Shown here: positions 1 to 64,000 of the stretch, in pieces
Layout: every line of letters starts with the position of its first letter
How positions within the stretch are numbered: position 1 is the first letter of the stretch
Source of the DNA: Candidatus Omnitrophota bacterium
GTDB lineage: Bacteria; Omnitrophota; Gorgyraeia; JABMRG01; JAFGKX01
Assembly: GCA_043797125.1 (NCBI GenBank)
Contig: JAZDPX010000006.1
Location: 70,921 to 134,920 of the forward strand
Direction: 5' to 3'
DNA: 64,000 nt
Notes under the pieces: model-generated
The model's database searches: none
Seen by the model: the letters and a program-made list of their open reading frames with translations, nothing else
What the model was told of the DNA's origin: nothing
Program-made: the position numbers and the translations under genes

Positions 1-602
1 TCTATCATAACCTGAGGCGTTCGCATATCCAGCTTCGCAAGCGTAGCTTCTATTAAAGAGAAATCCGAGGGCACGGATGTTACAATAAGGCTGTTTGTTC
101 TTTGGTCTATCAACACCTCGCCAAAAGTTTTCCCACCGCTGTCTTTGGCAAGCAACTTTTCCATGATAGACTTTATATCCCCGCCTTGCTGGCTGCCTGC
201 ACCGCCTGTGCCTGTATTGACCTTCGCATAATTAAGGTTATAGACTTTGGTAACCATCTTTATCCGCGGCGTAGTTGCCTCCTTTACGATAAAAACAGAG
301 CTGTTTGGCTTCTGCTCATAGGTAAGGTTGTTTGCGTCTATTATAGAATCCAAAGCATCTTGCACAGTAACGCCGTCTAAATAAAGGGTAAGTTGTTTGT
401 TCTCAATTTCCCTGGTTGCTACAAAGTTTAAGCCTGCCTGTTGAGAAAATATCTTAAGCACGTCTTTAAGCGCGGCTTGCTGAAAATCCATCGAAATAAG
501 CCTTTGTTCGTCTTGCGCGTAATTTAAATTCGGATAAAAGACAAAACAGATAACGCATAAAAATACAGTGAAACCCCTAATCCCACCGATTATATTCTTC
601 AT
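1..602 (-). CDS. pilQ: Secretin PilQ/GspD, N-terminal part; the gene continues past the window start
   Basis: Minus-strand translation from the ATG at 600-602 gives MKNIIGGIRGFTVFLCVICFVFYPNLNYAQDEQRLISMDFQQAALKDVLKIFSQQAGLNFV..., i.e. a signal peptide followed by a secretin N-domain pattern. The frame stays open to position 1. It sits immediately downstream of pilP. The ORF track does not list it because it is truncated. Confidence 0.7.
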   Translation of the reverse strand, partial: MKNIIGGIRGFTVFLCVICFVFYPNLNYAQDEQRLISMDFQQAALKDVLKIFSQQAGLNFVATREIENKQLTLYLDGVTVQDALDSIIDANNLTYEQKPNSSVFIVKEATTPRIKMVTKVYNLNYAKVNTGTGGAGSQQGGDIKSIMEKLLAKDSGGKTFGEVLIDQRTNSLIVTSVPSDFSLIEATLAKLDMRTPQVMI

Positions 603-626
603 TTTTTCTCCTCGCCCGCAGGCGGG

Positions 627-1118
627 CTACTTCTTTACGAAAAACTCTATACCTTTATATTCTACAGTTATCCCGTTTTTATCCACCGAAAGGAGCTTTG
701 CGCCTTCTATCTGGTCTCCAACTGAAAATACCTTGCCGTTTGCAATTACCTGCGGCCTATCTGAATTCCACACAAGCCCGCTTATGCTAATCTTGGGCGG
801 CTCGACACCTTGAGCCTTTAATAACTTTGTTTGCATATTCGGAAGCATGCCGACCATATAAACAAAAAACTGGTCTTTTAGAGGATCAATGGCATCAAGC
901 GCTTTATATTCTGCCTTTTTAAGCTCTGCTTTTATTTTCTCCAATGTCTTCTGTTCTTCTTCTATAAACGGTTGAGCCTGCGCGGAAGAGGCCGCTTCTA
1001 AAGTTTCGGGTGCGGGGGCTTTTTTAAAACTGCCTATAAACTTCGATGCCAAACCTAAAGCAAAAATAGGTAAAAGGACTATAAGTATTAGCTTTTCTGC
1101 TTTTTGTTTTTCCATCAT
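627..1118 (-). CDS. pilP: Pilus assembly protein PilP-like (the secretin-associated protein GspC/PilP)
   Basis: 163 aa with an N-terminal TM/signal segment and a Lys/Glu-rich linker. The C-terminal beta-domain reads ...ISGLVWNSDRPQVIANGKVFSVGDQIEGAKLLSVDKNGITVEYKG. It lies between pilO and the secretin. Confidence 0.55.
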   Translation of the reverse strand: MMEKQKAEKLILIVLLPIFALGLASKFIGSFKKAPAPETLEAASSAQAQPFIEEEQKTLEKIKAELKKAEYKALDAIDPLKDQFFVYMVGMLPNMQTKLLKAQGVEPPKISISGLVWNSDRPQVIANGKVFSVGDQIEGAKLLSVDKNGITVEYKGIEFFVKK

Positions 1119-1708
1119 TGCCTCGATGAATAAGTTTCCAATACAATATTTACTCCCGCAACCGCCGGAGCATTAATATCGGTGGAAGCCTGTTGAGATT
1201 CCCATCTTTGCGCTTGAGGCTGCGGGCCCGTAGCCTCGAAGCTAATGCTTTTTATCTCAATGCGCGGTTTCGCATTTTCGATTATTTCTACAAATTTACC
1301 AAGTTGATCATAGGTGCATTCTAACTGCATCGTTGTGGAAAATACTACATATTTATCTGCGCCGTACTCTCTTGTTGAACTTATAGACACAACCTTCACC
1401 TTCGACTCCGATGCCAGCTTTGATAGTTGCCTCCTGATTGCATCAGCATCTTTGCTTTGAAGAACGATATCTTCATAACCCTTACTTATACTGCCTAACT
1501 TGCTTATTTCTTCGCGTAGGTTATTTTTTGTCGTCTGTTCCTGGCACTGTTTATTATACTGCGCCACATTATTAGCTCCCTTTTGATATATGCCCTTATA
1601 ACATATAAAAAGTGCCAACACTAAAACAATGCCGCCAATTATATAGTCTCTTTGTTTTTGATCAATCGCGCTAAGAAATTCAAGAATTTTCATTTTTCCC
1701 CGCCGCAT
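1115..1708 (-). CDS. pilO: Pilus assembly protein PilO-like (related to GspM)
   Basis: 197 aa with one N-terminal TM helix (IIGGIVLVLALFICY), a coiled-coil, and then a periplasmic domain. The start overlaps the upstream pilM/N gene by 19 bp. Confidence 0.55.
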   Translation of the reverse strand: MRRGKMKILEFLSAIDQKQRDYIIGGIVLVLALFICYKGIYQKGANNVAQYNKQCQEQTTKNNLREEISKLGSISKGYEDIVLQSKDADAIRRQLSKLASESKVKVVSISSTREYGADKYVVFSTTMQLECTYDQLGKFVEIIENAKPRIEIKSISFEATGPQPQAQRWESQQASTDINAPAVAGVNIVLETYSSRQ

Positions 1709-3204
1709 TGAATTGTGTAATTTGTTACCTCATATGAAGCTGTATTGTATGAGCTAACATTTTCTTTCCTAATATCCCCGAGCTTGCAACTACTAAATCC
1801 CTGCATAAACAGCTTATCCTGTTTAAGCGTTTCTAAAAATTTATTTACAGCGTCTATCTGGTTTGTGCCTTCCTGAAAAAATGCCTTTCCTTTAAGCAGC
1901 ATTGTGATTTCAGCCTCAAAAAGATTCTCTGCCCTGACCATATTAATCCATACGCCTTGAGGCAAATCCGCGGCAATGCGATTCAGTTTATCTGTTAAAA
2001 ATATCTTTTTTGTAATCAATGATTTTAAAAACTCGATTGTTTTTGTTTCTTTGTCCTTTAATTGCAAAAGCCCGTCAATTCCAAGATTCCCAGTCTGCGC
2101 AGGCAGGGTCCTTGCTTTATCCATTACTGCGTTTAAGCGCGTCTTGGCGGAGATAACTGTTCCAATGCTGTAAAAAAGCGTAAGTAAAATAAGCGCTGCC
2201 GCAATGCCGGCTGCAACAAAAAGCTGCCTGCTTAACTTGAACTCTCTAACTCTTGTTTTAGGAGGCAGAATATTTACCGAATACACATCCTTTCCTAAGC
2301 CGACCATTGCCGCCCCTGCGGCAATAATCGCGCCGAGTGAATGAACCTTTTCGCCTTTAATTACTTTACTAAAATCCACTGTCTCTATAGCCATATTAAG
2401 GTCCTCTGCCAACTTTTTTCTTAAATCAGAGGCATCCTCTTTTGCGCATATGATTAATTTCTTAATTTCTTTTGACGCGGGTTTTCTCTTATAATAATCA
2501 AATGATAACCTCATCTCGCTGACTAATTTCTCTATAAGGGCGTCTTTGTCTTTGGGTATCGCAATACCCCTGTTTATGGTGGGGCAATTTTCTTCGATGA
2601 TGCTTATGCTTGCCACATCCTCCGCGACGCTAAGCTGCAGCAGGGCTATTGTATCCTTTTCTTTAAAAAACCTCTTGTTCTGATTAATAACCCTCAACAA
2701 GGCAAACGGAACAATATCCATTATGCCTGTTTTTAGCCCCGCGTCGGAAAATAGTTTTAATTCTGATTCTACGTCGGCTTTTTGCGCGGCAACAAAAAAT
2801 ACGCGCATTGTCTTGTGCTCTCTATTGGTATCTATTACTCTAAAATCCGAGTAAATATTCTCTATCTTAAAAGGAACATATTTTCTGGCCTCAAAATTAA
2901 TTGCCTGCCCTTGCTCTGATTTAGGCAAAAGAGGCATATCAAAATGCCTGATCATCACCCCTTCTTCAGACAGAACAGAATAAACGATATCAGAGCTTAT
3001 CTTAAGCTTGCCAATGGAGGATTTTATCGCTGCGACTATCTTGGCGCGCTGTTTTTGGTCGGAAGAAGGAACCTGTTCGTTTTGCGGCAGAGTAATATCC
3101 TCTCTTATGTGATCCACCAAGAAGGGCTTGTTAATAGCTCCTGTAACTGCCGCCACATCCACAAAATTTTTGCCTACATATATGCCGATGCCTTTGTTAG
3201 CCAT
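1690..3204 (-). CDS. pilM: PilM (actin-like ATPase fold) fused to PilN (TM + periplasmic) pilus assembly protein
   Basis: 504 aa. The N-terminal ~330 aa is a PilM/FtsA-like domain (GIGIYVGKNFVDVAAV...). It is followed by a TM helix (LFVAAGIAAALILLTLFYSIG) and a PilN-like C-terminal region. Confidence 0.6.
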   Translation of the reverse strand: MANKGIGIYVGKNFVDVAAVTGAINKPFLVDHIREDITLPQNEQVPSSDQKQRAKIVAAIKSSIGKLKISSDIVYSVLSEEGVMIRHFDMPLLPKSEQGQAINFEARKYVPFKIENIYSDFRVIDTNREHKTMRVFFVAAQKADVESELKLFSDAGLKTGIMDIVPFALLRVINQNKRFFKEKDTIALLQLSVAEDVASISIIEENCPTINRGIAIPKDKDALIEKLVSEMRLSFDYYKRKPASKEIKKLIICAKEDASDLRKKLAEDLNMAIETVDFSKVIKGEKVHSLGAIIAAGAAMVGLGKDVYSVNILPPKTRVREFKLSRQLFVAAGIAAALILLTLFYSIGTVISAKTRLNAVMDKARTLPAQTGNLGIDGLLQLKDKETKTIEFLKSLITKKIFLTDKLNRIAADLPQGVWINMVRAENLFEAEITMLLKGKAFFQEGTNQIDAVNKFLETLKQDKLFMQGFSSCKLGDIRKENVSSYNTASYEVTNYTIQCGGEK

Positions 3205-3396
3205 TTATATACCTCTGCCCATAATCTTTTTAAGGGCCGCAATATCTCTTTCCGTATATTCCCTCCAACCGTTGAGTTTATTTCTCACCGCCTTCGGGAA
3301 TATGCCTTTGATTTCATATCTAATAAGCGTCTGCTTGGAGATATCCAGTATTTCAGCGACTTCATTAACTGAATAATATTTTTCCGCGCGCATCAT
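3205..3396 (-). CDS. Small excisionase/MerR-family HTH DNA-binding protein
   Basis: 63 aa with ...YSVNEVAEILDISKQTLIRYEIKGIFPKAVRNKLNGWREYTERDIAAL, which matches the excisionase-family HTH_17 pattern. Its stop abuts the pilM start. Confidence 0.6.
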   Translation of the reverse strand: MMRAEKYYSVNEVAEILDISKQTLIRYEIKGIFPKAVRNKLNGWREYTERDIAALKKIMGRGI

Positions 3397-3427
3397 TATA
3401 TATTTCTCCTACTCGTAACGGTCGAAT

Positions 3428-3453
3428 GTAGCGCAGGCTTAAGCCTGCGCTAC
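3428..3453. repeat. Family A perfect palindrome GTAGCGCAGGCTTAAGCCTGCGCTAC (copy 1)
   Basis: 26-bp perfect hairpin. Identical copies are at 42733-42758 and 61727-61752. Confidence 0.8.
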
Positions 3454-3613
3454 ATCTGTGTCGCAATACCTTACAAACTTGGTTATAGCATCAGGCGGCA
3501 TCTGATAGCGTCTGATATACTTTGATATGAGTATATACTACCTGAGTGTATGTGTCAAGTATTTTTGGAATTTTTTTGAAATATTTATATCTGTAGGAAA
3601 AGGGGGGTTCTGG

Positions 3614-3997
3614 TTACGCTGCGCTTCTGATTGCTTCTGATGCCTTTTTTGCGCTCTTGAGTGTGAATGATTGAATATCGTAATAGCAGTGTTTAGAGGT
3701 GTACGAAAAATCTGCGTTGAAAGGGCGGCCCCATGAAGTCATATCTATTATTTTAAGTGGCGAAGTTTTCAGTAAAAAGTTTTTTATGCCCCTTCTGCCG
3801 TAAAAATCTGATCCGCTATTGATGTTTTTTGGATAGATTCCCCATGAAGCAGGCACTATTTTAAAAATGTCTTTCCAGGATTTTATTTCCAGCAATCTTT
3901 GCATATCTATTATATTTCCCGACTTTACATCCGCCATAAAGACAATGCCTTTGGATATTAAAATTCTAGATACATCATCCATAATAACCCTGGCCAT
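3614..3997 (-). CDS. Hypothetical protein
   Basis: 127-aa ORF with no recognisable motifs. It lies downstream of the LRP-protein pair. Confidence 0.3.
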   Translation of the reverse strand: MARVIMDDVSRILISKGIVFMADVKSGNIIDMQRLLEIKSWKDIFKIVPASWGIYPKNINSGSDFYGRRGIKNFLLKTSPLKIIDMTSWGRPFNADFSYTSKHCYYDIQSFTLKSAKKASEAIRSAA

Positions 3998-4033
3998 TGC
4001 CAGCTGAATAGAATGTGAAAATTTGTGCCAGCC

Positions 4034-5443
4034 TTACTCCAAAAGCTTATTCTGTTCTTCATCAAGCGGAAACCACTGCTTCCATAAATCTACATAATCT
4101 TTTATTGAGTGCGCAAAATCCTGAATAGCCATTGAAAATACCACAAAATTAGCGGAATTATCTTCAAAAAGCCTTTTATCGATAGGCAAAACGTAATTGA
4201 TTATCTTCTTGGGGTCGCTTATTTCCTCATACAAATCCAACACTTTCTGGATAGGAAATTCTTTTCCAAGCATAGCTTTTTCTTCAATGCCGGATTTCAT
4301 TAATTCATCAATTTTTTTGGCTGCCCTATCGAGAATAAGAGTTGCATCTGCTTTAATAATCTCGACCCGCCCAGCTTCATCATGTGTAATTTCATGTTTA
4401 TCGACCAATTTCTTAAGCGCCCTCTCGGAAAGCCCCCTAGCCAATTCTATTAAAACAATCTTTCTGTATTTAATCGAACCATCGGGAAGCGTTTCTCTTA
4501 GCATCTTTTTCAAAGGCAGACCCGAGAAGTGGCCGCCGCCTAAAACAACCGCCGCGCCTTGCTGTTTTACCCTATTCGATGCCCGCATAATCTCTTGTTT
4601 TACTTTTTCAAAATGCGCATTCAGTCTCCTGCTATGCTCTGTATCCTGCGAAATCATTGATGGATAAATCTCTGCTGCGTAGTTGTGGGTTTCGGCAAGT
4701 ACGGGGCCCAAAACTTCAGGGCCTCTTTCACCTTTAACCCAAAGATTCAAGCCCTCTATGCCCCGCGCAAAATCATCCGGTAAAAAACGCGTTGGCTGCT
4801 CGATGGTAAAAAAACTTAATCCTAATCTATACAGAAAATATGCTCTGTCAAAATCTATGCAGCCCATTCTGTAAATTCTTTCAGCCAAAAAATAAAAAAC
4901 ATCGCTTGGCATGTATAAATCGAAAATTAAATATTCGTATAGGCCTCTTAATGTAAGATCCTCTGCAGCTCCGAGCGCTTCATCATAAGCCTCTATTGCT
5001 TGCTTAGTTTTCCCCTGTGAATGAAAATATATACTTTGCAATATGTGCATAATAGGCCACAAGTTAATTCTAATAATAGTAGTGGCTTCTTCCTGATTAA
5101 TTCCTCTTTTTAGCATTTCGTTAGCAATCATCGTATCTAAAAATTCCGGCATCTTTTCATCCTCTAAAAAGAAAAATTCATCATAGTATTCGGGGGCATA
5201 TTTTATTATCAGGGCCACCAGCTGCTTTCCATCCTTCCATTTAGATTTAAAATACGCTATATTTGCGGTTCTAATTGCAGCTTTATCACGGTTCGGATCC
5301 AGCTCAAAGCCTGTTTTTTCTCTATCTCTATCAAAATTAACTTTGCTGACAGGCCGCAATCCGTCTTCGGCAAAAGCAGGGACTGTCCCTATTTTTGATG
5401 TTGCCAATATAATGGCTATTGCTATGGCGAGGAGTTTTCCCAT
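4034..5443 (-). CDS. Exported hypothetical protein; member of the 'LRP' N-terminal motif family
   Basis: 469 aa. The N-terminus MGKLLAIAIAIILATSKIGTVPAFAEDGLRPVSK has a signal peptide followed by GLRPV. Confidence 0.5.
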   Translation of the reverse strand: MGKLLAIAIAIILATSKIGTVPAFAEDGLRPVSKVNFDRDREKTGFELDPNRDKAAIRTANIAYFKSKWKDGKQLVALIIKYAPEYYDEFFFLEDEKMPEFLDTMIANEMLKRGINQEEATTIIRINLWPIMHILQSIYFHSQGKTKQAIEAYDEALGAAEDLTLRGLYEYLIFDLYMPSDVFYFLAERIYRMGCIDFDRAYFLYRLGLSFFTIEQPTRFLPDDFARGIEGLNLWVKGERGPEVLGPVLAETHNYAAEIYPSMISQDTEHSRRLNAHFEKVKQEIMRASNRVKQQGAAVVLGGGHFSGLPLKKMLRETLPDGSIKYRKIVLIELARGLSERALKKLVDKHEITHDEAGRVEIIKADATLILDRAAKKIDELMKSGIEEKAMLGKEFPIQKVLDLYEEISDPKKIINYVLPIDKRLFEDNSANFVVFSMAIQDFAHSIKDYVDLWKQWFPLDEEQNKLLE

Positions 5444-5471
5444 TTTAACCTTTTGTTCTTATCTCAAAATG

Positions 5472-6332
5472 CTATGCGCTTGCTTCTATAGCTCCTGGAA
5501 GATCCAGCAAGGTGGCAGGGCAGGTAAAGTTATCCTGGCCGCCCATAAAAAACTTTAACACTATCGGCACCTCTATATCTGTTTCATCAACAAAGCCCAT
5601 TTTTAGCAAGAATTTTTTCATTTCACGAAAATTATCGCTTCTTCCCTGAGGTGCTCTCCACCTAAAATCCTCGTCAAAAATTATATATTGAAATTCATCT
5701 ATTTCAGGTGGAAATATATTTCCCCTCTTTGCTATAATCATAAGCGCTGCTAATGCCTCTGGGCCATAACCCTTTCTTGAGAAATCGTGAACATGCGCAG
5801 TATGCGGCCGACCATGAATAGAGTATCTAAAAAATACTGTATGTGGAGTATCTATAGAATACGTTAATATGCCATGGCCAACTATTTCCTGTTTTTTATT
5901 TTCAATTGACAAAACATATGCTTTATCAAAAAATTTCTCATCGGGATTCGTACTAAAACACTGGGCATAACCTGTAGTTTGTGGGAGTTCGGGACGCGCC
6001 TCAAAACAGATTACTCTCAATCTTCCTATTTTGAATATGATACATTCATCGGTGTTTAAGCTTTCTGGCGTATAGGCTTTTGCTAATATTGAGTCGTACT
6101 CATAGCCGGCATCTACCTTATCTCTGTAAGCTATATTTATCAAAGGCGTTACCTTCTTTCGCCTTTTTACTCTTTCAACGCTAAAATCCAATTCATGTAT
6201 AGATTTTTCTAAAGATGCGGAGATAATTTTGCTAGGTGTTTTTCCTTTTGTAGCTGCCGGACGCAGCGCAAGGCTCTGCTGTGGTAAAATTAGTGTTGTT
6301 AGTATTACGAATAGAACTAGTTTCTTTAGCAT
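5472..6332 (-). CDS. Exported hypothetical protein with the LRP motif; the C-terminal half may adopt a GNAT-like fold (weak)
   Basis: 286 aa. The signal peptide ...LPQQSLALRPAATKG is followed by the motif. The C-terminal region has RKGYGPEALAAL, which fits a Q/RxxGxG/A acetyl-CoA motif. Confidence 0.45.
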   Translation of the reverse strand: MLKKLVLFVILTTLILPQQSLALRPAATKGKTPSKIISASLEKSIHELDFSVERVKRRKKVTPLINIAYRDKVDAGYEYDSILAKAYTPESLNTDECIIFKIGRLRVICFEARPELPQTTGYAQCFSTNPDEKFFDKAYVLSIENKKQEIVGHGILTYSIDTPHTVFFRYSIHGRPHTAHVHDFSRKGYGPEALAALMIIAKRGNIFPPEIDEFQYIIFDEDFRWRAPQGRSDNFREMKKFLLKMGFVDETDIEVPIVLKFFMGGQDNFTCPATLLDLPGAIEASA

Positions 6333-6574
6333 TTCCCTTTATATCCCCATTAATTAAATGTTTTATCCTTCGGCTTGCTCAGGATAACCCTGAGCAAGCG
6401 AAGCGTGTCGAAGGGTTAATTTAGCCCAAAATAATGAAACCCCGAAGGTAGACTCTTATGAAGTTCTACATTCGGGGCCCTTTTCATTTACTAATTATAT
6501 AGTGTAACACATAGATATGGGCATTACAAGGAAATTAAGCCTTAAGGCCACCAAGTCACAAGTGAACGTATAAA

Positions 6575-6775
6575 ACGTATAATAAGTGAGGTTTTTGCAA
6601 TGTGAGGTGCATTAGAAATTTTTTTCCAAATGTCTTTTTAGAACTTACGACGAGGGAACGGCTAAGTTTGGATGTTTGGGAAAGTGACCGAGTCGTAAGT
6701 TCAAAAAGACGGAAAAAAATTTCAGCACCGAACATTGCGAAAACCGAACTATGACAGAGATTGCTTCGTCGCCTG
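6575..6775. repeat. Long-hairpin element with conserved termini (family D, copy 1; MITE-like)
   Basis: The 5' end GTGAGGTTTTTGCAATGTGAGGT and the 3' end TTCAGCACCGAACATTGCGAAAACCGAAC are partially inverted (TTTTGCAATG / CATTGCGAAAA). The interior is self-complementary (GAAATTTTTTTCCAAATGTCTTTTTAGAACTTACGACGAG / GAGTCGTAAGTTCAAAAAGACGGAAAAAAATTTC). Confidence 0.6.
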
Positions 6776-6830
6776 GAATAGGCAAAGGCTCCTCGCAATG
6801 ACGGCGATGTGGAAGCTTTAGCGGGATTTG

Positions 6831-7481
6831 TTACAACTTCAGCTTTTCGATATTCACGGCCTTCCCGATAACTACGAAAGCGCTGTCTGCTTTTATTACG
6901 TAGCTTGGCTCGGGAACCAGGTAAAATTCATCGTGAAGCACATCTTTAATAGCTATTATTTCAACGCCGTATTTGTTGCGCAGTTTAAGTTCGCTTAACT
7001 TCTTTCCTATCAGATTTTCAGGGATGGCTATTTCAACAATGCTGTATTCATCTGCCATGGGAATGTGCTCTATAAGATTCTTTGTAGTCAGCTTTATAGC
7101 CAGCGCGATAGCCCTGTCCCTTTGAGGATAGATAACTTCCGTGGCGCCTGTTAGCTCCAGTATCCTGCCGTGGTTTTTATTAATTGCTTTTGCTATAATA
7201 TCTTTAATTCCTAAGCTCTGCAGATTAAGCACCGCCAATACGCTTGACGCTATATCGCTGCCAAGGCTTACTATTACAGCGTCGGCAAAATCCTCAACAA
7301 GTTTAGCTAAAACCTTTTCGTCCCTGGCGTCGGCTATTACCGCCACGCTTACCTTATCGCTTATATCCTGTATTTTTTTTTCATCTTTGTCTATAACCGT
7401 TACCTTATGCTGGCGCTGCGCTAAAGCCAGCGCTAAATTATATCCGAATTTATCCATTCCTATTATTATATAATGTTTCAT
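6831..7481 (-). CDS. TrkA/KtrA-type K+ transport regulatory protein with RCK_N and RCK_C domains
   Basis: MKHYIIIGMDKFGYNLALALAQRQHKVTVIDKD is a Rossmann GxGxxG motif. The domain order is TrkA-N followed by TrkA-C. Confidence 0.75.
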   Translation of the reverse strand: MKHYIIIGMDKFGYNLALALAQRQHKVTVIDKDEKKIQDISDKVSVAVIADARDEKVLAKLVEDFADAVIVSLGSDIASSVLAVLNLQSLGIKDIIAKAINKNHGRILELTGATEVIYPQRDRAIALAIKLTTKNLIEHIPMADEYSIVEIAIPENLIGKKLSELKLRNKYGVEIIAIKDVLHDEFYLVPEPSYVIKADSAFVVIGKAVNIEKLKL

Positions 7482-8611
7482 TTTTTAGCTCCTTTATACA
7501 CTCTCGGCACTCTCGAACTAATCCAGCAAACCACCTCATAGGGAATAGTGCCGCAAATAAAAGCAATCTCTTCTGCTGTTATGCGCTCCTTGCCCTTCGC
7601 GCCGATTAAAACTACTTCATCGTCTACTGCGGCATCCTTAATATGGCCGACATCCACCATAATCTGGTCCATGCATACCCTGCCTACTATGGGGGCTCTT
7701 TGGCCTCTTACAAGAACCGAGCCTTTGTTTGAAAGCAGCCTGTTATACCCGTCAGCATACCCGATAGGCAAAACAGCAATCTTAGTATTCCTTTTTGTAA
7801 TATACGTACCGCCGTAACTTATCTGCCTGCCCGAAGGAGTGTCTTTTATGTAGCAAATTTTACTTTTTAATGTTAATGCAGGGCGAAGCGTAATTGTTTT
7901 CTTAAGTTCCATATTGGGGTAAAGCCCGTAAATCATGATTCCGGGCCTTATAATATTAAAATGCGCGTCTTTACATGTAACGGCACCTGCGCTGTTGGCG
8001 GTATGCTTATATTTTATATATACCCCTTTCTGCTCCAATTCATTAAGCAAATTTATAAAATTCTCTATCTGTTCACCGGTAAAATCGATATTATCGTCTG
8101 CGGAGGCAAAATGCGTAAAGATGCCCTCAACAGCTAAATGTTTCATACCTAATACCTCTTCCGCAAAATGCACTGCCTCGCTGTGCCACACTCCTAATCT
8201 GCCCATTCCCGTGTCTATTTTAAGATGGATCTTTACCTTTGTTTTCTTTTTTTCCGCAACGCGGTTAATGGCCTTTGCCAATTTTAATCCGGGAACTGTT
8301 TGTATTATTCTGCTATCCAGAAGGGCCGGTATTTCCTTTTCTGTGATTGCGGTGAGATTTAAAATAGGAACTCCCAGGTTAAACTTTTTTAATTCTATTG
8401 CCTCATCAATACTTCCGACGCCAAAATAATCAACGCCGCAGGCCTCTAGCGCCCTACATACGCCAAGCATTCCATGGCCGTAAGCATTTGCCTTTACGGC
8501 AACGAGTATTTTAACAGAGCTGCCAGCCAGTTTCCTGAATTGCAAAAAATTATGTCTTATCGCTGACAGGTCTATCTCTGCATATGTCGGCCGGTACGTA
8601 GGTATTTTCAT
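7478..8611 (-). CDS. alr: Alanine racemase
   Basis: ...KILVAVKANAYGHG... carries the PLP-lysine motif; the protein is 377 aa with a C-terminal beta domain. Confidence 0.85.
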   Translation of the reverse strand: MKIPTYRPTYAEIDLSAIRHNFLQFRKLAGSSVKILVAVKANAYGHGMLGVCRALEACGVDYFGVGSIDEAIELKKFNLGVPILNLTAITEKEIPALLDSRIIQTVPGLKLAKAINRVAEKKKTKVKIHLKIDTGMGRLGVWHSEAVHFAEEVLGMKHLAVEGIFTHFASADDNIDFTGEQIENFINLLNELEQKGVYIKYKHTANSAGAVTCKDAHFNIIRPGIMIYGLYPNMELKKTITLRPALTLKSKICYIKDTPSGRQISYGGTYITKRNTKIAVLPIGYADGYNRLLSNKGSVLVRGQRAPIVGRVCMDQIMVDVGHIKDAAVDDEVVLIGAKGKERITAEEIAFICGTIPYEVVCWISSRVPRVYKGAKK

Positions 8612-8617
8612 ATCAAC

Positions 8618-8735
8618 TTTATCCGCCTTCCTTGCTTTTGAACTTCGTGGTAGATAACGTACGGCGGATAACCCGCCGTAGGCTATCTACTCCGAACTGC
8701 CCAATACACGAAGGCGGGCTATCTGGCATTCCTTC
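8618..8735. repeat. Family C composite GC-hairpin repeat (GGCGGATAACCCGCCGTAGGCTATCTAC ... ACACGAAGGCGGGCTATCT), copy 1
   Basis: It shares TTATCCGCCTTC, GAACTTCGTGGTAGATA, GGCGGATAACCCGCCGTAGGCTATCTAC and GAACTGCCCAATACACGAAGGCGGGCTATCT with 15378-15580. It overlaps the tsaB 3' end. Confidence 0.75.
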
Positions 8736-9391
8736 GGATATATATAAAGCGGCAGCAGTTTATAGGGTGAATCCTTATATCCTGCCTTATATCTTACCAA
8801 TGCCAGCTTTCCTAATACATCAGCCTTCGGATAACACGACTCCTCGGGCGCAAAAAAGACAAGCCCCTTTTTTGCCTTTAAAATCTTTTCCTTGTGCTGT
8901 TTGATTATGTCGCCGGCTATAATAGTCGGCTGTTTTATCAAATCCAGAATATCTTCTAACGGCTTTAAAATAAAATCTGTATACGGTTCTGCAGATGCCT
9001 CTTTTTGTTTATAAAAGCGCGCATAGGCATTATTCTGCCTGGCATCAAACAAGATACAAACATCGGTATTGGCCTGCCCTGTAAAATTATTTGCAATTAC
9101 ATCGAAACTCGAAACCCCGACCAAAGGCCTCTTTAGCGCTATGCTAAAAGTTCGTATGGCAGCAAGAGATGTCCTTAATCCTGTAAATGAACCCGGCCCT
9201 GTGCCTGCGCAAAAAAGCTCTATTTCTTCTATGCGCCAATTGATATTTTCCAGCAGTTTCTTAACTTCAGAAACAACTGCTGAGCCCTGGCTTCTTAAAA
9301 AATTCTTGTGCAACAGCGCCATGGGCTTTTCATCGCTTAAAAGGGCTATGCTAATTGTTTTTGTTGATGTATCTACCGCTAATATCTTCAT
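8687..9391 (-). CDS. tsaB: tRNA t6A biosynthesis protein TsaB (YeaZ); the C-terminal ~16 aa are encoded by a family-C repeat element
   Basis: MKILAVDTSTKTISIALL... is an inactive Kae1 paralog. The C-terminal PKECQIARLRVLGSSE* lies inside the repeat at 8687-8735. Confidence 0.75.
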   Translation of the reverse strand: MKILAVDTSTKTISIALLSDEKPMALLHKNFLRSQGSAVVSEVKKLLENINWRIEEIELFCAGTGPGSFTGLRTSLAAIRTFSIALKRPLVGVSSFDVIANNFTGQANTDVCILFDARQNNAYARFYKQKEASAEPYTDFILKPLEDILDLIKQPTIIAGDIIKQHKEKILKAKKGLVFFAPEESCYPKADVLGKLALVRYKAGYKDSPYKLLPLYIYPKECQIARLRVLGSSE

Positions 9392-9864
9392 CCCGCACCT
9401 TTTTTATATTCATTTTTAAATTGTTCAAAGGTGCGGGATTCATATCTTTTTCCGAAACCCTGCAACTCTATTTCTCTTGAATTTTCATCTAAAATTTTTA
9501 TTTTAATCTCCAAGTACTGCTTGGGCAGCAGGGCCTTTATTTTCTGCGCCCATTCTATCACGCAAACGCCGTCATTATAAAGATATTCTTCAATGCCCAA
9601 CGATTCTGCGCCTGTTAAATTATCTAGGCGGTATAAATCAATGTGATAAAGCTGGAGCCTGCCCTCATACTCTCTTATTAAAACAAAGGACGGGCTATTT
9701 ACATAGTCGGAATTTTTTACGCCAAGGCCCTCGGCAATGCCTTTTGTTAAAGTGGTCTTTCCGCTGCCGAGTTCGCCTGTCAACGCTATAACATCTCCGG
9801 CGTTAAGGCAAGTTGAGAGTTCTTTGCCGAAATCTATTGTATGCTTTGCAGTTCGAGTAATCAT
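9388..9864 (-). CDS. tsaE: tRNA t6A biosynthesis ATPase TsaE (YjeE)
   Basis: GDVIALTGELGSGKTTLTKGIAEGLG is a P-loop; the size and context next to tsaB fit. Confidence 0.8.
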   Translation of the reverse strand: MITRTAKHTIDFGKELSTCLNAGDVIALTGELGSGKTTLTKGIAEGLGVKNSDYVNSPSFVLIREYEGRLQLYHIDLYRLDNLTGAESLGIEEYLYNDGVCVIEWAQKIKALLPKQYLEIKIKILDENSREIELQGFGKRYESRTFEQFKNEYKKGAG

Positions 9865-9867
9865 ACT

Positions 9868-9965
9868 TATGGGGACGTTTCACTCCCAAGATTGGGAAGT
9901 GTCCCCTTTACCCCACTTCTATGCTCTGGGGACACTTTCCACGCTTGGGAGTGAAACGTCCCCTT
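9868..9965. repeat. About 95-bp nested inverted repeat between thiL and tsaE
   Basis: GGGGACGTTTCACTCCCAAG ... CTTGGGAGTGAAACGTCCCC forms a 20-bp outer stem around GGGAAGTGTCCCC / GGGGACACTTTCC. Confidence 0.75.
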
Positions 9966-9977
9966 TTTTTCTTTTTT

Positions 9978-10874
9978 TTAAAAGTGTTCATATCCTTCAG
10001 GCTCAAGCCGGCTTTCCTTGCCCCTTCTATCAACCAAAACCATCCTTCCTGCATTATTCGTTATCTCGCCTATCGCGGTTATCTTTATTTTTCTTTTTTT
10101 GGAACTTGAAAGCAGCCTTTTGGCGTCTTTTTTCGCTGTCGTAAAAAGGAGCTCAAACTGCTCGCCTGTTGTAAGCGCTCTTTTTACGGATGCGCCTTCA
10201 TAAGGAATTAAAGACTCGTAAATTTTAGCGCCTTTTTTGCTTTCAGATAAAATGCGCCATAGGTCAAGCGCAAGTGAGTCAGATATATCTATCATGGAAT
10301 TTATCTTAAAATTATCCGCCAAAAACTGCGCTTCTTTAATCCTGGGAGAAAAACCTAAATCATTAGGATAAGGCCTTAAAGCCCCTGTTATAAATATCAC
10401 ATCTTGATCCTTCGCGCCGCTGCGAAGGGCAAGCCTTTTCTTGGATACTTCACCGATTAGAGTAACGGATAAAACCATTTTTTTTGAAAAATTTGTATCG
10501 CCGCCTACTATGGATATGCCGAATTCAGAAGCTGTCTTATGCATGCTAAGATAGAGCCTTTTAATAAAATCGACACTAATGTCCTTTGGCAGGCCTACTG
10601 AAACAAGCGCCCATTTTGCCTTGCCGGCGCATGCTGCTATATCGCTTATGTTCACCGCCATTGCCTTATGGCCTATCTGTTCCGGGGATGCCTTATCCAG
10701 CCTAAAATGCGCATCTTCAATTATCATATCGGTAGTAACAAGAAGATATTTGTCTTTAGTATATTTAAGCACGGCGCAGTCATCGCCAATGCCTTTAAAC
10801 ACCGAAGGGGGAGTCTTTGTAAGTGCGGCTATTTTATTTATTAGAGCTATTTCGCCTATGTCGCGTAGTTTCAT
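9978..10874 (-). CDS. thiL: Thiamine-monophosphate kinase
   Basis: The AIR-synthase-related fold shows in ...GDDCAVL...LLVTTDMIIEDAHF. Confidence 0.75.
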   Translation of the reverse strand: MKLRDIGEIALINKIAALTKTPPSVFKGIGDDCAVLKYTKDKYLLVTTDMIIEDAHFRLDKASPEQIGHKAMAVNISDIAACAGKAKWALVSVGLPKDISVDFIKRLYLSMHKTASEFGISIVGGDTNFSKKMVLSVTLIGEVSKKRLALRSGAKDQDVIFITGALRPYPNDLGFSPRIKEAQFLADNFKINSMIDISDSLALDLWRILSESKKGAKIYESLIPYEGASVKRALTTGEQFELLFTTAKKDAKRLLSSSKKRKIKITAIGEITNNAGRMVLVDRRGKESRLEPEGYEHF

Positions 10875-11907
10875 GTTTTAATCTGTTTAAACTTTCTCGA
10901 TACGGCTTCCTGTACGTCCCCTTCTCCGTAACAAACGCTGTAACCAATTCCCCCGGCGTAACATCAAATGCCGGATTATATACTTTTACATTTTTCGGCG
11001 CTATATAAACAGGCCCGACCTTTCTTACTTCATCTGGGCCTCTCTGTTCTATCGGAATATTTTTACCGTCGCTTAAGCTAAAATCGAAGCTTGAGCTCGG
11101 GGCACAGACATAAAACGGTATTTTATGAAATTGCCCCAGCAGCGCTAAATTATAAGTGCCTATCTTATTTGCAAAATCGCCGTTTGCAGTTATTCTGTCT
11201 GCGCCGACTATTATCTTGCTTACCTTACGCGCCTTCATCAGGGAAGCTGCCATATTATCGCAGATTAACGTAACATCAATTCCCTTCCTCATAAGCTCCC
11301 ATGTAGTGAGCCTGGCTCCCTGCAAAAGCGGCCTTGTTTCATCCGCGTATACCTTTATTCTCTTGCCCCTTTTTTTTGCCGCGTAAATAACCGATAGCGC
11401 AGTCCCGTCGCCTGCTGTGGCCAATGCCCCGGCATTGCAGTGGGTAAGCACAACATCTTTATTCTTTAAAAGCCTTTGGCCGAATTCACCGATTTTTCTG
11501 CACATGGCCTCGTCCTGCGAATGAATCCATTTTGCTTCCTTAAGTAAAATGGAACATATTTGCTCTACGGATTTATTTTTATTTTTACAGGCTTTTGCCT
11601 TTATCCTTTCCATGGCCCAGGACAGATTCACGGCTGTGGGCCGCGCAGCTTTCATCTTTTCTACTATTTCATACAATTTCTTAAAAAAATCTTTTCTTTT
11701 CTTAAATTTCAAATTTCGGATTGATACATACACTCCGTATGCGGCGCAAACTCCAATGGCCGGCGCGCCTCTGACTGAAAGCGCCTTTATAGCGCGCGTT
11801 ACGTCTTTTAAGGACCCCAAGGTTTTATAGGTAGTGTTGTTTGGAAGCCTGCGCTGGTCTATAATCTTTAGTTTACCGTTTCTATATTCTACTGTTTTTA
11901 CTCTCAT
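10834..11907 (-). CDS. mtnA: Methylthioribose-1-phosphate isomerase, or an eIF-2B-family isomerase
   Basis: ...GKLKIIDQRRLP...RGAPAIGVCAAYG... is the eIF-2B alpha/beta/delta family signature. Confidence 0.7.
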   Translation of the reverse strand: MRVKTVEYRNGKLKIIDQRRLPNNTTYKTLGSLKDVTRAIKALSVRGAPAIGVCAAYGVYVSIRNLKFKKRKDFFKKLYEIVEKMKAARPTAVNLSWAMERIKAKACKNKNKSVEQICSILLKEAKWIHSQDEAMCRKIGEFGQRLLKNKDVVLTHCNAGALATAGDGTALSVIYAAKKRGKRIKVYADETRPLLQGARLTTWELMRKGIDVTLICDNMAASLMKARKVSKIIVGADRITANGDFANKIGTYNLALLGQFHKIPFYVCAPSSSFDFSLSDGKNIPIEQRGPDEVRKVGPVYIAPKNVKVYNPAFDVTPGELVTAFVTEKGTYRKPYRESLNRLKHETTRHRRNSSNK

Positions 11908-11909
11908 AT

Positions 11910-12965
11910 TTAACCTGCTTGAGCCATTACGCTTTTGACAAAAAACATAATCGATGCCAATGCGGCATTATGCGTAATATGGACGATGATAGACGGAATA
12001 AGCGAGCCTGTCTTTTCCCTTAAATATGCCAAAAAGATGCCGAGGCCGAGTATCGGGAAAAATCCAATTATATTCGTATGAAGCGCGGAAAAAATCAACG
12101 CAGTAATAATTATAGAGGCTGCCGCGCTTAGAGTCTTTTTTAAGGCGGGATATAAAAACCCCCTGAAGAAAATCTCTTCTATTACAGGCCCGATAAAGGC
12201 CGCCATAACCGATACTACCATCAACACAGAGAATCTGCGCTCTTTAAATATCAATTCGTATATCGGTTGGGGTTGCGGCATATAGTTGAGCAGCTTGGCA
12301 ATAAATACTACGCATAAAAATGTCGCGGCCAAAACCGGCAAAAATGCCAAATATCCATAAACCGCTACACCTATATTTTTTGCAACGGCTTTTAATGAAA
12401 TGCCTAATGCGGTTATCTTCTGTTTATATTTTACCGATACAAAATAAATAACTACTATGAGCATAAGCATATCCATCAGCGTAGTATCCAAAATCATAGA
12501 TAGCCTTTCATCCAGTAAAGGTTTGTTAAAAAAGCCTGCCAGAACATTCCCAAGCGCAAAAACCAGATGATTAAAAAATAAAAATATTATTACAATCTTT
12601 ACAGCATCTTTCCAGCTCCAGAGGGCCGGATCTTCATCAAGCATCTTTGGAATTAAATCTTTGCCTTTTGCCTTATTAACAATGAAGGTGGCAAGAAAAA
12701 TAATCCCCAAAACAAACAATACAAATACAATGAAACAAATATAAGCGAACCTTGTGGCAATTTTAGGATTTTCAGCAAGCGCCTTTTCAAAAAGGCCTTT
12801 GTCTTCATCGAGCTGCTGTTTGAAACTCTGCGCCTTTTGCGGCCTGGCCTTCAAGCTTTGTTTAGGGTCTTGCGCATGAATAAAAATGCCGTGTGCCTGA
12901 ATAAGCAATATCCCTACAATCAGCCATACGTAGAATTTATTATTGGCGTAAGCCCCGCGTATCAT
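11910..12965 (-). CDS. CPBP-family (CAAX) intramembrane metalloprotease
   Basis: Multi-TM protein with an EEIFFRG...HITHNA motif arrangement. Confidence 0.65.
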
Positions 12966-14491
12966 ATCCTTGGAAAAAGCGGCACAGGCTTTGATACTGT
13001 ATGGCCCTTTTTGATATAACCTTTATTCAATATCAGCCCTGCGCAATCTGTTATATCCTCTTTTATTCCAAGCTGCAAGGCCATCTTACTGCTTGTAGAC
13101 GGCATGGACGGGTATATTAATACGGCGATCGTCTCCAACGCCTTTAACAGCGACATTATGAATGCTGCCAGCCTTTGGGCGTCGCCTGACTTGGCAATAT
13201 TCCACGGTTTTGAATCCTCTATATATTTATTAGCGGCATTTATAAGCGCCCAGATGCCTGCCAGGGCCTTGCTTATCTGCAGCTCGCCCATCTGCTTGTC
13301 GACTTCTTTAATAGTATCGTTCCTTAGTTTAAGCAGCTGTTTTTCCTCGTCTGACATAAGCCCTTCTGAAACTATTTTCCCGTCGAAATATTTATGCACC
13401 ATATTCAGGGTTCTGTTCAGCAAATTACCTAAATCATTTGCCAGGTCCGCGTTGTATCTTTCTATAAACAAGGCCTGATTAAAATTGCCGTCTAAGCCCA
13501 TTGTCACCTCCCTTAACAAAAAAAGGCGCAAGGGGTCTGCCCCGTATTTTTCTATTAAAGGTTTTGGATCTACCACGTTGCCCTTTGACTTAGACATTTT
13601 CTCTCCTGACATAATCCACCAGCCGTGCGCCAAAACGCATTTTGGCGGTTCGATATCCAAGGCATGCAGCATTATGGGCCAGTAGACCGCGTGAAAACGC
13701 AGTATATCCTTGGCCATTACATGTATATCCGCGGGCCATATCTTTTTAAAATTATCAGGATTGCCGGCAAAGCCTGGGGCGCTTATATAATTTAACAACG
13801 CATCAATCCACACATAGGCTACATATTCCGGAGCAAAAGGCATCTCGATGCCCCACGAAAGCCTCTTGCGCGGCCTGGAAACGCAAAGATCAGGCAGCGG
13901 TTCCTTTAAAAGGCCCAGAACTTCGTTTTTTCTGAAATCCGGCTTAATAAAATCAGGGTGCGCGAGTATGTGGTCTTTCAGCCAGCCCTGATATTTTGAA
14001 AGCTTAAAAAAATAATTTTTCTCGCTTATATATTCCGTATCGCGGGCGCAATCAGGGCAGAGCTTATCCTGAACAAGTTGAGTTTTCTGCCAGAATGTTT
14101 CGCAAGGCACGCAGTAATAACCGTCATATGTATCCTGGAAGATATCGCCTTTTTCATAAAGTATCTTCAGGGCCTTTCCCACAGCCTGCATGTGACGGGG
14201 CTCTGTCGTCCTTATAAAATCATCGTAGGAAATATCCAGGGCCTTCCAAAGCTCTTTAAATTTCAAGACTATTTCGTCGACAAATTCCAGCGTATCCTTA
14301 CCTGAGGCTTCCGCGCAGGTTTTAACCTTCTGGCCATGCTCATCCGTGCCTGTCAAAAAGTATACCTTCTCGCCCTTTAGCCTTTTATATCGCGCTATAC
14401 AATCGCAGATAATCTGCGTGTAGGAATGGCCTATATGAGGGGAGGAATTGACGTAATATAACGGAGTAGTTATGTAAAATATCTTTTTCAT
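12962..14491 (-). CDS. metG: Methionyl-tRNA synthetase
   Basis: HIGH (PHIGHSY) and KMSKS motifs are present, together with zinc-knuckle cysteines. Confidence 0.9.
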
Positions 14492-14496
14492 AATTT

Positions 14497-14580
14497 AGTC
14501 TATGGTCTATGGTCGATGGTCGATGGTTGATGGTCGATGGTTGATTACCGACTATAGACTATCGACTATTGACCATCGAC
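14497..14580. repeat. Family E repeat (GGTCGATGG / GACTATCGAC direct and inverted units), between ricT and metG
   Basis: TCTATGGTCTATGGTCGATGGTCGATGGTTGATGGTCGATGGTTGATTACCGACTATAGACTATCGACTATTGACCATCGACTATT. A related copy lies at 29470-29545. Confidence 0.7.
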
Positions 14581-15368
14581 TATTTATTATAATCCACCTT
14601 CACGTGCCTGCCGTCTTCAAGCTCAACCGTAACAACGCGTTTTAAAAAATTAACATCCACTACCTTCCCTGTTTCGTTCTGATATTTTATCTTTTGCCCC
14701 GGGTGCGGCAGGCCCTTGGAAAGTTTCTTGTAATGGGTATGTTCGTATGACAGGCAGCACATAAGCCTGCCGCAAAGCCCTGAAATTTTTGCCGGGTTTA
14801 GGGGAAGGTTCTGGTCCTTTGCCTGTTTTATCGAAACAGGTTCAAAGTCCCTCAAGAAACTTCTGCAGCAAAGCATCCTGCCGCAAGGCCCGAAACCTCC
14901 GAGGATCTTCGCTTCGTCGCGCACGCCGACCTGCTTTAATTCAATCCTGGCCTTGAACATCTTTGCTAAGTCTTTGACTAATTCCCTGAAATCTATTCTT
15001 TCCTCAGCTGTAAAATAAAATATGATCTTGCTGCAGTCAAAAGAGAATTCCCCCTTGATCAACTTCATGTTAAGTTTATGCTGGATTATTTTACCGTCGC
15101 AGGTCTTCATGACCTCTTTTATTTTTTCGCGGTTTTCTTTTATTTTGTTTATGTCTGCCTGGTCGGCGATTCTAACTGCTCTTGGAAGCTCCTCTTTAAG
15201 CTTTTTTTCATCCAACACCAGCTCTGCCTCTGATAAAATCTGCCCGTAATCAAGGCCCCTGTCCGCTTCGATAATAACATACGCTCCGGGAAAAACATTT
15301 AAATCGCCTATGTCATAAACCTCTATCTTGCCGAATTCTCTCTGTCTTATCTGTATCGCTCTCTTCAT
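14580..15368 (-). CDS. ricT: PSP1 C-terminal domain protein RicT/YaaT
   Basis: Strong similarity pattern to B. subtilis YaaT: ...IFYFTAEERIDFRELVKDLAKMFKARIELKQVGVRDEAKILGGFGPCGRMLCC. Confidence 0.8.
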   Translation of the reverse strand: MKRAIQIRQREFGKIEVYDIGDLNVFPGAYVIIEADRGLDYGQILSEAELVLDEKKLKEELPRAVRIADQADINKIKENREKIKEVMKTCDGKIIQHKLNMKLIKGEFSFDCSKIIFYFTAEERIDFRELVKDLAKMFKARIELKQVGVRDEAKILGGFGPCGRMLCCRSFLRDFEPVSIKQAKDQNLPLNPAKISGLCGRLMCCLSYEHTHYKKLSKGLPHPGQKIKYQNETGKVVDVNFLKRVVTVELEDGRHVKVDYNK

Positions 15369-15377
15369 TGTCTATCC

Positions 15378-15580
15378 TTTATCCGCCTTCGCTGTTAATA
15401 AGAACTTCGTAGTAGATATGCTTCGGCGGATAACCCGCCGTAGGCTATCTACCTTCGCCAAGCAGCTTTCGCGCTTGGCTTCGGCGGATACGCCCGCCGA
15501 AGGCTATCTACACCGAACTGCCCAATACACGAAGGCGGGCTATCTACTACGAACCCACCCGATACACGAAGGCGGGTTAA
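15378..15580. repeat. Family C composite repeat, copy 2 (longer, with internal duplication), between holB and ricT
   Basis: Same modules as copy 1, with extra units GGCGGATACGCCCGCCGAAGGCTATCTAC and CACGAAGGCGGG repeated. Confidence 0.75.
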
Positions 15581-16428
15581 CCTTTTAAGCCAACTATTCT
15601 ATCAAGCAAATAGTCCGCAACCAGTTTCGAATTGACATTAGCCTGCACTAATGTTTTTGACTTAAAAACTTCCTTCATAAGCTCGAGTGTGCCCTCGGCT
15701 GAATAACGCTGCGATATCTTTTGTATATCCTCTTGTTTTGCTTTACTGATAAAATTTATTTTATCCTCCAAAAATCTATGAATAAGGGCATCTCTAAAAT
15801 ATAGAAGCAATAAATCAATTACCCGCAGCTGTCGTTGCCTGCTTGAGCCTGTAAACTCGAGGCTTTCGGCAGAAAATCTGTCCGGGGCATTTAAAAGTTC
15901 GTTTGCCAGCGCTATTTCCTTTTCGGAAAAATTCATATATTCCGCTTCGGAAAATTTTATAACCTGGCAGCGGGAGATTATCGTCGCCAGAAAAACGCTT
16001 AAATTCGAGCTTATTAAAATAATAATAACATCTTTAGGCGGCTCTTCCAAAGTCTTAAGCAGGCAGTTGGAAGCCTCCTCAGTCATGGTATCAGCATCGT
16101 ATAATATGTAAACCTTTTTGCGCGCCTCTATCGCCTTCAGGTGCGCGTGCCTTTGAAGGCTCCTTATTTGCTCAATCTTTATCTGCCGCGAATCCTCTTC
16201 GGCGCGTATGTGCATTATATCAGGATGATTAAAATGCCCGATCTTTGTGCAGGATATGCATTTTCCGCAGCCGCAGAGGCTGTCTTTTTTTTCAAGGCAG
16301 TTTAAGCAAGCCGCGAGTTTAAGCGCCGTCTTTTCCGTTGCTGCCTTATCCTGACCTGAAAAGATGTATGCGTGAGGCAGGCTGCCTGATTTAACCGCAT
16401 TATCTAATATATTGTCTGCTAATTGCAT
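15577..16428 (-). CDS. holB: DNA polymerase III delta-prime subunit
   Basis: LPHAYIFSG... together with a Zn-module CxxC...C and an AAA+ lid; it lies next to tmk as in Firmicutes. Confidence 0.75.
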   Translation of the reverse strand: MQLADNILDNAVKSGSLPHAYIFSGQDKAATEKTALKLAACLNCLEKKDSLCGCGKCISCTKIGHFNHPDIMHIRAEEDSRQIKIEQIRSLQRHAHLKAIEARKKVYILYDADTMTEEASNCLLKTLEEPPKDVIIILISSNLSVFLATIISRCQVIKFSEAEYMNFSEKEIALANELLNAPDRFSAESLEFTGSSRQRQLRVIDLLLLYFRDALIHRFLEDKINFISKAKQEDIQKISQRYSAEGTLELMKEVFKSKTLVQANVNSKLVADYLLDRIVGLKG

Positions 16429-17056
16429 CTTTTGCTGCTTTCTGTATAAGCGCCTGTATCTGGTGGATACTGTTCTTTTGCGCTGAAAATACCATTATGC
16501 GCTTTTTGTCTTTTCTTGCAAGCGCCAGGTATCCGTTTCTTACCTTACAATGAAAAGATACAGGCCTTTTTTCTATTCTGTCAATAAAACCTTTGGCTGT
16601 TTTTGAACGTCCCAGGCCCAAGCGCGCCTCAATATCCAAGATAAACGTAATATCCGGCTTTATATTTCCGACACTAAAATTATTAATATTATCCAGAGCC
16701 TTTATGTCAAGGCCTAAGCCATATCCCTGATAAGCCAGTGTGGCGTCTGCAAACCTGTCGCATACAACTATCCTGCCGGATTCAAGGGCAGGTATTATTT
16801 TTTCCGATACAAGCTGTGCCCTTGCCGCGATATAAAGAAACGCTTCTGCCTTTGAGTCAATAGCTATGTTTTTTGATTTTAACAAAATAGTCCTTATAAG
16901 CTCGCCTAATTTTGTAGCGCCGGGCTCCCTAAGGTGCAGCACATTAAGCCTGCGCCTTTTTAAAAATGCGCAAAGCAGCTTCGAGTGCGTGGATTTCCCG
17001 CTTCCCTCCGGCCCCTCGAATGTAATAAATACGCCTTTTTTCATGCCGGCCGCCAA
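16400..17056 (-). CDS. tmk: Thymidylate kinase
   Basis: GVFITFEGPEGSGKST is a P-loop; the LID DRF motif is present. Confidence 0.85.
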   Translation of the reverse strand: MAAGMKKGVFITFEGPEGSGKSTHSKLLCAFLKRRRLNVLHLREPGATKLGELIRTILLKSKNIAIDSKAEAFLYIAARAQLVSEKIIPALESGRIVVCDRFADATLAYQGYGLGLDIKALDNINNFSVGNIKPDITFILDIEARLGLGRSKTAKGFIDRIEKRPVSFHCKVRNGYLALARKDKKRIMVFSAQKNSIHQIQALIQKAAKDAISRQYIR

Positions 17057-18441
17057 ACTGTACCCTCCTTAGTATCTTCTATTGCTATGCCTTTGGCCTT
17101 TAATTCCTGCCTTATCAAATCTGCCTTTTTAAAATCTTTGGAGTTTCTTGCTTTATTGCGTTCGCTTATCTTTGACTCAACATAAGTCTCTAGTTGTGCG
17201 TCTATCTGTTTGCCCCTTAAAAATAGGCCGAATATGCCGCCCAACTCTTTTATCAACGTCGCTGCATATAGCATGTTTTCATCCGATGATTTATTTGCCT
17301 CTCTAAGCATATCAAATAAACAAGCCAATGCCTGCGGGGTGTTGAAATCGTCGTCCATTGCCTCTATAAATTTTTCTTTAAGCGCGTCTATTTGGGCTGC
17401 CTGCCCCGCACCTGAACGAAGTGAATGGTGCGGGGTGGGCTCTAGTCTATTTACTTTATCAAATAATATATAAAACCTCTCAAGCGCTGCCTTAGCCTCA
17501 TTCATCCTCTCGTCGCTAAAATCTATGGGCTGGCTGTAATGGCTGCTGATCATAAAAAATTTGATTGTTTCCGCGTCGTATTTTTTCAAAGCAGCCTTAA
17601 TTGTTATAAAATTCCCTAAAGACTTTGCCATCTTTTGGCCGTTTATGGTCAACAGGCCGTGGTGTATCCAGTATTTTGCAAATGGTTTACCTGTGCGCGC
17701 CTCTGCCTGCGCAATCTCGTTTTCGTGGTGAGGAAATATCAGGTCCCTGCCGCCTGCGTGTATATCAAGCGTATCTGTCTTTAAAAACTTCTGGCTCATT
17801 ACAGAACATTCTATATGCCAGCCTGGCCTGCCGCCCCCCCAGGGGCTATCCCATGAAGGCTCGCCTTCCTTTGAAGTCTTCCATAACGCAAAATCCAGCG
17901 CATCCTGTTTTTTCTCATCAGGCTCAATGCGCACTCCCTCACGCATCTGGTCTATATTCTGCCCTGAGAGCTTGCCGTAACCGGAAAACTTCTTTACATT
18001 AAAATACACATCCCCGCCTGCTTTATAAGCATAGCCTTTGTCTATCAATACCTTTATATATTCGATAATATCAGCAATAGTCTTGGTTGCCCTTGGTTCC
18101 TCTTTATCTTTATCTAATATGCCTTTACGTATATTCAACAACCCTAAATCTTTGTTATAGCTTTCAATGTATTTACTAACAAGTTCTTTCCAATCAACTT
18201 TCAGCTCTTTGGCGCGGTTTATTATTTTATCGTCGATGTCTGTAATGTTGCGCACAAAATTAACCTTATAACCTCTATATTCTAAATACCGTCTCATTAC
18301 ATCGAAAACATAAAGGCTCCTGGCATGGCCTACATGAGACTCGTCATATACGGTTACCCCGCACGTATACATATTCACCGTCTTCGGCTTTATCGTCTCG
18401 AACTCTTCTTTCTTGTTTGTAAGCGAATTATATATTTTCAT
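17041..18441 (-). CDS. cysS: Cysteinyl-tRNA synthetase; carries an in-frame palindromic repeat insertion (family F)
   Basis: HIGH (HVGHARS) and KMSKS (KMAKSLGN) motifs are present. The insertion peptide LEPTPHHSLRSGAGQAAQ is encoded by the element at about 17395-17450. Confidence 0.9.
   Translation of the reverse strand: MKIYNSLTNKKEEFETIKPKTVNMYTCGVTVYDESHVGHARSLYVFDVMRRYLEYRGYKVNFVRNITDIDDKIINRAKELKVDWKELVSKYIESYNKDLGLLNIRKGILDKDKEEPRATKTIADIIEYIKVLIDKGYAYKAGGDVYFNVKKFSGYGKLSGQNIDQMREGVRIEPDEKKQDALDFALWKTSKEGEPSWDSPWGGGRPGWHIECSVMSQKFLKTDTLDIHAGGRDLIFPHHENEIAQAEARTGKPFAKYWIHHGLLTINGQKMAKSLGNFITIKAALKKYDAETIKFFMISSHYSQPIDFSDERMNEAKAALERFYILFDKVNRLEPTPHHSLRSGAGQAAQIDALKEKFIEAMDDDFNTPQALACLFDMLREANKSSDENMLYAATLIKELGGIFGLFLRGKQIDAQLETYVESKISERNKARNSKDFKKADLIRQELKAKGIAIEDTKEGTVWRPA
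17395..17450. repeat. Family F hairpin element inserted in-frame in cysS
   Basis: GGGCTGCCTGCCCCGCACCTGAACGAAGTGAATGGTGCGGGGTGGGCTC, with stem CCCCGCACC / GGTGCGGGG. It is flanked by GTCTATTT ... AGTCTATTT, a possible 8-bp direct duplication. Confidence 0.7.
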
Positions 18442-18467
18442 TATCTTTTACCAACCAAACTCTTCTC

Positions 18468-18700
18468 ACGGGTGAGGTTTTTGCGATGTGAGGTACTTAA
18501 AAAGCTTTTGTGTGTGTTGCCGGAGCGACTGTCAAAAATTGCGAAAACCCGGCGAGCAGTGAGCAATTTTTGCCACAGCGAGCAAAAAGCGCCTTTCGCC
18601 GAAGGCGAAAAATCCTTTTTGCGAGCGGCAAGCGAAGGCAACCACACAAAAGCTTAAAATTTCAGCACCGAGCATTGCAAAAGCCGAACTTTGGTAATAG
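18468..18700. repeat. Family D long-hairpin element, copy 2, between cysE and cysS
   Basis: Same termini (GTGAGGTTTTTGCGATGTGAGGT ... TTCAGCACCGAGCATTGCAAAAGCCGAAC). The interior is a different perfect inverted repeat (AAGCTTTTGTGTGTGTTGCC / GGCAACCACACAAAAGCTT). Confidence 0.6.
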
Positions 18701-19372
18701 CTATTTTTTCTCCTCCAGCTCCTTAACCCTTCTCTCCAAATCCTCAAGCGTCTGCTTCAGCGGATCCAACACATGGATATGATCCATCGTAGAGTCTATT
18801 CTTCTTCCGTCCTGCTTTGTTACTCTTCCTGGCACACCCACTACAGTTGAATTTGACGGAACATCCTTTAGCACCACCGCGTTTGCGCCTATGTATGAAT
18901 TATCGCCAATATTGATATTTCCCAATACTTTCGCGCCTGTGCCTACAACAACATTATTTCCTATGTTTGGGTGGCGCTTGCCTTTTTCCTTGCCTGTCCC
19001 GCCCAGGGTAACGCCCTGGAATAATGTAACATTATCCTTTATAACTGTTGTCTCGCCAATGACCACGCCCATGCCATGGTCTATAAAAAACCCTTTGCCT
19101 ATTTGGGCGCCGGGGTGTATCTCAACCCCCGTAAGAAATTTTGCAAATTGCGATAAAAACCTCGGCAAAAAAGGAATCTTCATTTTGCGCAAAACGTGCG
19201 TTACCCGGTACATCATAATCGCGTGCAGGCCTGAATACGTAAGCAAAACCTCAAGAAAATTCGTAGCCGCAGGATCCCTGTCAAACGCCGCTTTTATTTC
19301 GTCTTTAAAAACCACAGTTATTATCGCCATAAAAAATATTATTATGCCTGATATAACTAACAAGGTAATCAT
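18701..19372 (-). CDS. cysE: Serine O-acetyltransferase
   Basis: Has the N-terminal SAT helical domain and C-terminal hexapeptide repeats. Confidence 0.8.
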   Translation of the reverse strand: MITLLVISGIIIFFMAIITVVFKDEIKAAFDRDPAATNFLEVLLTYSGLHAIMMYRVTHVLRKMKIPFLPRFLSQFAKFLTGVEIHPGAQIGKGFFIDHGMGVVIGETTVIKDNVTLFQGVTLGGTGKEKGKRHPNIGNNVVVGTGAKVLGNINIGDNSYIGANAVVLKDVPSNSTVVGVPGRVTKQDGRRIDSTMDHIHVLDPLKQTLEDLERRVKELEEKK

Positions 19373-19385
19373 CTTTATTCTCCTG

Positions 19386-19844
19386 TTATTTCAGCAAAAC
19401 AACGGCATATGCTGCGATTGCTTGCGAATTGCGCGTTCCCTCTTCGGTTGTTGCTTTTATGTTGATATTATCCAAATCTATGCTTAGCGTCTTTGCAATA
19501 TTTTCCTTCATTTTATTTTTAAAGGGGAGCATCTTCGGCTCCTCTGCTATTATCACGGCATCTATATTATGTATGGTGTAGCGCTTGCTGCTTATGATAG
19601 ATAGGGTCTCTTTTAGGATCTTAAGGCTGGATATGCCTTTGTAGCGGCTGTCTGTATTCGGAAAATGCTCGCCTATATCGCCGCAGGCTGCCGCGCCTAA
19701 AAGCGCGTCGCATATTGCGTGTATAAGTACATCCGCGTCGGAATGGCCTAGCAGGCCTTTTGTATGAGGAATCCTCACCCCGCCAATAATCAGCTTGCGC
19801 TTTTCTACAAGCTTGTGTATGTCGTAGCCTATTCCTATTCTCAT
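19386..19844 (-). CDS. ispF: 2-C-methyl-D-erythritol 2,4-cyclodiphosphate synthase
   Basis: [12 protein letters not shown]...[19 protein letters not shown]. Confidence 0.9.
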
Positions 19845-20530
19845 CTTCTCGCCAGAGCCTGCGCTATCTTCAAATCTTCTCTCGTCGTTATCTTAATGTT
19901 TCTATAATCCCCGGGTATTACCTTAACCTTTATGCCGCATGCTTCAGCAAGCGAAGCATCGTCGTTAAACCTCCATGCCCTCACATTTAATTTTTCATAA
20001 GCTGCGAGTAGCTGCTTTCTGTTAAAAGCCTGGGGGGTCTGCGCCTCCCACAAAGAGTTGCGGTCCGGCGTATTTAATACGTATCTGTTTTTTAAATTTA
20101 TTTTTTTTATCGTGGCTTTAACTCCGACTGCTAAAAGGCAGTTGGTGCCCTTTGAAACCGTGTCGGCGCATTTTTTTATTAAAGAAGGCGCTATAAACGG
20201 CCTTGCCGCATCGTGTATCAAAACATAAAAAGAATCTTTGCAGGCGCATAATCCATTATAAACAGAACGCGCGCGCGTTGAACCGCCTGAAACTATACGG
20301 CTTATCTTTTTATACTTTCTTTTTTCAATAAGGCCTTTTGCCTTTTTTAAAAAATACCTTGCTGCGACAAAAACAATATCATCTACGAATTTTGATTTTT
20401 CAAATGCATCGAGCGAGTAAAATAAAAGTTTCCTGTCGCCGATTTTAATTAACGGCTTAGGCGTGGCAAGGCGCATCCTCTTGCCCGTGCCGCCGGCCAC
20501 TATTATTGCTGTTATCTTTTTCTTATCCAA
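19841..20530 (-). CDS. ispD: 2-C-methyl-D-erythritol 4-phosphate cytidylyltransferase
   Basis: ...[12 protein letters not shown]... is a nucleotidyltransferase fold; the gene is adjacent to ispF. Confidence 0.85.
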
Positions 20531-21556
20531 TTATTTCTGTTTCGGATAATACACGTTTGAAACCTTGGCAAATATCATCCTGCCTGCCGCGGTCTGCAAA
20601 ACGCTGGTGACCACCACGCTTTTGGTCTGGCCGATAAGCTGCCTTCCGCTTTCAACCACTATCATGGTGCCGTCATCCAAATAGCCAATGCCCTGATTTT
20701 GCTCTTTGCCTTCCTTTATGACCTTTACCTCGACTATCTCGCCCGGCAGCATAACAGGCTTTAACGCGTTAGCAAGCTCATTAATATTAAGCACTGTAAC
20801 ACCCTGCAGCTCCGCTACCTTGTTAAGATTATAGTCATTGGTAAATATCCTGGCATTTAATATCTTTGAAAGCTTTACCAGCTTTGAATCCACCTCGGGT
20901 ATATCAGCGAAATCCTCTTCATGTATCTTAACGTCAACATGAGGCTTTTTCTGCATCCTATTAAGTATATCCAGCCCCCTGCGCCCGCGGTTTCGCTTTA
21001 AAGAATCCTGCGAGTCCGCAATCTGCTGAAGTTCCTTAAGCACAAACCTCGGTATGATAAACCTGCCGTGTATAAAATGCGTGTCGCATATATCCGCGAT
21101 TCTTCCGTCAATTATTACGCTGGTGTCCAATATGATTATCTCTTCATCTTTATCCTGCCTCGAAAATTTAACATAAGGTATGACAAGGCTGAACTCATCC
21201 TTGCCCCTTATGGCAATGGTCATCCCTAGATAACAAAATATCAATGTCAATACAACCTGCATTATCAATGCCAGCGTTTCATTAAGCTGGTCTATGGACC
21301 TTAATATAAAGGAATCTGTAAGGATCTTTGACATAAGCAGTCCGAACAAAAGGCCAAACACCCCGGCGGAAAGCCCTCTTATAGATATCCGTCTTAAGCT
21401 AAACTCCGCAAAAATAATGAGCAGCGCAACTACAGCCCCTCCTACCATTCCTACAAAAGGCCAGTAACTATTATATTGCTCGAATATAAGCCCTATCTGA
21501 TAACCAACCGCCGTACTTATAACCGCAAAAAATATGCGTATGAAAAAAATTGTCAT
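20531..21556 (-). CDS. yacL: YacL-like membrane protein with PIN and TRAM domains
   Basis: N-terminal TM helices, then a PIN domain ([13 protein letters not shown]), then a C-terminal TRAM-like beta domain. Positioned radA-yacL-ispD as in Bacillus. Confidence 0.7.
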
Positions 21557-21575
21557 TTGCGCTCCTTTCTATGAA

Positions 21576-22937
21576 CTAAAAACTAATATCTGCCGCTTCC
21601 TGAATATTTTTAACTCCTAAAAGCTTTATTTGTTTATGCGCTTTTATATGAGTCATGTCCTGCTTGGGCAAAATGCATCTTTTAAAACCTAAGCGGCTTG
21701 CTTCATTAACCCTTAGCTCTATTTGCCCAACGCCGCGTATTTCTCCCCCAAGGCCTATCTCGCCTATAAATATGGTTTCATTATCAACCGGCTTGTTTTT
21801 AAAGCTGGAGGCGATTGCGACAGTTACCGCTAAATCGCAGGCCGGCTCAGCTATCTTTATTCCTCCTGCTACATTTACAAATACATCGTGGTTTACCAAA
21901 TTTAAACCAAGCCTTTTCTCCAGGACAGCTATTAACAGCAACAGCCTGTTTAAGTCATATCCTATGGCGCGCTGCCTGCTCATAGAAAAATTAGAGGCTG
22001 TTACCAAAGCCTGTATCTCAACAAGGATAGGCCTTGTCCCTTCTATAGTCGAAACAACCGTGCTGCCGGAAATATTTTCACCGCGCGCTGAAAGGAAAAC
22101 TTCAGAAGGGTTTTCGACCTCTATTAACCCTTTCTGCGTCATGTGAAATACCCCTATCTCGTTAGTGGGGCCGAATCTGTTTTTTGTGCTCTTTAGTATC
22201 CTGAACGCTGTCAGGTTTGCGCTTTCAAAATATATCACGCAATCAACCATATGCTCCAATATTTTCGGTCCGGCTATCGAGCCTTCCTTTGTAACATGGC
22301 CCACAATAAACAGAGAAAATCCTTTGTATTTTGCCAGGGCGGTTAATGCGCCGGCTGATTCCTTTATCTGCGTAACGCTTCCCGCTGTCTGGGAAAAATC
22401 CTTATTATACAAAACCTGTATTGAGTCTATAACTACTATATCGGGGTTTAGACTTTCAATGTGCTCCGCGATGGACGAGACCTCGATATCATTAATCACG
22501 TATAGGTTATCTGACGAAATACCCAGCCTTTCCGAGCGCATTTTAGTCTGCGTGATGGATTCCTCGCCGCTGACATAAAGCACTCTTTTCTCTTTTGCCA
22601 GAATATTGGAAACCTCGAGCAAAAGAGTGGATTTGCCTATTCCGGGTTCGCCCCCGATTAAAATAACGGAGCCGGCTACTATGCCTCCTCCGAGGACTCT
22701 GTCTAATTCATTTATATTTGTTTTTGTTCTTATGCAGTCGTTCTGTTTTACATCTTTAAGCCTTTGCGGCGGCATATTTGAAGAATAAGACCTTCTTGTA
22801 ATGCTCTCGGAAACAGCGCCTTGCGCCATCTCTTCCATTAAGCTGTTCCACTTCTGGCAATCAGGGCAGCGGCCCAGCCATTTCGGGCTTTGGCACCCGC
22901 ATTCCTGACAGATAAATATAGTCTTCGTAGTAGTCAT
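21576..22937 (-). CDS. radA: DNA repair protein RadA/Sms. The true start is probably the ATG at 22937, not the ORF-track start at 22979
   Basis: MTTTKTIFICQECGCQSPKWLGRCPDCQKW is the N-terminal Zn finger. It is followed by a RecA-like P-loop (GGEPGIGKST), a KNRFG motif and a Lon-like C-terminal domain. The 14 codons upstream of 22937 are encoded by an AT-rich family-B repeat. Confidence 0.85.
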   Translation of the reverse strand: MTTTKTIFICQECGCQSPKWLGRCPDCQKWNSLMEEMAQGAVSESITRRSYSSNMPPQRLKDVKQNDCIRTKTNINELDRVLGGGIVAGSVILIGGEPGIGKSTLLLEVSNILAKEKRVLYVSGEESITQTKMRSERLGISSDNLYVINDIEVSSIAEHIESLNPDIVVIDSIQVLYNKDFSQTAGSVTQIKESAGALTALAKYKGFSLFIVGHVTKEGSIAGPKILEHMVDCVIYFESANLTAFRILKSTKNRFGPTNEIGVFHMTQKGLIEVENPSEVFLSARGENISGSTVVSTIEGTRPILVEIQALVTASNFSMSRQRAIGYDLNRLLLLIAVLEKRLGLNLVNHDVFVNVAGGIKIAEPACDLAVTVAIASSFKNKPVDNETIFIGEIGLGGEIRGVGQIELRVNEASRLGFKRCILPKQDMTHIKAHKQIKLLGVKNIQEAADISF

Positions 22938-22940
22938 GGA

Positions 22941-23048
22941 TTTAATTAAAAATTCAAAATTAAAAATGCAAAATTGCAATTAAAAATTTAAAATTTAAAA
23001 TTTTGAATTTTTAATTGTAATTTTTAATTTTACATTTTTAATTTTTAA
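22941..23048. repeat. Family B AT-rich palindromic repeat (AATTAAAAAT..AAAATTGCAATT..), copy 1, between mlaD and radA
   Basis: Long AT-rich dyad built from AATTAAAAATT / AATTTTTAATT and GCAAAATTGCA units. Related copies are at 30440-30556 and 44884-44960. Confidence 0.7.
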
Positions 23049-23049
23049 T

Positions 23050-23730
23050 TTATCTAATGCCTTTATCCTTATCCTCTTCTGTCTTCCTCGGCTCTCTTGG
23101 CTTGCTCAAAAGCTTCCAGGGGTTTTGCCTTATATCCTTGATCATCGCTTTTATATCTTCCGATATCTCTTCTATATTATTATATAATTTATCATCCATA
23201 AGCAGCTTGCCGACCGTACCTTCTTTTGCCTTTACCTTATCCAGGATGCCATTTATAGAATCCAGCATTGTTTCTATTTTAAGTATGACATCATAACCTT
23301 TTTGCGTCATCTTCTGCATCGAAACGGAATCAAATCCTATGATAACATCTCCGTCCTGCAAAACAGGGCTCTCGGGCGTGCCGGGAATTATCTCAACATA
23401 TTTTTCTCCTATAAGCCCCAATGTGTTTATAAGCACTGTGGCGTCCTTCTCAATCTTGGCATCATCAGTAAGCCACACCATTAATTCAACTTTTGTCTTT
23501 TTGGTCTCGGGGTCCTTAAATATACTAGTGCTTTTTACTTCTCCTACTTCGACACCGGCAACTCTGACAGGAGCCGCTATCTGAACGCCGTCGGCAAAAT
23601 TCAGGTGTATTTTTATATTGTATCCTGTTTTAAAGAGAAAATCCCCTATTGAAAAAACTACCATGGCAAGAAGTATAATGCCTACAAATACGAATATACC
23701 TATTCTTATTTCAAAACTATTCTCTTTCAT
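23050..23730 (-). CDS. mlaD: MlaD (MCE domain) phospholipid transport substrate-binding protein
   Basis: An N-terminal TM segment is followed by an MCE domain. Confidence 0.75.
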   Translation of the reverse strand: MKENSFEIRIGIFVFVGIILLAMVVFSIGDFLFKTGYNIKIHLNFADGVQIAAPVRVAGVEVGEVKSTSIFKDPETKKTKVELMVWLTDDAKIEKDATVLINTLGLIGEKYVEIIPGTPESPVLQDGDVIIGFDSVSMQKMTQKGYDVILKIETMLDSINGILDKVKAKEGTVGKLLMDDKLYNNIEEISEDIKAMIKDIRQNPWKLLSKPREPRKTEEDKDKGIR

Positions 23731-24490
23731 TTTCCCCCCTGTCAGCTTCCTTAGTAATCGGGCCTATGGCCGCTCCTGTTATGAATTGTTTTACAACCGG
23801 ATTTTTCGTATTTTTTATTTCATCCGGAGTGCCTGTTTCAATTATTTTGCCTTTATAAAGCATAGAAATCCTGTCGGCAATCTTGTAAGCGCTCACCATG
23901 TCGTGCGTAACAACTATTGACGTTATCTCAAGCTTGTTTTGTAAATCCATAATAAGTTCATTTATCGCATCCGCCATTATCGGGTCAATGCCTGTTGTCG
24001 GCTCATCATACAATATAAACTTCGGCCTCATGCATATAGCCCTTGCCAGGCCGACCCTTTTTTTCATCCCACCCGAAAGCTCGGCAGGCCTTAAATCCTG
24101 TATGCCTTCAAGCCCGACTAATGCCAATGACTCTTTTACCCTCTTTGCTATTGTCTGCGAATCCAGATCCGTGTGCTCAATCAAGTTAAATCCGACATTT
24201 TCGTATACTGTAAGCGAATCAAAAAGGGCAGCCCCCTGAAAAAGCATTCCGAAATTAAGCCTCAATTTATTTAGTTCTTTAGGAAGCAGCTTTGTAACAT
24301 CTAACCCATCCACAATAACCTGCCCTGAATCAGGCTTCAAGATACCTATTATATGCTTAAGAAAAACACTCTTTCCGCAGCCTGAACGGCCTATAATAAC
24401 CTCTGTGATATTGCTGTCTATCTTAAGGTTTAAATCCCTTAATACCTTATTGCCTCTGAAAGTTTTATTCAAATTTATCGCTTCTATCAT
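23717..24490 (-). CDS. mlaF: MlaF ABC transporter ATP-binding protein
   Basis: Walker A (GRSGCGKS), ABC signature (LSGGMKKRV) and Walker B are present. Confidence 0.8.
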   Translation of the reverse strand: MIEAINLNKTFRGNKVLRDLNLKIDSNITEVIIGRSGCGKSVFLKHIIGILKPDSGQVIVDGLDVTKLLPKELNKLRLNFGMLFQGAALFDSLTVYENVGFNLIEHTDLDSQTIAKRVKESLALVGLEGIQDLRPAELSGGMKKRVGLARAICMRPKFILYDEPTTGIDPIMADAINELIMDLQNKLEITSIVVTHDMVSAYKIADRISMLYKGKIIETGTPDEIKNTKNPVVKQFITGAAIGPITKEADRGENERE

Positions 24491-24492
24491 TT

Positions 24493-25278
24493 TTACCTTC
24501 CTATAAAATAAAACAGCGCGGTAAACAGGCAGTTTGCCGCGATAATCAGGATAAACGCTGTTACAACGCTGGTTGTGGTGGAATATCCCACTCCTTCGGC
24601 GCCGCCTTCTGTTCTGAAACCCTCGTAACAGCCTATTATTGTTATAATAACGGCAAATATCGAACTTTTAAACAGGCCGCTAAACACATCCTTTAAATCC
24701 AAAGGATTGGTAGTCATATTCATATATATGTTCGGGCTTAAGTGAAGTTTAAAAACGCCCACAATATATCCGCCGAAAATTCCTATGCAATCCGCGTATA
24801 ATGTAAGCAAAGGCAGCATAATAAACAATGCCAGCATGCGCGGCACCACAAGATATTTTATCGGATTTGCCGCGAGCGTTTCCAACGCATCGATTTGCTC
24901 GGTGACCTTCATTGTCCCTAATTCGGCTGTTATCGAGGCCCCGACCCTGCCTGCAACTACAAGGCCTGTTAATACAGGCCCTAGCTCTCTGGTCATTGAC
25001 AACGCGACAAGGCTCGGGATGTATATCTCGGCCGAGACCCTTTGCATCTGATTGGCGCTCTGCAGCGCCAAAACCATACCTGTAAACAGGCTTGTTAAAA
25101 ATACTATCGGCAAAGAATCCACGCCTGTCCTTTTCATCTGCAAAAATATCTGCTTGATCTTTAATGGAGGGGTAAAGCACAAAAATAAAGTTCTAATAAA
25201 TAATAATGTTGCTCCGCCCATATAAGAAAGCAGGTCTTCAAACTTTCCTGCTGCCATTGATTTAATATTCTGTTTCAT
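24493..25278 (-). CDS. mlaE: MlaE ABC transporter permease
   Basis: Multi-TM permease of the MlaE/YrbE family. The start was chosen at the internal Met (MKQNIKSMAAG) to avoid a 40-bp overlap with clpC. Confidence 0.7.
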   Translation of the reverse strand: MKQNIKSMAAGKFEDLLSYMGGATLLFIRTLFLCFTPPLKIKQIFLQMKRTGVDSLPIVFLTSLFTGMVLALQSANQMQRVSAEIYIPSLVALSMTRELGPVLTGLVVAGRVGASITAELGTMKVTEQIDALETLAANPIKYLVVPRMLALFIMLPLLTLYADCIGIFGGYIVGVFKLHLSPNIYMNMTTNPLDLKDVFSGLFKSSIFAVIITIIGCYEGFRTEGGAEGVGYSTTTSVVTAFILIIAANCLFTALFYFIGR

Positions 25279-27722
25279 TTTTGCGCCTTTGTAAAGGTAA
25301 GCCTGTCGTTCTGGCAATCAATCTTTATCTTCTTGGCGTCTTTTATGCCGCCTGCTATAATCTCCTCTGCTAACGGATCCTCTAAGTGGCTTTGTATTGT
25401 CCTTTTTAAAGGCCTTGCACCGTATATTTTATCAAAACCCTTTTCAATTAAAAAGTCTTTTGCCTTTTTGGTAAGCTCTATGTCTATATTCTGCTCGGCT
25501 AACCTCACCTTTACATAACCGACTTCTATCTCTATGATGCTTTGCAAATCTTCCATGGTAAGCGGATGAAATACTATTGTTTCATCTACCCTGTTTAGAA
25601 ATTCCGGCTTAAATGTCTTTTTCAAAACATCAAGCACTTGTTCTTTTGCCTGTTCGTAGGTTACGTCCTCTTTTTGGGCCTTAAACCCGAGAGCGCCCTG
25701 TTTCTTCCATAAATCAGCGCCGACATTAGAGGTCATAATAACAACGGTATTTCTGAAGTTTACTCTCCTGCCGTATGAATCAGTAAGTCTTCCTTCCTCA
25801 AATATCTGCAATAACATATTAAAAACATCCGGGTGCGCCTTTTCAATTTCATCCAGCAAAACCACCGAATAAGGCTTTCGCCTTACCTTTTCCGTAAGCT
25901 GGCCTCCTTCTTCATACCCTACATATCCCGGAGGCGCGCCAACTAATCTTGATACGTTGAATTTTTCCATATATTCGGACATATCCAGTTGTATCAGGGC
26001 CTCTTCATTGCCGAATAAAAATTCGGCTAAAACACGCGCAAGCAAAGTCTTTCCCACTCCTGTGGGGCCAAGGAATAAAAACGAACCTACCGGGCGTCGT
26101 TGATCCTTTATTCCGGCTCTGGAGCGTCGGACTGCCCTGGCTATGGCCTTTATCGCTTCTTCCTGGCCGATTATGCGCCTGTGCATTTCTTCTTCCATCT
26201 TAAGCAGCTTCTCGGATTCTTTTTCCTCAAGGCGAACGAGCGGGATATTGGTCCATTTAGAGACTATACGCGCGACTTCTTCAACGCCGACTTCAGGGAT
26301 GCTTTCTTTGGTTGTCTCTTTCCATTTATTTTTTTGTTTTTCTATTTCTATTTTTGCCTGCCTCTCTTTATCCCTAATTTTGGCAGCCTGCTCAAAATCC
26401 TGGGCCCTTACAGCCAGCTCTTTTTCCTTCCTTATCTCTTCAAGTTTTTTCTCTAAATCTTTTACATCAGGAGGGGCTGTCATCACATCAAGCCTGGCGC
26501 GCGAACCTGCCTCATCTATGACATCCACTGCCTTATCCGGAAGAAACCTGTCGCTTATGTATCTGTCTGAAAGCTTAGCCGCCGCATCTATTGCAGCATC
26601 TGTAATCTTGATTTTATGATGCGCCTCATACCTGCTTCTTAAGCCCTTTAATATTTCCACTGTCTCAAGCACTGTTGGAGGATTGACCATTATGGTCTGG
26701 AATCTTCTTTCCAGCGCCGCGTCTTTTTCTATAAATTTCCTGTATTCATCAAGCGTGGTTGCGCCTATGCATTGTATCTCCCCGCGGGAAAGCGCGGGTT
26801 TTAATATGTTTGAAGCGTCAATGGCGCCTTCCGCGCCGCCGGCCCCCACTAATGTGTGCAATTCGTCGATAAAAACTATTATATTCGCGGAGCGTTTTAT
26901 TTCATCCATTACAGCCTTTATTCTTTCTTCAAATTGCCCGCGATATTTTGTTCCTGCAACCATAAGCGCAAGATCAAGCGTAATCACTCTTTTGTCGCGC
27001 AGGACCTCAGGGATATCGCTGACTATTATCTTCTGCGCCAGGCCTTCAACAATTGCGGTTTTTCCTACGCCGGCCTCGCCTAATAACACGGGATTATTTT
27101 TGGTGCGGCGGCTTAATATCTGTATAACCCTTTCTATTTCTTCTTTTCTTCCGATAACAGGATCGAGTTTATTGTCTTTGGCAAGCTCGGTTAAGTCCCT
27201 GCCAAAGGCATCCAGCGCCGGAGTCTTGCTTTTTTCTTTTGGCTTTTTTGAAACATCGGGTTGCTCAATTCCCGCTCCGGGAATGGCTGAACCCAGCAAA
27301 GACATGATCTCAACCCTGACCCTTTCAAGGTCAAGGCCTAAATTCAGCAGCACCTGGCTGGCGATACCTTCGCCTTCCCTTAGCAAGCCTAAAAGCAGGT
27401 GCTCTGTCCCGATATAATTATGCCCGAGATGCCTGGCCTCATCCATGGCAAGCTCTATCACCTTTTTCGCTTTTGGCGTAAATGGTATATCGCCGGATAT
27501 TACCGTTGACGGGCCCGGCTTTACCAATTTTTCCACTTCAAATCTTATGACATCCAGGCTTAAGCCTAAATTCTGCAATACGGCTGCCGCTACGCCTTCG
27601 CCTTCCTTTATCAGGCCCATAAGCAAATGCTCGGTCCCGATATAATCGTGATTTAACCTCTTTGCTTCGTCCTTCGCCAGAATAACAACTTTTCTGGCCC
27701 GTTCCGTAAATCTGTTAAACAT
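25275..27722 (-). CDS. clpC: ATP-dependent Clp protease ATP-binding subunit ClpC
   Basis: Two Clp_N repeats, two AAA+ modules (GEAGVGKT; GPTGVGKT) and a UVR motif between them; 815 aa. Confidence 0.9.
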   Translation of the reverse strand: MFNRFTERARKVVILAKDEAKRLNHDYIGTEHLLMGLIKEGEGVAAAVLQNLGLSLDVIRFEVEKLVKPGPSTVISGDIPFTPKAKKVIELAMDEARHLGHNYIGTEHLLLGLLREGEGIASQVLLNLGLDLERVRVEIMSLLGSAIPGAGIEQPDVSKKPKEKSKTPALDAFGRDLTELAKDNKLDPVIGRKEEIERVIQILSRRTKNNPVLLGEAGVGKTAIVEGLAQKIIVSDIPEVLRDKRVITLDLALMVAGTKYRGQFEERIKAVMDEIKRSANIIVFIDELHTLVGAGGAEGAIDASNILKPALSRGEIQCIGATTLDEYRKFIEKDAALERRFQTIMVNPPTVLETVEILKGLRSRYEAHHKIKITDAAIDAAAKLSDRYISDRFLPDKAVDVIDEAGSRARLDVMTAPPDVKDLEKKLEEIRKEKELAVRAQDFEQAAKIRDKERQAKIEIEKQKNKWKETTKESIPEVGVEEVARIVSKWTNIPLVRLEEKESEKLLKMEEEMHRRIIGQEEAIKAIARAVRRSRAGIKDQRRPVGSFLFLGPTGVGKTLLARVLAEFLFGNEEALIQLDMSEYMEKFNVSRLVGAPPGYVGYEEGGQLTEKVRRKPYSVVLLDEIEKAHPDVFNMLLQIFEEGRLTDSYGRRVNFRNTVVIMTSNVGADLWKKQGALGFKAQKEDVTYEQAKEQVLDVLKKTFKPEFLNRVDETIVFHPLTMEDLQSIIEIEVGYVKVRLAEQNIDIELTKKAKDFLIEKGFDKIYGARPLKRTIQSHLEDPLAEEIIAGGIKDAKKIKIDCQNDRLTFTKAQK

Positions 27723-27759
27723 CTCTTACCTCCTGTTATCAATAAAATAGAACGTTATA

Positions 27760-27880
27760 AAACTCATTCTTTTGCTTTGCGCAGATTAGCACAGATTAAA
27801 GGATGCAAGATGATCACAGATATTTTCCTAAAGAATCTGCGATCATCTGTTTCTTTTGATCTGCGATTATCTGTGTAATC
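27760..27880. repeat. Inverted-repeat cluster (GATCACAGAT / ATCTGTGATC, GATCTGCGATTATCTGTG) between mcsB and clpC
   Basis: CAGATTAGCACAGATTAAAGGATGCAAGATGATCACAGATATTTTCCTAAAGAATCTGCGATCATCTGTTTCTTTTGATCTGCGATTATCTGTGTAATCATC. This is the position where a CtsR-type operator would sit in Firmicutes, but it is not a CtsR heptad. Confidence 0.5.
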
Positions 27881-28934
27881 ATCTATCTTTTTTTAACTTA
27901 GCTCTGATTATCTTTGCCCTTTCAATATCTCTTTCTGAAGCTGATAGTTTTTTCTTTTTTAATTTTTGCAAATGCGCCGGTTGAATAATAATAAAAAGCT
28001 CGTTAAGCACCGAGCTGTCTACATCGGTTATTACATTTGTCTCAACGCCTAATCTAACCAGAGAGAGAAGCTCAAGCGCTTCCTCGCTGCTTATAACATG
28101 GGCATTTTTAAATGTAGCGTAAGCCCTTGAAATCCTGTCCTCGACAACTTCTCTTTTCTTGGCCATAAGAAAATTGCGGGAATTTTCTTCCTGGGATATC
28201 AGCTGCTGTATGACCCTTTCCAAGCTATTTATTATATCCTGCTCTCTGTGCCCGAGTGTAACCTGATTTGACACCTGGAAAAAGTTGCCGCTGGCCTGCG
28301 TGCCCTCTCCGAAAAAACCGCGCACGGTAAGCCCGAGCCTTGATATGGCCTTTATAACTTCTTTAATCTGGCCTGTCATGACTATTGCCGGAAGATGCAT
28401 CATTACCGAAGCGCGCATGCCTGTGCCGACATTGGTGGGGCATGCGGTTAAATACCCTAATTGTTCTGAATAGGCAAAATCAAAATTTTTCTCCAAATCT
28501 TTATCAAAACCTTCCAGGATATCCCATGCGCCTGTTAAATTAAGGCCCGCCTGAAGGACTTGAATTCTTAAATGGTCTTCCTCGTTTATCATAATACTTA
28601 TTATCTCTTTCTCGCTTATAAACACGGCCTTATGCGCCGTGTCCTGAAGATGCTCTCTGCTTACCATGTGCCTTTCAAGAAGAAATTGCCTGTCTATCGG
28701 GCTTACCTTATCCATCTCTAGGTAAAGAGAGTTTTTCATGAAATTCAAAGAAGAGATTTTCTCTTTAGCAATGGTTTTTATCTTTTCTTTTACAGCGTCA
28801 TCCGCCCAGTTAAAAAAAGCGAAACCCTTTATATTCCTTGCCAGCCTGACCCTGCTGGATACAACAACTCCGGCGCCCGGGCTTGCACCTTTATACCATT
28901 CACCGGTCTGATTTAGCAGATCATCGAGCGTCAT
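27879..28934 (-). CDS. mcsB: Protein-arginine kinase McsB
   Basis: ATP:guanido phosphotransferase signature (CPTNVGTGMRASV). Confidence 0.85.
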   Translation of the reverse strand: MTLDDLLNQTGEWYKGASPGAGVVVSSRVRLARNIKGFAFFNWADDAVKEKIKTIAKEKISSLNFMKNSLYLEMDKVSPIDRQFLLERHMVSREHLQDTAHKAVFISEKEIISIMINEEDHLRIQVLQAGLNLTGAWDILEGFDKDLEKNFDFAYSEQLGYLTACPTNVGTGMRASVMMHLPAIVMTGQIKEVIKAISRLGLTVRGFFGEGTQASGNFFQVSNQVTLGHREQDIINSLERVIQQLISQEENSRNFLMAKKREVVEDRISRAYATFKNAHVISSEEALELLSLVRLGVETNVITDVDSSVLNELFIIIQPAHLQKLKKKKLSASERDIERAKIIRAKLKKDR

Positions 28935-29455
28935 TTAGGTTCCTTCTCAAGATCTCTTATTCTATCCCTTAGCGCTGCTGCCTTTTCATAATCTTCCGAT
29001 CTAATAGCCTGTTGCAGTTTTTGTTTTAAGTGCTGGATCTTTTCATAGCTTGTCAACTCCTTAATTTCCTCAGGGTGTTCGGTTTCACCGCCGGCTGGCA
29101 ATGCCTTGGGCTCTTTGCCTGTATGATGGGTTGAGCCATGTATGTTCTTGAGCAAAGGCAGCAATGCCTTGTTAAATGCCATGTAACAATCGCTGCAGCC
29201 GAGCCTTCCTATTTTTCTGAAATCAGAGTAAGTCATGCCGCAGGAGGGGCATTTTAAATATTGCTCCTTTTCCTCGGCTAAGGTCGGAAAATCCACTAAA
29301 CCGGAAAGCAAATCAGCAATGCCGAAACTCTGCTGCGCCTTAATACTCTCTGCTTCCGCGCAGCTCTGGCACACATGCAGCTCGCTTGCCTCGCCGTTGA
29401 CTATTTCCGTTATGTGTATCGTGGCTTCTTTTTTATGGCATATATCGCATATCAT
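28931..29455 (-). CDS. mcsA: McsA, activator of protein-arginine kinase
   Basis: CxxC zinc fingers are present at the N-terminus and in the middle (MICDICHKK...CQSC...CPSC...CSDC). The C-terminal UVR motif reads YEKAAALRDRIRDLE. Confidence 0.8.
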   Translation of the reverse strand: MICDICHKKEATIHITEIVNGEASELHVCQSCAEAESIKAQQSFGIADLLSGLVDFPTLAEEKEQYLKCPSCGMTYSDFRKIGRLGCSDCYMAFNKALLPLLKNIHGSTHHTGKEPKALPAGGETEHPEEIKELTSYEKIQHLKQKLQQAIRSEDYEKAAALRDRIRDLEKEPK

Positions 29456-29469
29456 CGAAACTCCCTAAT

Positions 29470-29545
29470 TTGGTCCATAGTCTATGGCCAATGGTCTATA
29501 GTAAATTATCGACCATAGACTATCGACTATTGACTATCGACTAAA
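29470..29545. repeat. Family E repeat, copy 2, between ilvE and mcsA
   Basis: GGTCCATAGTCTATGGCCAATGGTCTATAGTAAATTATCGACCATAGACTATCGACTATTGACTATCGACT uses the same units. Confidence 0.7.
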
Positions 29546-30428
29546 TATCATACCTCACCCCAACCTTTTTTGTCACCTTATGAAACTCTTCCGTTAGCAT
29601 CTTCGTCATGGGCCCTGGTTTTCCCGAACCTATCTTTCTGTCATCCACCTTTACTACCGGTATAACTTCGGCCGCTGTCCCGGTGAGAAAACATTCATCT
29701 GCTTTGTAAACTTGGCCTAACTTAAATTTCTTATGGGAAAATGAGATCTTCTTTTTTCCGGCAATCCCGATAATTGTCTCACTGGTAATACCTTCTAATG
29801 CGCCTATATCATAGGGCGGGGCAAAAAGCTTACCCTCTTCGGCAATAAAAATATTATCTCCGCTGCATTCGGCAACATAGCCTCTATAATCCAGCATGAT
29901 TGCCTCTTCCGAACCGGCATTTATAGCGTCGGTTTTAGCCAATATATTATTAAGATAATTAAGGGATTTTATCCTCGGGTCCAGCGCATGGGGAAGATTT
30001 CTCCTTGTCTTGGCAGTAATAATATTCAAGCCCTTTTGATAAAATTCCTGGGGATAAAGCTTTATCTTGTCGGTTATTATAATAATACGCCCTTTTCCGC
30101 ATTTTCGAGGATCAAGCCCTAAATCACCCGTACCTCTGGTTATAATAAGCCTGATATAAGCGTCTTTTAGCTTGTTTTCTTTTAATGTTCTTATAGTTTC
30201 TTTTATTAACTCAGGCCTGTCTAAAGGTATTTTGAGCCCTATTGCCTTGGCTGATTTAAACAACCTGTCTATATGTTCGTCTAATTTAAACACAAGGCCG
30301 TCATAGGACCTTATGCCTTCAAATACGCCATCGCCGTATAATAACCCGTGGTCAAAAACAGAAACCTTGGCATCCTGCTTCTTGAAAAATTCACCGTCTA
30401 TGTAGACCTTTGGCGGCATAATATTCAA
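29541..30428 (-). CDS. ilvE: Class IV aminotransferase (branched-chain amino acid or D-amino-acid aminotransferase)
   Basis: ...FDHGLLYGDGVFEGIRSY... shows the PLP fold type IV pattern. Confidence 0.7.
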   Translation of the reverse strand: MNIMPPKVYIDGEFFKKQDAKVSVFDHGLLYGDGVFEGIRSYDGLVFKLDEHIDRLFKSAKAIGLKIPLDRPELIKETIRTLKENKLKDAYIRLIITRGTGDLGLDPRKCGKGRIIIITDKIKLYPQEFYQKGLNIITAKTRRNLPHALDPRIKSLNYLNNILAKTDAINAGSEEAIMLDYRGYVAECSGDNIFIAEEGKLFAPPYDIGALEGITSETIIGIAGKKKISFSHKKFKLGQVYKADECFLTGTAAEVIPVVKVDDRKIGSGKPGPMTKMLTEEFHKVTKKVGVRYDI

Positions 30429-30439
30429 ATCCTCTCTAG

Positions 30440-30556
30440 TGTTTAATTAAAAATTTAAAATTAAAAATGTAAAATTGCAGTTCAAAATTAAAAATTGTTT
30501 TAAATTTTGAATTTTTAATTGTAATTTTGAATTTTGCATTTTTAATTTTTAATTAT
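30440..30556. repeat. Family B AT-rich palindromic repeat, copy 2, between lolD and ilvE
   Basis: TTCAAAATTAAAAATTG ... CAATTTTTAATTTTGAA dyad centred on GTTTTAAA. It shares AAAATTGCA and TTTTAATTGTAATTTT with copy 1. Confidence 0.7.
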
Positions 30557-31274
30557 TCTCCAGCTTTCCATTAGCTAAATACTTGACATTCTTAAATAAT
30601 TTAGCATATTCACGCTCATGTGTCACTATAATAAAAGAACAATTTTTCTTACTGTTAAGCTCTTTAATCAACTCAAATACAGCCACAGAATTATCGTGGT
30701 CTAAATTACCCGTAGGCTCATCGCATAATACTATATCGGGTTTATTCATCAATGCCCTTGCTATTGCCACCCTCTGAGACTCCCCGCCTGAAAGTTGCGA
30801 CGGCCGGTGGCTGGTTCTCTTTTCGAGCCCAACCGCGCTTAAAAGCTCCTGCGCCCTTTGCTTTGGGCTTTGGGCTCTGTGCTGTGGGCTGCCTGCCCCG
30901 TATCCGAGCGAAGCGAGTGGTGCGGGGTGGGCTCCAATCAGCGCGGGCATCATAACATTTTCCAAAGCGGTAAATTCGCCAAGCAGGTTGTAAAACTGGA
31001 ATACAAATCCAATGCGTTCATTGCGTATCCTGCTTATCTTTGCATCATTCATCTTATATACAGAGGCGCCGTCTAGCAGGACCTCGCCTTTAGTCGGTGA
31101 ATCCAAAGCGCCGAGTATATGAAGCAGCGTGGACTTGCCGCAGCCTGATGGCCCGAATACCAGCATTATCTCGCCGGCACAAAGAGAAAGATCTATTCCG
31201 TTCAATACATGCAACTTGCGGCTTCCGTCCTGATATACCCTGTGCACGTTTTTCGCGGCTAAAATTTCACTCAT
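30549..31274 (-). CDS. lolD: Lipoprotein-releasing ABC transporter ATPase LolD; carries an in-frame repeat-derived insertion
   Basis: Walker A (GPSGCGKST), signature (LSGGESQRVA) and Walker B are present. The insertion GAHPAPLASLGYGAGSPQHRAQSPKQ is encoded by the heptamer tract plus family-F hairpin at about 30858-30945. Confidence 0.8.
   Translation of the reverse strand: MSEILAAKNVHRVYQDGSRKLHVLNGIDLSLCAGEIMLVFGPSGCGKSTLLHILGALDSPTKGEVLLDGASVYKMNDAKISRIRNERIGFVFQFYNLLGEFTALENVMMPALIGAHPAPLASLGYGAGSPQHRAQSPKQRAQELLSAVGLEKRTSHRPSQLSGGESQRVAIARALMNKPDIVLCDEPTGNLDHDNSVAVFELIKELNSKKNCSFIIVTHEREYAKLFKNVKYLANGKLENN
30858..30947. repeat. Heptamer tract plus family F hairpin inserted in-frame in lolD
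   Basis: CTTTGGGCTTTGGGCTCTGTGCTGTGGGCTGCCTGCCCCGTATCCGAGCGAAGCGAGTGGTGCGGGGTGGGCTCC. The GCTGCCTGCCCCG...GGTGCGGGGTGGGCTC part matches the cysS insertion. Confidence 0.7.
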
Positions 31275-32445
31275 ATTTTAAAGCCTGAACAGGGTCTAAT
31301 CTTGATGCCTGATAAGCAGGGTATACAGAAGCCAACAGGCTGATTATCAATGCTGCCAGCGCTATTACAACAGAATCAAGAATATTAAACTTTACCGGTA
31401 TGTAATCTATATAATATATATCGGGCGGCAGCTTAAAAAATTCCTTTAATAAAAATGATACTCCAACGCCTCCCAGAAACCCGAGGCCCGTGCCTATCGA
31501 TCCGATAATAAGGCCCTGCAATGAAAATATTGCGAGAATCCCCTTCTTGGACGCGCCTATGGATTTTAATATGCCTATATCCTTGGCCTTTTCAAGCACC
31601 ATCATAACCAGCACAGCCACTATACTAAAACACGCGACAACAACTATCAACGTCAATATCACAAACATGGCAAGCTTCTCAAGCTTTATAGCGGAAAATA
31701 AATTTCTATTTCTATCAGCCCATGTGGTTATGGAAAAATTCCCCTTCAATGATTCTTGCAGCGCGCGCTTTATCTTATCACAATTTGCCGGCAACAGACA
31801 ATCAACGCCAATACCGCTTACAACTGCCTTTCCTTCAAATATGGCGGACATTTTATTTAAGCCTATATACGCGATATTGGAATCATAATCATACATGCCT
31901 GATTTAAATATCCCGGTCACCTTTATCTTTTTAGGCCCGTTTGACTCCGGAGTGACCAAAACAACTTCATCGTCAATATAAACACCCAGCAAAGACGCTA
32001 TTTCGCTTCCCATTATCAGGCCGTCTTCGATATCAGCATCAGCTGCGGAAGATACAATGTGAGGCAACAGCTTCGAAGCGTCAATCTCATTTTTGGTATC
32101 CACGCTTCTTAATACAATGCCCCTTTTCCTGTTGCGAAACTCTACTATCCCCTGGCTCCATATATATGGGAAAGAACCTTTAACGCCTTCTATGCTGTTT
32201 ATCGCCTCTGACAAACCCTGCGGATTCTGTATTCCAAACTCGCTTTCAATAAAAATATGCGGATTTGAACCTATTACCCGCGCCTGCAATTCGCTGCTAA
32301 ACCCGCTCATAACAGCTAAAGTGGCTATTAACGCGCCTACTCCGACAGCAACTCCCAGAATAGAGATAATCGTGATTATAGAAATAAATTTTTCTTTGCG
32401 TCTGGTGAACAGGTAACGCAGCGCTATAAAAAGTTCGTATCGCAT
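31267..32445 (-). CDS. lolE: LolC/LolE lipoprotein-releasing permease with FtsX-like and MacB periplasmic domains
   Basis: Four-TM topology with a large periplasmic loop; it is adjacent to lolD. Confidence 0.75.
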   Translation of the reverse strand: MRYELFIALRYLFTRRKEKFISIITIISILGVAVGVGALIATLAVMSGFSSELQARVIGSNPHIFIESEFGIQNPQGLSEAINSIEGVKGSFPYIWSQGIVEFRNRKRGIVLRSVDTKNEIDASKLLPHIVSSAADADIEDGLIMGSEIASLLGVYIDDEVVLVTPESNGPKKIKVTGIFKSGMYDYDSNIAYIGLNKMSAIFEGKAVVSGIGVDCLLPANCDKIKRALQESLKGNFSITTWADRNRNLFSAIKLEKLAMFVILTLIVVVACFSIVAVLVMMVLEKAKDIGILKSIGASKKGILAIFSLQGLIIGSIGTGLGFLGGVGVSFLLKEFFKLPPDIYYIDYIPVKFNILDSVVIALAALIISLLASVYPAYQASRLDPVQALKYE

Positions 32446-33881
32446 TATTCCGGCTTAAGCTGCGGGAATAAAATAACTTCCCTGATTGATTCCTCGCCTG
32501 TAAAAATCATTACAAGCCTGTCAATTCCGATACCCAGGCCGCCTGCAGGGGGCATGCCGTATTCTAGCGCCCTTACATAATCCTCATCCACCATGCCTTC
32601 GGGCTCAACTTCAAGCTGTTGTTGGAATCTTCGTTTTTGCTGAATAGGGTCATTTAATTCAGAATACGCATTCGCCACTTCCATGCCTCCCATGTAAAGT
32701 TCAAACCGCTCGGATATGGCGGGGTTGTCTTTTCTTGTCTTGGCAAGCGGGCAAAGTTCGCTGTAATAATCTATAACAAATGTCGGCTTGTTGCTCGCCT
32801 GGTCTTCCTTGGGCTCTAATACATCGCCGATTATATTTATAAGTTTTGTCCTGCTTATGTCGCCTTCTTCAACTTCAATGCCTTTTGCCTTTAACTTCTT
32901 TGCCCAGCTTGTGTGTTCGTCCTGCGGGGTGATTCCGAAATTTTCCTTCATCACCTGCGCGAATGAAACTCTTCTCCATGGCGGAGTAAGATCAATTGTT
33001 TTGCCTTTATATGATATTTCAAGCGTGCCTAATAATTCCTTTGCAAGGAAACTTATGAGTGTTTCAGTAAGCTGTATGATGTCATTATAATCTGCATAAG
33101 CTGTGTATGCCTCGAGCATTGTAAATTCAGGATTATGCCTGGGGGAGATACCCTCGTTTCTGAATGATTTGTTTATCTCGTAAACCTTATCCATCCCTCC
33201 GACTAAAAGCCTTTTTAAGTATAACTCCGGAGCTATTCTCATAAACAGGTCTATATCGTAAATATTATGGCGCGTCTTAAACGGCCTTCCGGCAGCTCCT
33301 CCCGGTATAGGATGAAGAATCGGCGTTTCAACTTCCAGGTATCCTCTTTCGTCAAAAAATGAGCGCATCTTATTTATAAGCTTGCTGCGCAATAAAAAAA
33401 TCTCTCTTGTCTTTTCATTTGCAATAAGGTCCAAATACCTTTGCCTGTACCTTGCCTCAAGATCTTTTAGCCCGTGCCACTTTTCCGGCAACGGGCGCAA
33501 TGCCTTCGCCAGCACTGTAAATGAAAGCGCGTTTATGGTGATCTCGCCCCTTTGAGTCTTAAAAGCCTCGCCGTTAACGCCGATTATATCGCCTATATCC
33601 ATCTCCTTAACCTGGTTAAAAAGCTCATCACCTATGATGTTTTTCCTAAAATAAAGCTGTATTTTACCGGTAAAGTCTTTTATGTCGCAGAACATGCTCC
33701 CGCCATGAGCCCTTATGGTGGTAACCCTGCCTGCTGTTGAGAACCTTTTGCCTTCTTCATACGCGTCAGCCGTGGCTTTTATAGTCAGCGGTTTGTCATA
33801 TTTATAGGCATAGGGCAGAACGCCTGCCTTCTCCATGGCCTTAATCTTATCCAGTCTTATATTTAATATATCATCTTCCAT
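32445..33881 (-). CDS. lysS: Lysyl-tRNA synthetase (class II)
   Basis: An OB-fold anticodon-binding N-terminus is followed by class II motifs (...FRNEGISPRHNPEFTMLEAY...GGLGIGIDRL). Confidence 0.9.
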   Translation of the reverse strand: MEDDILNIRLDKIKAMEKAGVLPYAYKYDKPLTIKATADAYEEGKRFSTAGRVTTIRAHGGSMFCDIKDFTGKIQLYFRKNIIGDELFNQVKEMDIGDIIGVNGEAFKTQRGEITINALSFTVLAKALRPLPEKWHGLKDLEARYRQRYLDLIANEKTREIFLLRSKLINKMRSFFDERGYLEVETPILHPIPGGAAGRPFKTRHNIYDIDLFMRIAPELYLKRLLVGGMDKVYEINKSFRNEGISPRHNPEFTMLEAYTAYADYNDIIQLTETLISFLAKELLGTLEISYKGKTIDLTPPWRRVSFAQVMKENFGITPQDEHTSWAKKLKAKGIEVEEGDISRTKLINIIGDVLEPKEDQASNKPTFVIDYYSELCPLAKTRKDNPAISERFELYMGGMEVANAYSELNDPIQQKRRFQQQLEVEPEGMVDEDYVRALEYGMPPAGGLGIGIDRLVMIFTGEESIREVILFPQLKPE

Positions 33882-33957
33882 AATATTGCACCTTTTTGGT
33901 TTAACATATAAGGCGTATTATATAGTAATACTATTACACTGTCAATTGTAATTCGTG

Positions 33958-34626
33958 TTACTCTTTTGCTATTTTTTGGGCTAAGTTATAGAGGGCGGTG
34001 TTTGCTAAAGCTAAAACTTTCTTTTTAACACGGCGGGAAAAATACTCGCGCTCTGTCTTTGTAAATTTTTCTCCTTTAAGCCTTTTCAGAAACAGCTCTT
34101 TTTGTTTCTTTGAAAACAGCTGCGATAAAGCATATTCAAGGTCAAACTCATCCTTCATTTGCGTATATTCTGTCAAACTGGCTTTTTTCTCCTTAAAGTA
34201 GCTTTCAAAAACATTAACTACTCTTACCGAAGACAGTTTCAATGTCGTCCCTTTTAAGTCATCTTTGCTCTTAAAGCTTTTAAGAAATGCCTCAAATGCC
34301 TTTTTGTTAAAAAAATCCATATTATACAACTGATCGACAAAAGACAATTTTAACCCCAGATAATCATACAGCGCAAGCGACATAACAACTAAGCCTTCAA
34401 AACTGCTTTTTTCAGGCTTTGCCTTTAAATATTTTTTGGCCGCTGTGTAATCGAAGAGCCCTTTTTCCATGCTGTTTACAAGCAACAACGGAAAACCTTC
34501 ATGCAGGCGGGAGTCTTTGCTCTTTACAACTTCCGCCAATGTCTTATTCGCATTGGTGGTTTCCCATTTTCCCAGCAAAGGATATCCTAATTCTCTCAAG
34601 TTTTTTAATAGCTCTTGCTTTTTCAT
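33958..34626 (-). CDS. Hypothetical protein; probable partner of the upstream nucleotidyltransferase in a two-gene module
   Basis: 222 aa, Lys-rich, with a 4-bp overlap with the NTase gene. No recognisable catalytic motif. Confidence 0.35.
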   Translation of the reverse strand: MKKQELLKNLRELGYPLLGKWETTNANKTLAEVVKSKDSRLHEGFPLLLVNSMEKGLFDYTAAKKYLKAKPEKSSFEGLVVMSLALYDYLGLKLSFVDQLYNMDFFNKKAFEAFLKSFKSKDDLKGTTLKLSSVRVVNVFESYFKEKKASLTEYTQMKDEFDLEYALSQLFSKKQKELFLKRLKGEKFTKTEREYFSRRVKKKVLALANTALYNLAQKIAKE

Positions 34627-35207
34627 ATATTAAACCCCTCTTTTTCTAAAATATGCAAAAAAAGCCTGAAATTCCTTTTATTCCTTTCATCAGAAACATC
34701 ATAGGAAGAGGTTTCATAAAATCTTTCTTTTAATTTCTCGATATCTATCTCTTTGCGCTTGGCTTTAAATAAAACCAAGCAATCTTCCATATCCACAGAA
34801 GTAAATCTAAAAATTTTACTTATCAGTAAATCGTAATAATTCAAAATCCCTAAATATATATACGAAAACTCTTTAAATAAAGTATTGTTGCCCTCTTCCA
34901 ACGAAGATTCAAGTAGTTCTGTTGTAAATATTTTCTTTCCAACAAATAAATCGAACTCAAAACCCTTACCCCTTCTCCACGATGTGCCGGTTTTCGGTTC
35001 ATACCCTAATCCTTCTAAGGCTTTTATCAAATATTTATACTCTGCTTCATCAGGTATAAGAAAATCAACGTCTTTCGTAGATTCCTTTAGATCCAATAAA
35101 GTCAGCGCTGTCCCGCCGCACGCTACAAGACACACCTTTCTCTTTATATGGCTATTCCATATAGAGAGTATATCCAGTAGTTGTGCCTTGTCTATTCTAT
35201 ATTCCAT
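34623..35207 (-). CDS. Nucleotidyltransferase, AbiEii/DUF1814-like
   Basis: ...VCLVACGGTALTLLDLKESTKDVDFLIPDE resembles the GGTAL ... DxD NTase motif. TACAA/TTGTA palindromes lie directly upstream. Confidence 0.45.
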   Translation of the reverse strand: MEYRIDKAQLLDILSIWNSHIKRKVCLVACGGTALTLLDLKESTKDVDFLIPDEAEYKYLIKALEGLGYEPKTGTSWRRGKGFEFDLFVGKKIFTTELLESSLEEGNNTLFKEFSYIYLGILNYYDLLISKIFRFTSVDMEDCLVLFKAKRKEIDIEKLKERFYETSSYDVSDERNKRNFRLFLHILEKEGFNI

Positions 35208-35213
35208 ATTATA

Positions 35214-35250
35214 TACAATTTATTGTATCTATTTATACAACTCCTTGTAT
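35214..35250. promoter_or_regulatory. Tandem palindromic operator-like sites (TACAATTTATTGTA; ATACAACTCCTTGTAT) upstream of the AbiEii-like NTase gene
   Basis: Two TACAA…TTGTA dyads lie within 45 bp of the start codon at 35207. Confidence 0.5.
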
Positions 35251-35319
35251 TTAAATATACAACACAAGCACCAAAAAGTCAAGGGTTTTCTATGCTCTAT
35301 GCACTATGCTCTTTGCTGA

Positions 35320-37437
35320 TTACGCTGCCTGGTCTAAGGCCTGGAGGGATTTTTTCTCTTTTATCTGCTCGAGGACATTAAGGAAAGATGCCTTTGTATC
35401 AATTTCATACTGCTTTTTGAATTTGATTTTCTGGAGCGTATCAACTAATTTTTGCGGCAGTTTATCCGCTTGTTCCTTCAAATCTATCCATTCAAGGGTT
35501 TTTAAATAATATTTATATAACTTGGAATCCTCGGACGTAATATCTCCATGGAGAACTTTCGTAATTTCAGAATCTTCAAAATCATCCGCTGTTAAATCTT
35601 TATAAATATATCCTGTGTTTCCGTCAAGCGTAATAGCCTCTCCCGCATTAAGTCTTGCGATTTCTTTTTTGTCATTATCTTGTATACTAAGGATGCCTTT
35701 TTCTGGTATCTCTCCGTATAACACAACATAAGGTATTCGTTTATTACTCTTTCTAATACCCTCTGCTACGTGGTCAAAGAGCCCCCCCCTCAAAGATATA
35801 ATTCCCGGAATATTATATTTCAAAATGCGTTCCTGGTATGGACCGATCATTGCTTCTGCTATGTGTGCGGTTACGTCTCTGCCGCTGCTTTCGGCTTCAT
35901 TAATCAAAAGCATTAAACAAATATGATCAGGTAATAAATCCATTCCCTCATTCTTTTTCGCGCCAATTCCTTCAAAAGGGTTTGGAATAACCGGGATGCA
36001 GCCTTTTAATAGTAATTCGTTTCTATCATCTCCTATGCTAACCTCAGCGGTCGCTATGCCCGGAAAAAGCGACGCGCCCCAAGCGATTGCCTTACCCTGA
36101 CTTTCTTTTTTAACAACAGGCTGCTCAAAGTAACTCTTAAGCCACTCCAAATCAGCTAATGAGATTTTTTCAAAAGCCTCTGATTCGTTCAGTATGCCTT
36201 CTTCTGCTAAATCAACTAAAGTGCGCGCTTGCGCCAATGGCGTTGTTGTATCCAAAGCATCTCGTGTCTGAACAATCCATAATTTGCCGGCAGATACAAC
36301 TATTTCAACATGCTGAATGCTCTTTTGATGTGCTTCTAATATTTTTATATAATTCAGGAGTTGTTTATAAATTTCAGGATGGCTATTTTCTAAATCCTTA
36401 TATTGCTTTTCTATTTCTCGTCTTACTCCTCTGGCCCCGTCTCCTAACTCAGCATATGGGGTAACGATAGAACTTCCGTCTACTGCAAATTCATAGTTTC
36501 CAACAATCCCCGGCTCTCCTGTAAAAGGGCTTCTGGTGCATAAGACGCCGCTTAACGACTTACCATCGTTTATATTGCCGAAAACCTGCCATTGGACATT
36601 AATTCCTCCTGTCAACTCATCGGTGTCCGTGTATATAAATGTATACTTGCCCCTGTTTTTTGTATATGAATTAGCGACCGCTGTTATTGCCTCTTTTAAT
36701 TGCTGCTTTGGATCCGAGAAATCGTGTTTAGTCATCTTTTTATATTCTTCTTCCACTTTTAATAATACCTCTTGTAATTTTTCAAAATTGATACGTTTTT
36801 TAAGCCCTTTACAAGCAGCGCAATTTAAATCACTATAATAGATTTTGTTGTTAGTTAATATTTTAAAAATTGAATCCGATTCTCTGTGGTTATCAACACA
36901 ACTTATGTAATCATAAATATATCTGATATATTCCAAATATGCCTGGTAACGGTCTCCTAATATCTGCGCATATGCATCAATATTGCTTCTATGCAGCCCT
37001 ACTTTATTTATTGTACGATATTCACCTGGTTTTGATTTTACAGCGCCCGCCCTGACTGCCAAAAGCATAAAATTATCCGAAGAACCATATTTTAATTTTT
37101 TACCTTCTTGCCGGGATGCTTTTTCCTCAATCCTTACCAGCCCACTTTCTATGTGTGGCCATAATGCTTGGTTAATTTCGTGATTTTCAATAATATCTTC
37201 TACCTCTTCATACGGTATCGTAAAACCCGCAGGCACAGGAAGCCCTAGATTAGTCATCTCCGCCAAATTAGCGCCTTTATTCCCTAAAATGTCCTTCATG
37301 TCTATTGAGCCGTCTGTATGGTCGCCGCCAAAATCATAGACGCGCTTGCCGCATTCTTCTGCTATCGGGCGCAAGGCATAACCCGGCTGAGACATCGCCA
37401 ACACAATCACTATTAATATCGTTATTATTTTTCTCAT
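35320..37437 (-). CDS. Signal-peptide-bearing PPDK/PEP-synthase-like dikinase (ATP-grasp plus phosphohistidine swivel domain) that lacks the PEP/pyruvate TIM-barrel domain; LRP motif family
   Basis: The N-terminus is MRKIITILIVIVLAMSQPGYALRPIAE. GNKGANLAEMTNLGLPVPAGFTI, AVRAGA...KPG and INVQWQVFGN match PPDK N-terminal motifs. RGGLFDHVAEG...AITLDGNTGYIY matches the PPDK phosphohistidine segment, with the His retained. The protein ends about 80 aa later. Confidence 0.6.
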   Translation of the reverse strand: MRKIITILIVIVLAMSQPGYALRPIAEECGKRVYDFGGDHTDGSIDMKDILGNKGANLAEMTNLGLPVPAGFTIPYEEVEDIIENHEINQALWPHIESGLVRIEEKASRQEGKKLKYGSSDNFMLLAVRAGAVKSKPGEYRTINKVGLHRSNIDAYAQILGDRYQAYLEYIRYIYDYISCVDNHRESDSIFKILTNNKIYYSDLNCAACKGLKKRINFEKLQEVLLKVEEEYKKMTKHDFSDPKQQLKEAITAVANSYTKNRGKYTFIYTDTDELTGGINVQWQVFGNINDGKSLSGVLCTRSPFTGEPGIVGNYEFAVDGSSIVTPYAELGDGARGVRREIEKQYKDLENSHPEIYKQLLNYIKILEAHQKSIQHVEIVVSAGKLWIVQTRDALDTTTPLAQARTLVDLAEEGILNESEAFEKISLADLEWLKSYFEQPVVKKESQGKAIAWGASLFPGIATAEVSIGDDRNELLLKGCIPVIPNPFEGIGAKKNEGMDLLPDHICLMLLINEAESSGRDVTAHIAEAMIGPYQERILKYNIPGIISLRGGLFDHVAEGIRKSNKRIPYVVLYGEIPEKGILSIQDNDKKEIARLNAGEAITLDGNTGYIYKDLTADDFEDSEITKVLHGDITSEDSKLYKYYLKTLEWIDLKEQADKLPQKLVDTLQKIKFKKQYEIDTKASFLNVLEQIKEKKSLQALDQAA

Positions 37438-37480
37438 GTTAATCTGGCCTTTCTAACCAGGTTGGATAATACAAACAATA

Positions 37481-38980
37481 CTATGCAGCAGCTCCAAATG
37501 CTAACATTATATTATATGAATTGTTCAATTCTTCAAATTTGAATCTGCCACACCCATCCTCAGTTCTAAGCGATGAAGCAATATCGTTCCATTTCAGTTT
37601 TTTCAGATTATCAATTGCGGCGCACACTTCATTTTTATTATTATCGAATTGTGCTTCCGCCCGCACCATGACTCTTATCCAATCTTCATATGCGCCTTTA
37701 TCCAACAATTCAATATAGCCTTTCAATTTGTTGGCAATTGTTTCATTCGCTTTGTATATATGCTGAATGTCGCCTGTTTTTGCATACTCTAAAAAAGCAG
37801 GTAAAAACTCCCATGTCAGTTTTTCTCTTTCTTTAATAACAGGGTTCTTTCTGTCAAGATACTTAGCAAAATTTAAACATAATATCCCAAAGCAAACGTC
37901 TCTATCCAGCTCGGCCACAGCACTGTACCTGCCTTTAATTTTTCTGTATACTATTGTATCGGCTATTGCATCAGCTAAGGCATGTGCAAAATACTCCAAC
38001 TCTCTATATTGCTCTTTCATTGAATATTCCAGGGCCTTAACATATATCTTTTTTGGTAAGGGTTTTTTAAATTGCGCAATATGACCATTTTCGTGTGCTA
38101 ATGGCTCTTCTAACAACAGCCTTGCCGCCTTTTTAACCTTTTGTGCCATCTCTTCAGGCTTCGCCGTAAGCATTTCTTGCTCTGTCATGCCTAATAATTT
38201 TTCCAGGCCTAACCTCGCCAAAAACTCGCTATAGGTGTTTCTTGACTTGTCATTTTTGTATATATAAATTTGACGCCACATAAAAAACTCGGATGCTTTT
38301 TCACGACCGACAACAATTTTTCTATCCGGCTGCATAAATGCTTGCACACTTATATTGTGGTTACTAACCGCTTCTTCTCCGATAGTGTATGCGGTATACC
38401 CGTTAATGTGTCTTTTACTTATTATCTTTCCCAATATGTACAAAGTTTTGCCGCCGTTGCCTACACTTCTGCTATACAGCCACCCTTGCGGTATAAGATA
38501 TTTATTGATTTTTTTTATATTAGTTGCTGATACTTGCATCTTTTTGCCTTTTGAGGTGACTACGGTTAGGCATTGATTAGGACTGGGGGATTTAAACATC
38601 TGCATGAGTTTGTTTACACGCAACAAATCTAATTGCGTTTCAAGATCAGATTTTTCCGCAAAAAAATATAATGGTTTAAACCGGTAATATCTAGCCAGGG
38701 GAGTGCCATTTAAATCCCTCCAGTATGGGTCGTCTAAAAATTTTATATCCTCCTGTTCCGCTAACTCATTTAACTGGTCTGCGAACAATTTGAGAGAATC
38801 GGGTAGAGTGCCATAATGACGTTTAGGATATAGGTTATTTAAAGAAGATTCAACAGAAAAAGATTCAAAGCTATCTGAATTATCAGATGCTACCGGCCGC
38901 AGACAGAAAGCTTCATTAGGCATTATTATAGTAATACATAGAATAATAAAAATTATAGTAATCGGATAGTATCGTTTCAT
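37481..38980 (-). CDS. Exported HExxH protein (putative zinc metallopeptidase); LRP motif family
   Basis: The N-terminus ...IIMPNEAFCLRPVASD carries the motif. The HExxH site is LAHENGHIAQ, with a downstream Glu (ALEYS). Confidence 0.5.
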   Translation of the reverse strand: MKRYYPITIIFIILCITIIMPNEAFCLRPVASDNSDSFESFSVESSLNNLYPKRHYGTLPDSLKLFADQLNELAEQEDIKFLDDPYWRDLNGTPLARYYRFKPLYFFAEKSDLETQLDLLRVNKLMQMFKSPSPNQCLTVVTSKGKKMQVSATNIKKINKYLIPQGWLYSRSVGNGGKTLYILGKIISKRHINGYTAYTIGEEAVSNHNISVQAFMQPDRKIVVGREKASEFFMWRQIYIYKNDKSRNTYSEFLARLGLEKLLGMTEQEMLTAKPEEMAQKVKKAARLLLEEPLAHENGHIAQFKKPLPKKIYVKALEYSMKEQYRELEYFAHALADAIADTIVYRKIKGRYSAVAELDRDVCFGILCLNFAKYLDRKNPVIKEREKLTWEFLPAFLEYAKTGDIQHIYKANETIANKLKGYIELLDKGAYEDWIRVMVRAEAQFDNNKNEVCAAIDNLKKLKWNDIASSLRTEDGCGRFKFEELNNSYNIMLAFGAAA

Positions 38981-39139
38981 AAATTCTTTATAAAAGGTTT
39001 ATAGAGATAAATATTTTAACACTCTGCTCCTGCTAAGTCAAGAAAATATCGGACTTTTTTTGAATTAGATCCCCGCTCCCCGTTTTCACGGGGACAAGTT
39101 TCGCGGGGATGACAAAAGAAGCTTTGTGTGCGTTGCCAA

Positions 39140-39372
39140 AATTATTTTTTACAAGGTGAGGCTTTTGCAATAGCACATTACAATTTGCTTAAGGCCTGTG
39201 GCAAGCCGAGCAGGGCTTGCGAGGCCGAGCGGGCATGGTTCGCCCTTGTTTCCATACAGGCGAGAGCGAAGGCCGAGGTCAGAGCACAAAAATCCACGCT
39301 GGGGATTTTTGTGCGTCCCTGCGAGAATTGCCACAAGCCTTAAGCAAAACAGCATCAAGTATTGCAAAAGCC
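39140..39372. repeat. Family D long-hairpin element, copy 3, upstream of the AsmA-like gene
   Basis: Termini GTGAGGCTTTTGCAATAGCAC ... GTATTGCAAAAGCCGAGCC. The interior inverted repeat is GCTTAAGGCCTGTGGCAA / TTGCCACAAGCCTTAAGC. Confidence 0.55.
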
Positions 39373-39430
39373 GAGCCTATGCCCCGAGGCTTTTTGTTGT
39401 TGCAGGTTTGCGCATTGCGGGGTATAATTT

Positions 39431-42142
39431 GTGTCTGTGAATAAGATGAATAAGATATTAAAGATTGGCATAGTGATATATGTAATTATAGTAATAGTCT
39501 ACCTTTCTGTTTGGTATATCAACCGCACCCTTGTTCCCTATAAACTGCAGGACTATATCGTAAGCTCAATCGCTCAAAAAACGCCTTACGCCATAACAAT
39601 AGAAAAAACCACCTTCAGCTTATCTAAAGGCATTGCGCTAAAAAATATTCAAATCACCGACAAACTTAACCCCTCGAAGCCTATTCTTTCAGCAGCAGGC
39701 GCGCATTTCAGAGTGATACCGATTCCAAGCCTGCGCGGAATAAAAATACTCATCCCTTCTATTTCTCTTGAATCACCTCAAGCGTCTATTGAAAGAACCG
39801 CCGACGGGCTGTGGCAATTTCTTCCTGCGGATGAAATGCCGGCAAAGGCTAACGGCAATTTATCTGTGCTGGGCATAACTTTTACAGATGCGAGCGTATC
39901 TTTTGTTGATAATTACAAAGAATTAAATTTTCGCCGCAATATTAACGGCTTAAAAGGCAGAATAAGGTTATCGCTGCCTAATTCCGTAAGTTTCGCGGTT
40001 TCTGGAATTATCAACGACTTAAAAAAACATGATGAGGAATTCAGCGCCTCGGGAGGCTATCATTTTATTCAAAAGAGGATAATAGCCAACGTGGATATAA
40101 AAAATGCTTCTCTCGCAAACTACACAAACGCATATTTAAATCTTGAGAATTTCAAAATCTCATCCGGAATTTTTGATATTAACGCAAGATTTACCCTTAA
40201 CGACAAAAAACAATTACTATCAAACGTTAAATTTGACTTTAAAGATGCTAAAGCTACTATGGGGACTGCTGGTATAAACGGCGCAGGCAAAGTAAGCGGG
40301 ACCTTTTCGTATGAACTCGGGCATATAGATACATTGAATTATAATTTCGACTACGATGTAAAAAATTTACAATTAGTCGCGCCGCACCCTATTGTTGACA
40401 GCTTTTTTATAAGAGAATCCTCGGGAAACCTAAACAACGAGTTGTGGAAAATAAAAAATCTGATAGGCAACGTTTATGACGGGCCGATAATTTTAAGCGG
40501 CACGATCACCAGCCCTTTAAAAGACCCGAAAGCGAAATTAAGAATTACTTCCGAGGTAAAGCTTAAAAAAATCAAGGGTTCTTCTGCGGCCGGCGTTAAG
40601 GACGGCATTGCCAAAATCAGCGCTGATATAGCGCCAAAAGGCGAGAACGGCCATCTTATTAGAGGGACTGTAAATATAAAGGCGCTTAAGTTTGAAAAAG
40701 AGGGGCGCCTTCTTGAAGGGGATTTTGATATATATGGCCACATGGAAATAGGCGCCCAGGCCAAAAGCATATCCGACTACAAAGGCAATATTGTATTCAA
40801 TAACGCAAAGATACGCATATCAGAAATACTGCCCCTAATCTATGGCGCAAAAGGTAAAGTGCTTTTCTCGACCAATGCATTGTTAATAAAAGATCTCACG
40901 GGATACGCCGGGGATGCAAAAATAACTTCTGACGGAAAACTGGATTATTCCCTCCAGCCACCTGCCATAGAGATAAATGCCTATACAGAAAAGATGGTTC
41001 TAAGCAAGTTGCTGGAAAGCCTGCCCGAATCCATGAAGCAAAGATTATCAAAAATAGAAATAGCCGGCTTTGGCGACTTAAATTTGAGCATACGTAATTC
41101 TAAAGATGACCCTGATACACTGGTATATCAGGGTGAATTAAAAATTGAAGATGCCGTCGTCGGCATGCCATGGCTAAAGGAAAAAATAAACGGCATAAAC
41201 TGCGAATTGATTTTTGAAAAGGATGCTTTGACGTGGAATAAATTAACCTGCATGTATAAAAACGAACAATACATATCAAGCGGTACTGTCGTAGAACTAA
41301 ATTCTCCCTTGATAAACGCTGCCTTGGAATCTAAAGATTTTAACCTAAAAACTACATTAAAAATTCATGATGACTACCTGGATATACAAAAACTGGATGC
41401 TACATATAAAAAATATTCTTTTTTTGCAAAAGGCTATGTGCAGGACTTCAAAAAACAGCCCATTGCAAACCTGCTCATCAATGCTTATGACGGAACCGCA
41501 GAGGTAAATGCAAAGGTAAACCTGGAATCTGAAGACAAGCCGTATCTTGTAAGCATAGCCGCAAAAGATATCAATATTGAAAAACTGATTCCGAATGAAA
41601 ACCCGAACCAGCCCAGTAAAATGAGCGGAAACCTCGCATTAACCGCTACTCTAAACGGGTATCTGAATGACAGAAATTCTCTTAAAGGCGGCGGCTGGCT
41701 GCAGGTAAGCGGCGGCTATCTTGGCAGGTTTCCTGTTATTTTTGCTTTTTTAGACGCGATTCTCGGCATACCGCCTGAATACCTTATACTTACAGATGCG
41801 TTTGGAAATTTTTCAATTTTCGATAACAGGATTCATACAAACGATTTTAAGGTATTAAGCCAGAAGGCCGCGCTTCTGTGGCAGGGGTCTTTAGGCTTCG
41901 ACGGGACGCTCGATTTTAATGTAACGGGAAGATTCGCGGGAGATATAATAAAAATGACGAATTCATTAGGCAAGATTGCATCTGCGGTCCTTGACGAGGC
42001 AGGCGCGTATATTGTTGAGGCAAAACTGACTGGCACGCTGAAGGAGCCAAAATACAGCATTGTGCCTTTTCCGATAAAAAAGATTTTAAACGAGAAGGTC
42101 GTTGATAAGGTTAAAGATATATTCGGAGATATTTTCCAATAA
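39431..42142 (+). CDS. AsmA-family / TamB-like outer-membrane biogenesis protein
   Basis: 903 aa with one N-terminal TM anchor and a long beta-rich periplasmic region with AsmA-like repetitive composition. It is the only substantial plus-strand gene. Confidence 0.55.
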   Translation: MSVNKMNKILKIGIVIYVIIVIVYLSVWYINRTLVPYKLQDYIVSSIAQKTPYAITIEKTTFSLSKGIALKNIQITDKLNPSKPILSAAGAHFRVIPIPSLRGIKILIPSISLESPQASIERTADGLWQFLPADEMPAKANGNLSVLGITFTDASVSFVDNYKELNFRRNINGLKGRIRLSLPNSVSFAVSGIINDLKKHDEEFSASGGYHFIQKRIIANVDIKNASLANYTNAYLNLENFKISSGIFDINARFTLNDKKQLLSNVKFDFKDAKATMGTAGINGAGKVSGTFSYELGHIDTLNYNFDYDVKNLQLVAPHPIVDSFFIRESSGNLNNELWKIKNLIGNVYDGPIILSGTITSPLKDPKAKLRITSEVKLKKIKGSSAAGVKDGIAKISADIAPKGENGHLIRGTVNIKALKFEKEGRLLEGDFDIYGHMEIGAQAKSISDYKGNIVFNNAKIRISEILPLIYGAKGKVLFSTNALLIKDLTGYAGDAKITSDGKLDYSLQPPAIEINAYTEKMVLSKLLESLPESMKQRLSKIEIAGFGDLNLSIRNSKDDPDTLVYQGELKIEDAVVGMPWLKEKINGINCELIFEKDALTWNKLTCMYKNEQYISSGTVVELNSPLINAALESKDFNLKTTLKIHDDYLDIQKLDATYKKYSFFAKGYVQDFKKQPIANLLINAYDGTAEVNAKVNLESEDKPYLVSIAAKDINIEKLIPNENPNQPSKMSGNLALTATLNGYLNDRNSLKGGGWLQVSGGYLGRFPVIFAFLDAILGIPPEYLILTDAFGNFSIFDNRIHTNDFKVLSQKAALLWQGSLGFDGTLDFNVTGRFAGDIIKMTNSLGKIASAVLDEAGAYIVEAKLTGTLKEPKYSIVPFPIKKILNEKVVDKVKDIFGDIFQ

Positions 42143-42716
42143 GGCGCCTGGCCTTTCTAAAGGCCCTGGCCCTGTGGCTGATTTTATTTTTAAACGACGC
42201 ACTCATCTGCGCAAACGTCTTTTTATATCCCGCCGGAACAAATACGGGGTCATACCCGAAACCGCTTTCCCCAAGCGCGTTCCTTATTATGTTTCCAAAA
42301 ACTTTTCCTTCGCAGGCAGCTAAAATTTTATTTTCCATGGCTATGGCAACGGTGCAGATAAAAAAGGCTTTTCTCTTTTTTGCCCTTGCCATGTTTTTTA
42401 ATAATTTAGCGATATTATTTTTGTCAATTTGCGCAGCCCCCGCGTACCTGGCTGAATTAACTCCGGGTGAACCTTTTAAATAATCGACGCAAAGCCCGGA
42501 GTCATCGGCAAGGACAAGCGCATCTTTATATATCCCGGAAATTGCAAGCGCCTTTTTCGCTGCGTTTCCCGCAAACGTCTTTCTGTCCTCTTTAACCTGC
42601 GGGATTTTCTTACTAAGATCATCGAGCCCGAGCACTTCTACGGGCAAACCCTTAAGCAAAGTTTTTATTTCTCTCAACTTATTATTATTTCTCGTCGCAA
42701 TTATTAGTTCCAACAC
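42111..42716 (-). CDS. rdgB: Non-canonical purine NTP pyrophosphatase (RdgB/HAM1)
   Basis: MLELIIATRNNNKLREI...FGYDPVF. Confidence 0.85.
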   Translation of the reverse strand: MLELIIATRNNNKLREIKTLLKGLPVEVLGLDDLSKKIPQVKEDRKTFAGNAAKKALAISGIYKDALVLADDSGLCVDYLKGSPGVNSARYAGAAQIDKNNIAKLLKNMARAKKRKAFFICTVAIAMENKILAACEGKVFGNIIRNALGESGFGYDPVFVPAGYKKTFAQMSASFKNKISHRARAFRKARRLIGKYLRIYL

Positions 42717-42732
42717 AATATGTTCCTATCAG

Positions 42733-42758
42733 TAAGATAGTAGCGCAGGCTTAAGCCT
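42733..42758. repeat. Family A palindrome (copy 2), between rph and rdgB
   Basis: Identical 26-mer. Confidence 0.8.
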
Positions 42759-42789
42759 GCGCTACTACTATACGCTATCGACCATCTTT

Positions 42790-43512
42790 TTACAGTTCCA
42801 GCCTCAACACATCTTTCTGCTTCTTAACCAGGCTCGCGATCCCCAACTTTGCAAGTTCAAGCATCTGCTCCATCTGCATCTTAGTAAATAGCGCGCCTTC
42901 CGCAGTGCCCTGAATTTCCACGAATTTTCCGCTTTGCGTCATAACTATATTCATATCAACATCAGCCTTAGAGTCTTCCTCGTAGGTCAAATCCAGCATA
43001 GGTTTACCCTGCACAATGCCTACGCTTATCGCGGCAACATAATCTATAAGCGGTATATTTTTAATAAGCCCGTCTTTCTGCATTTTTTTAAGCGCTAAAG
43101 CCAGGGCCACAAATGCGCCAGTAATGCTGGTTGCGCGGGTACCGCCGTCGCCCTGGACCACGTCGCAATCTAACCATATGGTGCGCTCGCCCAAACAAGA
43201 AGCATCAACTACTGATCTTAAGCTTCTGCCGACTAACCTTTGTATTTCCTGGGTCCTGCCTCCTATTTTGCCACGCGAGGATTCGCGCGAGATACGCTCC
43301 CTGCATGAACGCGGCAGCATGGCATATTCAGCTGTAATCCATCCCTTGCCTAAGTTCCTCATAAAAGGCGGCACGCCATCCTCAACCGATGCCGAACATA
43401 CCACTTTCGTATTTTCCGCTTCGATTAAGCAGGAGCCTTCCGCGTATTTTAAGAAATCCTTTTTTATAGTAACTTTTCTTATTCCGTTGTTTGTGCGCCC
43501 GTCAGCTCTCAT
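42790..43512 (-). CDS. rph: Ribonuclease PH
   Basis: [16 protein letters not shown]... has a 3'-exoribonuclease domain 1 and 2. Confidence 0.9.
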
Positions 43513-44026
43513 ATATGTTCCTCCCTTTGGTATCTATTCCCACAATTACCGGAAAATCCTCAACCTTCAACTTGTAAATTGCTTCCGGGCCAAGGTCTGT
43601 GTACGCTATTTGTTTGGCAGACTTCACCCTTAACGCCAGATATGCGCCTGCTCCTGCAGGCGCGACAAAATATACGCCCCTGTATCTTTTTATGGCATTT
43701 AGCACTTCCTTGGAGCGATTTCCCTTTCCTATCATGCCAAGCAGGCCTTTGGATAAAAGCATTGGGGTAAATTCATCCATTCTTTTGGACGTGGTTGGCC
43801 CGCATGCGCCTATTGGTTTTCCCTTTGGCGCAGAAGTCGGGCCGCAGTAGTAAATTATTTGCTCTTTTATATCTATGGGCAACTTTTTTTTCTTAATAAT
43901 GCATTCGCACGCTCTTTTATGAGCAGCATCGCGCGCTGTGTATATAACCCCTGAAAGCAAAACCTCGTCTCCCGCTTTAAGTTTCGCGGCATCTTTCCTT
44001 GTAATCGGCAGCATTATCCTTTTCAT
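43502..44026 (-). CDS. Class I fumarate (or L-tartrate) hydro-lyase beta subunit
   Basis: Fe-S hydro-lyase beta-type subunit pattern (...[20 protein letters not shown]...); it pairs with the alpha subunit upstream. Confidence 0.75.
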
Positions 44027-44877
44027 ATTATAACCTCTGCGCTACGGAGAGCATGGCAGCATACATTCACGCAAACCGGCAGACCAGCAATGTGCGTCGG
44101 ATATGTTAATATGTTGACTCCAAGGCAGGTTGTCCTACCGCCTAAGCCCATGGGGCCGATGTTTAGACGGTTGATTTCCGTCAACAAATCTTTCTGTAAT
44201 TTTGCTGTGAGCTTTGAGCTGTGGGCTGTGGGCTGTGGGCTGTGGGCTGTGGGCTCAAGGAGCGCTTTCTTTGCCAATAGACAGGCGTAATCTGCGGTCC
44301 CGCCTATGCCTACGCCTATGATATACGGCGGGCAGGCATCCGCGCCTGCGCATTTAACAACTTCGACAATAAATTTTTTAATCTCGCCGATTCCAACAGT
44401 TGGATTAAACATCTTTAGCTTAGTCTTGTTCTCGCTTCCAAAACCTTTTGGCATTACTGATATTTTTATTTTATCGCCGGATATGATATCGTAGTGTATG
44501 ACTGCCGGCGTATTGGTGTTTGTATTTTTTCTTACCAAGGGATCATCCACTACAGATTTTCTTAAACATCCCTGTTTATACGCTGCTTTTATGCCATTAT
44601 TTATTGCCTTGCTTACATCGCCTATGATCTGTACCTTATTGCCTATTTGACAAAATACTACTACCATACCTGTATCTTGGCATATCGCTATTTTTTGGCA
44701 CCTAGCAATACAGGCATTCTCAATTAATATCTTAAGCATCTTTTTAGCAACAAGCTTTGTTTCGGTTTTAACCGCTTTTTTTAAAGCAGATAAAACATCG
44801 CCGCGTAAATTAAAATTCGCCTTTAACGCCGCCTCACACACCTTTTTTTCTATCTCTTTCACCTTTATTTTTCTCAT
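44023..44877 (-). CDS. Class I fumarate (or L-tartrate) hydro-lyase alpha subunit; contains an in-frame (GCTGTGG)n-derived insertion
   Basis: Fe-S hydro-lyase alpha region (...CQDTGMVVVF...). The PTAHSPQPTAHS insertion is encoded by a heptamer tract at 44205-44260. Confidence 0.75.
   Translation of the reverse strand: MRKIKVKEIEKKVCEAALKANFNLRGDVLSALKKAVKTETKLVAKKMLKILIENACIARCQKIAICQDTGMVVVFCQIGNKVQIIGDVSKAINNGIKAAYKQGCLRKSVVDDPLVRKNTNTNTPAVIHYDIISGDKIKISVMPKGFGSENKTKLKMFNPTVGIGEIKKFIVEVVKCAGADACPPYIIGVGIGGTADYACLLAKKALLEPTAHSPQPTAHSSKLTAKLQKDLLTEINRLNIGPMGLGGRTTCLGVNILTYPTHIAGLPVCVNVCCHALRSAEVII
44205..44260. repeat. Heptanucleotide tandem repeat: GCTGTGG x5 perfect, 7-mer periodicity over 8 units, inside the fumarate hydratase alpha gene
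   Basis: GCTGTGAGCTTTGAGCTGTGGGCTGTGGGCTGTGGGCTGTGGGCTGTGGGCTCAAG. Confidence 0.8.
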
Positions 44878-44883
44878 TTTTTA

Positions 44884-44960
44884 CCTATTTTTAATTTTTA
44901 ATTGTAATTTTGCATTTTGCATTCCTGCCTGCCGGCAGGCAGGTTTAATTTTGAATTTTT
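44884..44960. repeat. Family B repeat, copy 3, plus GC palindrome CCTGCCTGCCGGCAGGCAGG; overlaps the queF 3' end
   Basis: TTTTTAATTGTAATTTTGCATTTTGCATT shared with the other copies. It supplies the queF C-terminus and stop. Confidence 0.6.
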
Positions 44961-45350
44961 TATATATTCTCTCTCCAGCGTCGTCTTAATCCCTCCCCTT
45001 ACATTAAACTCACACATTATCTGCGCCCAGCGCGGCTTGCAGCAGGATATAAAGTCATCTAATACCTTGTTCGCTATATGCTCATGAAATATGCCTACAT
45101 TCCGATAGCCGTACAAATACAGTTTAAAGGATTTAAGTTCCACGCATAATTTATCCGGAATATATCTTAAGACAACGCGCGCAAAATCAGGCAGCCCTGT
45201 CTTGGGGCACACGCAGGTAAACTCCGCGGTCTCTAAGGTCACAACATACTCTTTATCGGAATATTTATTTTCGATAGTATCTATCTTCGGAGTTTTCAGC
45301 TTTCTTATATTCTCCTGTAGGCCTTTATAGGATTTATTTATTTTTTTCAT
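44898..45350 (-). CDS. queF: NADPH-dependent 7-cyano-7-deazaguanine reductase QueF; the C-terminal tail and stop come from a family-B repeat
   Basis: ...FTCVCPKTGLPDFARVV... matches the QueF active-site Cys motif. The last ~19 aa (NSKLNLPAGRQECKMQNYN*) are encoded by the repeat at 44884-44960. Confidence 0.8.
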   Translation of the reverse strand: MKKINKSYKGLQENIRKLKTPKIDTIENKYSDKEYVVTLETAEFTCVCPKTGLPDFARVVLRYIPDKLCVELKSFKLYLYGYRNVGIFHEHIANKVLDDFISCCKPRWAQIMCEFNVRGGIKTTLEREYIKNSKLNLPAGRQECKMQNYN

Positions 45351-46024
45351 CTCACTCCCAGCGCTTTGTGCACCTGCGGAATTACCAGTACGGTGTCTAA
45401 ATGTTTCAAGGCATAATTCTGTAATTTGCGCAAATGATTAATTCCTATTTTAATTTTTTTGCCGTCGGTCTGCGGCTGTATTATAAGCGGTATTTTATCG
45501 CTTATCTTTTCTACTAAAGAAACCCCCCTCCTAAAATCGTTCATTTTTAATTTATCAGACACAACTATTTTTATGAAAATATTTTTTTTGCAGCCGACCT
45601 TAATAAAATCCGAATGCGCCTTCCAAAAGCCTTTTTCTTTGGTAACGCTCGGAAGCTTAATATCCGCGGCAATTATATCTACATATTTTAAAATTGCCTT
45701 TAAATTCCTGGGTAATGTGGCGTTTGTTTCTAAATAAACCATGAATTTAAGGCTTTTCAGCTTAGGCAGCAGGATTTTTAAAAAATCTATTTGCAAAAGC
45801 GGCTCTCCGCCTGTTAAGGAAACTGTTTGCGCTTTTAGCTTTTTTATTTGAGAAATAATTCTGCCGCAGCTTTGTCTGATTGCCTTTTTATTCTTCGGCA
45901 CATCGCAATATGAGCAGGCTAAATTGCAATCCGCAAATCTTATAAATGCCTGCCTTTGGCCAACGTAAGGCCCTTCTCCCTGAATCGATGAGAATATCTC
46001 GATGATATTTGCTTTGGTTACCAT
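45347..46024 (-). CDS. queE: 7-carboxy-7-deazaguanine synthase (radical SAM)
   Basis: ...GEGPYVGQRQAFIRFADCNLACSYCD is a CxxxCxxC-type cluster motif. Confidence 0.85.
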   Translation of the reverse strand: MVTKANIIEIFSSIQGEGPYVGQRQAFIRFADCNLACSYCDVPKNKKAIRQSCGRIISQIKKLKAQTVSLTGGEPLLQIDFLKILLPKLKSLKFMVYLETNATLPRNLKAILKYVDIIAADIKLPSVTKEKGFWKAHSDFIKVGCKKNIFIKIVVSDKLKMNDFRRGVSLVEKISDKIPLIIQPQTDGKKIKIGINHLRKLQNYALKHLDTVLVIPQVHKALGVR

Positions 46025-46686
46025 AATCTTAGCGTAGGAGCGATATCTTTTACTCCCGCTTCCCTGAACCCCTTCTTACGAATGATACACGAGGGACATT
46101 CGCCACAGGGTTTTGGTCCACCCATATAGCACGACCATGTTAACCTAATTGGCGCGCCTAACTTTACGGCAAGCTTTATTATCTGCGCCTTTGTCTTATT
46201 AAGCAAAGGCGCTATAATTCGAAGGCTGTTGCCCATCACGCCTGATCTCGTGCCTTTTTTTACGGCATCCTGAAATGCTTTTAAAAATTCTAAACGGCAA
46301 TCGGGGTAATTACTGTAATCAAGCTGGTTCGCGCCGATAATAATAGTATCGGCTTTTATTGACTCGGCGTATGATGCGGCAAAACTTAAAAATATAATAT
46401 TGCGCCCCGGCACATAAGTTGAAGGAATGGCTTTCGCGCCAATCTTCTTTGGCACCGCCATATTTTTGTCAACGAGCGAACTCCCGCAGCCTGAAAGGCC
46501 AATCTTCAATGTTTTGTGCAGGCATTTTGCCCTTTTCGCTATCAGGCGCGCTCTTTTTATTTCTTTTTTATGGCGCTGGTTGTAATCAAATACCAGGCAG
46601 AAGCACTTATAGCCTTTTGAAAGAGCCCAGTATAGTGACGTGGCAGAATCAAGGCCGCCGGATAATAAAACAACAGCTTTCTTCAT
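46018..46686 (-). CDS. queC: 7-cyano-7-deazaguanine synthase
   Basis: VVLLSGGLDSAT is a PP-loop; C-terminal Zn cysteines are present. Confidence 0.9.
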   Translation of the reverse strand: MKKAVVLLSGGLDSATSLYWALSKGYKCFCLVFDYNQRHKKEIKRARLIAKRAKCLHKTLKIGLSGCGSSLVDKNMAVPKKIGAKAIPSTYVPGRNIIFLSFAASYAESIKADTIIIGANQLDYSNYPDCRLEFLKAFQDAVKKGTRSGVMGNSLRIIAPLLNKTKAQIIKLAVKLGAPIRLTWSCYMGGPKPCGECPSCIIRKKGFREAGVKDIAPTLRLW

Positions 46687-46687
46687 T

Positions 46688-47056
46688 TTACCGACTATAA
46701 CTAGCGCACGACGTAGGCGTTTCCCAAACTGAAACTTTTTCTAATCTCGCTTTGTTCGCGACAGCTTTTTCTATTTTTTTGAACACAAATTTCGCGATGA
46801 GTTCGGATGTAGGATTGCACTTCTTAAAAACCCCTATCTTATTTATATCTTTATGATCAAGTTCAAATAGCGCCTGCTCCAGGATTTTTTTTGCATCATT
46901 AAAATCCATAACCAGGCCTATTTTGTCCAAGGACTTTTTGGTAAAGGTTGCTTGAATGCGCCAGTTATGCCCGTGGAGGTTTTCGCATTTACCTTTATAG
47001 CCTTTTAAGCGGTGCGCTGCGCTGAAACTCGATTCGACTGTTATTTCGTATGTCAT
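46688..47056 (-). CDS. queD: 6-carboxy-5,6,7,8-tetrahydropterin synthase
   Basis: ...FSAAHRL...CENLHGHNWRI. Confidence 0.85.
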   Translation of the reverse strand: MTYEITVESSFSAAHRLKGYKGKCENLHGHNWRIQATFTKKSLDKIGLVMDFNDAKKILEQALFELDHKDINKIGVFKKCNPTSELIAKFVFKKIEKAVANKARLEKVSVWETPTSCASYSR

Positions 47057-47058
47057 TT

Positions 47059-47865
47059 TTAATCCACCTTAGCCCGATAAACGCAATCTATCCTTTGCCC
47101 GAGAAACTGTTGCGCCAATTTTTTAAAATTATGCGGTTGGTCAGTCAAATAGAACCTTACCCTGCCTTTTCTTTTCGCATTAGCGCAGATAGCCTTTTGC
47201 TGCATTAATCTTTTGCAATTCAGGGCAACTTCTCTCGCTGAATCGACCAGGTTTATTCCCGGGCCCATTGCCCTTGCTATAGATGTCTTCAATAAGGGAT
47301 AGTGCGTGCATCCTAATATTAACGTGTCTATCTTCTGTTTTTTTAAGGGCTTGAGATACCTTTGAATCACTTCAAACGTCACTTTATCATTAAGCCAGCC
47401 CTCTTCTGCTAATGGCACAAATAGGGGACAGCTTTTTGTAAAGACCTTTATTGACGGGTTTTGCCTTTTTATTTTATCCTGATAGGCGTTACTTTCTATT
47501 GTGGCGTTGGTGCCTATTACACCGATACGAGAGTTTTTGGTTATCTCCAATGCCTTTTTAACTCCCGGCTCTATCACTCCTATTATCGGAATCTGAAAAT
47601 ATCTTTTAAGCTGTGGCAAGGCCAGGCTTGAAGATGTATTGCACGCGATAACTATGAGCTTGACCTTGAACTTGAATAAATAAAGCGCGTTCTGGACGGA
47701 AAATTTTATTATAGTGTCTTTAGATTTATTTCCGTACGGGACGCGGGCAGTGTCTCCGAGATAGATAATATCCTCGTTGGGCAGGAATTTAATCAACTGT
47801 CTTACAGAAGTAAGCCCGCCTGCGCCTGAATCAAATACGCCTATAGGCCTGTTAACATAACTCAT
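47059..47865 (-). CDS. murI: Glutamate racemase
   Basis: IGVFDSGAGGLTS ... CTHYP are the two-Cys racemase motifs. Confidence 0.9.
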   Translation of the reverse strand: MSYVNRPIGVFDSGAGGLTSVRQLIKFLPNEDIIYLGDTARVPYGNKSKDTIIKFSVQNALYLFKFKVKLIVIACNTSSSLALPQLKRYFQIPIIGVIEPGVKKALEITKNSRIGVIGTNATIESNAYQDKIKRQNPSIKVFTKSCPLFVPLAEEGWLNDKVTFEVIQRYLKPLKKQKIDTLILGCTHYPLLKTSIARAMGPGINLVDSAREVALNCKRLMQQKAICANAKRKGRVRFYLTDQPHNFKKLAQQFLGQRIDCVYRAKVD

Positions 47866-49037
47866 TTGGTGAAACCTTCTGTCCGCTCATATTTGTCTTT
47901 ATATAAAAGAATTCCATCCGCTATGGACCTTGCCAGCTTTTCCTGGTAAACAGGGTCTTTCAGCTTCATTGCCTCTTCCTGGTTTGAAAGGAAACCTATT
48001 TCAACAAGAACATCCGGCATCTGGGCGCCTTTCAGTACATAAAATTTGGCAGGCTTGGCGCCCCTGTTTTTGGCGTCCAGGTCTTCGGAGACTCCCTTGG
48101 ATATGCACTCAGCTAATTCTACGGACTCTGCCCTGTTTTCCGTGCAAAGCATATCCCATAATGTGGCTGCAAGAGCTGATTTTGGCCCATGGATCCCAAA
48201 AGACGAGGTTTCATATTCCAATGCCGCGTTTTCCGCATCCGCTGTCTTTCTTGCAAAATCATCGACAGCGTCGGATAAATAAAATACCTCTATGCCGCTT
48301 GCGTATTTTGCCCTGCAGGCATTTGCGTGTATGCTTACAAAAAAATCCGCTTCTATCCTGTTTGCTATTTTGGGCCTTTCGCCAAGCGTTATAAACCTGT
48401 CTCTGTCTCTTGTTAGAATCACTTCAATGCCGTAATCCTGCAGATACTGTTTTGTCTTTTTTGCGACGCTTAAAACAATATCCTTTTCTCTTATCTTTTT
48501 CGCAGACATTGCCCCCGGGTCTTTGCCGCCGTGGCCGGGATCAAGCACTATTCTGCGTATGGCGTATTTGCCTTGCGCCGGGGCATACTTTATCCTCTTA
48601 GCTGTAGCTGCAAAGGGCGCGAATAGTTTTTTTAATTCAGAAGCCGCAAACGCGGCAGGGATCATGACCTCGCCCGATTGCATCCGTATTGCTTCGGGCA
48701 TTTTTACCACGCTTCCGTCTACAAGGGCAGTATCGGAGCCTACGCAAAATACTACCTCCTTGCCTTGCCTGCTTATTGAAAGCGAGCGCGTAACAGGGTC
48801 CCACGCGGACTGCGCGTTGTAGCTTTTGGCTATTGCGCCGAAGGGAATATATTGTGCGCCTTCTATCTCAAGAGACGGTATCTCTATTAACGCGACATCC
48901 GAGACACCCACGCCTTTTTTCGGAACGTCCGCGCATCCGGATACTAATATAAATAAGAATACTATAGGTATAAGTTTTTTCATAATATTTAGTATTAAAA
49001 CACCACTACTTATACCAAACTTTTCCTGAAAAAGCAA
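47862..49037 (-). CDS. N-acetylmuramoyl-L-alanine amidase (Amidase_3) with an N-terminal signal/AMIN-like domain
   Basis: ...IVLDPGHGGKDPGA... together with a Zn-binding His/Glu pattern of the AmiC/CwlD type. Confidence 0.8.
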   Translation of the reverse strand: MLFQEKFGISSGVLILNIMKKLIPIVFLFILVSGCADVPKKGVGVSDVALIEIPSLEIEGAQYIPFGAIAKSYNAQSAWDPVTRSLSISRQGKEVVFCVGSDTALVDGSVVKMPEAIRMQSGEVMIPAAFAASELKKLFAPFAATAKRIKYAPAQGKYAIRRIVLDPGHGGKDPGAMSAKKIREKDIVLSVAKKTKQYLQDYGIEVILTRDRDRFITLGERPKIANRIEADFFVSIHANACRAKYASGIEVFYLSDAVDDFARKTADAENAALEYETSSFGIHGPKSALAATLWDMLCTENRAESVELAECISKGVSEDLDAKNRGAKPAKFYVLKGAQMPDVLVEIGFLSNQEEAMKLKDPVYQEKLARSIADGILLYKDKYERTEGFTK

Positions 49038-49081
49038 CTGGAAAAAATAGGGCGGGACAGGAACAGAAATTTTAAATGACT

Positions 49082-49531
49082 TTATATGTTTTTACAGTAT
49101 TTGGAAAATTCTTTCTCGAGCTTACCTTTAACATAAACTACGAAAGACCTGGTTTCTTTAAGCAGCTCATTGAATTCTGCTTCACTGACAACATCTGTGT
49201 GGTCATAAAACGCATTGCCTCTTTTTTGTCTTGCGTCATCGAATAACATAATTATGCCTTTTATATAAGAATCTTCCATATTCCTCAATGCTTCCCATGT
49301 CATGTAATGATAGCTCTCTCTCGGGGCTTTATATCCCCGGCAAGCCAAAAGGCATTCTGCGGCAGCTAATGCGGCCTGATATGTTGAAATAAATCTTAAA
49401 TCCAAGGAAATGTTTGTCTGCGCCGCGTCTTTTAAGCATCTTTTTATCACATCAAAACGATCCCCTACTTCTTCCGGGTTTGTTTTATGTTTTTTTAGTT
49501 TTCCGAACCTGTATAAATCCTCTAAACTCAT
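49082..49531 (-). CDS. HEPN domain protein, partner of the MNT
   Basis: 149 aa, alpha-helical, with a candidate Rx6H motif (RGNAFYDH). It overlaps the 3' end of the MNT gene by 47 bp. Confidence 0.5.
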   Translation of the reverse strand: MSLEDLYRFGKLKKHKTNPEEVGDRFDVIKRCLKDAAQTNISLDLRFISTYQAALAAAECLLACRGYKAPRESYHYMTWEALRNMEDSYIKGIIMLFDDARQKRGNAFYDHTDVVSEAEFNELLKETRSFVVYVKGKLEKEFSKYCKNI

Positions 49532-50099
49532 CCTCGGTTCCTTTCAGAAATATTTTAGGCTCTTTTATTATGCTGCTTATAAAATGATTTTTGTCCTTCA
49601 GTTTTTTTAAAAATTCGCCTTCGGTATAAATAATGCTGTTTATTTCTCTGCCTACTGCGGATTGGTAGTTATACAAATCGGATTTTATATCTTTTAAACC
49701 TGCTTCCGCTATTATCACAATATCTATATCGCTTAAGCCTCTCTCCTGGCCTTTCGCAAACGATCCATATATAAAAGCAAATTGAATCTGCTTGTGTTTG
49801 GCCGCAATGCTTCTGAGCGCGCCTTCTATGCTGACAGTTTTTCTTATCACGCCCTTAATCTCCATATATAGCGGATAATCCAAGTTTAGTTTATAAAGCT
49901 TTATCCTCCCAAGCATTCTATGCGTAAATAGGCCTCCGGATTCAAGGGCCGCCATTTCCCTTCTAATGTTGCCTACCGAATAACCCGACAGCTTTTCAAT
50001 CTGCCTTAGATAATACTCTTTCTCGGGATCGTTAAAAAACAACTCCAGCATGGCGACTCTTGTTTTAGACTTGGTAATGTGGAATATCTCTTTTCCCAT
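49485..50099 (-). CDS. wHTH plus minimal nucleotidyltransferase (MNT)
   Basis: An N-terminal winged-helix is followed by ...FAFIYGSFAKGQERGLSDIDIVII, which is a GSx(n)...DxD Pol-beta NTase motif. A perfect palindrome GACTACAATTGTAGTC lies 14 bp upstream of the start. Confidence 0.65.
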   Translation of the reverse strand: MGKEIFHITKSKTRVAMLELFFNDPEKEYYLRQIEKLSGYSVGNIRREMAALESGGLFTHRMLGRIKLYKLNLDYPLYMEIKGVIRKTVSIEGALRSIAAKHKQIQFAFIYGSFAKGQERGLSDIDIVIIAEAGLKDIKSDLYNYQSAVGREINSIIYTEGEFLKKLKDKNHFISSIIKEPKIFLKGTEDEFRGFIQVRKTKKT

Positions 50100-50128
50100 T
50101 GTAGTCCTTTTTGACTACAATTGTAGTC
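50100..50128. promoter_or_regulatory. Perfect 16-bp palindrome GACTACAATTGTAGTC, plus an extra half-site TGTAGTCC abutting the MNT start codon
   Basis: 50113-50128 is a perfect dyad. The core TACAA/TTGTA is the same as at 35214-35250. Confidence 0.55.
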
Positions 50129-50194
50129 TATTATGAATACAACGTCAAGAAGATTTTTTTAGAAAAATGGGCAGGTGTTTGGGAAATTTGGGAC

Positions 50195-50232
50195 AACAAC
50201 GATTCGGTAAACGGTACCGGTTTTACGCTGCC
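50195..50232. repeat. Family J shared 3' element (…CGATTCGGTAAACGGTACCGGTTTTACGC[T/C]GCC) at the end of the 998-aa gene
   Basis: The 30-bp core is identical to 53421-53450. It contains the CGGTACCG palindrome and supplies the …AA* stop. Confidence 0.7.
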
Positions 50233-53219
50233 TGCGCTATTACATTTTCATTACGGCTGTTTTTGTTGAGCTTCTCCGTCTGGTTATAATATATAAGCGG
50301 ATCCTTAAGATATTTCGTATAATATTCCGGGCCAAACTTTACAGGTTCTGCCGGTTCTAAAATATCATTAATAAGCTGCTCTATAAATTGCGGATTGGGA
50401 ATCTTGTCGCCGTTTGCGGCAATAAATTTTATAATTTTTCCCATTTCACTATTTATAATGCTTCCGTGTTTTTTCATTACAAAATGCACAACCATATGAT
50501 AGTACCAATCAGCGTACATGTAGCGGATGGGCAAATAAACCGTAAACCATATATAATGAATGAGCGCGCAATACCTCGGGTATTTTCTAAGTTCAGCCGG
50601 TGCGGGAAATTTTTTCACTTCGTCAAGATTATCCCATTGCAGCTTTTTTAGGGCTTCGAGCTCAGGGACATCGAGGCTGCCGAACATTTCTTTATATTTT
50701 TCTGGTTCATATTTTTTTACATCCGATATCATATATAAAAGCTCATCTATATTCATGTCGGCAAAGTAATCAGCCTTACTTCTGTATCCGACAAGGTCCT
50801 CCAAACGGTGGGCGATTAAAAACTTTTTTATTAACTCGAGCGGCATTTGTTCGCCTTTGGAATTCCGGGGATATTTTGCCAGCCATTCTGGGGTATAAAG
50901 CATATTTTCAATAAATCTTGCCATACCCTCCTTCATTCTTGTGTCGCACGAAGCAAACGTCGGCCCCTCTCTGTAATCAGAATAGAGATGGTCAATCGCG
51001 TGTCCCGACTCATGAAACATCACCCATGCGGTTAACCGACCACCTGAGGCAAGCGTAATTATAATTCGCGTATCTTTCTCGCCAAGCGCGCAGCATACTC
51101 CGGGATGTTTAAACCTCCCTGTCTCCGTTTTTCTTGAGTCTGAGGGGTTTGTATCAAAGTATATCATTTCCGCGTCTAAACCGAGGTCTTTTAAAGTTTC
51201 CAGAAACATACCCATAAGTTTGTTCGCGGGAAGATATTCATCCACCTCTTTATAAACATCTCGCAGGGCCCAACTTGTGTTCCAGGGCGCCGGTTCAAGC
51301 TCAGCACTTTCTTTTTTAAGAAGATCGGCAATCTCTTGGTCAGCTCGCTTTATGTCATCTTTCAAATCAACTTTCATCTGCTTCATAAAACGCTTATACT
51401 CATCGAAATCAGCTCTTTGAACTCGAGCTTGTAATTGATGATAATTGGTAAGAGACGGGATATTGTACTTTTCAGCCACCAACTTGGTTGCCTCATTTTG
51501 CAAATCTTTCACTTGTTCTTTTCGCGGTTCAAATGCCTCTGCGCGCCACATCCAAAGCATATATGCCCATTCTCTCAACTCTTCTTTAGGTTCAGTTTCG
51601 AATATCTCAAGTATGTTATTATCGCCTACCGGCCTTGCTTTAAATGCCGTGGATATCACATTATATATCGCGTCTTTCTTTTTCCAATCTTTTTCCTCAT
51701 TTAATATACTAAGAACTTTTTTATCATCCGCGATTTCCTTTTTCCCCTTGTAGATATTCGATATTGATGTATACAATTTTTGCTTTTTTTTTGCATCGTT
51801 ATTGCTTGCAAGCGTCTCGCTGGCCTCATCATTATCCACGACTGTCCCGCTAGCCCGGGATAAGAGCAGATATGCTTCTCTTTTTTTGATTTTGTCTTTT
51901 GCCTTATCCAATACATTGAATGCCATAGAATTGTTTTTAATATATTTGCCTCTGAAAAATGTCGATATATACATATATGCTTTGCACTTTTTCACTTTAT
52001 CAGGGTCATCTGATAACAAAGAAAGCGTGTCTTTCTTATATATGGCCTTCCCATAGAGCTTGTATAAAAAATCATATATCTTTCCTAGTTCTTTCCTCCT
52101 GCCCTCTTTTTGCAACTCCTCCATCGCCTGGTTTGCCGCGACAGGACTATTAATTCTTTTAGTGCCCGTAAGCCAGGATATAATTTTATACATTTCCCAT
52201 TTTTTTATCTCGCTGGTTTCGGCTGTTAACAGCTTTTTAACATCGTTGTCGTCATAAATAAGCGGGCCGCCATAAATCATAGGGAAACTCATATAATCTG
52301 CATCCATTGTGTTTTTAAACGTCGATACTGGAGGGCTTTCCTCAACCTGGCTTAGCAAAAGCGAGTCGAAAAGATCCTCATACTTTCTTTTAAGATAATA
52401 TTCGCTAACCAGCTTTGAATACGCTAAGACCTTTTTAGATAAGGTTTCGTCTGTAACTATTTTTAATATTTCCTTTCCGATTTCAGCGTATTTCTTAGCG
52501 GTAGCCTGCGCCAACTCTTTATCACAAGTAAACATGGGCTGTTCTTCGTATAACCTGCTTTCACGCCAGGTTTCACCCCAGTTGGCACCGAAACGCTTTC
52601 TTTGAAGGAGCATCTCCTTTTCTTCCTCGCTCAATGTGGCTAAATATTTTTCATACTCCTGTTTACTTCCTTCAAATTCCCCGATAGCGCTCATTAACCG
52701 AAACTGAACAATACCATGCTCTATACCTTTATTGTATAATGGCAGGTAAGCCTCATCAAAAAATTTGCGCGCGGATTTTTCCAAATCTCTTTTCTTGAGT
52801 ATGCCGTTTGGAAATATATCTTTAATGCACTGGGCATATTGCAGGATATCTTGCTGTTTTTCTTTTTCCTTTATTGCTCTGCTCTTAAAAAACTTCGACA
52901 CATTGCTGTTTTTTAGTGATATTTCTTGCTTTAATGGCTCGCCCTTTTTTCTCGGCAGTTTCGACAGCGCGACAATCAACTCCTGCGCCAAGGCAATATT
53001 CTCCGCTTTTTGCTGGTCGGGCGCCTCTTGGCGCATATCATCATATTTCTTTTTCAGCATATCATATGTTATAGAATCTTTGATAAACGATATGGGCCGC
53101 AAAGCGGAAGAATCGCTGTTTGTTCTGGTGCATATTTGCGACTTTTGGAAAGCTAGCTGGTTGGATAAAAAGACAGTTGCTAATAATAATGATGATATTC
53201 TCTTTATAAGTATTTTCAT
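50223..53219 (-). CDS. Large exported HExxH protein (putative gluzincin-type metallopeptidase); LRP motif family
   Basis: 998 aa with a signal peptide followed by ...SDSSALRPISF. The HExxH site is MFHESGHAIDHLY with a downstream Glu (MKEGMARF). The C-terminal ...QAA* and the stop are contributed by the family-J repeat. Confidence 0.55.
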   Translation of the reverse strand: MKILIKRISSLLLATVFLSNQLAFQKSQICTRTNSDSSALRPISFIKDSITYDMLKKKYDDMRQEAPDQQKAENIALAQELIVALSKLPRKKGEPLKQEISLKNSNVSKFFKSRAIKEKEKQQDILQYAQCIKDIFPNGILKKRDLEKSARKFFDEAYLPLYNKGIEHGIVQFRLMSAIGEFEGSKQEYEKYLATLSEEEKEMLLQRKRFGANWGETWRESRLYEEQPMFTCDKELAQATAKKYAEIGKEILKIVTDETLSKKVLAYSKLVSEYYLKRKYEDLFDSLLLSQVEESPPVSTFKNTMDADYMSFPMIYGGPLIYDDNDVKKLLTAETSEIKKWEMYKIISWLTGTKRINSPVAANQAMEELQKEGRRKELGKIYDFLYKLYGKAIYKKDTLSLLSDDPDKVKKCKAYMYISTFFRGKYIKNNSMAFNVLDKAKDKIKKREAYLLLSRASGTVVDNDEASETLASNNDAKKKQKLYTSISNIYKGKKEIADDKKVLSILNEEKDWKKKDAIYNVISTAFKARPVGDNNILEIFETEPKEELREWAYMLWMWRAEAFEPRKEQVKDLQNEATKLVAEKYNIPSLTNYHQLQARVQRADFDEYKRFMKQMKVDLKDDIKRADQEIADLLKKESAELEPAPWNTSWALRDVYKEVDEYLPANKLMGMFLETLKDLGLDAEMIYFDTNPSDSRKTETGRFKHPGVCCALGEKDTRIIITLASGGRLTAWVMFHESGHAIDHLYSDYREGPTFASCDTRMKEGMARFIENMLYTPEWLAKYPRNSKGEQMPLELIKKFLIAHRLEDLVGYRSKADYFADMNIDELLYMISDVKKYEPEKYKEMFGSLDVPELEALKKLQWDNLDEVKKFPAPAELRKYPRYCALIHYIWFTVYLPIRYMYADWYYHMVVHFVMKKHGSIINSEMGKIIKFIAANGDKIPNPQFIEQLINDILEPAEPVKFGPEYYTKYLKDPLIYYNQTEKLNKNSRNENVIAQAA

Positions 53220-53344
53220 AACAACTCCAAATCTATATTGCTTAATCCTTTATCAGTATCTTATAAAAGGTATAATTATTTTAACATAAAAAAAGCCGAA
53301 GTCAAATAAAATTTCCAGGAACGGCCTTAGGCCTTAGAGACGTT

Positions 53345-53452
53345 TTCGAAGTTATTCGGGACAGTGTCCTGTTTCTGTTCGGGTAGCTGTTTCCCGAACA
53401 GCTTTGGGACAGCTTCCCGAACGATTCGGTAAACGGTACCGGTTTTACGCCG
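53345..53452. repeat. Family J element, copy 2, at the end of the MFS gene, with adjacent GTTCGGGAAACAGC / GCTGTTTCCCGAAC-type inverted repeats
   Basis: AACGATTCGGTAAACGGTACCGGTTTTACGCCGCCCGC. Upstream of it is TTCGGGTAGCTGTTTCCCGAACAGCTTTGGGACAGCTTCCCGAAC. Confidence 0.65.
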
Positions 53453-54644
53453 CCCGCATTTTCCTGGAGTATATAAGCGTCGCTATTATGCAGCATACGC
53501 CGCCGAAAAACAGGGTACTGGGCGCGCCGATTTTGCCTGCTAAAAATCCCGCTAACAAGCTGCCGAACGGCGCCATGCCTATAAACGCCATGGTAAAAAG
53601 GCTCATGATCCTGCCGCGCTTATCTTCCTCCACGACAGTCTGTAAAACCGTATTGCTCGCCGCCATCTGAACCATTAACGCGAAGCCTGCGGCGAATATA
53701 ACCGCCATTGAAAACCACAAAACTTTTGATAAGGCAAACACAATAATCCCCAATCCGAAAATTCCCGAGGCTATCGCTATTATTTTATGTAAACCTGCAA
53801 CGCCTTTTCTGCGGGCAAGGTAAATGGCGCCCGTCAAAGCGCCTGCGCCGGCTGCTGCCATAAGAAAGCCGAGTGTTTCAGGCCCTTTGTGAAAAATATC
53901 CTTCACAAAGACAGGCATTAATAACTGGTAAGGCGCGCCTAATAAACTCGCCGCGCCAAGCAGAATAAGAACTGCCCTTATAGGGACGAAGTTAAAGGCG
54001 TAAACAAAGCCTTCTTTCAAATCCTGCAGTATATGCTTATCAGATGGTATTATTGCCCTGGGGGTAACATTCATCGCCAATAAAGCTATAATAGCGGCTA
54101 TATAGCTTGCTGCATTTAACAAAAAACATGGGCCCTCGCCAAATGCCGCGATTATTATGCCCGCGATTGAAGGGCCTAGAAGCCGAGCGACATTGACCAT
54201 CGAAGAATTTAACGCTATGGCATTGCCCAGGTCTTCCTTTTTCCCTATCATCTCAACGGTAAAAGCCTGCCTTATAGGCATGTCAAAGGAATTCACCACG
54301 CCAAGAATTACGCTTAGCGCTATAATATGCCATATCGCCACGATATCCGCCAGCACAAGCACTGCCAATACCAGCGCCTGGATCATCGCAAGTATCTGCG
54401 TAACTACCAGAATACGGTGCCGGTTGTATCTGTCGGCTATAACTCCCGCCAAAGGCATCAATAAAAAAGCAGGCAGCTGGCCCATAAACCCAACGATACC
54501 CAGCAGCAATGCGGAGTTCGTAAGCCTGTAAACCAGCCAGCTCATGGCAATCTGCTGCATCCATGTGCCGATTAAGGATATACCCTGGCCTATAAAAAAT
54601 AAGCGGTAGTTTCTATATCGCAATGCCCTAAATAAAAATTTCAT
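53445..54644 (-). CDS. MFS transporter (EntS/YbdA-like efflux family)
   Basis: 12-TM pattern with ...LFFIGQGISLIGTWMQ... Confidence 0.7.
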   Translation of the reverse strand: MKFLFRALRYRNYRLFFIGQGISLIGTWMQQIAMSWLVYRLTNSALLLGIVGFMGQLPAFLLMPLAGVIADRYNRHRILVVTQILAMIQALVLAVLVLADIVAIWHIIALSVILGVVNSFDMPIRQAFTVEMIGKKEDLGNAIALNSSMVNVARLLGPSIAGIIIAAFGEGPCFLLNAASYIAAIIALLAMNVTPRAIIPSDKHILQDLKEGFVYAFNFVPIRAVLILLGAASLLGAPYQLLMPVFVKDIFHKGPETLGFLMAAAGAGALTGAIYLARRKGVAGLHKIIAIASGIFGLGIIVFALSKVLWFSMAVIFAAGFALMVQMAASNTVLQTVVEEDKRGRIMSLFTMAFIGMAPFGSLLAGFLAGKIGAPSTLFFGGVCCIIATLIYSRKMRAA

Positions 54645-54720
54645 TTTTTTCCGTGAAGCTCTAAACTACTCACTTGCCCCAAACCACTCGCTGCTTCGCA
54701 GCTCGGGTTCAGGGCACTTA

Positions 54721-54791
54721 CCACTCACAAAAATTTGGAATGGCCTGCCACGAACCCGAACAAAAATTTAAAAAAGAAATTTTTGTGAGTG
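54721..54791. terminator. Long hairpin immediately 3' of the tmRNA (CCACTCACAAAAATTT … AAATTTTTGTGAGTGG)
   Basis: Perfect 16-bp inverted repeat, 40 bp apart, directly downstream of the tmRNA CCA end on the transcribed strand. Confidence 0.45.
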
Positions 54792-54796
54792 GTTCG

Positions 54797-55233
54797 TGGT
54801 GGAGGCGAGGGGAATTGAACCCCTGTCCTTGAGCGTTCAGCAATAGGCGCTACATGCTTGTCCTGTGCTTTGAATTCGCCCCGATAATCTTGCATAGGCA
54901 CAATCTCATCGGGACTAGCTTTTAAAAATCTCATCCTGCTCTCTAAAAGCTAAAAAAGCGGGACCAGCCTATTAATGACGCCAGACCCGGGCTAAATAGG
55001 CAAACCCGGCTGACGGTAGCCGCGTATTAGGCGGCTAGCGGCATCATGGAAACCATTCCTGTGTTAACAGGAACAACTTCCATGACTTTAGCGCGAATTG
55101 TATCCGCACTTATCATGTAGTCGGCTTTTGCTCCTCGCTTTCGCTCGGAGTCCCTTACGGGACAAGGCCAACCGACCAACCTTGGCATGCTCCTAGTTGC
55201 CCAATCGCATCAAGTCGAACCCTGTTCGCCCCC
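54797..55233 (-). ncRNA. ssrA: tmRNA (SsrA)
   Basis: The minus-strand 5' end GGGGGCGAACAGGGTTCGACTTGATGCG pairs with the 3' end ...GGACAGGGGTTCAATTCCCCTCGCCTCCACCA to give a tRNA-like acceptor/T-arm with CCA. It lies immediately downstream of smpB. A candidate tag ORF ends ...MMPLAA-UAA at about 55026. Confidence 0.8.
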
Positions 55234-55239
55234 ATTTGT

Positions 55240-55305
55240 GTATTGAGTATTGAGTCGTGAGTATTGAGCACTCAATACTCAATACACACGACTCACGACT
55301 AAACA
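55240..55305. promoter_or_regulatory. Imperfect palindrome of GTATTGAG / CTCAATAC units between smpB and ssrA
   Basis: GTATTGAGTATTGAGTCGTGAGTATTGAGCACTCAATACTCAATACACACGACTCACGAC. It could be the smpB terminator and/or ssrA promoter region. Confidence 0.4.
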
Positions 55306-55311
55306 CCTAAT

Positions 55312-55767
55312 CTATTTGCTTCCGCGAGACTTAAACGAGCGTTGTATCTCGCGTTCAACTTGCTTCTCGCGCAACTTTTCTCTCTTATCAAAGAACCTTT
55401 TGCCCTTTGCAACCGCAATCTCTAATTTTACTTTTCCTTTTTTAAAATAGGCCTTTATCGGAATTACCGTATAGCCTTTTTGCGATGTTAAACTTGCAAG
55501 TTTTTGTATCTGCGCTTTATGAAGCAGAAGTTTTCTTGTTCTTGTTGGATCAGGCGCAAACTGGCCGCTTTGCTTATAAGGGCTTATATGCATACCATAC
55601 ACGTAAGCCTGATTATCTGTTATCCTGACGAAACTATCTTTCAGGTTGGCTTCTGCCTGCCTTATGGATTTTACTTCAGCGCCCTTTAGTTCTATGCCTG
55701 CTTCAATGCTGTCAAAAAGAACATAATCAAACGCGGCTTTTCTGTTTGTGATAACTGGGTTTTTCAT
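55312..55767 (-). CDS. smpB: SsrA-binding protein SmpB
   Basis: ...NRKAAFDYVLFDSIEAGIELKGAEVKSIR... Confidence 0.9.
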   Translation of the reverse strand: MKNPVITNRKAAFDYVLFDSIEAGIELKGAEVKSIRQAEANLKDSFVRITDNQAYVYGMHISPYKQSGQFAPDPTRTRKLLLHKAQIQKLASLTSQKGYTVIPIKAYFKKGKVKLEIAVAKGKRFFDKREKLREKQVEREIQRSFKSRGSK

Positions 55768-55777
55768 AGAAGCAGGC

Positions 55778-56263
55778 TTACTTTTTCCTTTTTACCGCGG
55801 CCTTCCTTATAACTCTGAATTTGTTTAAGTCTTGAGCTATTGCTTCATTCAGCGCAACATAATAAGTCGATAACACCTCAATATAAATCTCCGAGGTTGA
55901 CTCTATAGCCTGCTTCGAAAATTTTTTCAGGCTCTCGATATTCAACTCGTTATTAGTCTTTATCTTGTTAAGCCATTTTTCAGGATAATCAATAGCGGCT
56001 TCATTTAAATCCTGCTCCTTTATCATGTTAAAAACCCCTAAAATCGAAGAATACGCCTCAAGCTGCGTCATGGTTATAATACAGGAATCCCACAGGCTGC
56101 TCAATAAAAGTATGTCTTTTGATACTTTCATCAGCGGCTTTATCTCTTTTGCCGTCTCGTACACCTTTGTGTACATCTTAGCCAAGTCGCTATCTACGGC
56201 ATAGATATTAGAGCTGGCAAATATGGCCGAAATAATAATTACAGCTGCCAACATTTTCTTCAT
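55778..56263 (-). CDS. Exported hypothetical protein, the last gene of the T2SS-like cluster
   Basis: 161 aa with a signal peptide (MKKMLAAVIIISAIFASSNIYA). A conserved hairpin-plus-RBS element lies upstream. Confidence 0.4.
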   Translation of the reverse strand: MKKMLAAVIIISAIFASSNIYAVDSDLAKMYTKVYETAKEIKPLMKVSKDILLLSSLWDSCIITMTQLEAYSSILGVFNMIKEQDLNEAAIDYPEKWLNKIKTNNELNIESLKKFSKQAIESTSEIYIEVLSTYYVALNEAIAQDLNKFRVIRKAAVKRKK

Positions 56264-56299
56264 CTTACCCTCCCTGTCTCGCCCGCAGGCGGGCTTTTG

Positions 56300-56860
56300 T
56301 TATTTCGGTATAACGGTTTTTGACACGGTCATGGAGCAAACAGCAAGGCTTGAATCTTTAGATTTCGGGGTTATCCGGTATTTTTCAACCGTAAGCAAGC
56401 TGTCCGAGCTCTCTATATTATACATAAAATCTACCATCTGCTCCATCTGCGCTTCGCAGTTTAAATTTAACACGTACCTCATAGCTCCTTCCTGAAGCTC
56501 CAGTTTGCCCGGCTTCATATCAACAAGATAAACGGAAGATTTATTCGCTATCTTCTCTACCTCTTTTAAGAAAGACGCTATTGCCTCTTCCTCTGACTCT
56601 GCCTTGCTGAAAAAAGTGGAATACTTTTGCATCTTTGTCCCTATTTTGTCCTTTTGCGATAATATATGCAAATTCCTTTTGATGCCTGACTGCCTGTCTT
56701 GAATCTGTTCGTTAAGCGATTTTATTTTTGATAAAATCGGATTTATTATAAGCCTGTCTAAAAGCGCTAATGAAATAATAATGGCTGCCCCGTAAAAAAT
56801 AATCTTTTCTCTTTTTGATAAACGCGACAGATAGTTATAAATATTCTGCACTTTAAACAT
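56300..56860 (-). CDS. gspM: GspM/PilO-like assembly-platform protein
   Basis: 186 aa with a single N-terminal TM helix and a periplasmic alpha/beta domain; it follows the gspL-like gene. Confidence 0.5.
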   Translation of the reverse strand: MFKVQNIYNYLSRLSKREKIIFYGAAIIISLALLDRLIINPILSKIKSLNEQIQDRQSGIKRNLHILSQKDKIGTKMQKYSTFFSKAESEEEAIASFLKEVEKIANKSSVYLVDMKPGKLELQEGAMRYVLNLNCEAQMEQMVDFMYNIESSDSLLTVEKYRITPKSKDSSLAVCSMTVSKTVIPK

Positions 56861-58341
56861 TAGCTGCCTTTTTCCTTATTTATTAAACTGATTATTTCAA
56901 AATCTGCCACATCTACATCGCCTTTTTTTCTTTTTGTGGTATACCTATTCTTTACATCCTTAAAATATCGTGATTTTTCCATCTCCTCAACAAAGGAAAA
57001 GACCGCTGCCATGGAATCTGCCGTGCCCTTTATGGAAAATATATCTGTTATGTCAAATTTTATATCTGTCAGCTGCACATTTTCAGGAAGGACACTATAA
57101 AGGTCAGCTAAAACCTCTAAGGAATAACCGCGTTTGTAAAGATAAGCTTTTGTTGCCTGGACCTTTAAAAAGGAGTTTTCCAGATTTTGCACATCCGGAA
57201 GCTGCGATTGGTATTTTTCATCCAGCTTGCTTAAGTAAGCGCTTTGAAAATAAATTTTGCTTGTAAGCATAATGCAAACAAAAACAAAGATGACCAACGC
57301 GAGAAAGCCGGTTTTAATAATCTCTTTGCTTTTCTCCTCAAAGGCCCTTTTTAATTTTACTTCCTCCGGAACAAGCGCAAGCCTTAATTCGTTTTGCACA
57401 AAAAGCACGGATATAACATCCAAAAAAGATACGGCGCTGCCCGGGCTTGTGGATTTTAACACTTCCTGCGATAATGGCAGATTTTTAAGATAATCAAACG
57501 TCCTCACGGGCTTCTGCATGCTGCTTGTAAAAATTGACTCCAAATTCTTAACCCGTTCAAAAGCGCCTGTTAGGATAATACCGTCGGGCTTTTGCTCAAT
57601 ATCTTCAGCCTCATATGCCTCCAATGAACTTTTTACCTCATCAACAAATCTATTCTGCGGCGCTAAAATTTGGCTTGCTAAGCTCTCTATTTCTGTAGGA
57701 ATGCTTCTTACATATATTACCTTGCCTTTAAATACAACGGTAAAATCCGTAAAACCTTCATCCACATGGACTATGCAGGTAGGCATGGCCTTGTTCTCAA
57801 GTTTCATCATTTTAGAAACAAACTTGCTTACACTCTCTGGTGAAAAAATAATCTGCTCCAGTTTAAAGCCTGCCTTGTTCAATATCGCGGAGTGCCTTTT
57901 TATAACATCGCGCGACACAATAACCAGCAACACTTTGGTATAGCTGCGTTTGAAAGTGCCGAGCTCTACATAATCAACAACTATCTCCTCGCGTGAATAG
58001 GGAGTGTGCCTTCCGGCCTGAAGGTTTATTATTTCTTTTATCTCTGACGGGTCAAGAGACGGTATTTCTATGTTTTTGGTTATGCTTAAATGCGACGGTA
58101 TCATACTTATGATATCCGTAGGCCTTAAGCCCTGCTCATTTAAAGAGGCCTTGATAGCCTTAGAGATATCCTCGTCGCGCAGGCCCCTTATGTTTTTGCT
58201 TGAGAAACCTATTCTTTTAACCGCATGCCCGACAACCTGCGCGTGGGCAAGTTTTAAATTGTTGCCGCTAAAATCCACGGAAACAATCACCCTGCTGTTT
58301 AAGGCGCCTAACAATTTAATTTGCGCTAAGATTCCTGCCAA
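56860..58341 (-). CDS. gspL: GspL-like (PilM-fold cytoplasmic domain, TM helix, periplasmic domain) assembly-platform protein
   Basis: 493 aa with an actin-like N-domain, a TM helix (GFLALVIFVFVCIMLTS) and a periplasmic C-terminal region. It is a paralog of the architecture at 1690-3204. Confidence 0.55.
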   Translation of the reverse strand: MAGILAQIKLLGALNSRVIVSVDFSGNNLKLAHAQVVGHAVKRIGFSSKNIRGLRDEDISKAIKASLNEQGLRPTDIISMIPSHLSITKNIEIPSLDPSEIKEIINLQAGRHTPYSREEIVVDYVELGTFKRSYTKVLLVIVSRDVIKRHSAILNKAGFKLEQIIFSPESVSKFVSKMMKLENKAMPTCIVHVDEGFTDFTVVFKGKVIYVRSIPTEIESLASQILAPQNRFVDEVKSSLEAYEAEDIEQKPDGIILTGAFERVKNLESIFTSSMQKPVRTFDYLKNLPLSQEVLKSTSPGSAVSFLDVISVLFVQNELRLALVPEEVKLKRAFEEKSKEIIKTGFLALVIFVFVCIMLTSKIYFQSAYLSKLDEKYQSQLPDVQNLENSFLKVQATKAYLYKRGYSLEVLADLYSVLPENVQLTDIKFDITDIFSIKGTADSMAAVFSFVEEMEKSRYFKDVKNRYTTKRKKGDVDVADFEIISLINKEKGS

Positions 58342-59348
58342 TATAAAACCTTTCCTTTTTTATCAACTACGCATAAAATGCGCATTTTGCTCTTTTTATT
58401 ATTCAGCTTGGCGTTGCATTGAATCGTAAAATTTTCAGAATACACAACTAAATCCTTTTCAGAAACCGCGGCGGTAAGCTGCGCTGCCTCAAAATCCCCG
58501 AGATTAAAGACCTGGCTTAAAGTCAGCACTATCCCTTCGCTAGATTCAAAGACAAAGTCATCCTCGGTCCCCTCCAGCTTATCCGCGCCGCAGCGAAAAG
58601 CCAGAATCTTTTGCACGACATCATTATTTAAACCCAATGAATATAATACCGCTGCGGGAGCGGTATTTATATTCATTTTACCTTCCCCGTAAACAGTGAT
58701 ATAATCGCGCACCCTGTCAAATATTTCGTTGGTCATACCTTTGACCAGCAAGACCTCTTCAAGCGCCTCAAAATCGCCGTCCTTCGCCTCATAGGGATGC
58801 GAAAGATACCTGTAGTAAGAATCCTCGGCGCTGCCTATGGGTATAGATAGGTTTCCGTCGCCGTCCTGCCAGTCAATAATAGAAGCGGCTAATTCTTGGG
58901 CTTGAGTTTCCTCAAGGCCGAGCACACTTTTAAAAAGCTTCTGTATCATTGGCCTGGACGCCTTGTTTAAATTTATCTTTCTCTCCTCGTCAATAAGCCC
59001 GTATCTTGTTTTTATGGAACGCGTCTTTTTATCAACATAATTGTACGAGATAGAAAAAGTCCCGTCGCCAAGCCTTACGTTTTTAAACTGTGCCGCATTA
59101 TCGCTCCAGTCGCTTCTCAGACAATCGTATGAGGCCGCCTCTGCCCCTTCAGAATTACGGTCTGCCCTTATTTTCGAGTGCGCGTATTTTACACCGGCCT
59201 CGGCTATAGCCCGCAACTTGGCTTTGTCATTAAGCCTATAGACAAGGGTGGTTCTTTGCCTCACCTGGTAGCCTAAAATCAAGGCAAACGCGGATAAAAG
59301 AGAAAGCGCCCAGAGCGTAACCAACAATATGCTTGCTGTCTTTTTCAT
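58326..59348 (-). CDS. gspK: Minor pseudopilin GspK
   Basis: The N-terminus reads ...SILLVTLWALSLLSAFALIL; the size and position after gspJ fit. Confidence 0.6.
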   Translation of the reverse strand: MKKTASILLVTLWALSLLSAFALILGYQVRQRTTLVYRLNDKAKLRAIAEAGVKYAHSKIRADRNSEGAEAASYDCLRSDWSDNAAQFKNVRLGDGTFSISYNYVDKKTRSIKTRYGLIDEERKINLNKASRPMIQKLFKSVLGLEETQAQELAASIIDWQDGDGNLSIPIGSAEDSYYRYLSHPYEAKDGDFEALEEVLLVKGMTNEIFDRVRDYITVYGEGKMNINTAPAAVLYSLGLNNDVVQKILAFRCGADKLEGTEDDFVFESSEGIVLTLSQVFNLGDFEAAQLTAAVSEKDLVVYSENFTIQCNAKLNNKKSKMRILCVVDKKGKVLYWQES

Positions 59349-59352
59349 AAGA

Positions 59353-59949
59353 TCATCCGCCCGCCGGAATGTTCACCGTTCTTGTGAGCTTTTCCTCTGT
59401 AGCGCCGTTTTTAAGCTCTAATATTATCCTGACAGCCAGAGGCAGCTTTTCGTCGCGCCAGTCTTGCGCCCAGTTATACTTTTTCGCTGTCTCGTCGTAA
59501 AAATAATATTCAAACTTCAGATACTTAACTTTGGCAATGGCCTGTTTTGAACTTGAGCCCTTTCTCTGATAAGCTAAAGAGTAATCAGCCTCTTGCCTGT
59601 TAAGGATGTTTTTATAAGCATCATAGGAATAGGTTATCCTGCCCACACTCCTTTTGCCTAAGGCCGGGCTGTTAACAAGCGCGGCAAATTCAAGGCCCTG
59701 GCTTTTGCCCTTAAAATCAATGCCTGTAAATTTGAAACTTGTTTTTATGTCCGAGGAAAATCTCTCAAAAAATATCACTAAGTCCTCTTCCTCAACGGGC
59801 TTATTCAGCTTGTGCCATATCTTAAGCCCGCTGCTTAAGGTGCTGTATATTGCCGTAGAAATAACAGATAATATTATTGTGACAATAAGCATCTCCATCA
59901 AGGTCATGCCAGAACTTGTGACTTTATTATGCCTTTTCTCTGTTCTCAT
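59353..59949 (-). CDS. gspJ: Minor pseudopilin GspJ-like
   Basis: Prepilin-type N-terminus SSGMTLMEMLIVTIIL (G|MTLxE). Confidence 0.6.
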   Translation of the reverse strand: MRTEKRHNKVTSSGMTLMEMLIVTIILSVISTAIYSTLSSGLKIWHKLNKPVEEEDLVIFFERFSSDIKTSFKFTGIDFKGKSQGLEFAALVNSPALGKRSVGRITYSYDAYKNILNRQEADYSLAYQRKGSSSKQAIAKVKYLKFEYYFYDETAKKYNWAQDWRDEKLPLAVRIILELKNGATEEKLTRTVNIPAGG

Positions 59950-60349
59950 ACGCTATGTAAGTAGTCCTTGTAACGCTTATGCCTCTTTGCGCTTCTTGCC
60001 AAAAAACAGATAAATTAATTTTATACAACCCTTGGTTTGCGTCTATGGCAGAACTTGACAGCTCCCACTGAAAATATTTTCCCTTTTTTTCAAACCCCCC
60101 TGTTTCGCCGACTCCCTCCAAAGTCCCGGCCTGATTTAAATAATCTTCGGCCTGCCAGGCCTTTTCATCCATCCATGGTAGGACGCTTAAATAATGTATA
60201 GAATAATTATACAGGTCAAAAAATAAAAAATACGCCTCGTGAATCAAAACAGCGCCCATCGATAGAATTGCTGTTGTTACAATCACCTCCAAGAGGGTAA
60301 AACCAGCTATGAATTGCTTACACCTTTTACTGCCAATTCGCGATATCAT
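59927..60349 (-). CDS. gspI: Minor pseudopilin GspI-like
   Basis: Prepilin N-terminus AGFTLLEVIVTTAIL. Confidence 0.6.
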   Translation of the reverse strand: MISRIGSKRCKQFIAGFTLLEVIVTTAILSMGAVLIHEAYFLFFDLYNYSIHYLSVLPWMDEKAWQAEDYLNQAGTLEGVGETGGFEKKGKYFQWELSSSAIDANQGLYKINLSVFWQEAQRGISVTRTTYIAYENREKA

Positions 60350-60752
60350 CGGAGCTTTCTGTTCCGTCTTTGCCTAACGAATACAAATCATAATCCTGCC
60401 TATTTTCTCCGGGAGATTTGTACTCATATCTTTTCCCCCACGGGTCTAACGGCTCTTTCTCTAAATACGGGCCATTCCATTGCTGCGCGGACGGCGGCCT
60501 CTTAAGCAAAGCTTCCAACCCTTCGTCTGTGCTGGGAAAATTACCATTATCCAGTTCGTAAATTTTTAACGCTGTGGCAATATTTGTATTTATGTCCGCT
60601 CTGGCTACGGCGACGCGCGCCTGCTCGCCCCGGCCTGTAAGCCTCGGCATTACCATCGCCACCAGCGCTCCAATAATAATAACTACAAGCATTAGTTCAA
60701 TTAAGGTAAATGCCCTAAGCTCTAAACCATAAACTCTAAATTGTTTTTTCAT
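60327..60752 (-). CDS. gspG: Major pseudopilin GspG
   Basis: ...RAFTLIELMLVVIIIGALV... with the C-terminal DPWGKRYEYKSPG...YDLYSLGKDG signature of GspG. Confidence 0.85.
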   Translation of the reverse strand: MKKQFRVYGLELRAFTLIELMLVVIIIGALVAMVMPRLTGRGEQARVAVARADINTNIATALKIYELDNGNFPSTDEGLEALLKRPPSAQQWNGPYLEKEPLDPWGKRYEYKSPGENRQDYDLYSLGKDGTESSDDIANWQ

Positions 60753-61687
60753 TTTTCCTCCCCGTGCCTGTACGAACGCAAAATACCGGTTATATATTCT
60801 TCGCTCATATCGCTGTCATCCTTTATGCTTGCCTCAAGGTATTTTCTCCAGCCTTCAGCAAGCTCTTCCTTATTGCGTATATACGATGGATAGGCAAAAC
60901 TTAGCGCTTCTTCAGCGGTTTTTCCGTCGCGCAGCTGCCTGCAGAATTCCGAAAACATTTCCGCGCCATATCTTTCTATTAAAAAATCTACCAAAGAAAA
61001 AGACCCTATATAAAATACGTCAACAAGCGCTTCTGTATCCAAAAACAGCACTCCGTCCTCGCCCTCTCTTGTTACTGCCGGGCGTATAAATAATCTATTT
61101 TCGCGCTTAAAGTGGGCGCTGTTAATACGCATTAAATCTTTTATTGAAAGCATCTTCCCTTTTTTATGCAACTGGGTGGATATATGCCTTCTTTTATCCC
61201 TTCTTAATTCTTCTGCCCATTGCGCTACGCCCTCATACAGCCAAAGCGGCACCTTACCATTAGCCTGGCCAAGATAGCCCAAGAAAATCATGTGAGCTAT
61301 TTCGTGCGGAAGGATTGATTCAGTAAATTCGGCGTTTAAATTATATCCCGCTATTTCTTTTATATCATAAAAAGCGACGCCGTCAGACCATTGCGGCTGG
61401 TTTGTCCCTTTTATATAAGAGTCGTGATCAGGATAAATGGTAATCTTCACCCTGCTGTTCCACGACCAGAATTTCGAATATTTCGCGTATCCAAACTCAT
61501 CGCCGATATTTCTGTAATAATACTCTGCCTTATCCAATACTTCTTTTGCAAAATTTTTATCGCCGGTGAAACTTACCTTAAAATGCTCGCTTGCGAGCTC
61601 TTCCTGAAAAGCAAGCGCCGTCGCGCTTACGGCAAACAAAACAATCCCCACTAAAAAAAATAAAAATCCCTTAATTTTTTTATACAT
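60749..61687 (-). CDS. Exported HExxH protein (peptidase MA-like) embedded between gspF and gspG
   Basis: A signal peptide is followed by ...ILPHEIAHMIFLGYLG...LWLYEGVAQWAEE, i.e. HExxH plus a downstream Glu. Confidence 0.55.
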   Translation of the reverse strand: MYKKIKGFLFFLVGIVLFAVSATALAFQEELASEHFKVSFTGDKNFAKEVLDKAEYYYRNIGDEFGYAKYSKFWSWNSRVKITIYPDHDSYIKGTNQPQWSDGVAFYDIKEIAGYNLNAEFTESILPHEIAHMIFLGYLGQANGKVPLWLYEGVAQWAEELRRDKRRHISTQLHKKGKMLSIKDLMRINSAHFKRENRLFIRPAVTREGEDGVLFLDTEALVDVFYIGSFSLVDFLIERYGAEMFSEFCRQLRDGKTAEEALSFAYPSYIRNKEELAEGWRKYLEASIKDDSDMSEEYITGILRSYRHGEEK

Positions 61688-61726
61688 TTCTTCTCTTCTG
61701 TTTCTGCGTAAGTATATCGACTCGGA

Positions 61727-61752
61727 CGTAGCGCAGGCTTAAGCCTGCGCTA
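61727..61752. repeat. Family A palindrome (copy 3), between gspF and the HExxH gene
   Basis: Identical 26-mer with flanking CG. Confidence 0.8.
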
Positions 61753-61772
61753 CGTTTATAGATGATCGACCA

Positions 61773-63017
61773 TTAATGCGCCATCACATTTATTTCAAAC
61801 ACAGGCAGCAATATCGCCATCACGATAAATCCGACAATCAGGCCCATCACTAAAATCATCAAAGGTTCAAGCAGCGAAACCATCAGCCTTATTGCCTCAT
61901 CCGTATCGCGTTCATAGTAATCCGCTACTTCTGCAAAGGCCTCGTGTAGTTTGCCGGATTCTTCGCCGACGATTACGAGACTGCTCATAAAAGAAGGTAT
62001 GACCTTCGAGCCTTTCAGGCTTTTGCCGAAAGAGCCGCCTGCTTCCAGTTCTTTGCGGCTTGAGCTTAATTTTGTTTTTATAATCTCGTTTCCCAAAACA
62101 GGAATAGATATATCAATGGCCTTAAGTACCGGGGTACCGCTTTTTATAAGAAGCTCCATGGTCCTGCCAAAACAGGCAAGTTCCGCCTTAAGCGCAAATT
62201 TTCCATATATGGGCATGTGCAATTTAAGCATGCTTAATAAAAGCCTCCCCGGCCTTGTTTTGTTCTGGGCCTTAATAATTAAAATAAAAGCTGCTAAAAA
62301 CAAGGCTATTGCCGGCCAGCCCTGTTGAAGATAGGAGCTTGTGGAAATTAAAATACGCGTCGGTAAAGGAAGCTTTTGGCCCATATTGGCAAAAATTCCC
62401 ATAAGCCTCGGCATTACATATGTGAGCATAAAAATCACCGTAGAAAGCCCTACAAGAGCCATAAGAACCGGGTATGCCATTGCCATGCGGAAACGCGAAA
62501 CAATATCTTCTTGCTGCGAACGGTATTCAAAAACACGCATAAGCGCGTCGTGCAAAGAACCGCTGTCTTCTCCCGCGCGTATAACAGCTCCATAAATAGA
62601 AGGAAAAACCTTTGGATAACGCTCAAGGGTAGATGAAAAGGTGGCGCCGTCCTTTATGGCATTGTGCATATCCAAAAGCAAGGCCCTTAGTTTAAGGTTG
62701 TCGGTTTGTTCTGAAATTATATTAAGCCCGTCTAATATAGGGACCCCTGATTTTAATAAGCTTGCCAATTGCCTGCTAAAAATGGTAATCTCGCGATTTC
62801 TTATCCTGCCTGATGGCAGTTTAAAAGAAACAGGCTTACGATAAGCGTTATGATAAACAGGCGCTATAATTTCCTCAGCGGTAATTTCTTCTATAGACAC
62901 GGGCAGATAACCCATCCGGCTGATTTTATCAATGGCCTCTGCTTCTGACTGGGCATGTATCCGGTCTTCTCTTACATCCTGCGGCCCTTTTTTAGCTTTG
63001 TATTTATATATCGGCAT
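61773..63017 (-). CDS. gspF: Type II secretion / type IV pilus platform protein GspF/PilC
   Basis: Two T2SSF repeats and a polytopic membrane pattern; 414 aa. Confidence 0.85.
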   Translation of the reverse strand: MPIYKYKAKKGPQDVREDRIHAQSEAEAIDKISRMGYLPVSIEEITAEEIIAPVYHNAYRKPVSFKLPSGRIRNREITIFSRQLASLLKSGVPILDGLNIISEQTDNLKLRALLLDMHNAIKDGATFSSTLERYPKVFPSIYGAVIRAGEDSGSLHDALMRVFEYRSQQEDIVSRFRMAMAYPVLMALVGLSTVIFMLTYVMPRLMGIFANMGQKLPLPTRILISTSSYLQQGWPAIALFLAAFILIIKAQNKTRPGRLLLSMLKLHMPIYGKFALKAELACFGRTMELLIKSGTPVLKAIDISIPVLGNEIIKTKLSSSRKELEAGGSFGKSLKGSKVIPSFMSSLVIVGEESGKLHEAFAEVADYYERDTDEAIRLMVSLLEPLMILVMGLIVGFIVMAILLPVFEINVMAH

Positions 63018-63039
63018 ATGTAGTCTCCGTCTATTTCAG

Positions 63040-63185
63040 CATAGCTGAAGTTAGAGTATCAGATGATCAGATTACCAGAACAGGATTATCAGAGTATCAG
63101 AGTATCAGATTATCAGAATTTTATCTGATACTCTGATTCTCTGATGTTCTCGTTCTGATACTCTGATTCTCTGATGTTCTAATAC
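63040..63185. repeat. ATCAGA/TCTGAT-rich direct and inverted repeat region between gspE and gspF
   Basis: ATCAGAGTATCAGAGTATCAGATTATCAGAATTTTATCTGATACTCTGATTCTCTGATGTTCT...GATACTCTGATTCTCTGATGTTCT. It contains a dyad and a 24-bp direct duplication. Confidence 0.7.
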
Positions 63186-64000
63186 CTATATCTTATCCTT
63201 GCACAGCCTTCTTAACCTAACCCTCTCTGAAGCGCTTATATCCATAAAACATACACCAATCTCATATGTTGCCAGCATTGTCTTTTCCAATATCCTCACC
63301 GCTCTCCCTAAACATTCCATTGGTTTTGAGCCGTCAGGCAGTTTCAGGCTTAACTCCAAGAATGAACCTATATCCAACGGTTCATTCGATACAAATGACA
63401 TGCCGCCGGCGCTTATATTTTTTGTAACATTAGCGTAAGTATAGGCGTCCTTGCGGTCGCGCAGATCCTGTTTAGACCTATAAACCTTATAAGTAAAATC
63501 TATATTATAATTTATGCGCACGTAGTCCCTTCTATCAGAAAAATCTTCTTCAGCTTCTTCTTTTTTAACAACGCCTTCGGCTAAGGGTTTAGGAATTTCA
63601 GCTGCGGGCCCACCAAGCGCTATTTCTTCAATTTGAGTCACCCTCATAACTTCTTCGGGCGTGGTTATACCGTCAATAACCTTACGCCAGCCGTCCTGAC
63701 GAAGCGTGCGCATTCCCGAAGCTAAAGCTGTCTTTTTAATCTCGCCGGCAGCAGCCCTTCTTACGATTAAATCTTTTATCTTATCGTCTATCACCAAAAT
63801 TTCATATATAGCGGTCCTGCCGAAAAACCCGGTGAAATTACATTCGTTGCAGCCCTTGCCCCTGTATATCTTGATATCCTTTTCAAGTTTTATTCCTGAT
63901 TCGCCGCTTATCTGCTTTATAAGCTCCTTGCTGTGCTGGCTATCTTCGTATTTGCAATGCGGGCATATAACCCTTACCAAGCGTTGTGCTATGAAAGCCT
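63186..64000 (-). CDS. gspE: GspE/PilB-family secretion ATPase, C-terminal part (the gene continues beyond the window end), with a fused C-terminal PilZ domain
   Basis: The reading frame stays open to the window edge (…AFIAQRLVRVICPHCK...). The C-terminal Zn motif CPHCK...GCNECNFTGFFGRTAIYEIL is typical of GspE. It is followed by DRRDYVRINY ... NISAGGMSF, which is the RxxxR + D/NxSxxG PilZ signature. Confidence 0.7.
   Translation of the reverse strand, partial: AFIAQRLVRVICPHCKYEDSQHSKELIKQISGESGIKLEKDIKIYRGKGCNECNFTGFFGRTAIYEILVIDDKIKDLIVRRAAAGEIKKTALASGMRTLRQDGWRKVIDGITTPEEVMRVTQIEEIALGGPAAEIPKPLAEGVVKKEEAEEDFSDRRDYVRINYNIDFTYKVYRSKQDLRDRKDAYTYANVTKNISAGGMSFVSNEPLDIGSFLELSLKLPDGSKPMECLGRAVRILEKTMLATYEIGVCFMDISASERVRLRRLCKDKI

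Follow-up and report, generated by a model that had tools for sequence, protein, structure and literature searches.

A heptanucleotide array in the fumarate hydratase alpha-subunit gene of an Omnitrophota genome: probably a dispersed repeat in a permissive loop and not a contingency switch

The gene for the alpha subunit of a fumarate hydratase in Candidatus Omnitrophota carries, within its reading frame, a tandem array of a 7-nt unit, and the question is what such an array is doing in a gene of central metabolism. A preliminary description of the window (the whole 64-kb stretch of DNA that was analysed) offered two answers, a contingency switch in an unexpected gene or an unstable site tolerated because of redundancy. 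We think it likely that a dispersed repeat made up of heptanucleotide arrays, with AGCCCAC as the unit on the coding strand, has instead put a recent in-frame copy in the place of an ancestral surface loop. The tract would then be a dispersed repeat that is compatible with the ORF and lodged in a permissive loop; slippage mutation is possible there, but the tract probably does not act as a contingency switch. What makes the locus of interest is not a fumarase switch but the recurrent occupation of the same loops in orthologous proteins by heptamer arrays.

On the + strand positions 44204-44255 read GCTGTGA GCTTTGA (GCTGTGG)x5 GCT, which TRF scores as a period-7 repeat of 7.4 copies with 93% matches. 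In the GCTGTGG phase the five perfect units span 44218-44252; in the coding-strand phase AGCCCAC, the phase in which the array is given in Table 1, they span 44221-44255, and the last unit, AGCAAAA, overlaps conserved Ala-Lys codons of the host gene. Our reading of the sequence, TRF and a period scan all bear out the five perfect units and the in-frame periodicity over eight units that were first reported; the site had been correctly placed with its coordinates off by a few bases, and the translation then given, PTAHSPQPTAHS, agrees with ...LLEPTAHSPQPTAHSSKLTAKLQK... in ours. The tract is the strongest period-7 run of the window in the period scan, with none in shuffles, and a 14-mer from the array has 12 matches with up to 3 mismatches against 2.0 expected, a number reached in none of 100 shuffles (0/100).

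On the coding strand the array encodes EPTAHSPQPTAHSSKLTAK. The codon cycle AGC CCA CAG CCC ACA GCC CAC is free of stop codons, and as 7 and 3 are coprime an AGCCCAC array gives one 7-aa cycle in all three frames. All matches of the array are on one strand with no inverted partner, and the only fold is a 6-bp flanking stem (z -2.3); neither TIRs nor a TSD were found for it, so that it is not to be classed as a MITE. The + strand (GCTGTGG)n is equivalent to (GGGCTGT)n, that is G3N4 x5, a G-quadruplex-type motif on the template strand that may contribute to instability.

Table 1. Features of the window discussed in the text, with positions numbered from its first nucleotide.
Feature	Position	Strand	Remarks
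cysS gene	17041-18441	-	
Second hairpin-element copy, in cysS	17392-17441	-	without a longer array
AGCCCAC unit of cysS copy	17435-17441	-	first in coding order
36-nt core of cysS copy	17399-17434	-	second in coding order
AGCCCAA unit of cysS copy	17392-17398	-	third in coding order
lolD gene	30549-31274	-	
Repeat family in lolD	30856-30933	-	AGCCCAC + core + array; coding-strand phased view
AGCCCAC unit of lolD copy	30927-30933	-	first in coding order
36-nt GC-rich hairpin core of lolD copy	30891-30926	-	second in coding order
Array of lolD copy	30856-30890	-	third in coding order; coding strand AGCCCAC AGCACAG AGCCCAA AGCCCAA AGCAAAG
Beta subunit gene (Fumerase_C)	43502-44026	-	4-nt overlap with the alpha-subunit stop codon
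fumA-type gene, class I (Fe-S) two-subunit fumarate hydratase alpha subunit	44023-44877	-	284 aa, frame intact; Pfam Fumerase PF05681, E 4e-103
Heptanucleotide tandem array in fumA	44200-44255	-	coding strand (AGCCCAC)x5 AGCTCAA AGCTCAC AGCAAAA; eight units
FumA residues 206-221	44215-44262	-	coil between helices 195-205 and 222-236 in the AlphaFold model
AT-rich heptamer array (AAAATNN type)	44887-44960	-	3' end of queF, just upstream of fumA
Palindrome CCTGCCTGCCGGCAGGCAGG	44924-44943		20 nt, within the AAAATNN array

FumA of the window matches, at 100% identity, a fumarate hydratase from a Candidatus Omnitrophota MAG, which is encoded on a 159,799-bp contig and is in a single-member protein cluster. 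Its AF2 model (mean pLDDT 93.5, pTM 0.90) has as top PDB match 7xky_A, the two-subunit fumarate hydratase of M. jannaschii (TM 0.89), and in a sequence comparison with the same protein (E 2.5e-51) FumA has a 5-aa insertion at the tract. The tract falls in a coil between two helices, and in the model pLDDT drops to about 60 over the block 211-220, being above 90 to either side. Among 120 homologs the length of this loop ranges from 7 to 26 aa with a mode of 12, and in a 20-sequence alignment it is the sole sizeable indel region, no other length-variable segment being seen in the family alignments. Invariant residues that include C274 and H275 are C-terminal to the loop, and a frameshift in the tract would thus inactivate the alpha subunit. 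The earlier contention that gain or loss of a unit would shift the frame is correct by simple arithmetic, as a change of one or two units loses the conserved Cys274/His275 region. As far as the enzyme is concerned, the tract most probably serves as a neutral and disordered linker, and it would be a latent frameshift hotspot rather than an evolved switch.

The unit is also found in two other genes of the window. The exact heptamer GTGGGCT has 8 copies on the + strand, all of them within cysS, lolD and fumA; a 36-nt core has it directly at either end in lolD and at one end in cysS. The two cores are 85% identical, palindromic and in frame within conserved protein genes; for that of cysS a fold with a 9-bp stem is predicted (-26.2 kcal/mol, z -3.25), and that of lolD is degenerate. 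In lolD the run CTTTGGG CTTTGGG CTCTGTG CTGTGGG followed by the hairpin (30858-30930) is as earlier described, and the LolD loop of the window is 13 aa longer than that of the syntenic ortholog, which has no insert. The arrays of fumA and lolD show 86% identity over 35 nt, with the tail ...AGC(C/T)CAA...AGCAAA in common. This, with the confinement of GTGGGCT to three loci, supports the proposal of the preliminary description that the fumA tract and the lolD tract with its hairpin are of one repeat family. Judged by its sequence, the fumA tract is the array type of lolD and cysS minus the core.

In the case of cysS there are 8-nt direct repeats, AAATAGAC, 59 nt apart; 3 does not divide this distance, and we therefore rejected a simple insertion with TSD. 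A scan of JGI metagenomes for the hairpin termini GCTGCCTGCCCCG...CGGGGTGGGCT gave no relatives and one unrelated high-GC match, the pattern probably being too strict.

The nearest FumA homologs are 63-70% identical and syntenic, with the gene order queD-queC-queE-queF-fumA-fumB-rph-rdgB-asmA in loci L122-L125, continuing to lolD in L124 and L125, and they have the canonical loop RPINKNNPK(K/R)HIAK (RPINKNNPKKHIAK). The DNA for the loop in these four loci is AT-rich (26-33% GC) and non-periodic, with a period-7 identity of 0.37-0.40, against 61% GC and a period-7 self-identity of 0.86 for the loop DNA of the window. With a non-periodic canonical loop in the syntenic orthologs, the fumA array is best seen as a lineage-specific replacement. 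The lengths point the same way, as the array-bearing segment is 51 nt in the window and 36 nt in the orthologs, and a net difference of +15 nt indicates replacement, where a clean insertion would have added 7n bases. Long heptamer arrays are absent from loci L122 and L124, and the load of arrays therefore differs between lineages. Elsewhere the net length change of the array loops is -3 to +21 nt; simple insertion does not explain so small a change, and this counts against the explanation that we prefer.

Short tandem repeats ordinarily originate by slippage, and the array could be a local microsatellite that arose in place from the native loop sequence, with no dispersed family and only a coincidental likeness to lolD. 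The unit is not exotic: across many phyla of the genome collection at least 120 stretches have (GCTGTGG)3, with no Omnitrophota and no relatives of the fumA locus among the matches listed, and it is thus common and not diagnostic. The AAAAATC array that we discuss below for locus L127 does resemble the A-rich DNA of the canonical loop. However the unit in the window is 71% GC in a gene of 42% GC, and canonical loop DNA, which is poorer still in GC, has no precursor of it. All non-tandem exact copies of the unit on the + strand adjoin a hairpin core, either that of lolD or that of cysS, and the degenerate tail is common to the arrays. Other units are also dispersed, with AAAATNN at 3 loci and ATGGTCG at 2 in the window, where AGCCCAC is at 3, and AAAAATC at two loci in L127. 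Furthermore, growth from a single unit to an in-frame array must cross frameshifted intermediates. A local origin is for these reasons unlikely, and a copy of a dispersed repeat remains the reading that we favour.

The dispersed repeat is better understood when other FumA proteins are considered. Eight non-canonical FumA loops, including that of the window, were read as DNA, having been chosen because they were non-canonical or looked periodic, and all eight (8/8) are heptamer arrays, with seven different units; for seven of the eight the period-7 identity is 0.66-0.86. The units are CCCACAG in the window, GGGGTCA (x4.9) in L126, AAAAATC (x~8) in L127, ATTACCG (x4.6) in L128, ATTACAC (x4) in L129, a CTATCCG type in L130, and GTCCACA/GTCGACC (x8) in L131. 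The eighth loop, in L132, has an ATTACAC-type array split in phase by the 20-nt palindrome CCTGCCTGCCGGCAGGCAGG.

We also took a census at protein level, in which stretches of at least 7 aa that can be encoded by 7-nt-periodic DNA alone were counted. There were 23 positives among 174 FumA homologs and 26 among 119 LolD homologs (22%), and in both families every match was in one loop, with 0.2 in shuffles. For cluster representatives of CysS the count was 3/150, which is only a background control and no test of Omnitrophota CysS, as that library is without taxonomy. The unit of the window, in the rotation ACAGCCC (peptide TAHSPQ), is predicted for a LolD from another genome (P0197), in the loop, and close variants (AGTCCAC) are present in both the FumA and the LolD families. 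Long LolD loops hold nested hairpin-type peptides, of which HSLRSGTG in P0157 resembles the cysS core peptide HSLRSGAG. The 7-base arrays appear to be a class of sequence that is lodged, in the sampled Omnitrophota, both in gene spacers and in those surface loops of housekeeping proteins that tolerate it, this scope resting on source names that are present for part of the matches. The class is apparently undescribed, as a literature search for heptamer or palindromic repeats in Omnitrophota found none.

We had considered the recurrence of arrays in FumA as many independent gains, but dropped this as a count. In an NJ tree made without the loop columns 64 non-canonical FumA are in one clade, and the FumA of the window is an isolated tip inside the clade with canonical loops. 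This placement gives at least two acquisitions of arrays, one of them that of the window, with units turning over afterwards in the large clade.

That arrays recur at the FumA site in many lineages, and in several of these with 4-5 perfect units, could also be taken as the mark of a contingency locus, with slipped-strand gain and loss of units reversibly switching fumarate hydratase by phase variation. Heptanucleotide tracts are included among the phase-variable SSR contingency loci of Haemophilus and Neisseria (PMC2651432, PMC7157529), and the fumA tract resembles these in being a tandem repeat in an ORF with slippage altering the reading frame. The likeness is only formal, and consists in a unit not divisible by 3 and five perfect copies within the ORF. 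The tract is upstream of the conserved C274 and H275 and of the translationally coupled beta subunit, and the G3N4 motif on the + strand could promote replication errors.

However, while contingency loci are in conditionally dispensable genes, the hosts here are a metabolic enzyme, LolD and, for the hairpin and units, CysS, and fumA is of a class unlike the known phase-variable genes. LolD is an ABC ATPase and expected to be essential, and switching of it or of CysS would probably be lethal. Nor is a switch needed to account for the site, which is explained by tolerance, given that no variable loop other than this one was seen in FumA. With five units the tract is short, and the loops are not variable in the manner of a switch: array-derived FumA loops of one unit family are 11 aa in 9 proteins that are 68-72% identical, their length being constant over 28-32% protein divergence, and loops of 13 aa are found in four proteins that are 76-89% identical. 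Many of the FumA-loop arrays are degenerate. With the 207 FumA residues upstream of the tract as query, there were no frameshift-truncated proteins among the 120 best matches, the few short ones being cut at contig ends. Perfect arrays of 4-5 units are nonetheless common among FumA loops, and need either recent arrival or ongoing homogenisation, of which the latter implies some slippage activity.

With the same class of array in LolD and its units in cysS, older loops stable in length, many arrays degenerate and no truncated alleles, the switch first suggested for fumA is quite improbable. The preliminary description had allowed that orthologs might prove to have the tract as a stable low-complexity linker, and the constant 11-aa loops show that this is so for the array class. 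Its other suggestion, tolerance through redundancy, is not supported either, since equivalent arrays are in the same FumA loop of many lineages and in a loop of LolD, and are thus not specific to a dispensable gene.

It could also be argued that the selection is on the protein, with the PTAHSPQ repeat a flexible Pro/Thr/Ser-rich linker and the periodicity of the DNA a by-product. The loop is indeed disordered and variable in length, and linkers rich in Pro, Thr and Ser are common in proteins. But the repeats are perfect as DNA, with no synonymous variation, and in other lineages the peptides that the units encode are unrelated, for example GVRGQGS, KIKNQKS, ITDYRLP and HYTLHIT; units are also present in non-coding hairpins, and about half of the family has kept the canonical loop. 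Such selection is highly improbable as the origin of the tract. An artefact of assembly or sequencing is extremely unlikely, for although there is a single record, from a MAG, and some tandem repeats do break assemblies, with several (GCTGTGG)n tracts at contig ends, the tract of 52-56 nt is shorter than one read, leaves a highly conserved gene in frame, and has analogues in independent NCBI, ENA, JGI and Logan assemblies.

If the fumA tract is a copy of a dispersed repeat, then arrays would spread between loci by copying, either by transposition or by template switching at microhomology (AGCAAA or CCCAA), and their number of units would change by slippage. They could persist in genes as the unit is free of stops in all three frames and only the total length need be a multiple of 3, with the extra PTAHSPQ-type coil tolerated in permissive loops only. 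Gain or loss of units may also restore the frame after a nested insertion, since one 7-nt unit shifts the frame by +1. The pair L132 and L129 would be a case of this: the loop of L132 is 27 nt longer, which is the 20-nt palindrome plus 7 nt, and one extra unit beside the palindrome would have restored the frame. We infer all three of the main elements, that is the route of copying, the 7-nt step and the overwriting of loops at little net length change.

The same palindrome, CCTGCCTGCCGGCAGGCAGG, is present in identical form in the window itself, in the array at the 3' end of queF. There it interrupts the AAAATNN array in phase, so that its excision restores the phase of the units, and array and palindrome together make up the C-terminal tail of QueF. 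This region shows a two-tier architecture, of an array with a palindrome nested in it. There are also intergenic copies, in which inverted heptamer arrays form hairpins between adjacent genes. With regard to the preference for period 7, it accounts for 10/12 strong tandem arrays in 133 kb of Omnitrophota DNA with 0 in shuffles, a count that is biased as 5/10 of these period-7 arrays are FumA loops that were picked for looking periodic. A lower threshold, applied to the window by itself, gives 10 arrays of period 7, and 0, 3, 3 and 1 of periods 5, 6, 8 and 9.

These observations suggest, as a tentative proposal that we consider somewhat less than even, a two-tier system in Omnitrophota, in which stop-free dispersed arrays with nested GC-rich palindromes are spread by dedicated machinery with a fixed 7-nt step, rewriting loops of FumA and LolD and building intergenic hairpins, with turnover of units as a frame buffer. 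Candidates for the machinery would be a hairpin-recognising enzyme of the HUH/Y1 type, or repeated staggered cleavage with fill-in.

Among systems already known, cyanobacteria reportedly have heptanucleotide tandem repeats, named STRR, and in Nostoc small dispersed repeats (SDR) are said to be nested in them. They share with the Omnitrophota arrays tandem 7-nt units, several dispersed families per genome and tiny palindromes inside arrays, and the window likewise has 10 period-7 arrays, three dispersed unit families and a palindrome nested in phase. However the host differs, and so do the units, those of STRR being CCCCAGT, TTGGTCA and CAACAGT. In contrast to STRR/SDR, the Omnitrophota arrays are in frame in conserved protein genes, repeatedly in the same loops of orthologs, and the intergenic copies form inverted arrays.

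In Rickettsia, palindromic elements (RPE) of 100-150 bp are said to be inserted in frame in housekeeping protein genes, where they add a surface peptide. The hairpin cores of lolD and cysS are like these in being in-frame insertions in housekeeping genes that do not destroy function. But RPEs are without heptamer periodicity, whereas the fumA tract is without a palindrome, is only 52-56 nt long, and replaces a loop instead of merely adding to it. By analogy, STRR with nested SDR would be the closest counterpart for the arrays, and RPE for the in-frame colonisation of housekeeping genes. Neither family is likely to include the fumA tract, as both sequence and host differ.

REP and REPIN elements, which are mobilised by RAYT (Y1/HUH) transposases (PMC3116915, PMC3733652), are also short GC-rich hairpins dispersed in the genome. 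REPs are however extragenic and not heptamer-periodic, while the fumA array has no hairpin, and no RAYT was found within the window.

A lone microsatellite would be a curiosity. In its context the fumA tract points to a selfish or semi-neutral repeat that can live in essential genes, its unit being coprime to codon length, so that all frames of an array are open and it may repair its own frame by a change in unit number. It offers a model for the repeated overwriting of permissive protein loops in an uncultivated phylum, and raises the questions of which enzyme sets the 7-nt step and of whether the likeness to the cyanobacterial heptamer repeats is convergent. For annotation of Omnitrophota MAGs we suggest that 7-aa periodic loops and C-terminal tails be treated as repeat-derived and not as functional motifs, and the periodicity may serve both as a caveat and as a marker.

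With regard to other elements, Rfam gave a tmRNA and no other known RNA family in the window. GTAG-tagged palindromes are also present in the window, and a Y1_Tnp protein is encoded at a related locus, L127.

The heptamer GCTGTGG, or heptamers generally, may be a widespread coding microsatellite, our scan of a genome collection having covered the GCTGTGG unit alone. Among the listed matches, L001-L120, (GCTGTGG)n arrays come from many phyla and range from 3 to 14 units; one genome often has several, and the Bacteroidota MAG P01_D01_bin.15 accounts for six of these loci. Many of the arrays listed are in very long open frames, and in gamma proteobacterium HdN1 (e.g. matches L092 and L099) a frame of 1652 codons holds 10 units and one of 1247 codons holds 14.

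With regard to the sequences of the arrays themselves, the template strand of the fumA tract (window 44221-44255, + strand) carries (GGGCTGT)5, and in the FumA-loop array of the related locus L126 (2165-2198) it is the sense strand that carries (GGGGTCA)4.9. Both match by sequence the canonical G-quadruplex motif of four or more G3+N1-7 repeats, and none of the other arrays fits it. The fumB homolog of L126 (2500-2981) has an in-frame TAG (GKG*RSPEV), and fumA there is intact.

The palindrome CCTGCCTGCCGGCAGGCAGG is found in phase within heptamer arrays of differing unit type in two genomes, that of the window and that of L132, another locus with a heptamer array in the FumA loop, and the FumA proteins of these two genomes share about 60% identity. 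The window's copy of the palindrome encodes 'LPAGRQ' in a C-terminal extension of QueF, which has 150 aa there versus 128-133 aa in several orthologs.

The cysS hairpin element, a GC-rich core with a heptamer unit on each side, is flanked by two copies of GTCTATTT that resemble a target-site duplication; however they are 59 nt apart, which is not a multiple of 3 and is at odds with a simple in-frame insertion. The cysS reading frame is workable only with both copies present beforehand. The Y1_Tnp protein of L127, a third locus with a FumA-loop array, is a candidate hairpin-mobilising enzyme; its gene is 9 kb away from fumA. Serine recombinase genes are also present in the region of the L132 tandem repeat.

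Both arms of the intergenic hairpins in the window are tandem arrays of 7-nt units, or of 8-nt units in one case, with pairs such as (GTCGATG)n versus (CGACTAT)n and (AATTAAA)n versus (AATTTTT)n. Every such hairpin takes up the intergenic space between two genes on the minus strand, and the families have 2-3 loci each, with 79-95% identity between copies. The hairpin at 55236-55306 is directly upstream of the tmRNA gene. Of the other repeats, GTAGCGCAGGCTTAAGCCTGCGCTAC is like the classical GTAG-type REP elements, and its copy at 42740 is within the rdgB-rph spacer. The dispersed repeat contains GGCGGATAACCCGCC-type hairpins, and its second copy includes a 37-nt unit in tandem duplicate (15502-15576). 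The inverted repeat GGGGACGTTTCACTCCCAAGATTGGGAAGTGTCCCC is also in a spacer between two minus-strand genes.

Repeats and associated genes in the window and in related loci
Feature	Location	Details
Perfect 20-nt palindrome CCTGCCTGCCGGCAGGCAGG	window 44924-44943; L132 10643-10662 (approx.)	
8-nt direct repeat GTCTATTT (coding strand AAATAGAC)	window 17386-17393, 17445-17452	brackets cysS hairpin element
Array-armed intergenic hairpins, 7-nt units	window 14498-14583, 29471-29543, 22944-23051, 30445-30555, 55236-55306	
Array-armed intergenic hairpin, octamer version	window 63051-63182	8-nt units
tmRNA gene	window 54797-55233 (-)	Rfam 153.5 bits; ARAGORN tag peptide ADTIRAKVMEVVPVNTGMVSMMPLAA
GTAG-tagged perfect palindrome GTAGCGCAGGCTTAAGCCTGCGCTAC	window 3428-3453, 42740-42765, 61728-61753	three copies
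Dispersed repeat, about 85-140 nt	window 8640-8724, 15402-15576	two copies, 90-96% identical
Inverted repeat GGGGACGTTTCACTCCCAAGATTGGGAAGTGTCCCC	window 9871-9963	36-nt arms, 92% complementary; 21-nt spacer
Y1_Tnp (IS200/RAYT-type) protein	L127 19698-20642	314 aa; related Omnitrophota contig
Perfect tandem repeat	L132 13599-13848	five 50-nt units; directly downstream of small GIY-YIG gene

Follow-up and report, generated by a model that had tools for sequence, protein, structure and literature searches.

Do two nucleotidyltransferase gene pairs that stand in one stretch of an Omnitrophota genome, each next to a gene for an exported protein and each preceded by TACAA/TTGTA half-sites, belong together, or are they separate systems? 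We analysed the whole stretch of 64,000 nucleotides (hereafter, the window) together with related loci. Our reading, at a probability of about 0.7, is that the two pairs are independent modules of the toxin-antitoxin or abortive-defence type, each with two genes, one of them for a nucleotidyltransferase, and each repressing its own expression. Module 1 belongs to a candidate phage-defence system that has been catalogued before, and module 2 is a pair without prior description. The locations given for module genes and palindromes in the initial annotation were recovered on the window sequence. Both upstream regions, described there as operator-like with TACAA/TTGTA, indeed carry family-conserved arrays at the promoters.

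Genes of the two modules

Module 1 (49082-50099, minus strand) combines a winged-helix-fused MNT nucleotidyltransferase with a HEPN protein. The wHTH-MNT gene (49485..50099, minus strand) codes for 204 aa, in which a winged helix at the N-terminus (about residues 6-86) is fused to a minimal nucleotidyltransferase. Its product matched Pfam Polbeta (PF18765, E 1.6e-11) and NTP_transf_2 (PF01909), both above cutoff, and over its full length the PADLOC model PDC-M05A (PDLC04368, E 5.7e-51; residues 9-193 against profile positions 10-196 of 201). The NCBIfam matches were MntA_antitoxin, below cutoff, and an ArsR-type HTH; the ArsR/SmtB HTH match was faint (E 0.0087). Searched against the PDB, the family profile aligned over residues 93-139 with MNT/MntA chains (8xeh, 5yep) and over residues 6-86 with winged-helix regulators (9t6t, 3r0a). 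From the catalytic GS...DxD motif, G112, S113, D124 and D126 were invariant in 32 sequences.

The second gene, of the HEPN family (49082..49531, minus strand, 149 aa), shares 47 nt with the 3' end of the MNT gene; almost all related loci likewise have a partner gene of ~145-160 aa that overlaps the MNT stop. The HEPN protein scored just above the cutoff for Pfam HEPN_SAV_6107 (PF18726, 28.5 bits vs 27.2) and below that of the generic HEPN model, and it matched PADLOC PDC-M05B over its full length (PDLC04374, E 3.4e-28; residues 1-144 against profile positions 1-144 of 146). Conserved in the family were Y51, G66, H75, R101, K103, R104 and Y109. The window protein has an Rx4-6H motif, R104-GNAFYD-H111 (RGNAFYDH), whose H111 is not conserved across the family. 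Because this canonical histidine is not conserved, the HEPN toxin of module 1 may work by a chemistry other than that of HepT. The Pfam, PADLOC and PDB profile matches thus agree with the earlier view of module 1 as a wHTH-MNT/HEPN pair. Judged by sequence, the wHTH-MNT is the predicted antitoxin and autorepressor, and the 149-aa HEPN protein the predicted toxin.

Module 2 (33958-35207, minus strand) consists of a DUF6036 nucleotidyltransferase and a 222-aa all-helical partner. The first gene (34623..35207, minus strand) codes for a 194-aa protein that does score as a nucleotidyltransferase: it matched Pfam DUF6036 (PF19502) at residues 22-181 (E 3.3e-11, 43.7 bits against a gathering score of 23.6). 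The identical protein at NCBI is named DUF6036 family nucleotidyltransferase, and PF19502 was the precomputed assignment on all 120 listed homologues. The motif ACGGTALTL...STKDxD was invariant in the family. The pair had been called AbiEii-like (PF08843), a label that we do not retain: there was no Pfam match to PF08843 at E <= 0.1, the match to PADLOC AbiEii was marginal and limited to the NTase core (E 5.6e-4, residues 9-65), and the partner is not AbiEi-like. By domain scan and family alignment, the DUF6036 protein has no leftover region able to form a DNA-binding domain.

The partner gene (33958..34626, minus strand) has a start that overlaps the NTase stop (ATGA). Neither the partner nor its relatives (32 alignment members at E <= 10, ten divergent representatives) matched any model in Pfam, NCBIfam, PADLOC or PHROGs, and a PDB profile search gave no match. 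The AF2 model had a pLDDT of 77 and 14 helices; Foldseek searches with the full-length model and with its C-terminal 77 residues gave no match (best E about 2-7). By eye, the C-terminus suggested a helix-turn-helix like that of sigma-70 region 4, an idea that we dropped, as the model there shows four plain helices and has no match.

The module 2 family is widespread, with about 1000 NTase clusters and more than 700 partner homologues of 219-225 aa (477 representative clusters), in Omnitrophota, Acidobacteriota, Aminicenantes and others. No mention of DUF6036 by family name was found in the full-text literature searched. The partner gene stood beside a DUF6036 gene in 71 of the 83 loci fished with the partner, and directly downstream in 8/8 NTase-fished proteins looked up. 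In 16 of 56 related loci, the DUF6036 gene had been lost by deletion or frameshift next to an intact partner of 220-225 aa, an asymmetry that is biased by the fishing of the loci and not significant (16/56 vs 0/8, one-sided p = 0.085). The operator array, described below, was kept in 15 of these 16 loci. Since the NTase is degraded while operator and partner persist, there is a hint that the NTase is the toxin and the partner the repressor and antitoxin. Elimination, together with operator retention in the NTase-less loci, points to the 222-aa protein as the predicted binder. We therefore predict that in module 2 the 222-aa partner serves as autorepressor and antitoxin, and the DUF6036 protein as toxin.

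The polarity could also be the opposite, as in type VII systems, with a 222-aa toxin of novel fold that the NTase, as antitoxin, neutralises by nucleotidylation. As in MNT-HEPN pairs, the NTase gene comes first and overlaps its partner, and the partner's invariant residues include Tyr, Ser and Thr that are potentially modifiable. However, an unneutralised toxin would be lethal in the 16 of 56 loci where the NTase is destroyed and the partner intact, and the partner has neither an Rx4-6H motif nor a HEPN signal. In addition, the NTase has no DNA-binding domain, which makes the partner the most likely autorepressor, usually the role of the antitoxin. We consider the opposite polarity unlikely.

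Promoters and operator arrays

The module 1 promoter (50120..50148, minus strand) is sigma-70-like and consists of TTGACG (50148..50143), a 17-nt spacer and TACAAT (50125..50120), with 10/12 consensus matches. Its -10 hexamer is covered by the central operator palindrome, GACTACAATTGTAGTC (50113..50128), perfect over 16 bp, which is the junction of two 22-bp units and was found once only in the window. The core of this palindrome, TACAATTGTA (50116-50125), fits TACAnnTGTA. A proximal half-site, GACTACAAT in minus-strand reading (50098..50106), follows a Shine-Dalgarno-like AAGGA and overlaps the ATG, and a distal, degenerate half-site, TTGTATTC in the same reading (50135..50142), abuts the -35 hexamer, directly after it. 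A perfect palindrome overlapping the MNT start at 50099 had been reported for this region. The palindrome is perfect and unique, but it overlaps the -10 TACAAT and not the ATG; the element on the start codon is GACTACAAT.

The same layout recurred in the loci related to module 1, with operator elements spread over many phyla. In 42/78 of these loci, TTGTAnnn-N6-nnnTACAA units abut and so form TACAATTGTA over the -10. In 33/78 loci, TTGTAnnn directly follows TTGACA, giving TTGTA-N12-TACAA, and in most an nnnTACAA half-site lies 0-4 nt before the ATG. The flanks of the operator co-varied with the recognition helix of the MNT protein: GNIRRE occurred with xAC|GTC and PVSMIRKE with GGT|ATA (Fisher p = 2e-9 for the helix/flank partition). 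Subfamilies with other helices (FDPVRRE, DPGNLSRE) had entirely different palindromes. Because of this co-variation, the binder of module 1 is most simply its own winged helix. The operator grammar of module 1 was not found in the literature searched, where the core sequence appeared only in unrelated contexts.

The module 2 promoter (35254..35282, minus strand) has TTGACT (35282..35277), a 17-nt spacer and TATATT (35259..35254), again sigma-70-like with 10/12 consensus matches. The -10 overlaps the first half-site of the array, and the arrangement TTGACA-17-TATATT was also seen in related loci. On the minus strand, the operator array (35213..35262) reads TTGTAT-N6-ATACAA-N4-TTGTAT-N6-ATACAA-N4-TTGTAT, with a 22-bp period. 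On the plus strand, this corresponds to ATACAATTTATTGTAT (35213-35228), ATACAACTCCTTGTAT (35235-35250) and a fifth half-site, ATACAA (35257-35262). The two palindromes noted before upstream of 35207 are thus present, not as isolated elements but as parts of five alternating half-sites in strict 22-bp period.

Exact TTGTAT-N6-ATACAA occurred in the window only at 35223-35240 and 35245-35262; allowing one mismatch gave three matches, against 0.19 expected by chance. The repeated unit TTGTAT-N6-ATACAA-N4 was found in 46 of the 49 distinct loci fished with the partner, and the array also in 10/10 loci fished independently with the NTase. Its half-sites were invariant, and its spacers were fixed in length and free in sequence.

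Could the array act as RNA instead? Sites 2 and 5 and sites 3 and 4 could pair in a nested hairpin of the 5' leader, which would hide the start codon and control translation. The leader (35190-35250) folds at -9.5 kcal/mol, compared with -3.5 for shuffles (z = -4.05), and most homologues have their last half-site overlapping the ATG. The stems are AU-rich, however, with one G-C pair each, and it is the sequence itself that is conserved and not the complementarity. Zero compensatory changes were seen in 12 pairs over 37 sequences, the paired fraction was no better than in shuffles (381/500), and pair 38-65 was mismatched in 11 sequences. Site 1 is invariant despite overlapping the -10, at or before the likely transcript start. 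An RNA element is, in our view, improbable.

Whether such palindromes are simply common A+T-rich motifs had been raised as a point against their relevance. The bare pentamer TACAA/TTGTA is common, with 151 copies in 64 kb, and is not enriched over the about 186 expected from composition. Yet in the window scan each full palindrome type was restricted to its own promoter. The two module promoters were also the densest 80-bp pentamer clusters in the window (5 and 4 copies), all other 80-bp windows having two copies or fewer.

Common half-site, probably separate regulators

The TTGTA/TACAA pentamer and a 22-bp period are common to the MNT and DUF6036 arrays, and both module kinds lie side by side in another Omnitrophota genome (L169/L170). 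From the half-site, one regulator family or cross-regulation had been proposed, so that the wHTH-MNT or a common repressor would read both promoters and couple the modules. The comparative data did not support this. For the inverted pentamers, the MNT family has a spacing of N12/N0 and the DUF6036 family one of N8/N4, and the two geometries are mutually exclusive: the MNT spacing was found in 0/49 DUF6036 loci, and the DUF6036 spacing in 0/78 MNT loci. The base beside TACAA is C in the MNT operator of the window and A in module 2. With such differences in spacing and flanks, one regulator for both is unlikely. Each array is conserved in dozens of unrelated genomes, whether or not they have the other module, and the MNT flanks follow the MNT recognition helix.

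The candidate binders are also without detectable homology. By hhalign, the 222-aa family had no profile similarity to the wHTH-MNT family, and the DUF6036 and MNT nucleotidyltransferases had no relationship beyond the DxD strand. Furthermore, TACAnnTGTA is in use by many unrelated repressors. It is the CopY/BlaI/MecI box, whose 10-bp core is reported to be insufficient for specificity by itself. We thus give cross-regulation very little weight.

The module 1 core TACAATTGTA fits this operator core of CopY/CopR, BlaI and MecI, and the core TTACAATTGTAA of the Lactococcus lactis CopR sites (GTTTACAATTGTAAAC) is common to one MNT subfamily. As in module 1, the two CopY/CopR operators cover the -35 and -10 regions. 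Nevertheless, these repressors are of other protein families than MNT and follow another effector logic (metal or proteolysis), and no Pfam or NCBIfam match to a Penicillinase_R-type winged helix was found in the wHTH-MNT. The sharing of the half-site is real, but since TACAnnTGTA is also the operator core reported for CopY and BlaI, it does not argue for a single regulator. Winged-helix repressors use TACA/TGTA half-sites repeatedly, and the TACAA pentamer of both arrays characterises each family wherever it occurs and is not peculiar to this genome.

The pentamer together with an exact 22-bp period in two unrelated families counts against our preferred reading of independent modules. One way to accommodate it would be an operator grammar shared by convergence or ancient exchange, with limited cross-talk possible where both families occur together. 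We put this forward only jointly with two further claims: that the DUF6036 NTase and its 222-aa partner form a new, widespread toxin-antitoxin or defence family, and that the partner is a new all-helical, sequence-specific DNA-binding repressor-antitoxin acting on the 22-bp-periodic TTGTAT/ATACAA array. Taken as one statement these claims are tentative, and we would sooner expect some part of them to fail.

The last proposal tied the modules to the exported proteins next to them, as island stabilisation or as regulation of those genes. In the window, the gene directly upstream of each module does, as described before, code for a protein whose N-terminal signal is followed by [A/C]LRP. The G + C content is slightly lower there (0.33-0.40 vs 0.41-0.47), and a tmRNA gene, the only finding of the tRNA and Rfam scans, lies 1.6 kb from the 998-aa gene. 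Functional linkage or a common mobile origin did not follow from this adjacency and was largely refuted by comparison: among 163 related loci, a motif scan found a signal plus LRP in 0/762 ORFs of >=120 aa beside the modules, and tblastn found no homologues of three LRP proteins. Each module is served by a promoter of its own. Around the modules we saw neither integrase nor transposase genes, and the direct and inverted repeats there gave no att-like pair, the only notable repeat being a 38-nt terminator-like element; their neighbours in the window are housekeeping genes, and neither NTase was found on viral contigs scanned. With five LRP proteins in 64 kb, chance adjacency is not rare. The placement of both modules downstream of LRP-motif genes is, as far as the sequences tell, coincidental, and we dismiss the tie as extremely improbable.

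Proposed regulation and relation to known systems

In module 1, the N-terminal winged helix of the MNT protein would bind four TTGTAnnn/nnnTACAA half-sites, that is, two abutting 22-bp units. Protein bound there would mask the edge of the -35, the -10 (TACAAT), the ribosome-binding site and the start codon, and thereby switch the operon off. By analogy with type VII HEPN-MNT, where adenylylation by the MNT counters HEPN toxicity, the MNT domain probably neutralises the HEPN toxin. In module 2, the five alternating TTGTAT/ATACAA half-sites in promoter and 5' leader would serve as operator, with the 222-aa protein as the most likely module-encoded binder. This protein would be autorepressor and probably antitoxin of the NTase toxin, an AbiE-like logic with reversed gene order.

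Module 1 corresponds to the PADLOC candidate PDC-M05, in which M05A has an ArsR-like HTH plus a KNTase-like NTase and M05B is a HEPN protein. Both models were matched over their full length, the genes are adjacent in identical order, the published domain description is identical, and no structural difference was seen; module 1 is an Omnitrophota member of PDC-M05. PDC-M05 is an NTase and HEPN pair with toxin-antitoxin-like architecture, whose antiviral role was described as unconfirmed. One representative, unrelated to module 1, was reported to protect Escherichia coli from at least one phage. With PDC-M05 already in the catalogue, module 1 is nothing new in kind.

Type VII HEPN-MNT (Shewanella SO_3165/SO_3166, MntA/HepT) resembles module 1 in having an MNT gene upstream of, co-oriented with and overlapping the HEPN gene. 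Further similarities are the GS...DxD motif and the family-profile matches to MntA structures, 5yep among them. In Shewanella, the MNT antitoxin acts as autorepressor on a promoter with palindromes at -10 and -35. In contrast to SO_3165, which has no predicted DNA-binding domain, the module 1 MNT carries a fused N-terminal winged helix. Its HEPN protein belongs to a SAV_6107-like subfamily, where R101/K103/R104...Y109 and H75 replace the conserved Rx4-6H.

Module 2 is, like AbiE (AbiEi/AbiEii, type IV toxin-antitoxin and abortive infection), a two-gene NTase module. The AbiE partner is described as an antitoxin of two domains, which acts on inverted repeats in the promoter to repress the operon. 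In module 2, a conserved inverted-repeat array overlaps the promoter and may serve negative autoregulation. The differences lie in the parts. The NTase toxin of AbiE is DUF1814/PF08843, whereas that of module 2 is DUF6036 (PF19502). AbiEi lies upstream and has an N-terminal winged helix, whereas the module 2 partner lies downstream, in reversed gene order, and has no AbiEi or winged-helix signal and no fold match. The module 2 operator is an array of five half-sites with a 22-bp period.

The comparison calls for caution, in that a common half-site of the TACA/TGTA type is not evidence for a common regulator. For module 1, the comparative data give a concrete, testable operator model, and the map from helix motif to operator flank could predict the regulation of PDC-M05, a candidate defence system that is very common and for the most part uncharacterised. 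The more useful lead is module 2, as an abundant and tightly conserved NTase operon with a strongly conserved operator array and a partner without known domain or fold. Here, the natural pattern of NTase loss predicts which of the two genes is the toxin.

Two NTase gene pairs

The window is from a Candidatus Omnitrophota MAG. Module 1, on the minus strand, consists of a 204-aa wHTH-MNT (MNT) gene (49485-50099) and, second, a 149-aa HEPN gene (49082-49531) overlapping it by 47 nt. In nearly all related loci a gene for ~145-160 aa overlaps the MNT stop. The 204-aa protein scored as Polbeta/NTP_transf_2 in a domain scan, and its family profile matched winged-helix regulators (residues 6-86) and MNT/MntA structures (residues 93-139). 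The 149-aa protein scored as a SAV_6107-like HEPN, only just over the cutoff. Full-length matches to the PADLOC models PDC-M05A (204-aa protein, E 5.7e-51) and PDC-M05B (149-aa protein, E 3.4e-28) also bore out the wHTH-MNT/HEPN pair of the initial annotation. Module 1 is a new member of the catalogued MNT-HEPN kind PDC-M05. In the literature, PDC-M05 is an NTase and HEPN pair built like a TA system, for which an antiviral role is mostly unconfirmed; one representative shielded E. coli from at least one phage. The window HEPN has the Rx6H motif RGNAFYDH, which is not kept across its family; H75, R101, K103, R104 and Y109 are.

Module 2, also on the minus strand, starts with a 194-aa NTase gene (34623-35207), followed with an ATGA overlap by a 222-aa partner gene (33958-34626). 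The 194-aa protein did score as an NTase, matching DUF6036 (PF19502) with 43.7 bits, but the proposed AbiEii assignment fell, as PF08843 was not matched and the AbiEii match was marginal only. The motif ACGGTALTL...STKDxD is invariant in the DUF6036 NTase family. For the 222-aa protein nothing was found in Pfam, NCBIfam, PADLOC or PHROGs, nor by a PDB sequence search. Its AF2 model was all-helical (pLDDT 77), and Foldseek gave no match, for the whole model or the C-terminal domain alone. The partner family is uniform in length, with >700 clusters at 90% identity (477 representatives at 50%) and abundant invariant polar and basic residues in the C-terminus. NTase similarity lay directly upstream in 71/83 partner-fished loci, and the partner gene directly downstream in 8/8 NTase-fished proteins looked up. 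As a variant of the NTase toxin-antitoxin theme, module 2 is undescribed, and its partner lacks a fold match. The 204-, 194- and 222-aa proteins each have an identical NCBI entry.

Operator array and proposed protein roles in module 2

The two palindromes annotated upstream of 35207 are present, in fact as part of five alternating half-sites with a period of exactly 22 bp (plus strand: ATACAA from 35213, 35235 and 35257; TTGTAT from 35223 and 35245). The first of these half-sites shares bases with the -10 of a minus-strand promoter, TTGACT-17-TATATT. Exact TTGTAT-N6-ATACAA was found in the window only in this array; with one mismatch allowed there were three copies, versus 0.19 expected by chance. 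Among 49 distinct upstream regions of the family, TTGTA-N8-TACA[A/G] was present in 46 and TACAA-N4/5-TTGTA in 44, with 22-bp spacing in 76 cases. The half-site columns are invariant, and the spacers are fixed in length and free in sequence. The same array was present in ten loci recovered independently, with the NTase as bait. That the array travels with module 2 across phyla argues, by sequence comparison, that its putative binder must be encoded within the module.

Alternatively, the leader could act as RNA, by folding, and it does fold better than shuffled sequences (z = -4). However, compensatory changes were seen in 0/12 leader pairs, pairing was no better than in column shuffles, and site 1, although overlapping the -10, is invariant. 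The pattern is better explained by recognition of the sequence as DNA.

With respect to protein roles, the DUF6036 NTase has no spare domain. It was frameshifted or internally deleted in 16/56 distinct loci, some having only the first ~20 codons or none; all 16 had an intact partner of 220-225 aa, and 15 kept promoter and array. Together, these results favour a probable toxin role for the NTase and a probable role as antitoxin and autorepressor for the 222-aa protein. This proposed logic is like that of AbiE, with the gene order reversed. The contrast in NTase loss between partner-fished and NTase-fished loci (p = 0.085) is suggestive only and biased by the fishing method. Decay was recurrent and independent (frameshifts, internal deletions, complete loss), and is seen just 5' of the 222-aa match in the related loci L001-L003, L007, L013, L016, L017, L022, L024, L027, L028, L034, L035, L040, L050, L062, L065 and L074.

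LRP proteins and genomic neighbourhood

Five window proteins, mutually unrelated by BLASTP, have a hydrophobic signal at the N-terminus, followed by [A/C/G]LRP[A/I/V] (4034-5443, 5472-6332, 35320-37437, 37481-38980 and 50223-53219, all minus), so the motif is real. One possibility is a sorting or processing tag specific to the lineage. Three of the five end in ..AA. In the 705-aa protein there is a pyruvate-phosphate-dikinase N-terminal (ATP-grasp-like) domain, unusual in a protein that is exported. The functional linkage to the modules proposed earlier was not supported: in 163 related loci, 0/762 ORFs of at least 120 aa had signal plus LRP, and no LRP-protein homologues were found near either module family. 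Nor was a common mobile origin, since around the modules neither mobility genes nor att-like repeats were detected, and viral-contig scans placed neither module on viral contigs. The window neighbours are housekeeping genes (lysS, amidase, MFS transporter, AsmA-like protein). That both modules lie next to LRP genes is most plausibly a coincidence, in regions that are variable and slightly richer in AT.

The two module kinds co-localise outside the window: in L169 and L170 (1-513, 1501-2750), from another Omnitrophota MAG (GCA_018817565.1) and a JGI contig, a DUF6036/222-aa pair is preceded, at a distance of ~1 kb, by a Polbeta/NTP_transf_2 NTase of 187 aa and a 153-aa gene. Other DUF6036 loci had Fic, NTP_transf_8, RES and HTH_17 genes as neighbours.

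A 38-nt direct repeat, 95% identical, follows the 998-aa gene (50198-50235) and the MFS transporter gene (53420-53457). It takes in a hairpin, CGGTACCGTTTACCG, and the final codons (..AA, stop), and resembles a terminator or REP-like element shared between the two sites, with the C-terminal Ala-Ala codons as part of it. For the tmRNA gene (54797-55233, minus; Rfam 153.5 bits), ARAGORN predicted an unusually long tag of 26 residues ending in PLAA, which the ..AA ends of several window proteins resemble. Directly after the 222-aa gene stop there is a perfect consensus promoter, TTGACA-17-TATAAT (12/12; 33917-33945, minus), presumably serving lysS (32445-33881); module 2 is wedged between it and the LRP genes.

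Module 1 operator and the shared half-site

The palindrome GACTACAATTGTAGTC, annotated at the MNT start, is present as the sole window copy at 50113-50128. It covers the -10 of a minus-strand promoter (TTGACG-17-TACAAT) and leaves the start codon free; the half-site that overlaps the ATG is a third one, GACTACAAT (50098-50106, minus). A degenerate fourth, TTGTATTC (50135-50142), abuts the -35. In a collection with one genome per species, 80 related loci were surveyed (counts out of 78). The recurrent layout 5' of the MNT gene was TTGACA, TTGTAnnn-N6-nnnTACAA, TTGTAnnn-N6(AAAAGG)-nnnTACAA-ATG, with TACAATTGTA in 42/78, TTGTA-N12-TACAA in 33/78 and 22 bp as dominant spacing. The three core-flanking bases co-vary with the recognition helix (xAC|GTC for GNIRRE, GGT|ATA for PVSMIRKE, GGA|ACC for PVAYIRRE), and subfamilies with other helices had unrelated palindromes, e.g., TGTCATATGACA (helix/operator partition, Fisher p = 2e-9). 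On comparative grounds, this co-variation strongly supports reading of the operator by the winged helix of the MNT itself.

The initial annotation proposed a shared regulator, or cross-regulation, from the TACAA/TTGTA half-site. The bare pentamer is common in the window (151 copies versus ~186 expected from base composition), yet its two densest 80-bp clusters are the two module promoters (5 and 4 copies; elsewhere at most 2). Pentamer and 22-bp period recur in both families, so at the family level the half-site is genuinely shared. A common regulator or cross-regulation is nevertheless unlikely. The geometries are mutually exclusive (N12/N0 in the MNT family, N8/N4 in the DUF6036 family): none of the 78 MNT loci has the module 2 spacing, and none of the 49 DUF6036 loci has that of the MNT family. 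The bases flanking the pentamer differ between the two operators, and each palindrome type is absent from the other module's promoter in the window. By hhalign, the 222-aa family showed no relationship to the wHTH-MNT family (probability 2.4%), nor did the DUF6036 and MNT NTases to each other beyond the DxD strand. Moreover, TACAAT in module 1 is the -10 as well as part of the operator, and the CopY, BlaI and MecI repressors have TACAnnTGTA as their classical box. In L. lactis, the CopR sites are GTTTACAATTGTAAAC, and the cited paper emphasises that the TACAnnTGTA core by itself is insufficient for specificity. The window has two independent NTase modules, each predicted to be self-repressed.

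MNT subfamilies with the helix FDPVRRE or DPGNLSRE have quite different operators 5' of the MNT match, TGTCATATGACA or a long TTGTATAATTTACATC...GATGTAAATTATACAA palindrome (L089, L101, L104, L120, L132, L140, L146; L153, L158, L163). Together, these divergent subfamilies are a natural specificity series for the MNT winged helix.

Follow-up and report, generated by a model that had tools for sequence, protein, structure and literature searches.

At the end of a 64,000-nucleotide stretch of DNA from an Omnitrophota bacterium (hereafter, the window) lies a minus-strand gene, gspE-PilZ, whose product joins the C-terminal part of a GspE/PilB-family assembly ATPase to a canonical PilZ domain within one open reading frame (ORF). 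Sequence, structural models, and analogy with characterized systems together make it likely that this tail senses c-di-GMP and gates the motor of a T2SS-like pseudopilus machine. The N-terminal ~450 residues, about two-thirds of gspE-PilZ, and the upstream neighbor of the gene are located past the window end at position 64000, and the closest database protein shares only 54% identity with the visible fragment; for these reasons, the full architecture is inferred from orthologs. The visible part of the gene contains the following features.

63186 to beyond 64000, minus strand: gspE-PilZ fusion gene, with its 5′ end beyond the window edge and 270 C-terminal residues visible
63186–63188, minus strand: stop codon (TAG) of gspE-PilZ
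63615–64000, minus strand: C-terminal part (CTE) of the ATPase lobe of a GspE/PilB-family assembly ATPase (residues 1–128 of the visible fragment)
63840–63965, minus strand: tetracysteine zinc-binding motif CPHC...CNEC, read from the translation and of the type usual in GspE/PilB extension ATPases
63534–63614, minus strand: acidic linker of variable length, predicted to be disordered (residues 129–155, ~27 aa)
63189–63533, minus strand: canonical PilZ domain, a β-barrel followed by a C-terminal helix (residues 156–270, ~115 aa)
63516–63533, minus strand: RRxxxR motif (RRDYVR), predicted to bind c-di-GMP from the translation and the alignment
63402–63419, minus strand: [D/N]xSxxG motif (NISAGG), predicted to bind c-di-GMP from the translation and the alignment

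The strings quoted by the initial annotation (CPHCK...GCNEC, RRDYVR, and NISAGG) are all present, and their coordinates were verified; the strand, which it had left unstated, is minus.

Identity, fold, and conserved motifs of the PilZ tail

The visible ATPase part (residues 3–119) matches positions 273–370 of the 370-position Pfam T2SSE profile (PF00437) with an E-value of 4.5e-20, its best NCBIfam match is GspE (TIGR02533, positions 373–486), and its lobe was modeled with pLDDT values above 90 in an AlphaFold2 prediction of the whole fragment based on a 45-sequence alignment. The 4 cysteine residues of the zinc-binding motif (C12, C15, C50, and C53) are invariant across the 45 aligned relatives. 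The orthologs cover the whole T2SSE profile (E ~1e-130, Pfam), from which the Walker A/B, Asp, and His boxes are presumed to be present in them. Full-length orthologs score 565–574 against the NCBIfam GspE model TIGR02533, below its curated cut-off of 630, and 546–568 against the PilB model TIGR02538, below its curated cut-off of 676; by these profile scores, they are assignable to the GspE/PilB family only and to neither the GspE nor the PilB equivalog. Because the scores fall just under both cut-offs, we name the machine T2SS-like; its output may be secretion or a pilus.

A search of the tail with the Pfam PilZ profile (PF07238), a check suggested in the initial annotation, matched residues 155–267 to positions 1–101 of 102 with an E-value of 4.4e-15 and 56.3 bits, far above chance and above the gathering score of 22.5 bits. 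The PF00437 and PF07238 matches fall within one ORF, which bears out the reading of the gene as a GspE-type ATPase with a C-terminal PilZ domain. PilZ-less ATPase relatives end within ~8 aa of the point aligned to residue ~121; thus, the true C-terminal extension comprises ~145–150 aa, that is to say, the ~27-aa linker and the ~115-aa PilZ domain. The extension itself was annotated correctly, and its length, given at first as about 170 aa, was overestimated.

The AlphaFold2 model of the tail alone (pLDDT 92.6, pTM 0.82) consists of 6 β-strands and a C-terminal helix (residues 107–120). In the model of the whole fragment, the barrel is again confident and linker residues 133–154 have pLDDT values below 50; the pTM of this two-domain model is 0.49, too low for a reliable inter-domain or docking geometry. 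Structural comparison of the tail model with the PDB using Foldseek revealed that the top matches are exclusively PilZ domains, many of them solved with c-di-GMP bound, including (i) MotI/DgrA (5vx6), the best match, with an E-value of 1.3e-7 and a TMq of 0.74; (ii) the Alg44 PilZ domain with c-di-GMP (4rt0 and 4rt1), YcgR (5y6f), and PP4397 (3kyf), with TMq values ranging from 0.61 to 0.70; and (iii) MrkH and BcsA. A search of the PDB with the single tail sequence returned no match, and a profile built from 17 tails matched Bacillus subtilis YpfA/MotI with an E-value of 1.3e-4.

The putative ligand-binding residues were examined in an alignment of 69 sequences (the window sequence, 50 database proteins, and 18 genome loci), the relatives being 36–54% identical to the window sequence over the visible 270 aa. 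Both arginine residues of the RxxxR motif (R157 and R161) and the glycine residue of the [D/N]xSxxG motif (G199) are present in 69 of 69 sequences, S196 is present in 67, and position 194 is N or D in 64. The residue ahead of R157, an arginine in the window, is R or K in 53 of the 69. Judged by these sequences, the PilZ barrel is canonical and selectively maintained, in agreement with the RxxxR and D/NxSxxG signature recognized in the initial annotation. The linker is rich in gaps and not conserved in the same alignment; disorder and variability of this kind would suit a sensor on a tether.

An alternative role for the tail is that of an adaptor for protein contacts that works without a ligand, after the manner of Xanthomonas or Pseudomonas PilZ on the PilB N-terminal domain. 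In the founding examples of PilZ action on PilB, the PilZ protein docks on the ND0/ND1 domain and does not bind c-di-GMP (PMC8389850; 10.1101/814665), and the gspE-PilZ orthologs keep such an N-terminal domain. The known adaptors, however, have lost the RxxxR motif and part of the barrel, whereas the motifs of the tail are invariant or nearly so across the 69 sequences and its model forms a complete barrel; the type II and tetrameric Xanthomonas PilZ structures also rank far lower in the Foldseek search. With both motifs intact and the barrel complete, we consider an adaptor role very unlikely and retain c-di-GMP sensing as the probable function of the tail.

A real and conserved fusion of single origin

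Approximately 50 database proteins carry both PF00437 and PF07238. Those with a source name all come from Omnitrophota/Omnitrophica. The named sources of the full-length orthologs in genomes and metagenomes are likewise Omnitrophota or similarly placed bins, several of the MAG taxon labels (e.g., "Planctomycetia" and "Deltaproteobacteria") being the depositors' own and possibly unreliable. The NCBI names of these proteins are merely those of generic T2SS/T4P ATPases, and the architecture is visible through automatic Pfam annotation. A survey of related genomes, which the initial annotation had recommended, found the fusion in 18 GTDB species and 16 metagenome contigs. The genome scan, which took one genome per GTDB species, yielded 18 loci covering the whole fragment (closest locus, 48% identity), of which 16 contain complete, uninterrupted ORFs of 701–747 aa and 2 (L011 and L012) are cut by a contig end; the metagenome scan yielded 16 further loci (closest, again 48% identity), 12 with complete ORFs of 701–749 aa. 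Pfam analysis of 8 of these ORFs revealed the order MshEN (PF05157), T2SSE, and PilZ in all 8. A neighbor-joining tree restricted to the ATPase portion groups all 17 PilZ-bearing proteins in a single clade, from which PilZ-less proteins are absent; according to this tree, the fusion arose once and was retained through deep divergence. Long matches to the tail outside the clade belong to other architectures (GAF-HD-PilZ, TPR-PilZN-PilZ, REC-PilZ, and PilZx3-Hsp70).

Close relatives of the tail include PilZ-only database entries of 110–125 aa, and Omnitrophota commonly have small pilZ genes (10.1101/2023.11.21.568195), as would suit a frameshift or misassembly by which gspE had been merged with an independent pilZ gene downstream. 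Against such an artifact, the same continuous ORF recurs in 34 independent assemblies from different projects, the reading frame of the window runs through the linker between the ATPase lobe and the PilZ domain without a stop or frame change, and the PilZ-bearing clade is monophyletic on the ATPase region. These uninterrupted ORFs in genomes and metagenomes, together with the monophyly, exclude the artifact for practical purposes. The initial annotation had named a frameshift among the findings that would undo it; the uninterrupted architecture in 18 species genomes, 16 metagenome contigs, and ~50 database proteins speaks for a genuine fusion.

Operon context and MshEN domains

The gspE-PilZ gene is followed on the minus strand by a cluster of genes for pseudopilins and an assembly platform.

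61773–63017, minus strand: gspF/pilC-type platform protein, the next gene of the operon (Pfam T2SSF, E = 7.5e-53)
60749–61687, minus strand: Peptidase_MA-family protein between gspF and gspG (PF13485, E = 2e-14)
60327–60752, minus strand: major pseudopilin GspG (TIGR01710, 143 bits versus a cut-off of 88.85; Pfam T2SSG, E = 1.4e-32)
58326–60349, minus strand: minor pseudopilins, comprising a 140-aa N_methyl protein, a GspJ-like protein of 198 aa, and GspK of 340 aa (Pfam T2SSJ, N_methyl, and T2SSK_1st)
56300–58341, minus strand: assembly platform, comprising a PilM-PilN fusion (493 aa) and a PilO/GspM-like protein (186 aa)

The GspG and GspJ/K pseudopilins and the GspF platform protein share the operon with the ATPase, as in a T2SS operon. 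The platform protein scores 331 bits against the NCBIfam GspF model, below the 424-bit cut-off. The PilM-PilN fusion (Pfam PilM_2 and PilN) is analogous to GspL, and the matches of the PilO/GspM-like protein to T2SSM and PilO are weak (E ~0.005); smpB follows this gene at the downstream end of the cluster. The gene order is common to the window and the related locus L001, including the Peptidase_MA gene, which occupies the same position in L001 (10151–11095). No secretin match was found among the cluster genes or the large window ORFs scanned, nor in the parts of the related loci L001 and L008 that were examined; a gene in another part of the genome may encode one. Scans of the 64-kb window for GG[DE]EF and HD-GYP motifs found none, which is uninformative for a piece of 64 kb. 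An intergenic hairpin gave only sub-threshold matches to generic, miRNA-like hairpins in Rfam and fits no known family.

The orthologs retain an N-terminal MshEN-family domain (PF05157). The MshEN c-di-GMP motif is a tandem of the 24-residue RLGxxLLxxGLLxxxxLxxxLxxQ, and we searched for it in the relaxed form used in the census of Wang 2016 (PMC5013675). None of the 17 full-length orthologs match the relaxed motif (the window itself is without the N-terminus), and none reach the 38-bit cut-off of NF053729, the NCBIfam model of the 53-position c-di-GMP motif, the best ortholog scoring ~35 bits as inferred from its E-value. By these motif comparisons, the N-terminal MshEN motif is degenerate in 17 of 17 orthologs, which leaves the PilZ domain as the sole intact c-di-GMP module within the ortholog polypeptide. 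Degeneracy extends beyond the fusion clade: among full-length relatives without PilZ, 33 of 34 show no match to the relaxed motif either; a domain swap, in which PilZ-bearing ATPases lost MshEN binding and their PilZ-less kin kept it, is unsupported as stated.

Of the genomic loci, 11 of 17 have a stand-alone MshEN gene directly upstream of gspE-PilZ, as do 7 of the 12 complete metagenomic ones (~60% overall), at distances of −4 to +72 nt. It encodes a protein of 144–158 aa (106 aa in the truncated copy of L070) whose tandem motif is well kept ([KR][LI]GEIL..KGLI....L...L.EQ, 5 aa, FLG..LL....I....L..ALSEQ), and NF053729 matches each of the 11 genomic copies with an E-value of 1e-9 or lower. 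Loci without this gene have an ATP synthase beta gene directly upstream instead. The window sequence is closest to a subclade that usually has the stand-alone MshEN gene, the corresponding position being outside the window. The initial annotation had set the PilZ fusion against the better-known route through an N-terminal MshEN domain; the contrast holds insofar as the MshEN motif of the orthologs is degenerate, and needs qualifying insofar as the domain itself is kept and a stand-alone MshEN gene with an intact motif is often found upstream.

The joint presence of a degenerate cis MshEN domain, an intact trans MshEN protein, and a PilZ tail in related genomes hints at layered sensing. PilZ domains generally bind c-di-GMP ~10-fold more weakly than MshEN domains (PMC5013675). 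It is conceivable, if doubtful, that c-di-GMP exerts a dual control on the motor at two thresholds, with the upstream stand-alone MshEN protein serving as a high-affinity receptor, the cis PilZ domain as a lower-affinity receptor, and the ATPase's own MshEN domain for docking only; the last of these would have lost ligand binding and would dock one or both receptors. The stand-alone MshEN protein looks like a duplicated and detached ATPase N-terminal domain with its binding motif kept. Dual control, if true, would be an undescribed architecture for the regulation of T2SS/T4P motors. The Omnitrophota are uncultivated, very small, and possibly host-dependent bacteria, and a central part in their lifestyle is ascribed to such surface machines; in host-dependent or predatory ultra-small members, such control might gate attachment to, or secretion onto, prey. 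The fusion would strike a specialist as neat rather than astonishing, and the layered arrangement in the relatives is the more intriguing of the two.

Proposed gating mechanism and comparison with known systems

We infer, as follows, how the ligand would bind, by what allosteric route it would act, and whether it would activate or inhibit. The gene product would be the hexameric assembly ATPase of a pseudopilus machine akin to the T2SS, with the PilZ domain tethered to its C-terminal lobe through the flexible acidic linker. The predicted ligand site is a clamp formed by the RRxxxR arginines, where linker and barrel meet, and the NxSxxG strand, and c-di-GMP would probably be bound there as an intercalated dimer because of the RRxxxR form of the motif; in work on PP4397 and VCA0042-L135R, RRxxxR forms reportedly tended to bind c-di-GMP in this way. 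By the established PilZ mechanism (YcgR, BcsA, Alg44, and PlzD), binding would order or rigidify the linker and bring the barrel into a new position against the ATPase, and the shift of the barrel may change the ATPase cycle of the hexamer or its engagement with the PilM-PilN/GspF platform. Assembly of the pseudopilus or pilus, and hence secretion or attachment, would then be gated directly by c-di-GMP.

As to the sign, our guess, made by analogy, is that high c-di-GMP activates the motor, because c-di-GMP promotes assembly in the characterized MshE/PilB systems and the PilZ domain covalently fused to BcsA relieves autoinhibition. The former is the case for all characterized GspE/PilB/MshE examples (PMC5013675, PMC11656802). 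Alternatively, the c-di-GMP-bound tail could work as a clutch or brake that stops the motor when c-di-GMP is high, by folding onto the hexamer or onto the surface that binds PilM/GspL, in parallel with YcgR and MotI acting on the flagellar motor. PilZ proteins of the MotI/YcgR type are inhibitors, and MotI/DgrA (5vx6), followed by YcgR, is the best match to the tail both by sequence profile and by structure. We assign this inhibitory variant a minor share of the probability because MotI, to which the structure matches best, acts as a brake, and otherwise consider it unlikely, since similarity of PilZ folds does not predict the sign of regulation and both the characterized assembly ATPases and the fused PilZ domain of BcsA point the other way. 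Activation thus remains the favored sign.

We found no paper in the literature searched that describes a canonical PilZ domain fused to the C-terminus of GspE/PilB. The fusion is not mentioned in a 2024 review of PilB cofactors, papers on PilZ diversity, the MshEN paper, a 2023 review of c-di-GMP evolution, or the giant-gene preprint (10.1101/2023.11.21.568195), and direct phrase searches were also blank, in accordance with the initial annotation, which was aware of no characterized fusion of this kind. The theme is known, both as c-di-GMP control of T2SS/T4P ATPases and as PilZ domains covalently fused to output machines; the C-terminal PilZ domain on the ATPase is new. For the T2SS-like machines of Omnitrophota, the fusion offers a concrete, testable point of access to regulation.

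Two routes of c-di-GMP control are established for this ATPase family, namely, the N-terminal MshEN domain (PMC4624772, PMC5013675) and PilZ-FimX in trans (PMC8389850). Comparison of gspE-PilZ with the MshEN-type ATPases (Vibrio cholerae MshE, Pseudomonas aeruginosa PA14_29490, Clostridium perfringens PilB2, and Myxococcus xanthus PilB) revealed that (i) like MshE, PilB, and GspE, it combines a T2SSE core with a tetracysteine CTE and carries a putative c-di-GMP receptor within the motor polypeptide; (ii) the fusion orthologs, like MshE-type ATPases, keep an N-terminal domain of the MshEN fold; and (iii) the putative receptor is a C-terminal PilZ β-barrel, unlike the N-terminal helical MshEN motif of the MshE type. 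In the PilB-PilZ-FimX complex of Xanthomonas citri, which relays c-di-GMP status to the motor (PMC8389850), and likewise with P. aeruginosa PilZ/PlzR, a PilZ fold is physically coupled to the extension ATPase, as it is here. The X. citri PilZ protein is separate and non-canonical, does not bind c-di-GMP (the EAL domain of FimX does), and docks on PilB's N-terminal domain; by contrast, the PilZ domain of gspE-PilZ is covalently fused at the C-terminus and its predicted binding motifs are intact.

Another T2SS-like system of the same phylum, the Omnitrophota giant-gene locus, resembles the fusion locus in its gspE/gspF genes, and the phylum abounds in small pilZ genes; the giant-gene locus contains gspD, rcpC, and a rotamase gene and adjoins the giant genes (10.1101/2023.11.21.568195), whereas orthologs of the fusion locus show linkage to the ATP synthase operon and no secretin was seen in the fusion locus. 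With the fused PilZ domains of BcsA, Alg44, and PilZ-DnaK and with the trans clutches YcgR and MotI/DgrA, the tail shares the canonical barrel with RxxxR and D/NxSxxG motifs. The principle proposed here is the same as that of BcsA, Alg44, YcgR, and MotI, in which c-di-GMP orders the RxxxR linker and repositions the PilZ domain relative to its partner; in contrast to all of these proteins and to PilZ-DnaK, the partner is a T2SS/T4P hexameric ATPase. Because the tethered sensor is on the face of the hexamer opposite to MshEN, the fusion would provide a clean natural experiment on allosteric motor switching, and c-di-GMP would be wired to this ATPase family in a third way that differs in structure from the other two, by a canonical PilZ domain fused in cis on the C-terminal lobe.

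Genes upstream of gspE-PilZ in orthologous loci

In approximately 60% of the orthologous loci, a separate gene encoding an MshEN-domain protein lies directly upstream of gspE-PilZ, the gene of the GspE/PilB-family ATPase with a C-terminal PilZ domain; the corresponding region of our contig lies beyond the window end. In the loci examined, the genes for the b/delta, alpha, gamma, and beta subunits of F-type ATP synthase directly precede the MshEN gene or gspE-PilZ, in the same orientation.

Upstream features (each locus in its own numbering)
L001 6201–6656: stand-alone MshEN gene
L008 6171–6644: stand-alone MshEN gene
L002–L005, L007, L009, L010, L012, L014, L066, L069–L071, L118: stand-alone MshEN gene
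L001 1729–6204: ATP synthase genes
L008 1756–6169: ATP synthase genes
L013, L015–L018, L072–L078: ATP synthase genes

This linkage of ATP synthase genes to a secretion-motor operon is conserved and unusual. The stand-alone MshEN protein comprises about 150 residues and its tandem c-di-GMP motif is intact; all 11 of the 11 proteins passed NF053729, the 53-position NCBIfam model of the MshEN c-di-GMP motif (cut-off 38 bits). The loci with and without the upstream MshEN gene differ in the residue preceding the RxxxR motif of the PilZ domain (alignment A3). Of 10 loci with the gene, 8 carry R or K here, and in the subclade lacking it (L013 and L015–L018) the residue is mostly non-basic (L, K, S, Q, and S). 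The difference, which is seen in small numbers of aligned sequences, may be related to a differing c-di-GMP binding stoichiometry of the 2 subclades.

An inverted repeat between gspE-PilZ and gspF

Repeat and fold analysis revealed an intergenic inverted repeat downstream of gspE-PilZ.

63051–63182: inverted repeat between gspE-PilZ and gspF

The repeat consists of approximately 8 tandem units of 8 nt, (A/T)ATCAGAG, followed by inverted copies of the same units, which together form an imperfect inverted repeat with 60-nt arms; an exact 27-mer occurs twice, at 63124 and 63154. The RNA of the gene strand has a folding energy of −73 kcal/mol (z = −10.4). The hairpin matched 0 Rfam families above threshold, and no further copy of the motif was found within the rest of the window. 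In the 2 orthologous loci checked (L001 and L008), gspE-PilZ and gspF are separated by only 5–50 nt. The repeat may act as a hairpin for processing or attenuation, or it may represent a small repeat element.

Other genes in the window

1690–3204 (−): second PilM-like protein, 504 residues
49082–50099 (−): minimal nucleotidyltransferase gene (Polbeta/NTP_transf_2) overlapping a HEPN-protein gene
50223–53219 (−): 998-residue ORF
60749–61687 (−): Peptidase_MA (zincin-like) gene between gspF and gspG

The Peptidase_MA gene of the window has a counterpart of the same family at the equivalent position in the related locus L001 (10151–11095), and its product could be a dedicated substrate or processing enzyme of the T2SS-like machine. 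The second PilM-like protein, located at the opposite window end and close in size to the PilM-PilN fusion (56860–58341), suggests a further pilus/T2SS-like cluster in the same genome. The 998-residue ORF, for which Pfam gave no hit up to E 0.01, is flanked by an MFS transporter gene on one side and by the nucleotidyltransferase/HEPN pair on the other; the overlap of that pair is the usual layout of MNT-HEPN toxin-antitoxin pairs.

Distant PilZ relatives of the ATPase tail

The distant relatives of the PilZ tail of the window ATPase include two large proteins: P0209 (3205 residues), with 10 PilZ-like stretches, and P0185 (939 residues), a fusion of 3 PilZ domains with Hsp70; the Pfam check covered P0185 only. 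PilZ-DnaK proteins have been described in Myxococcus (PMC10313047), and the P0185 fusion resembles them.
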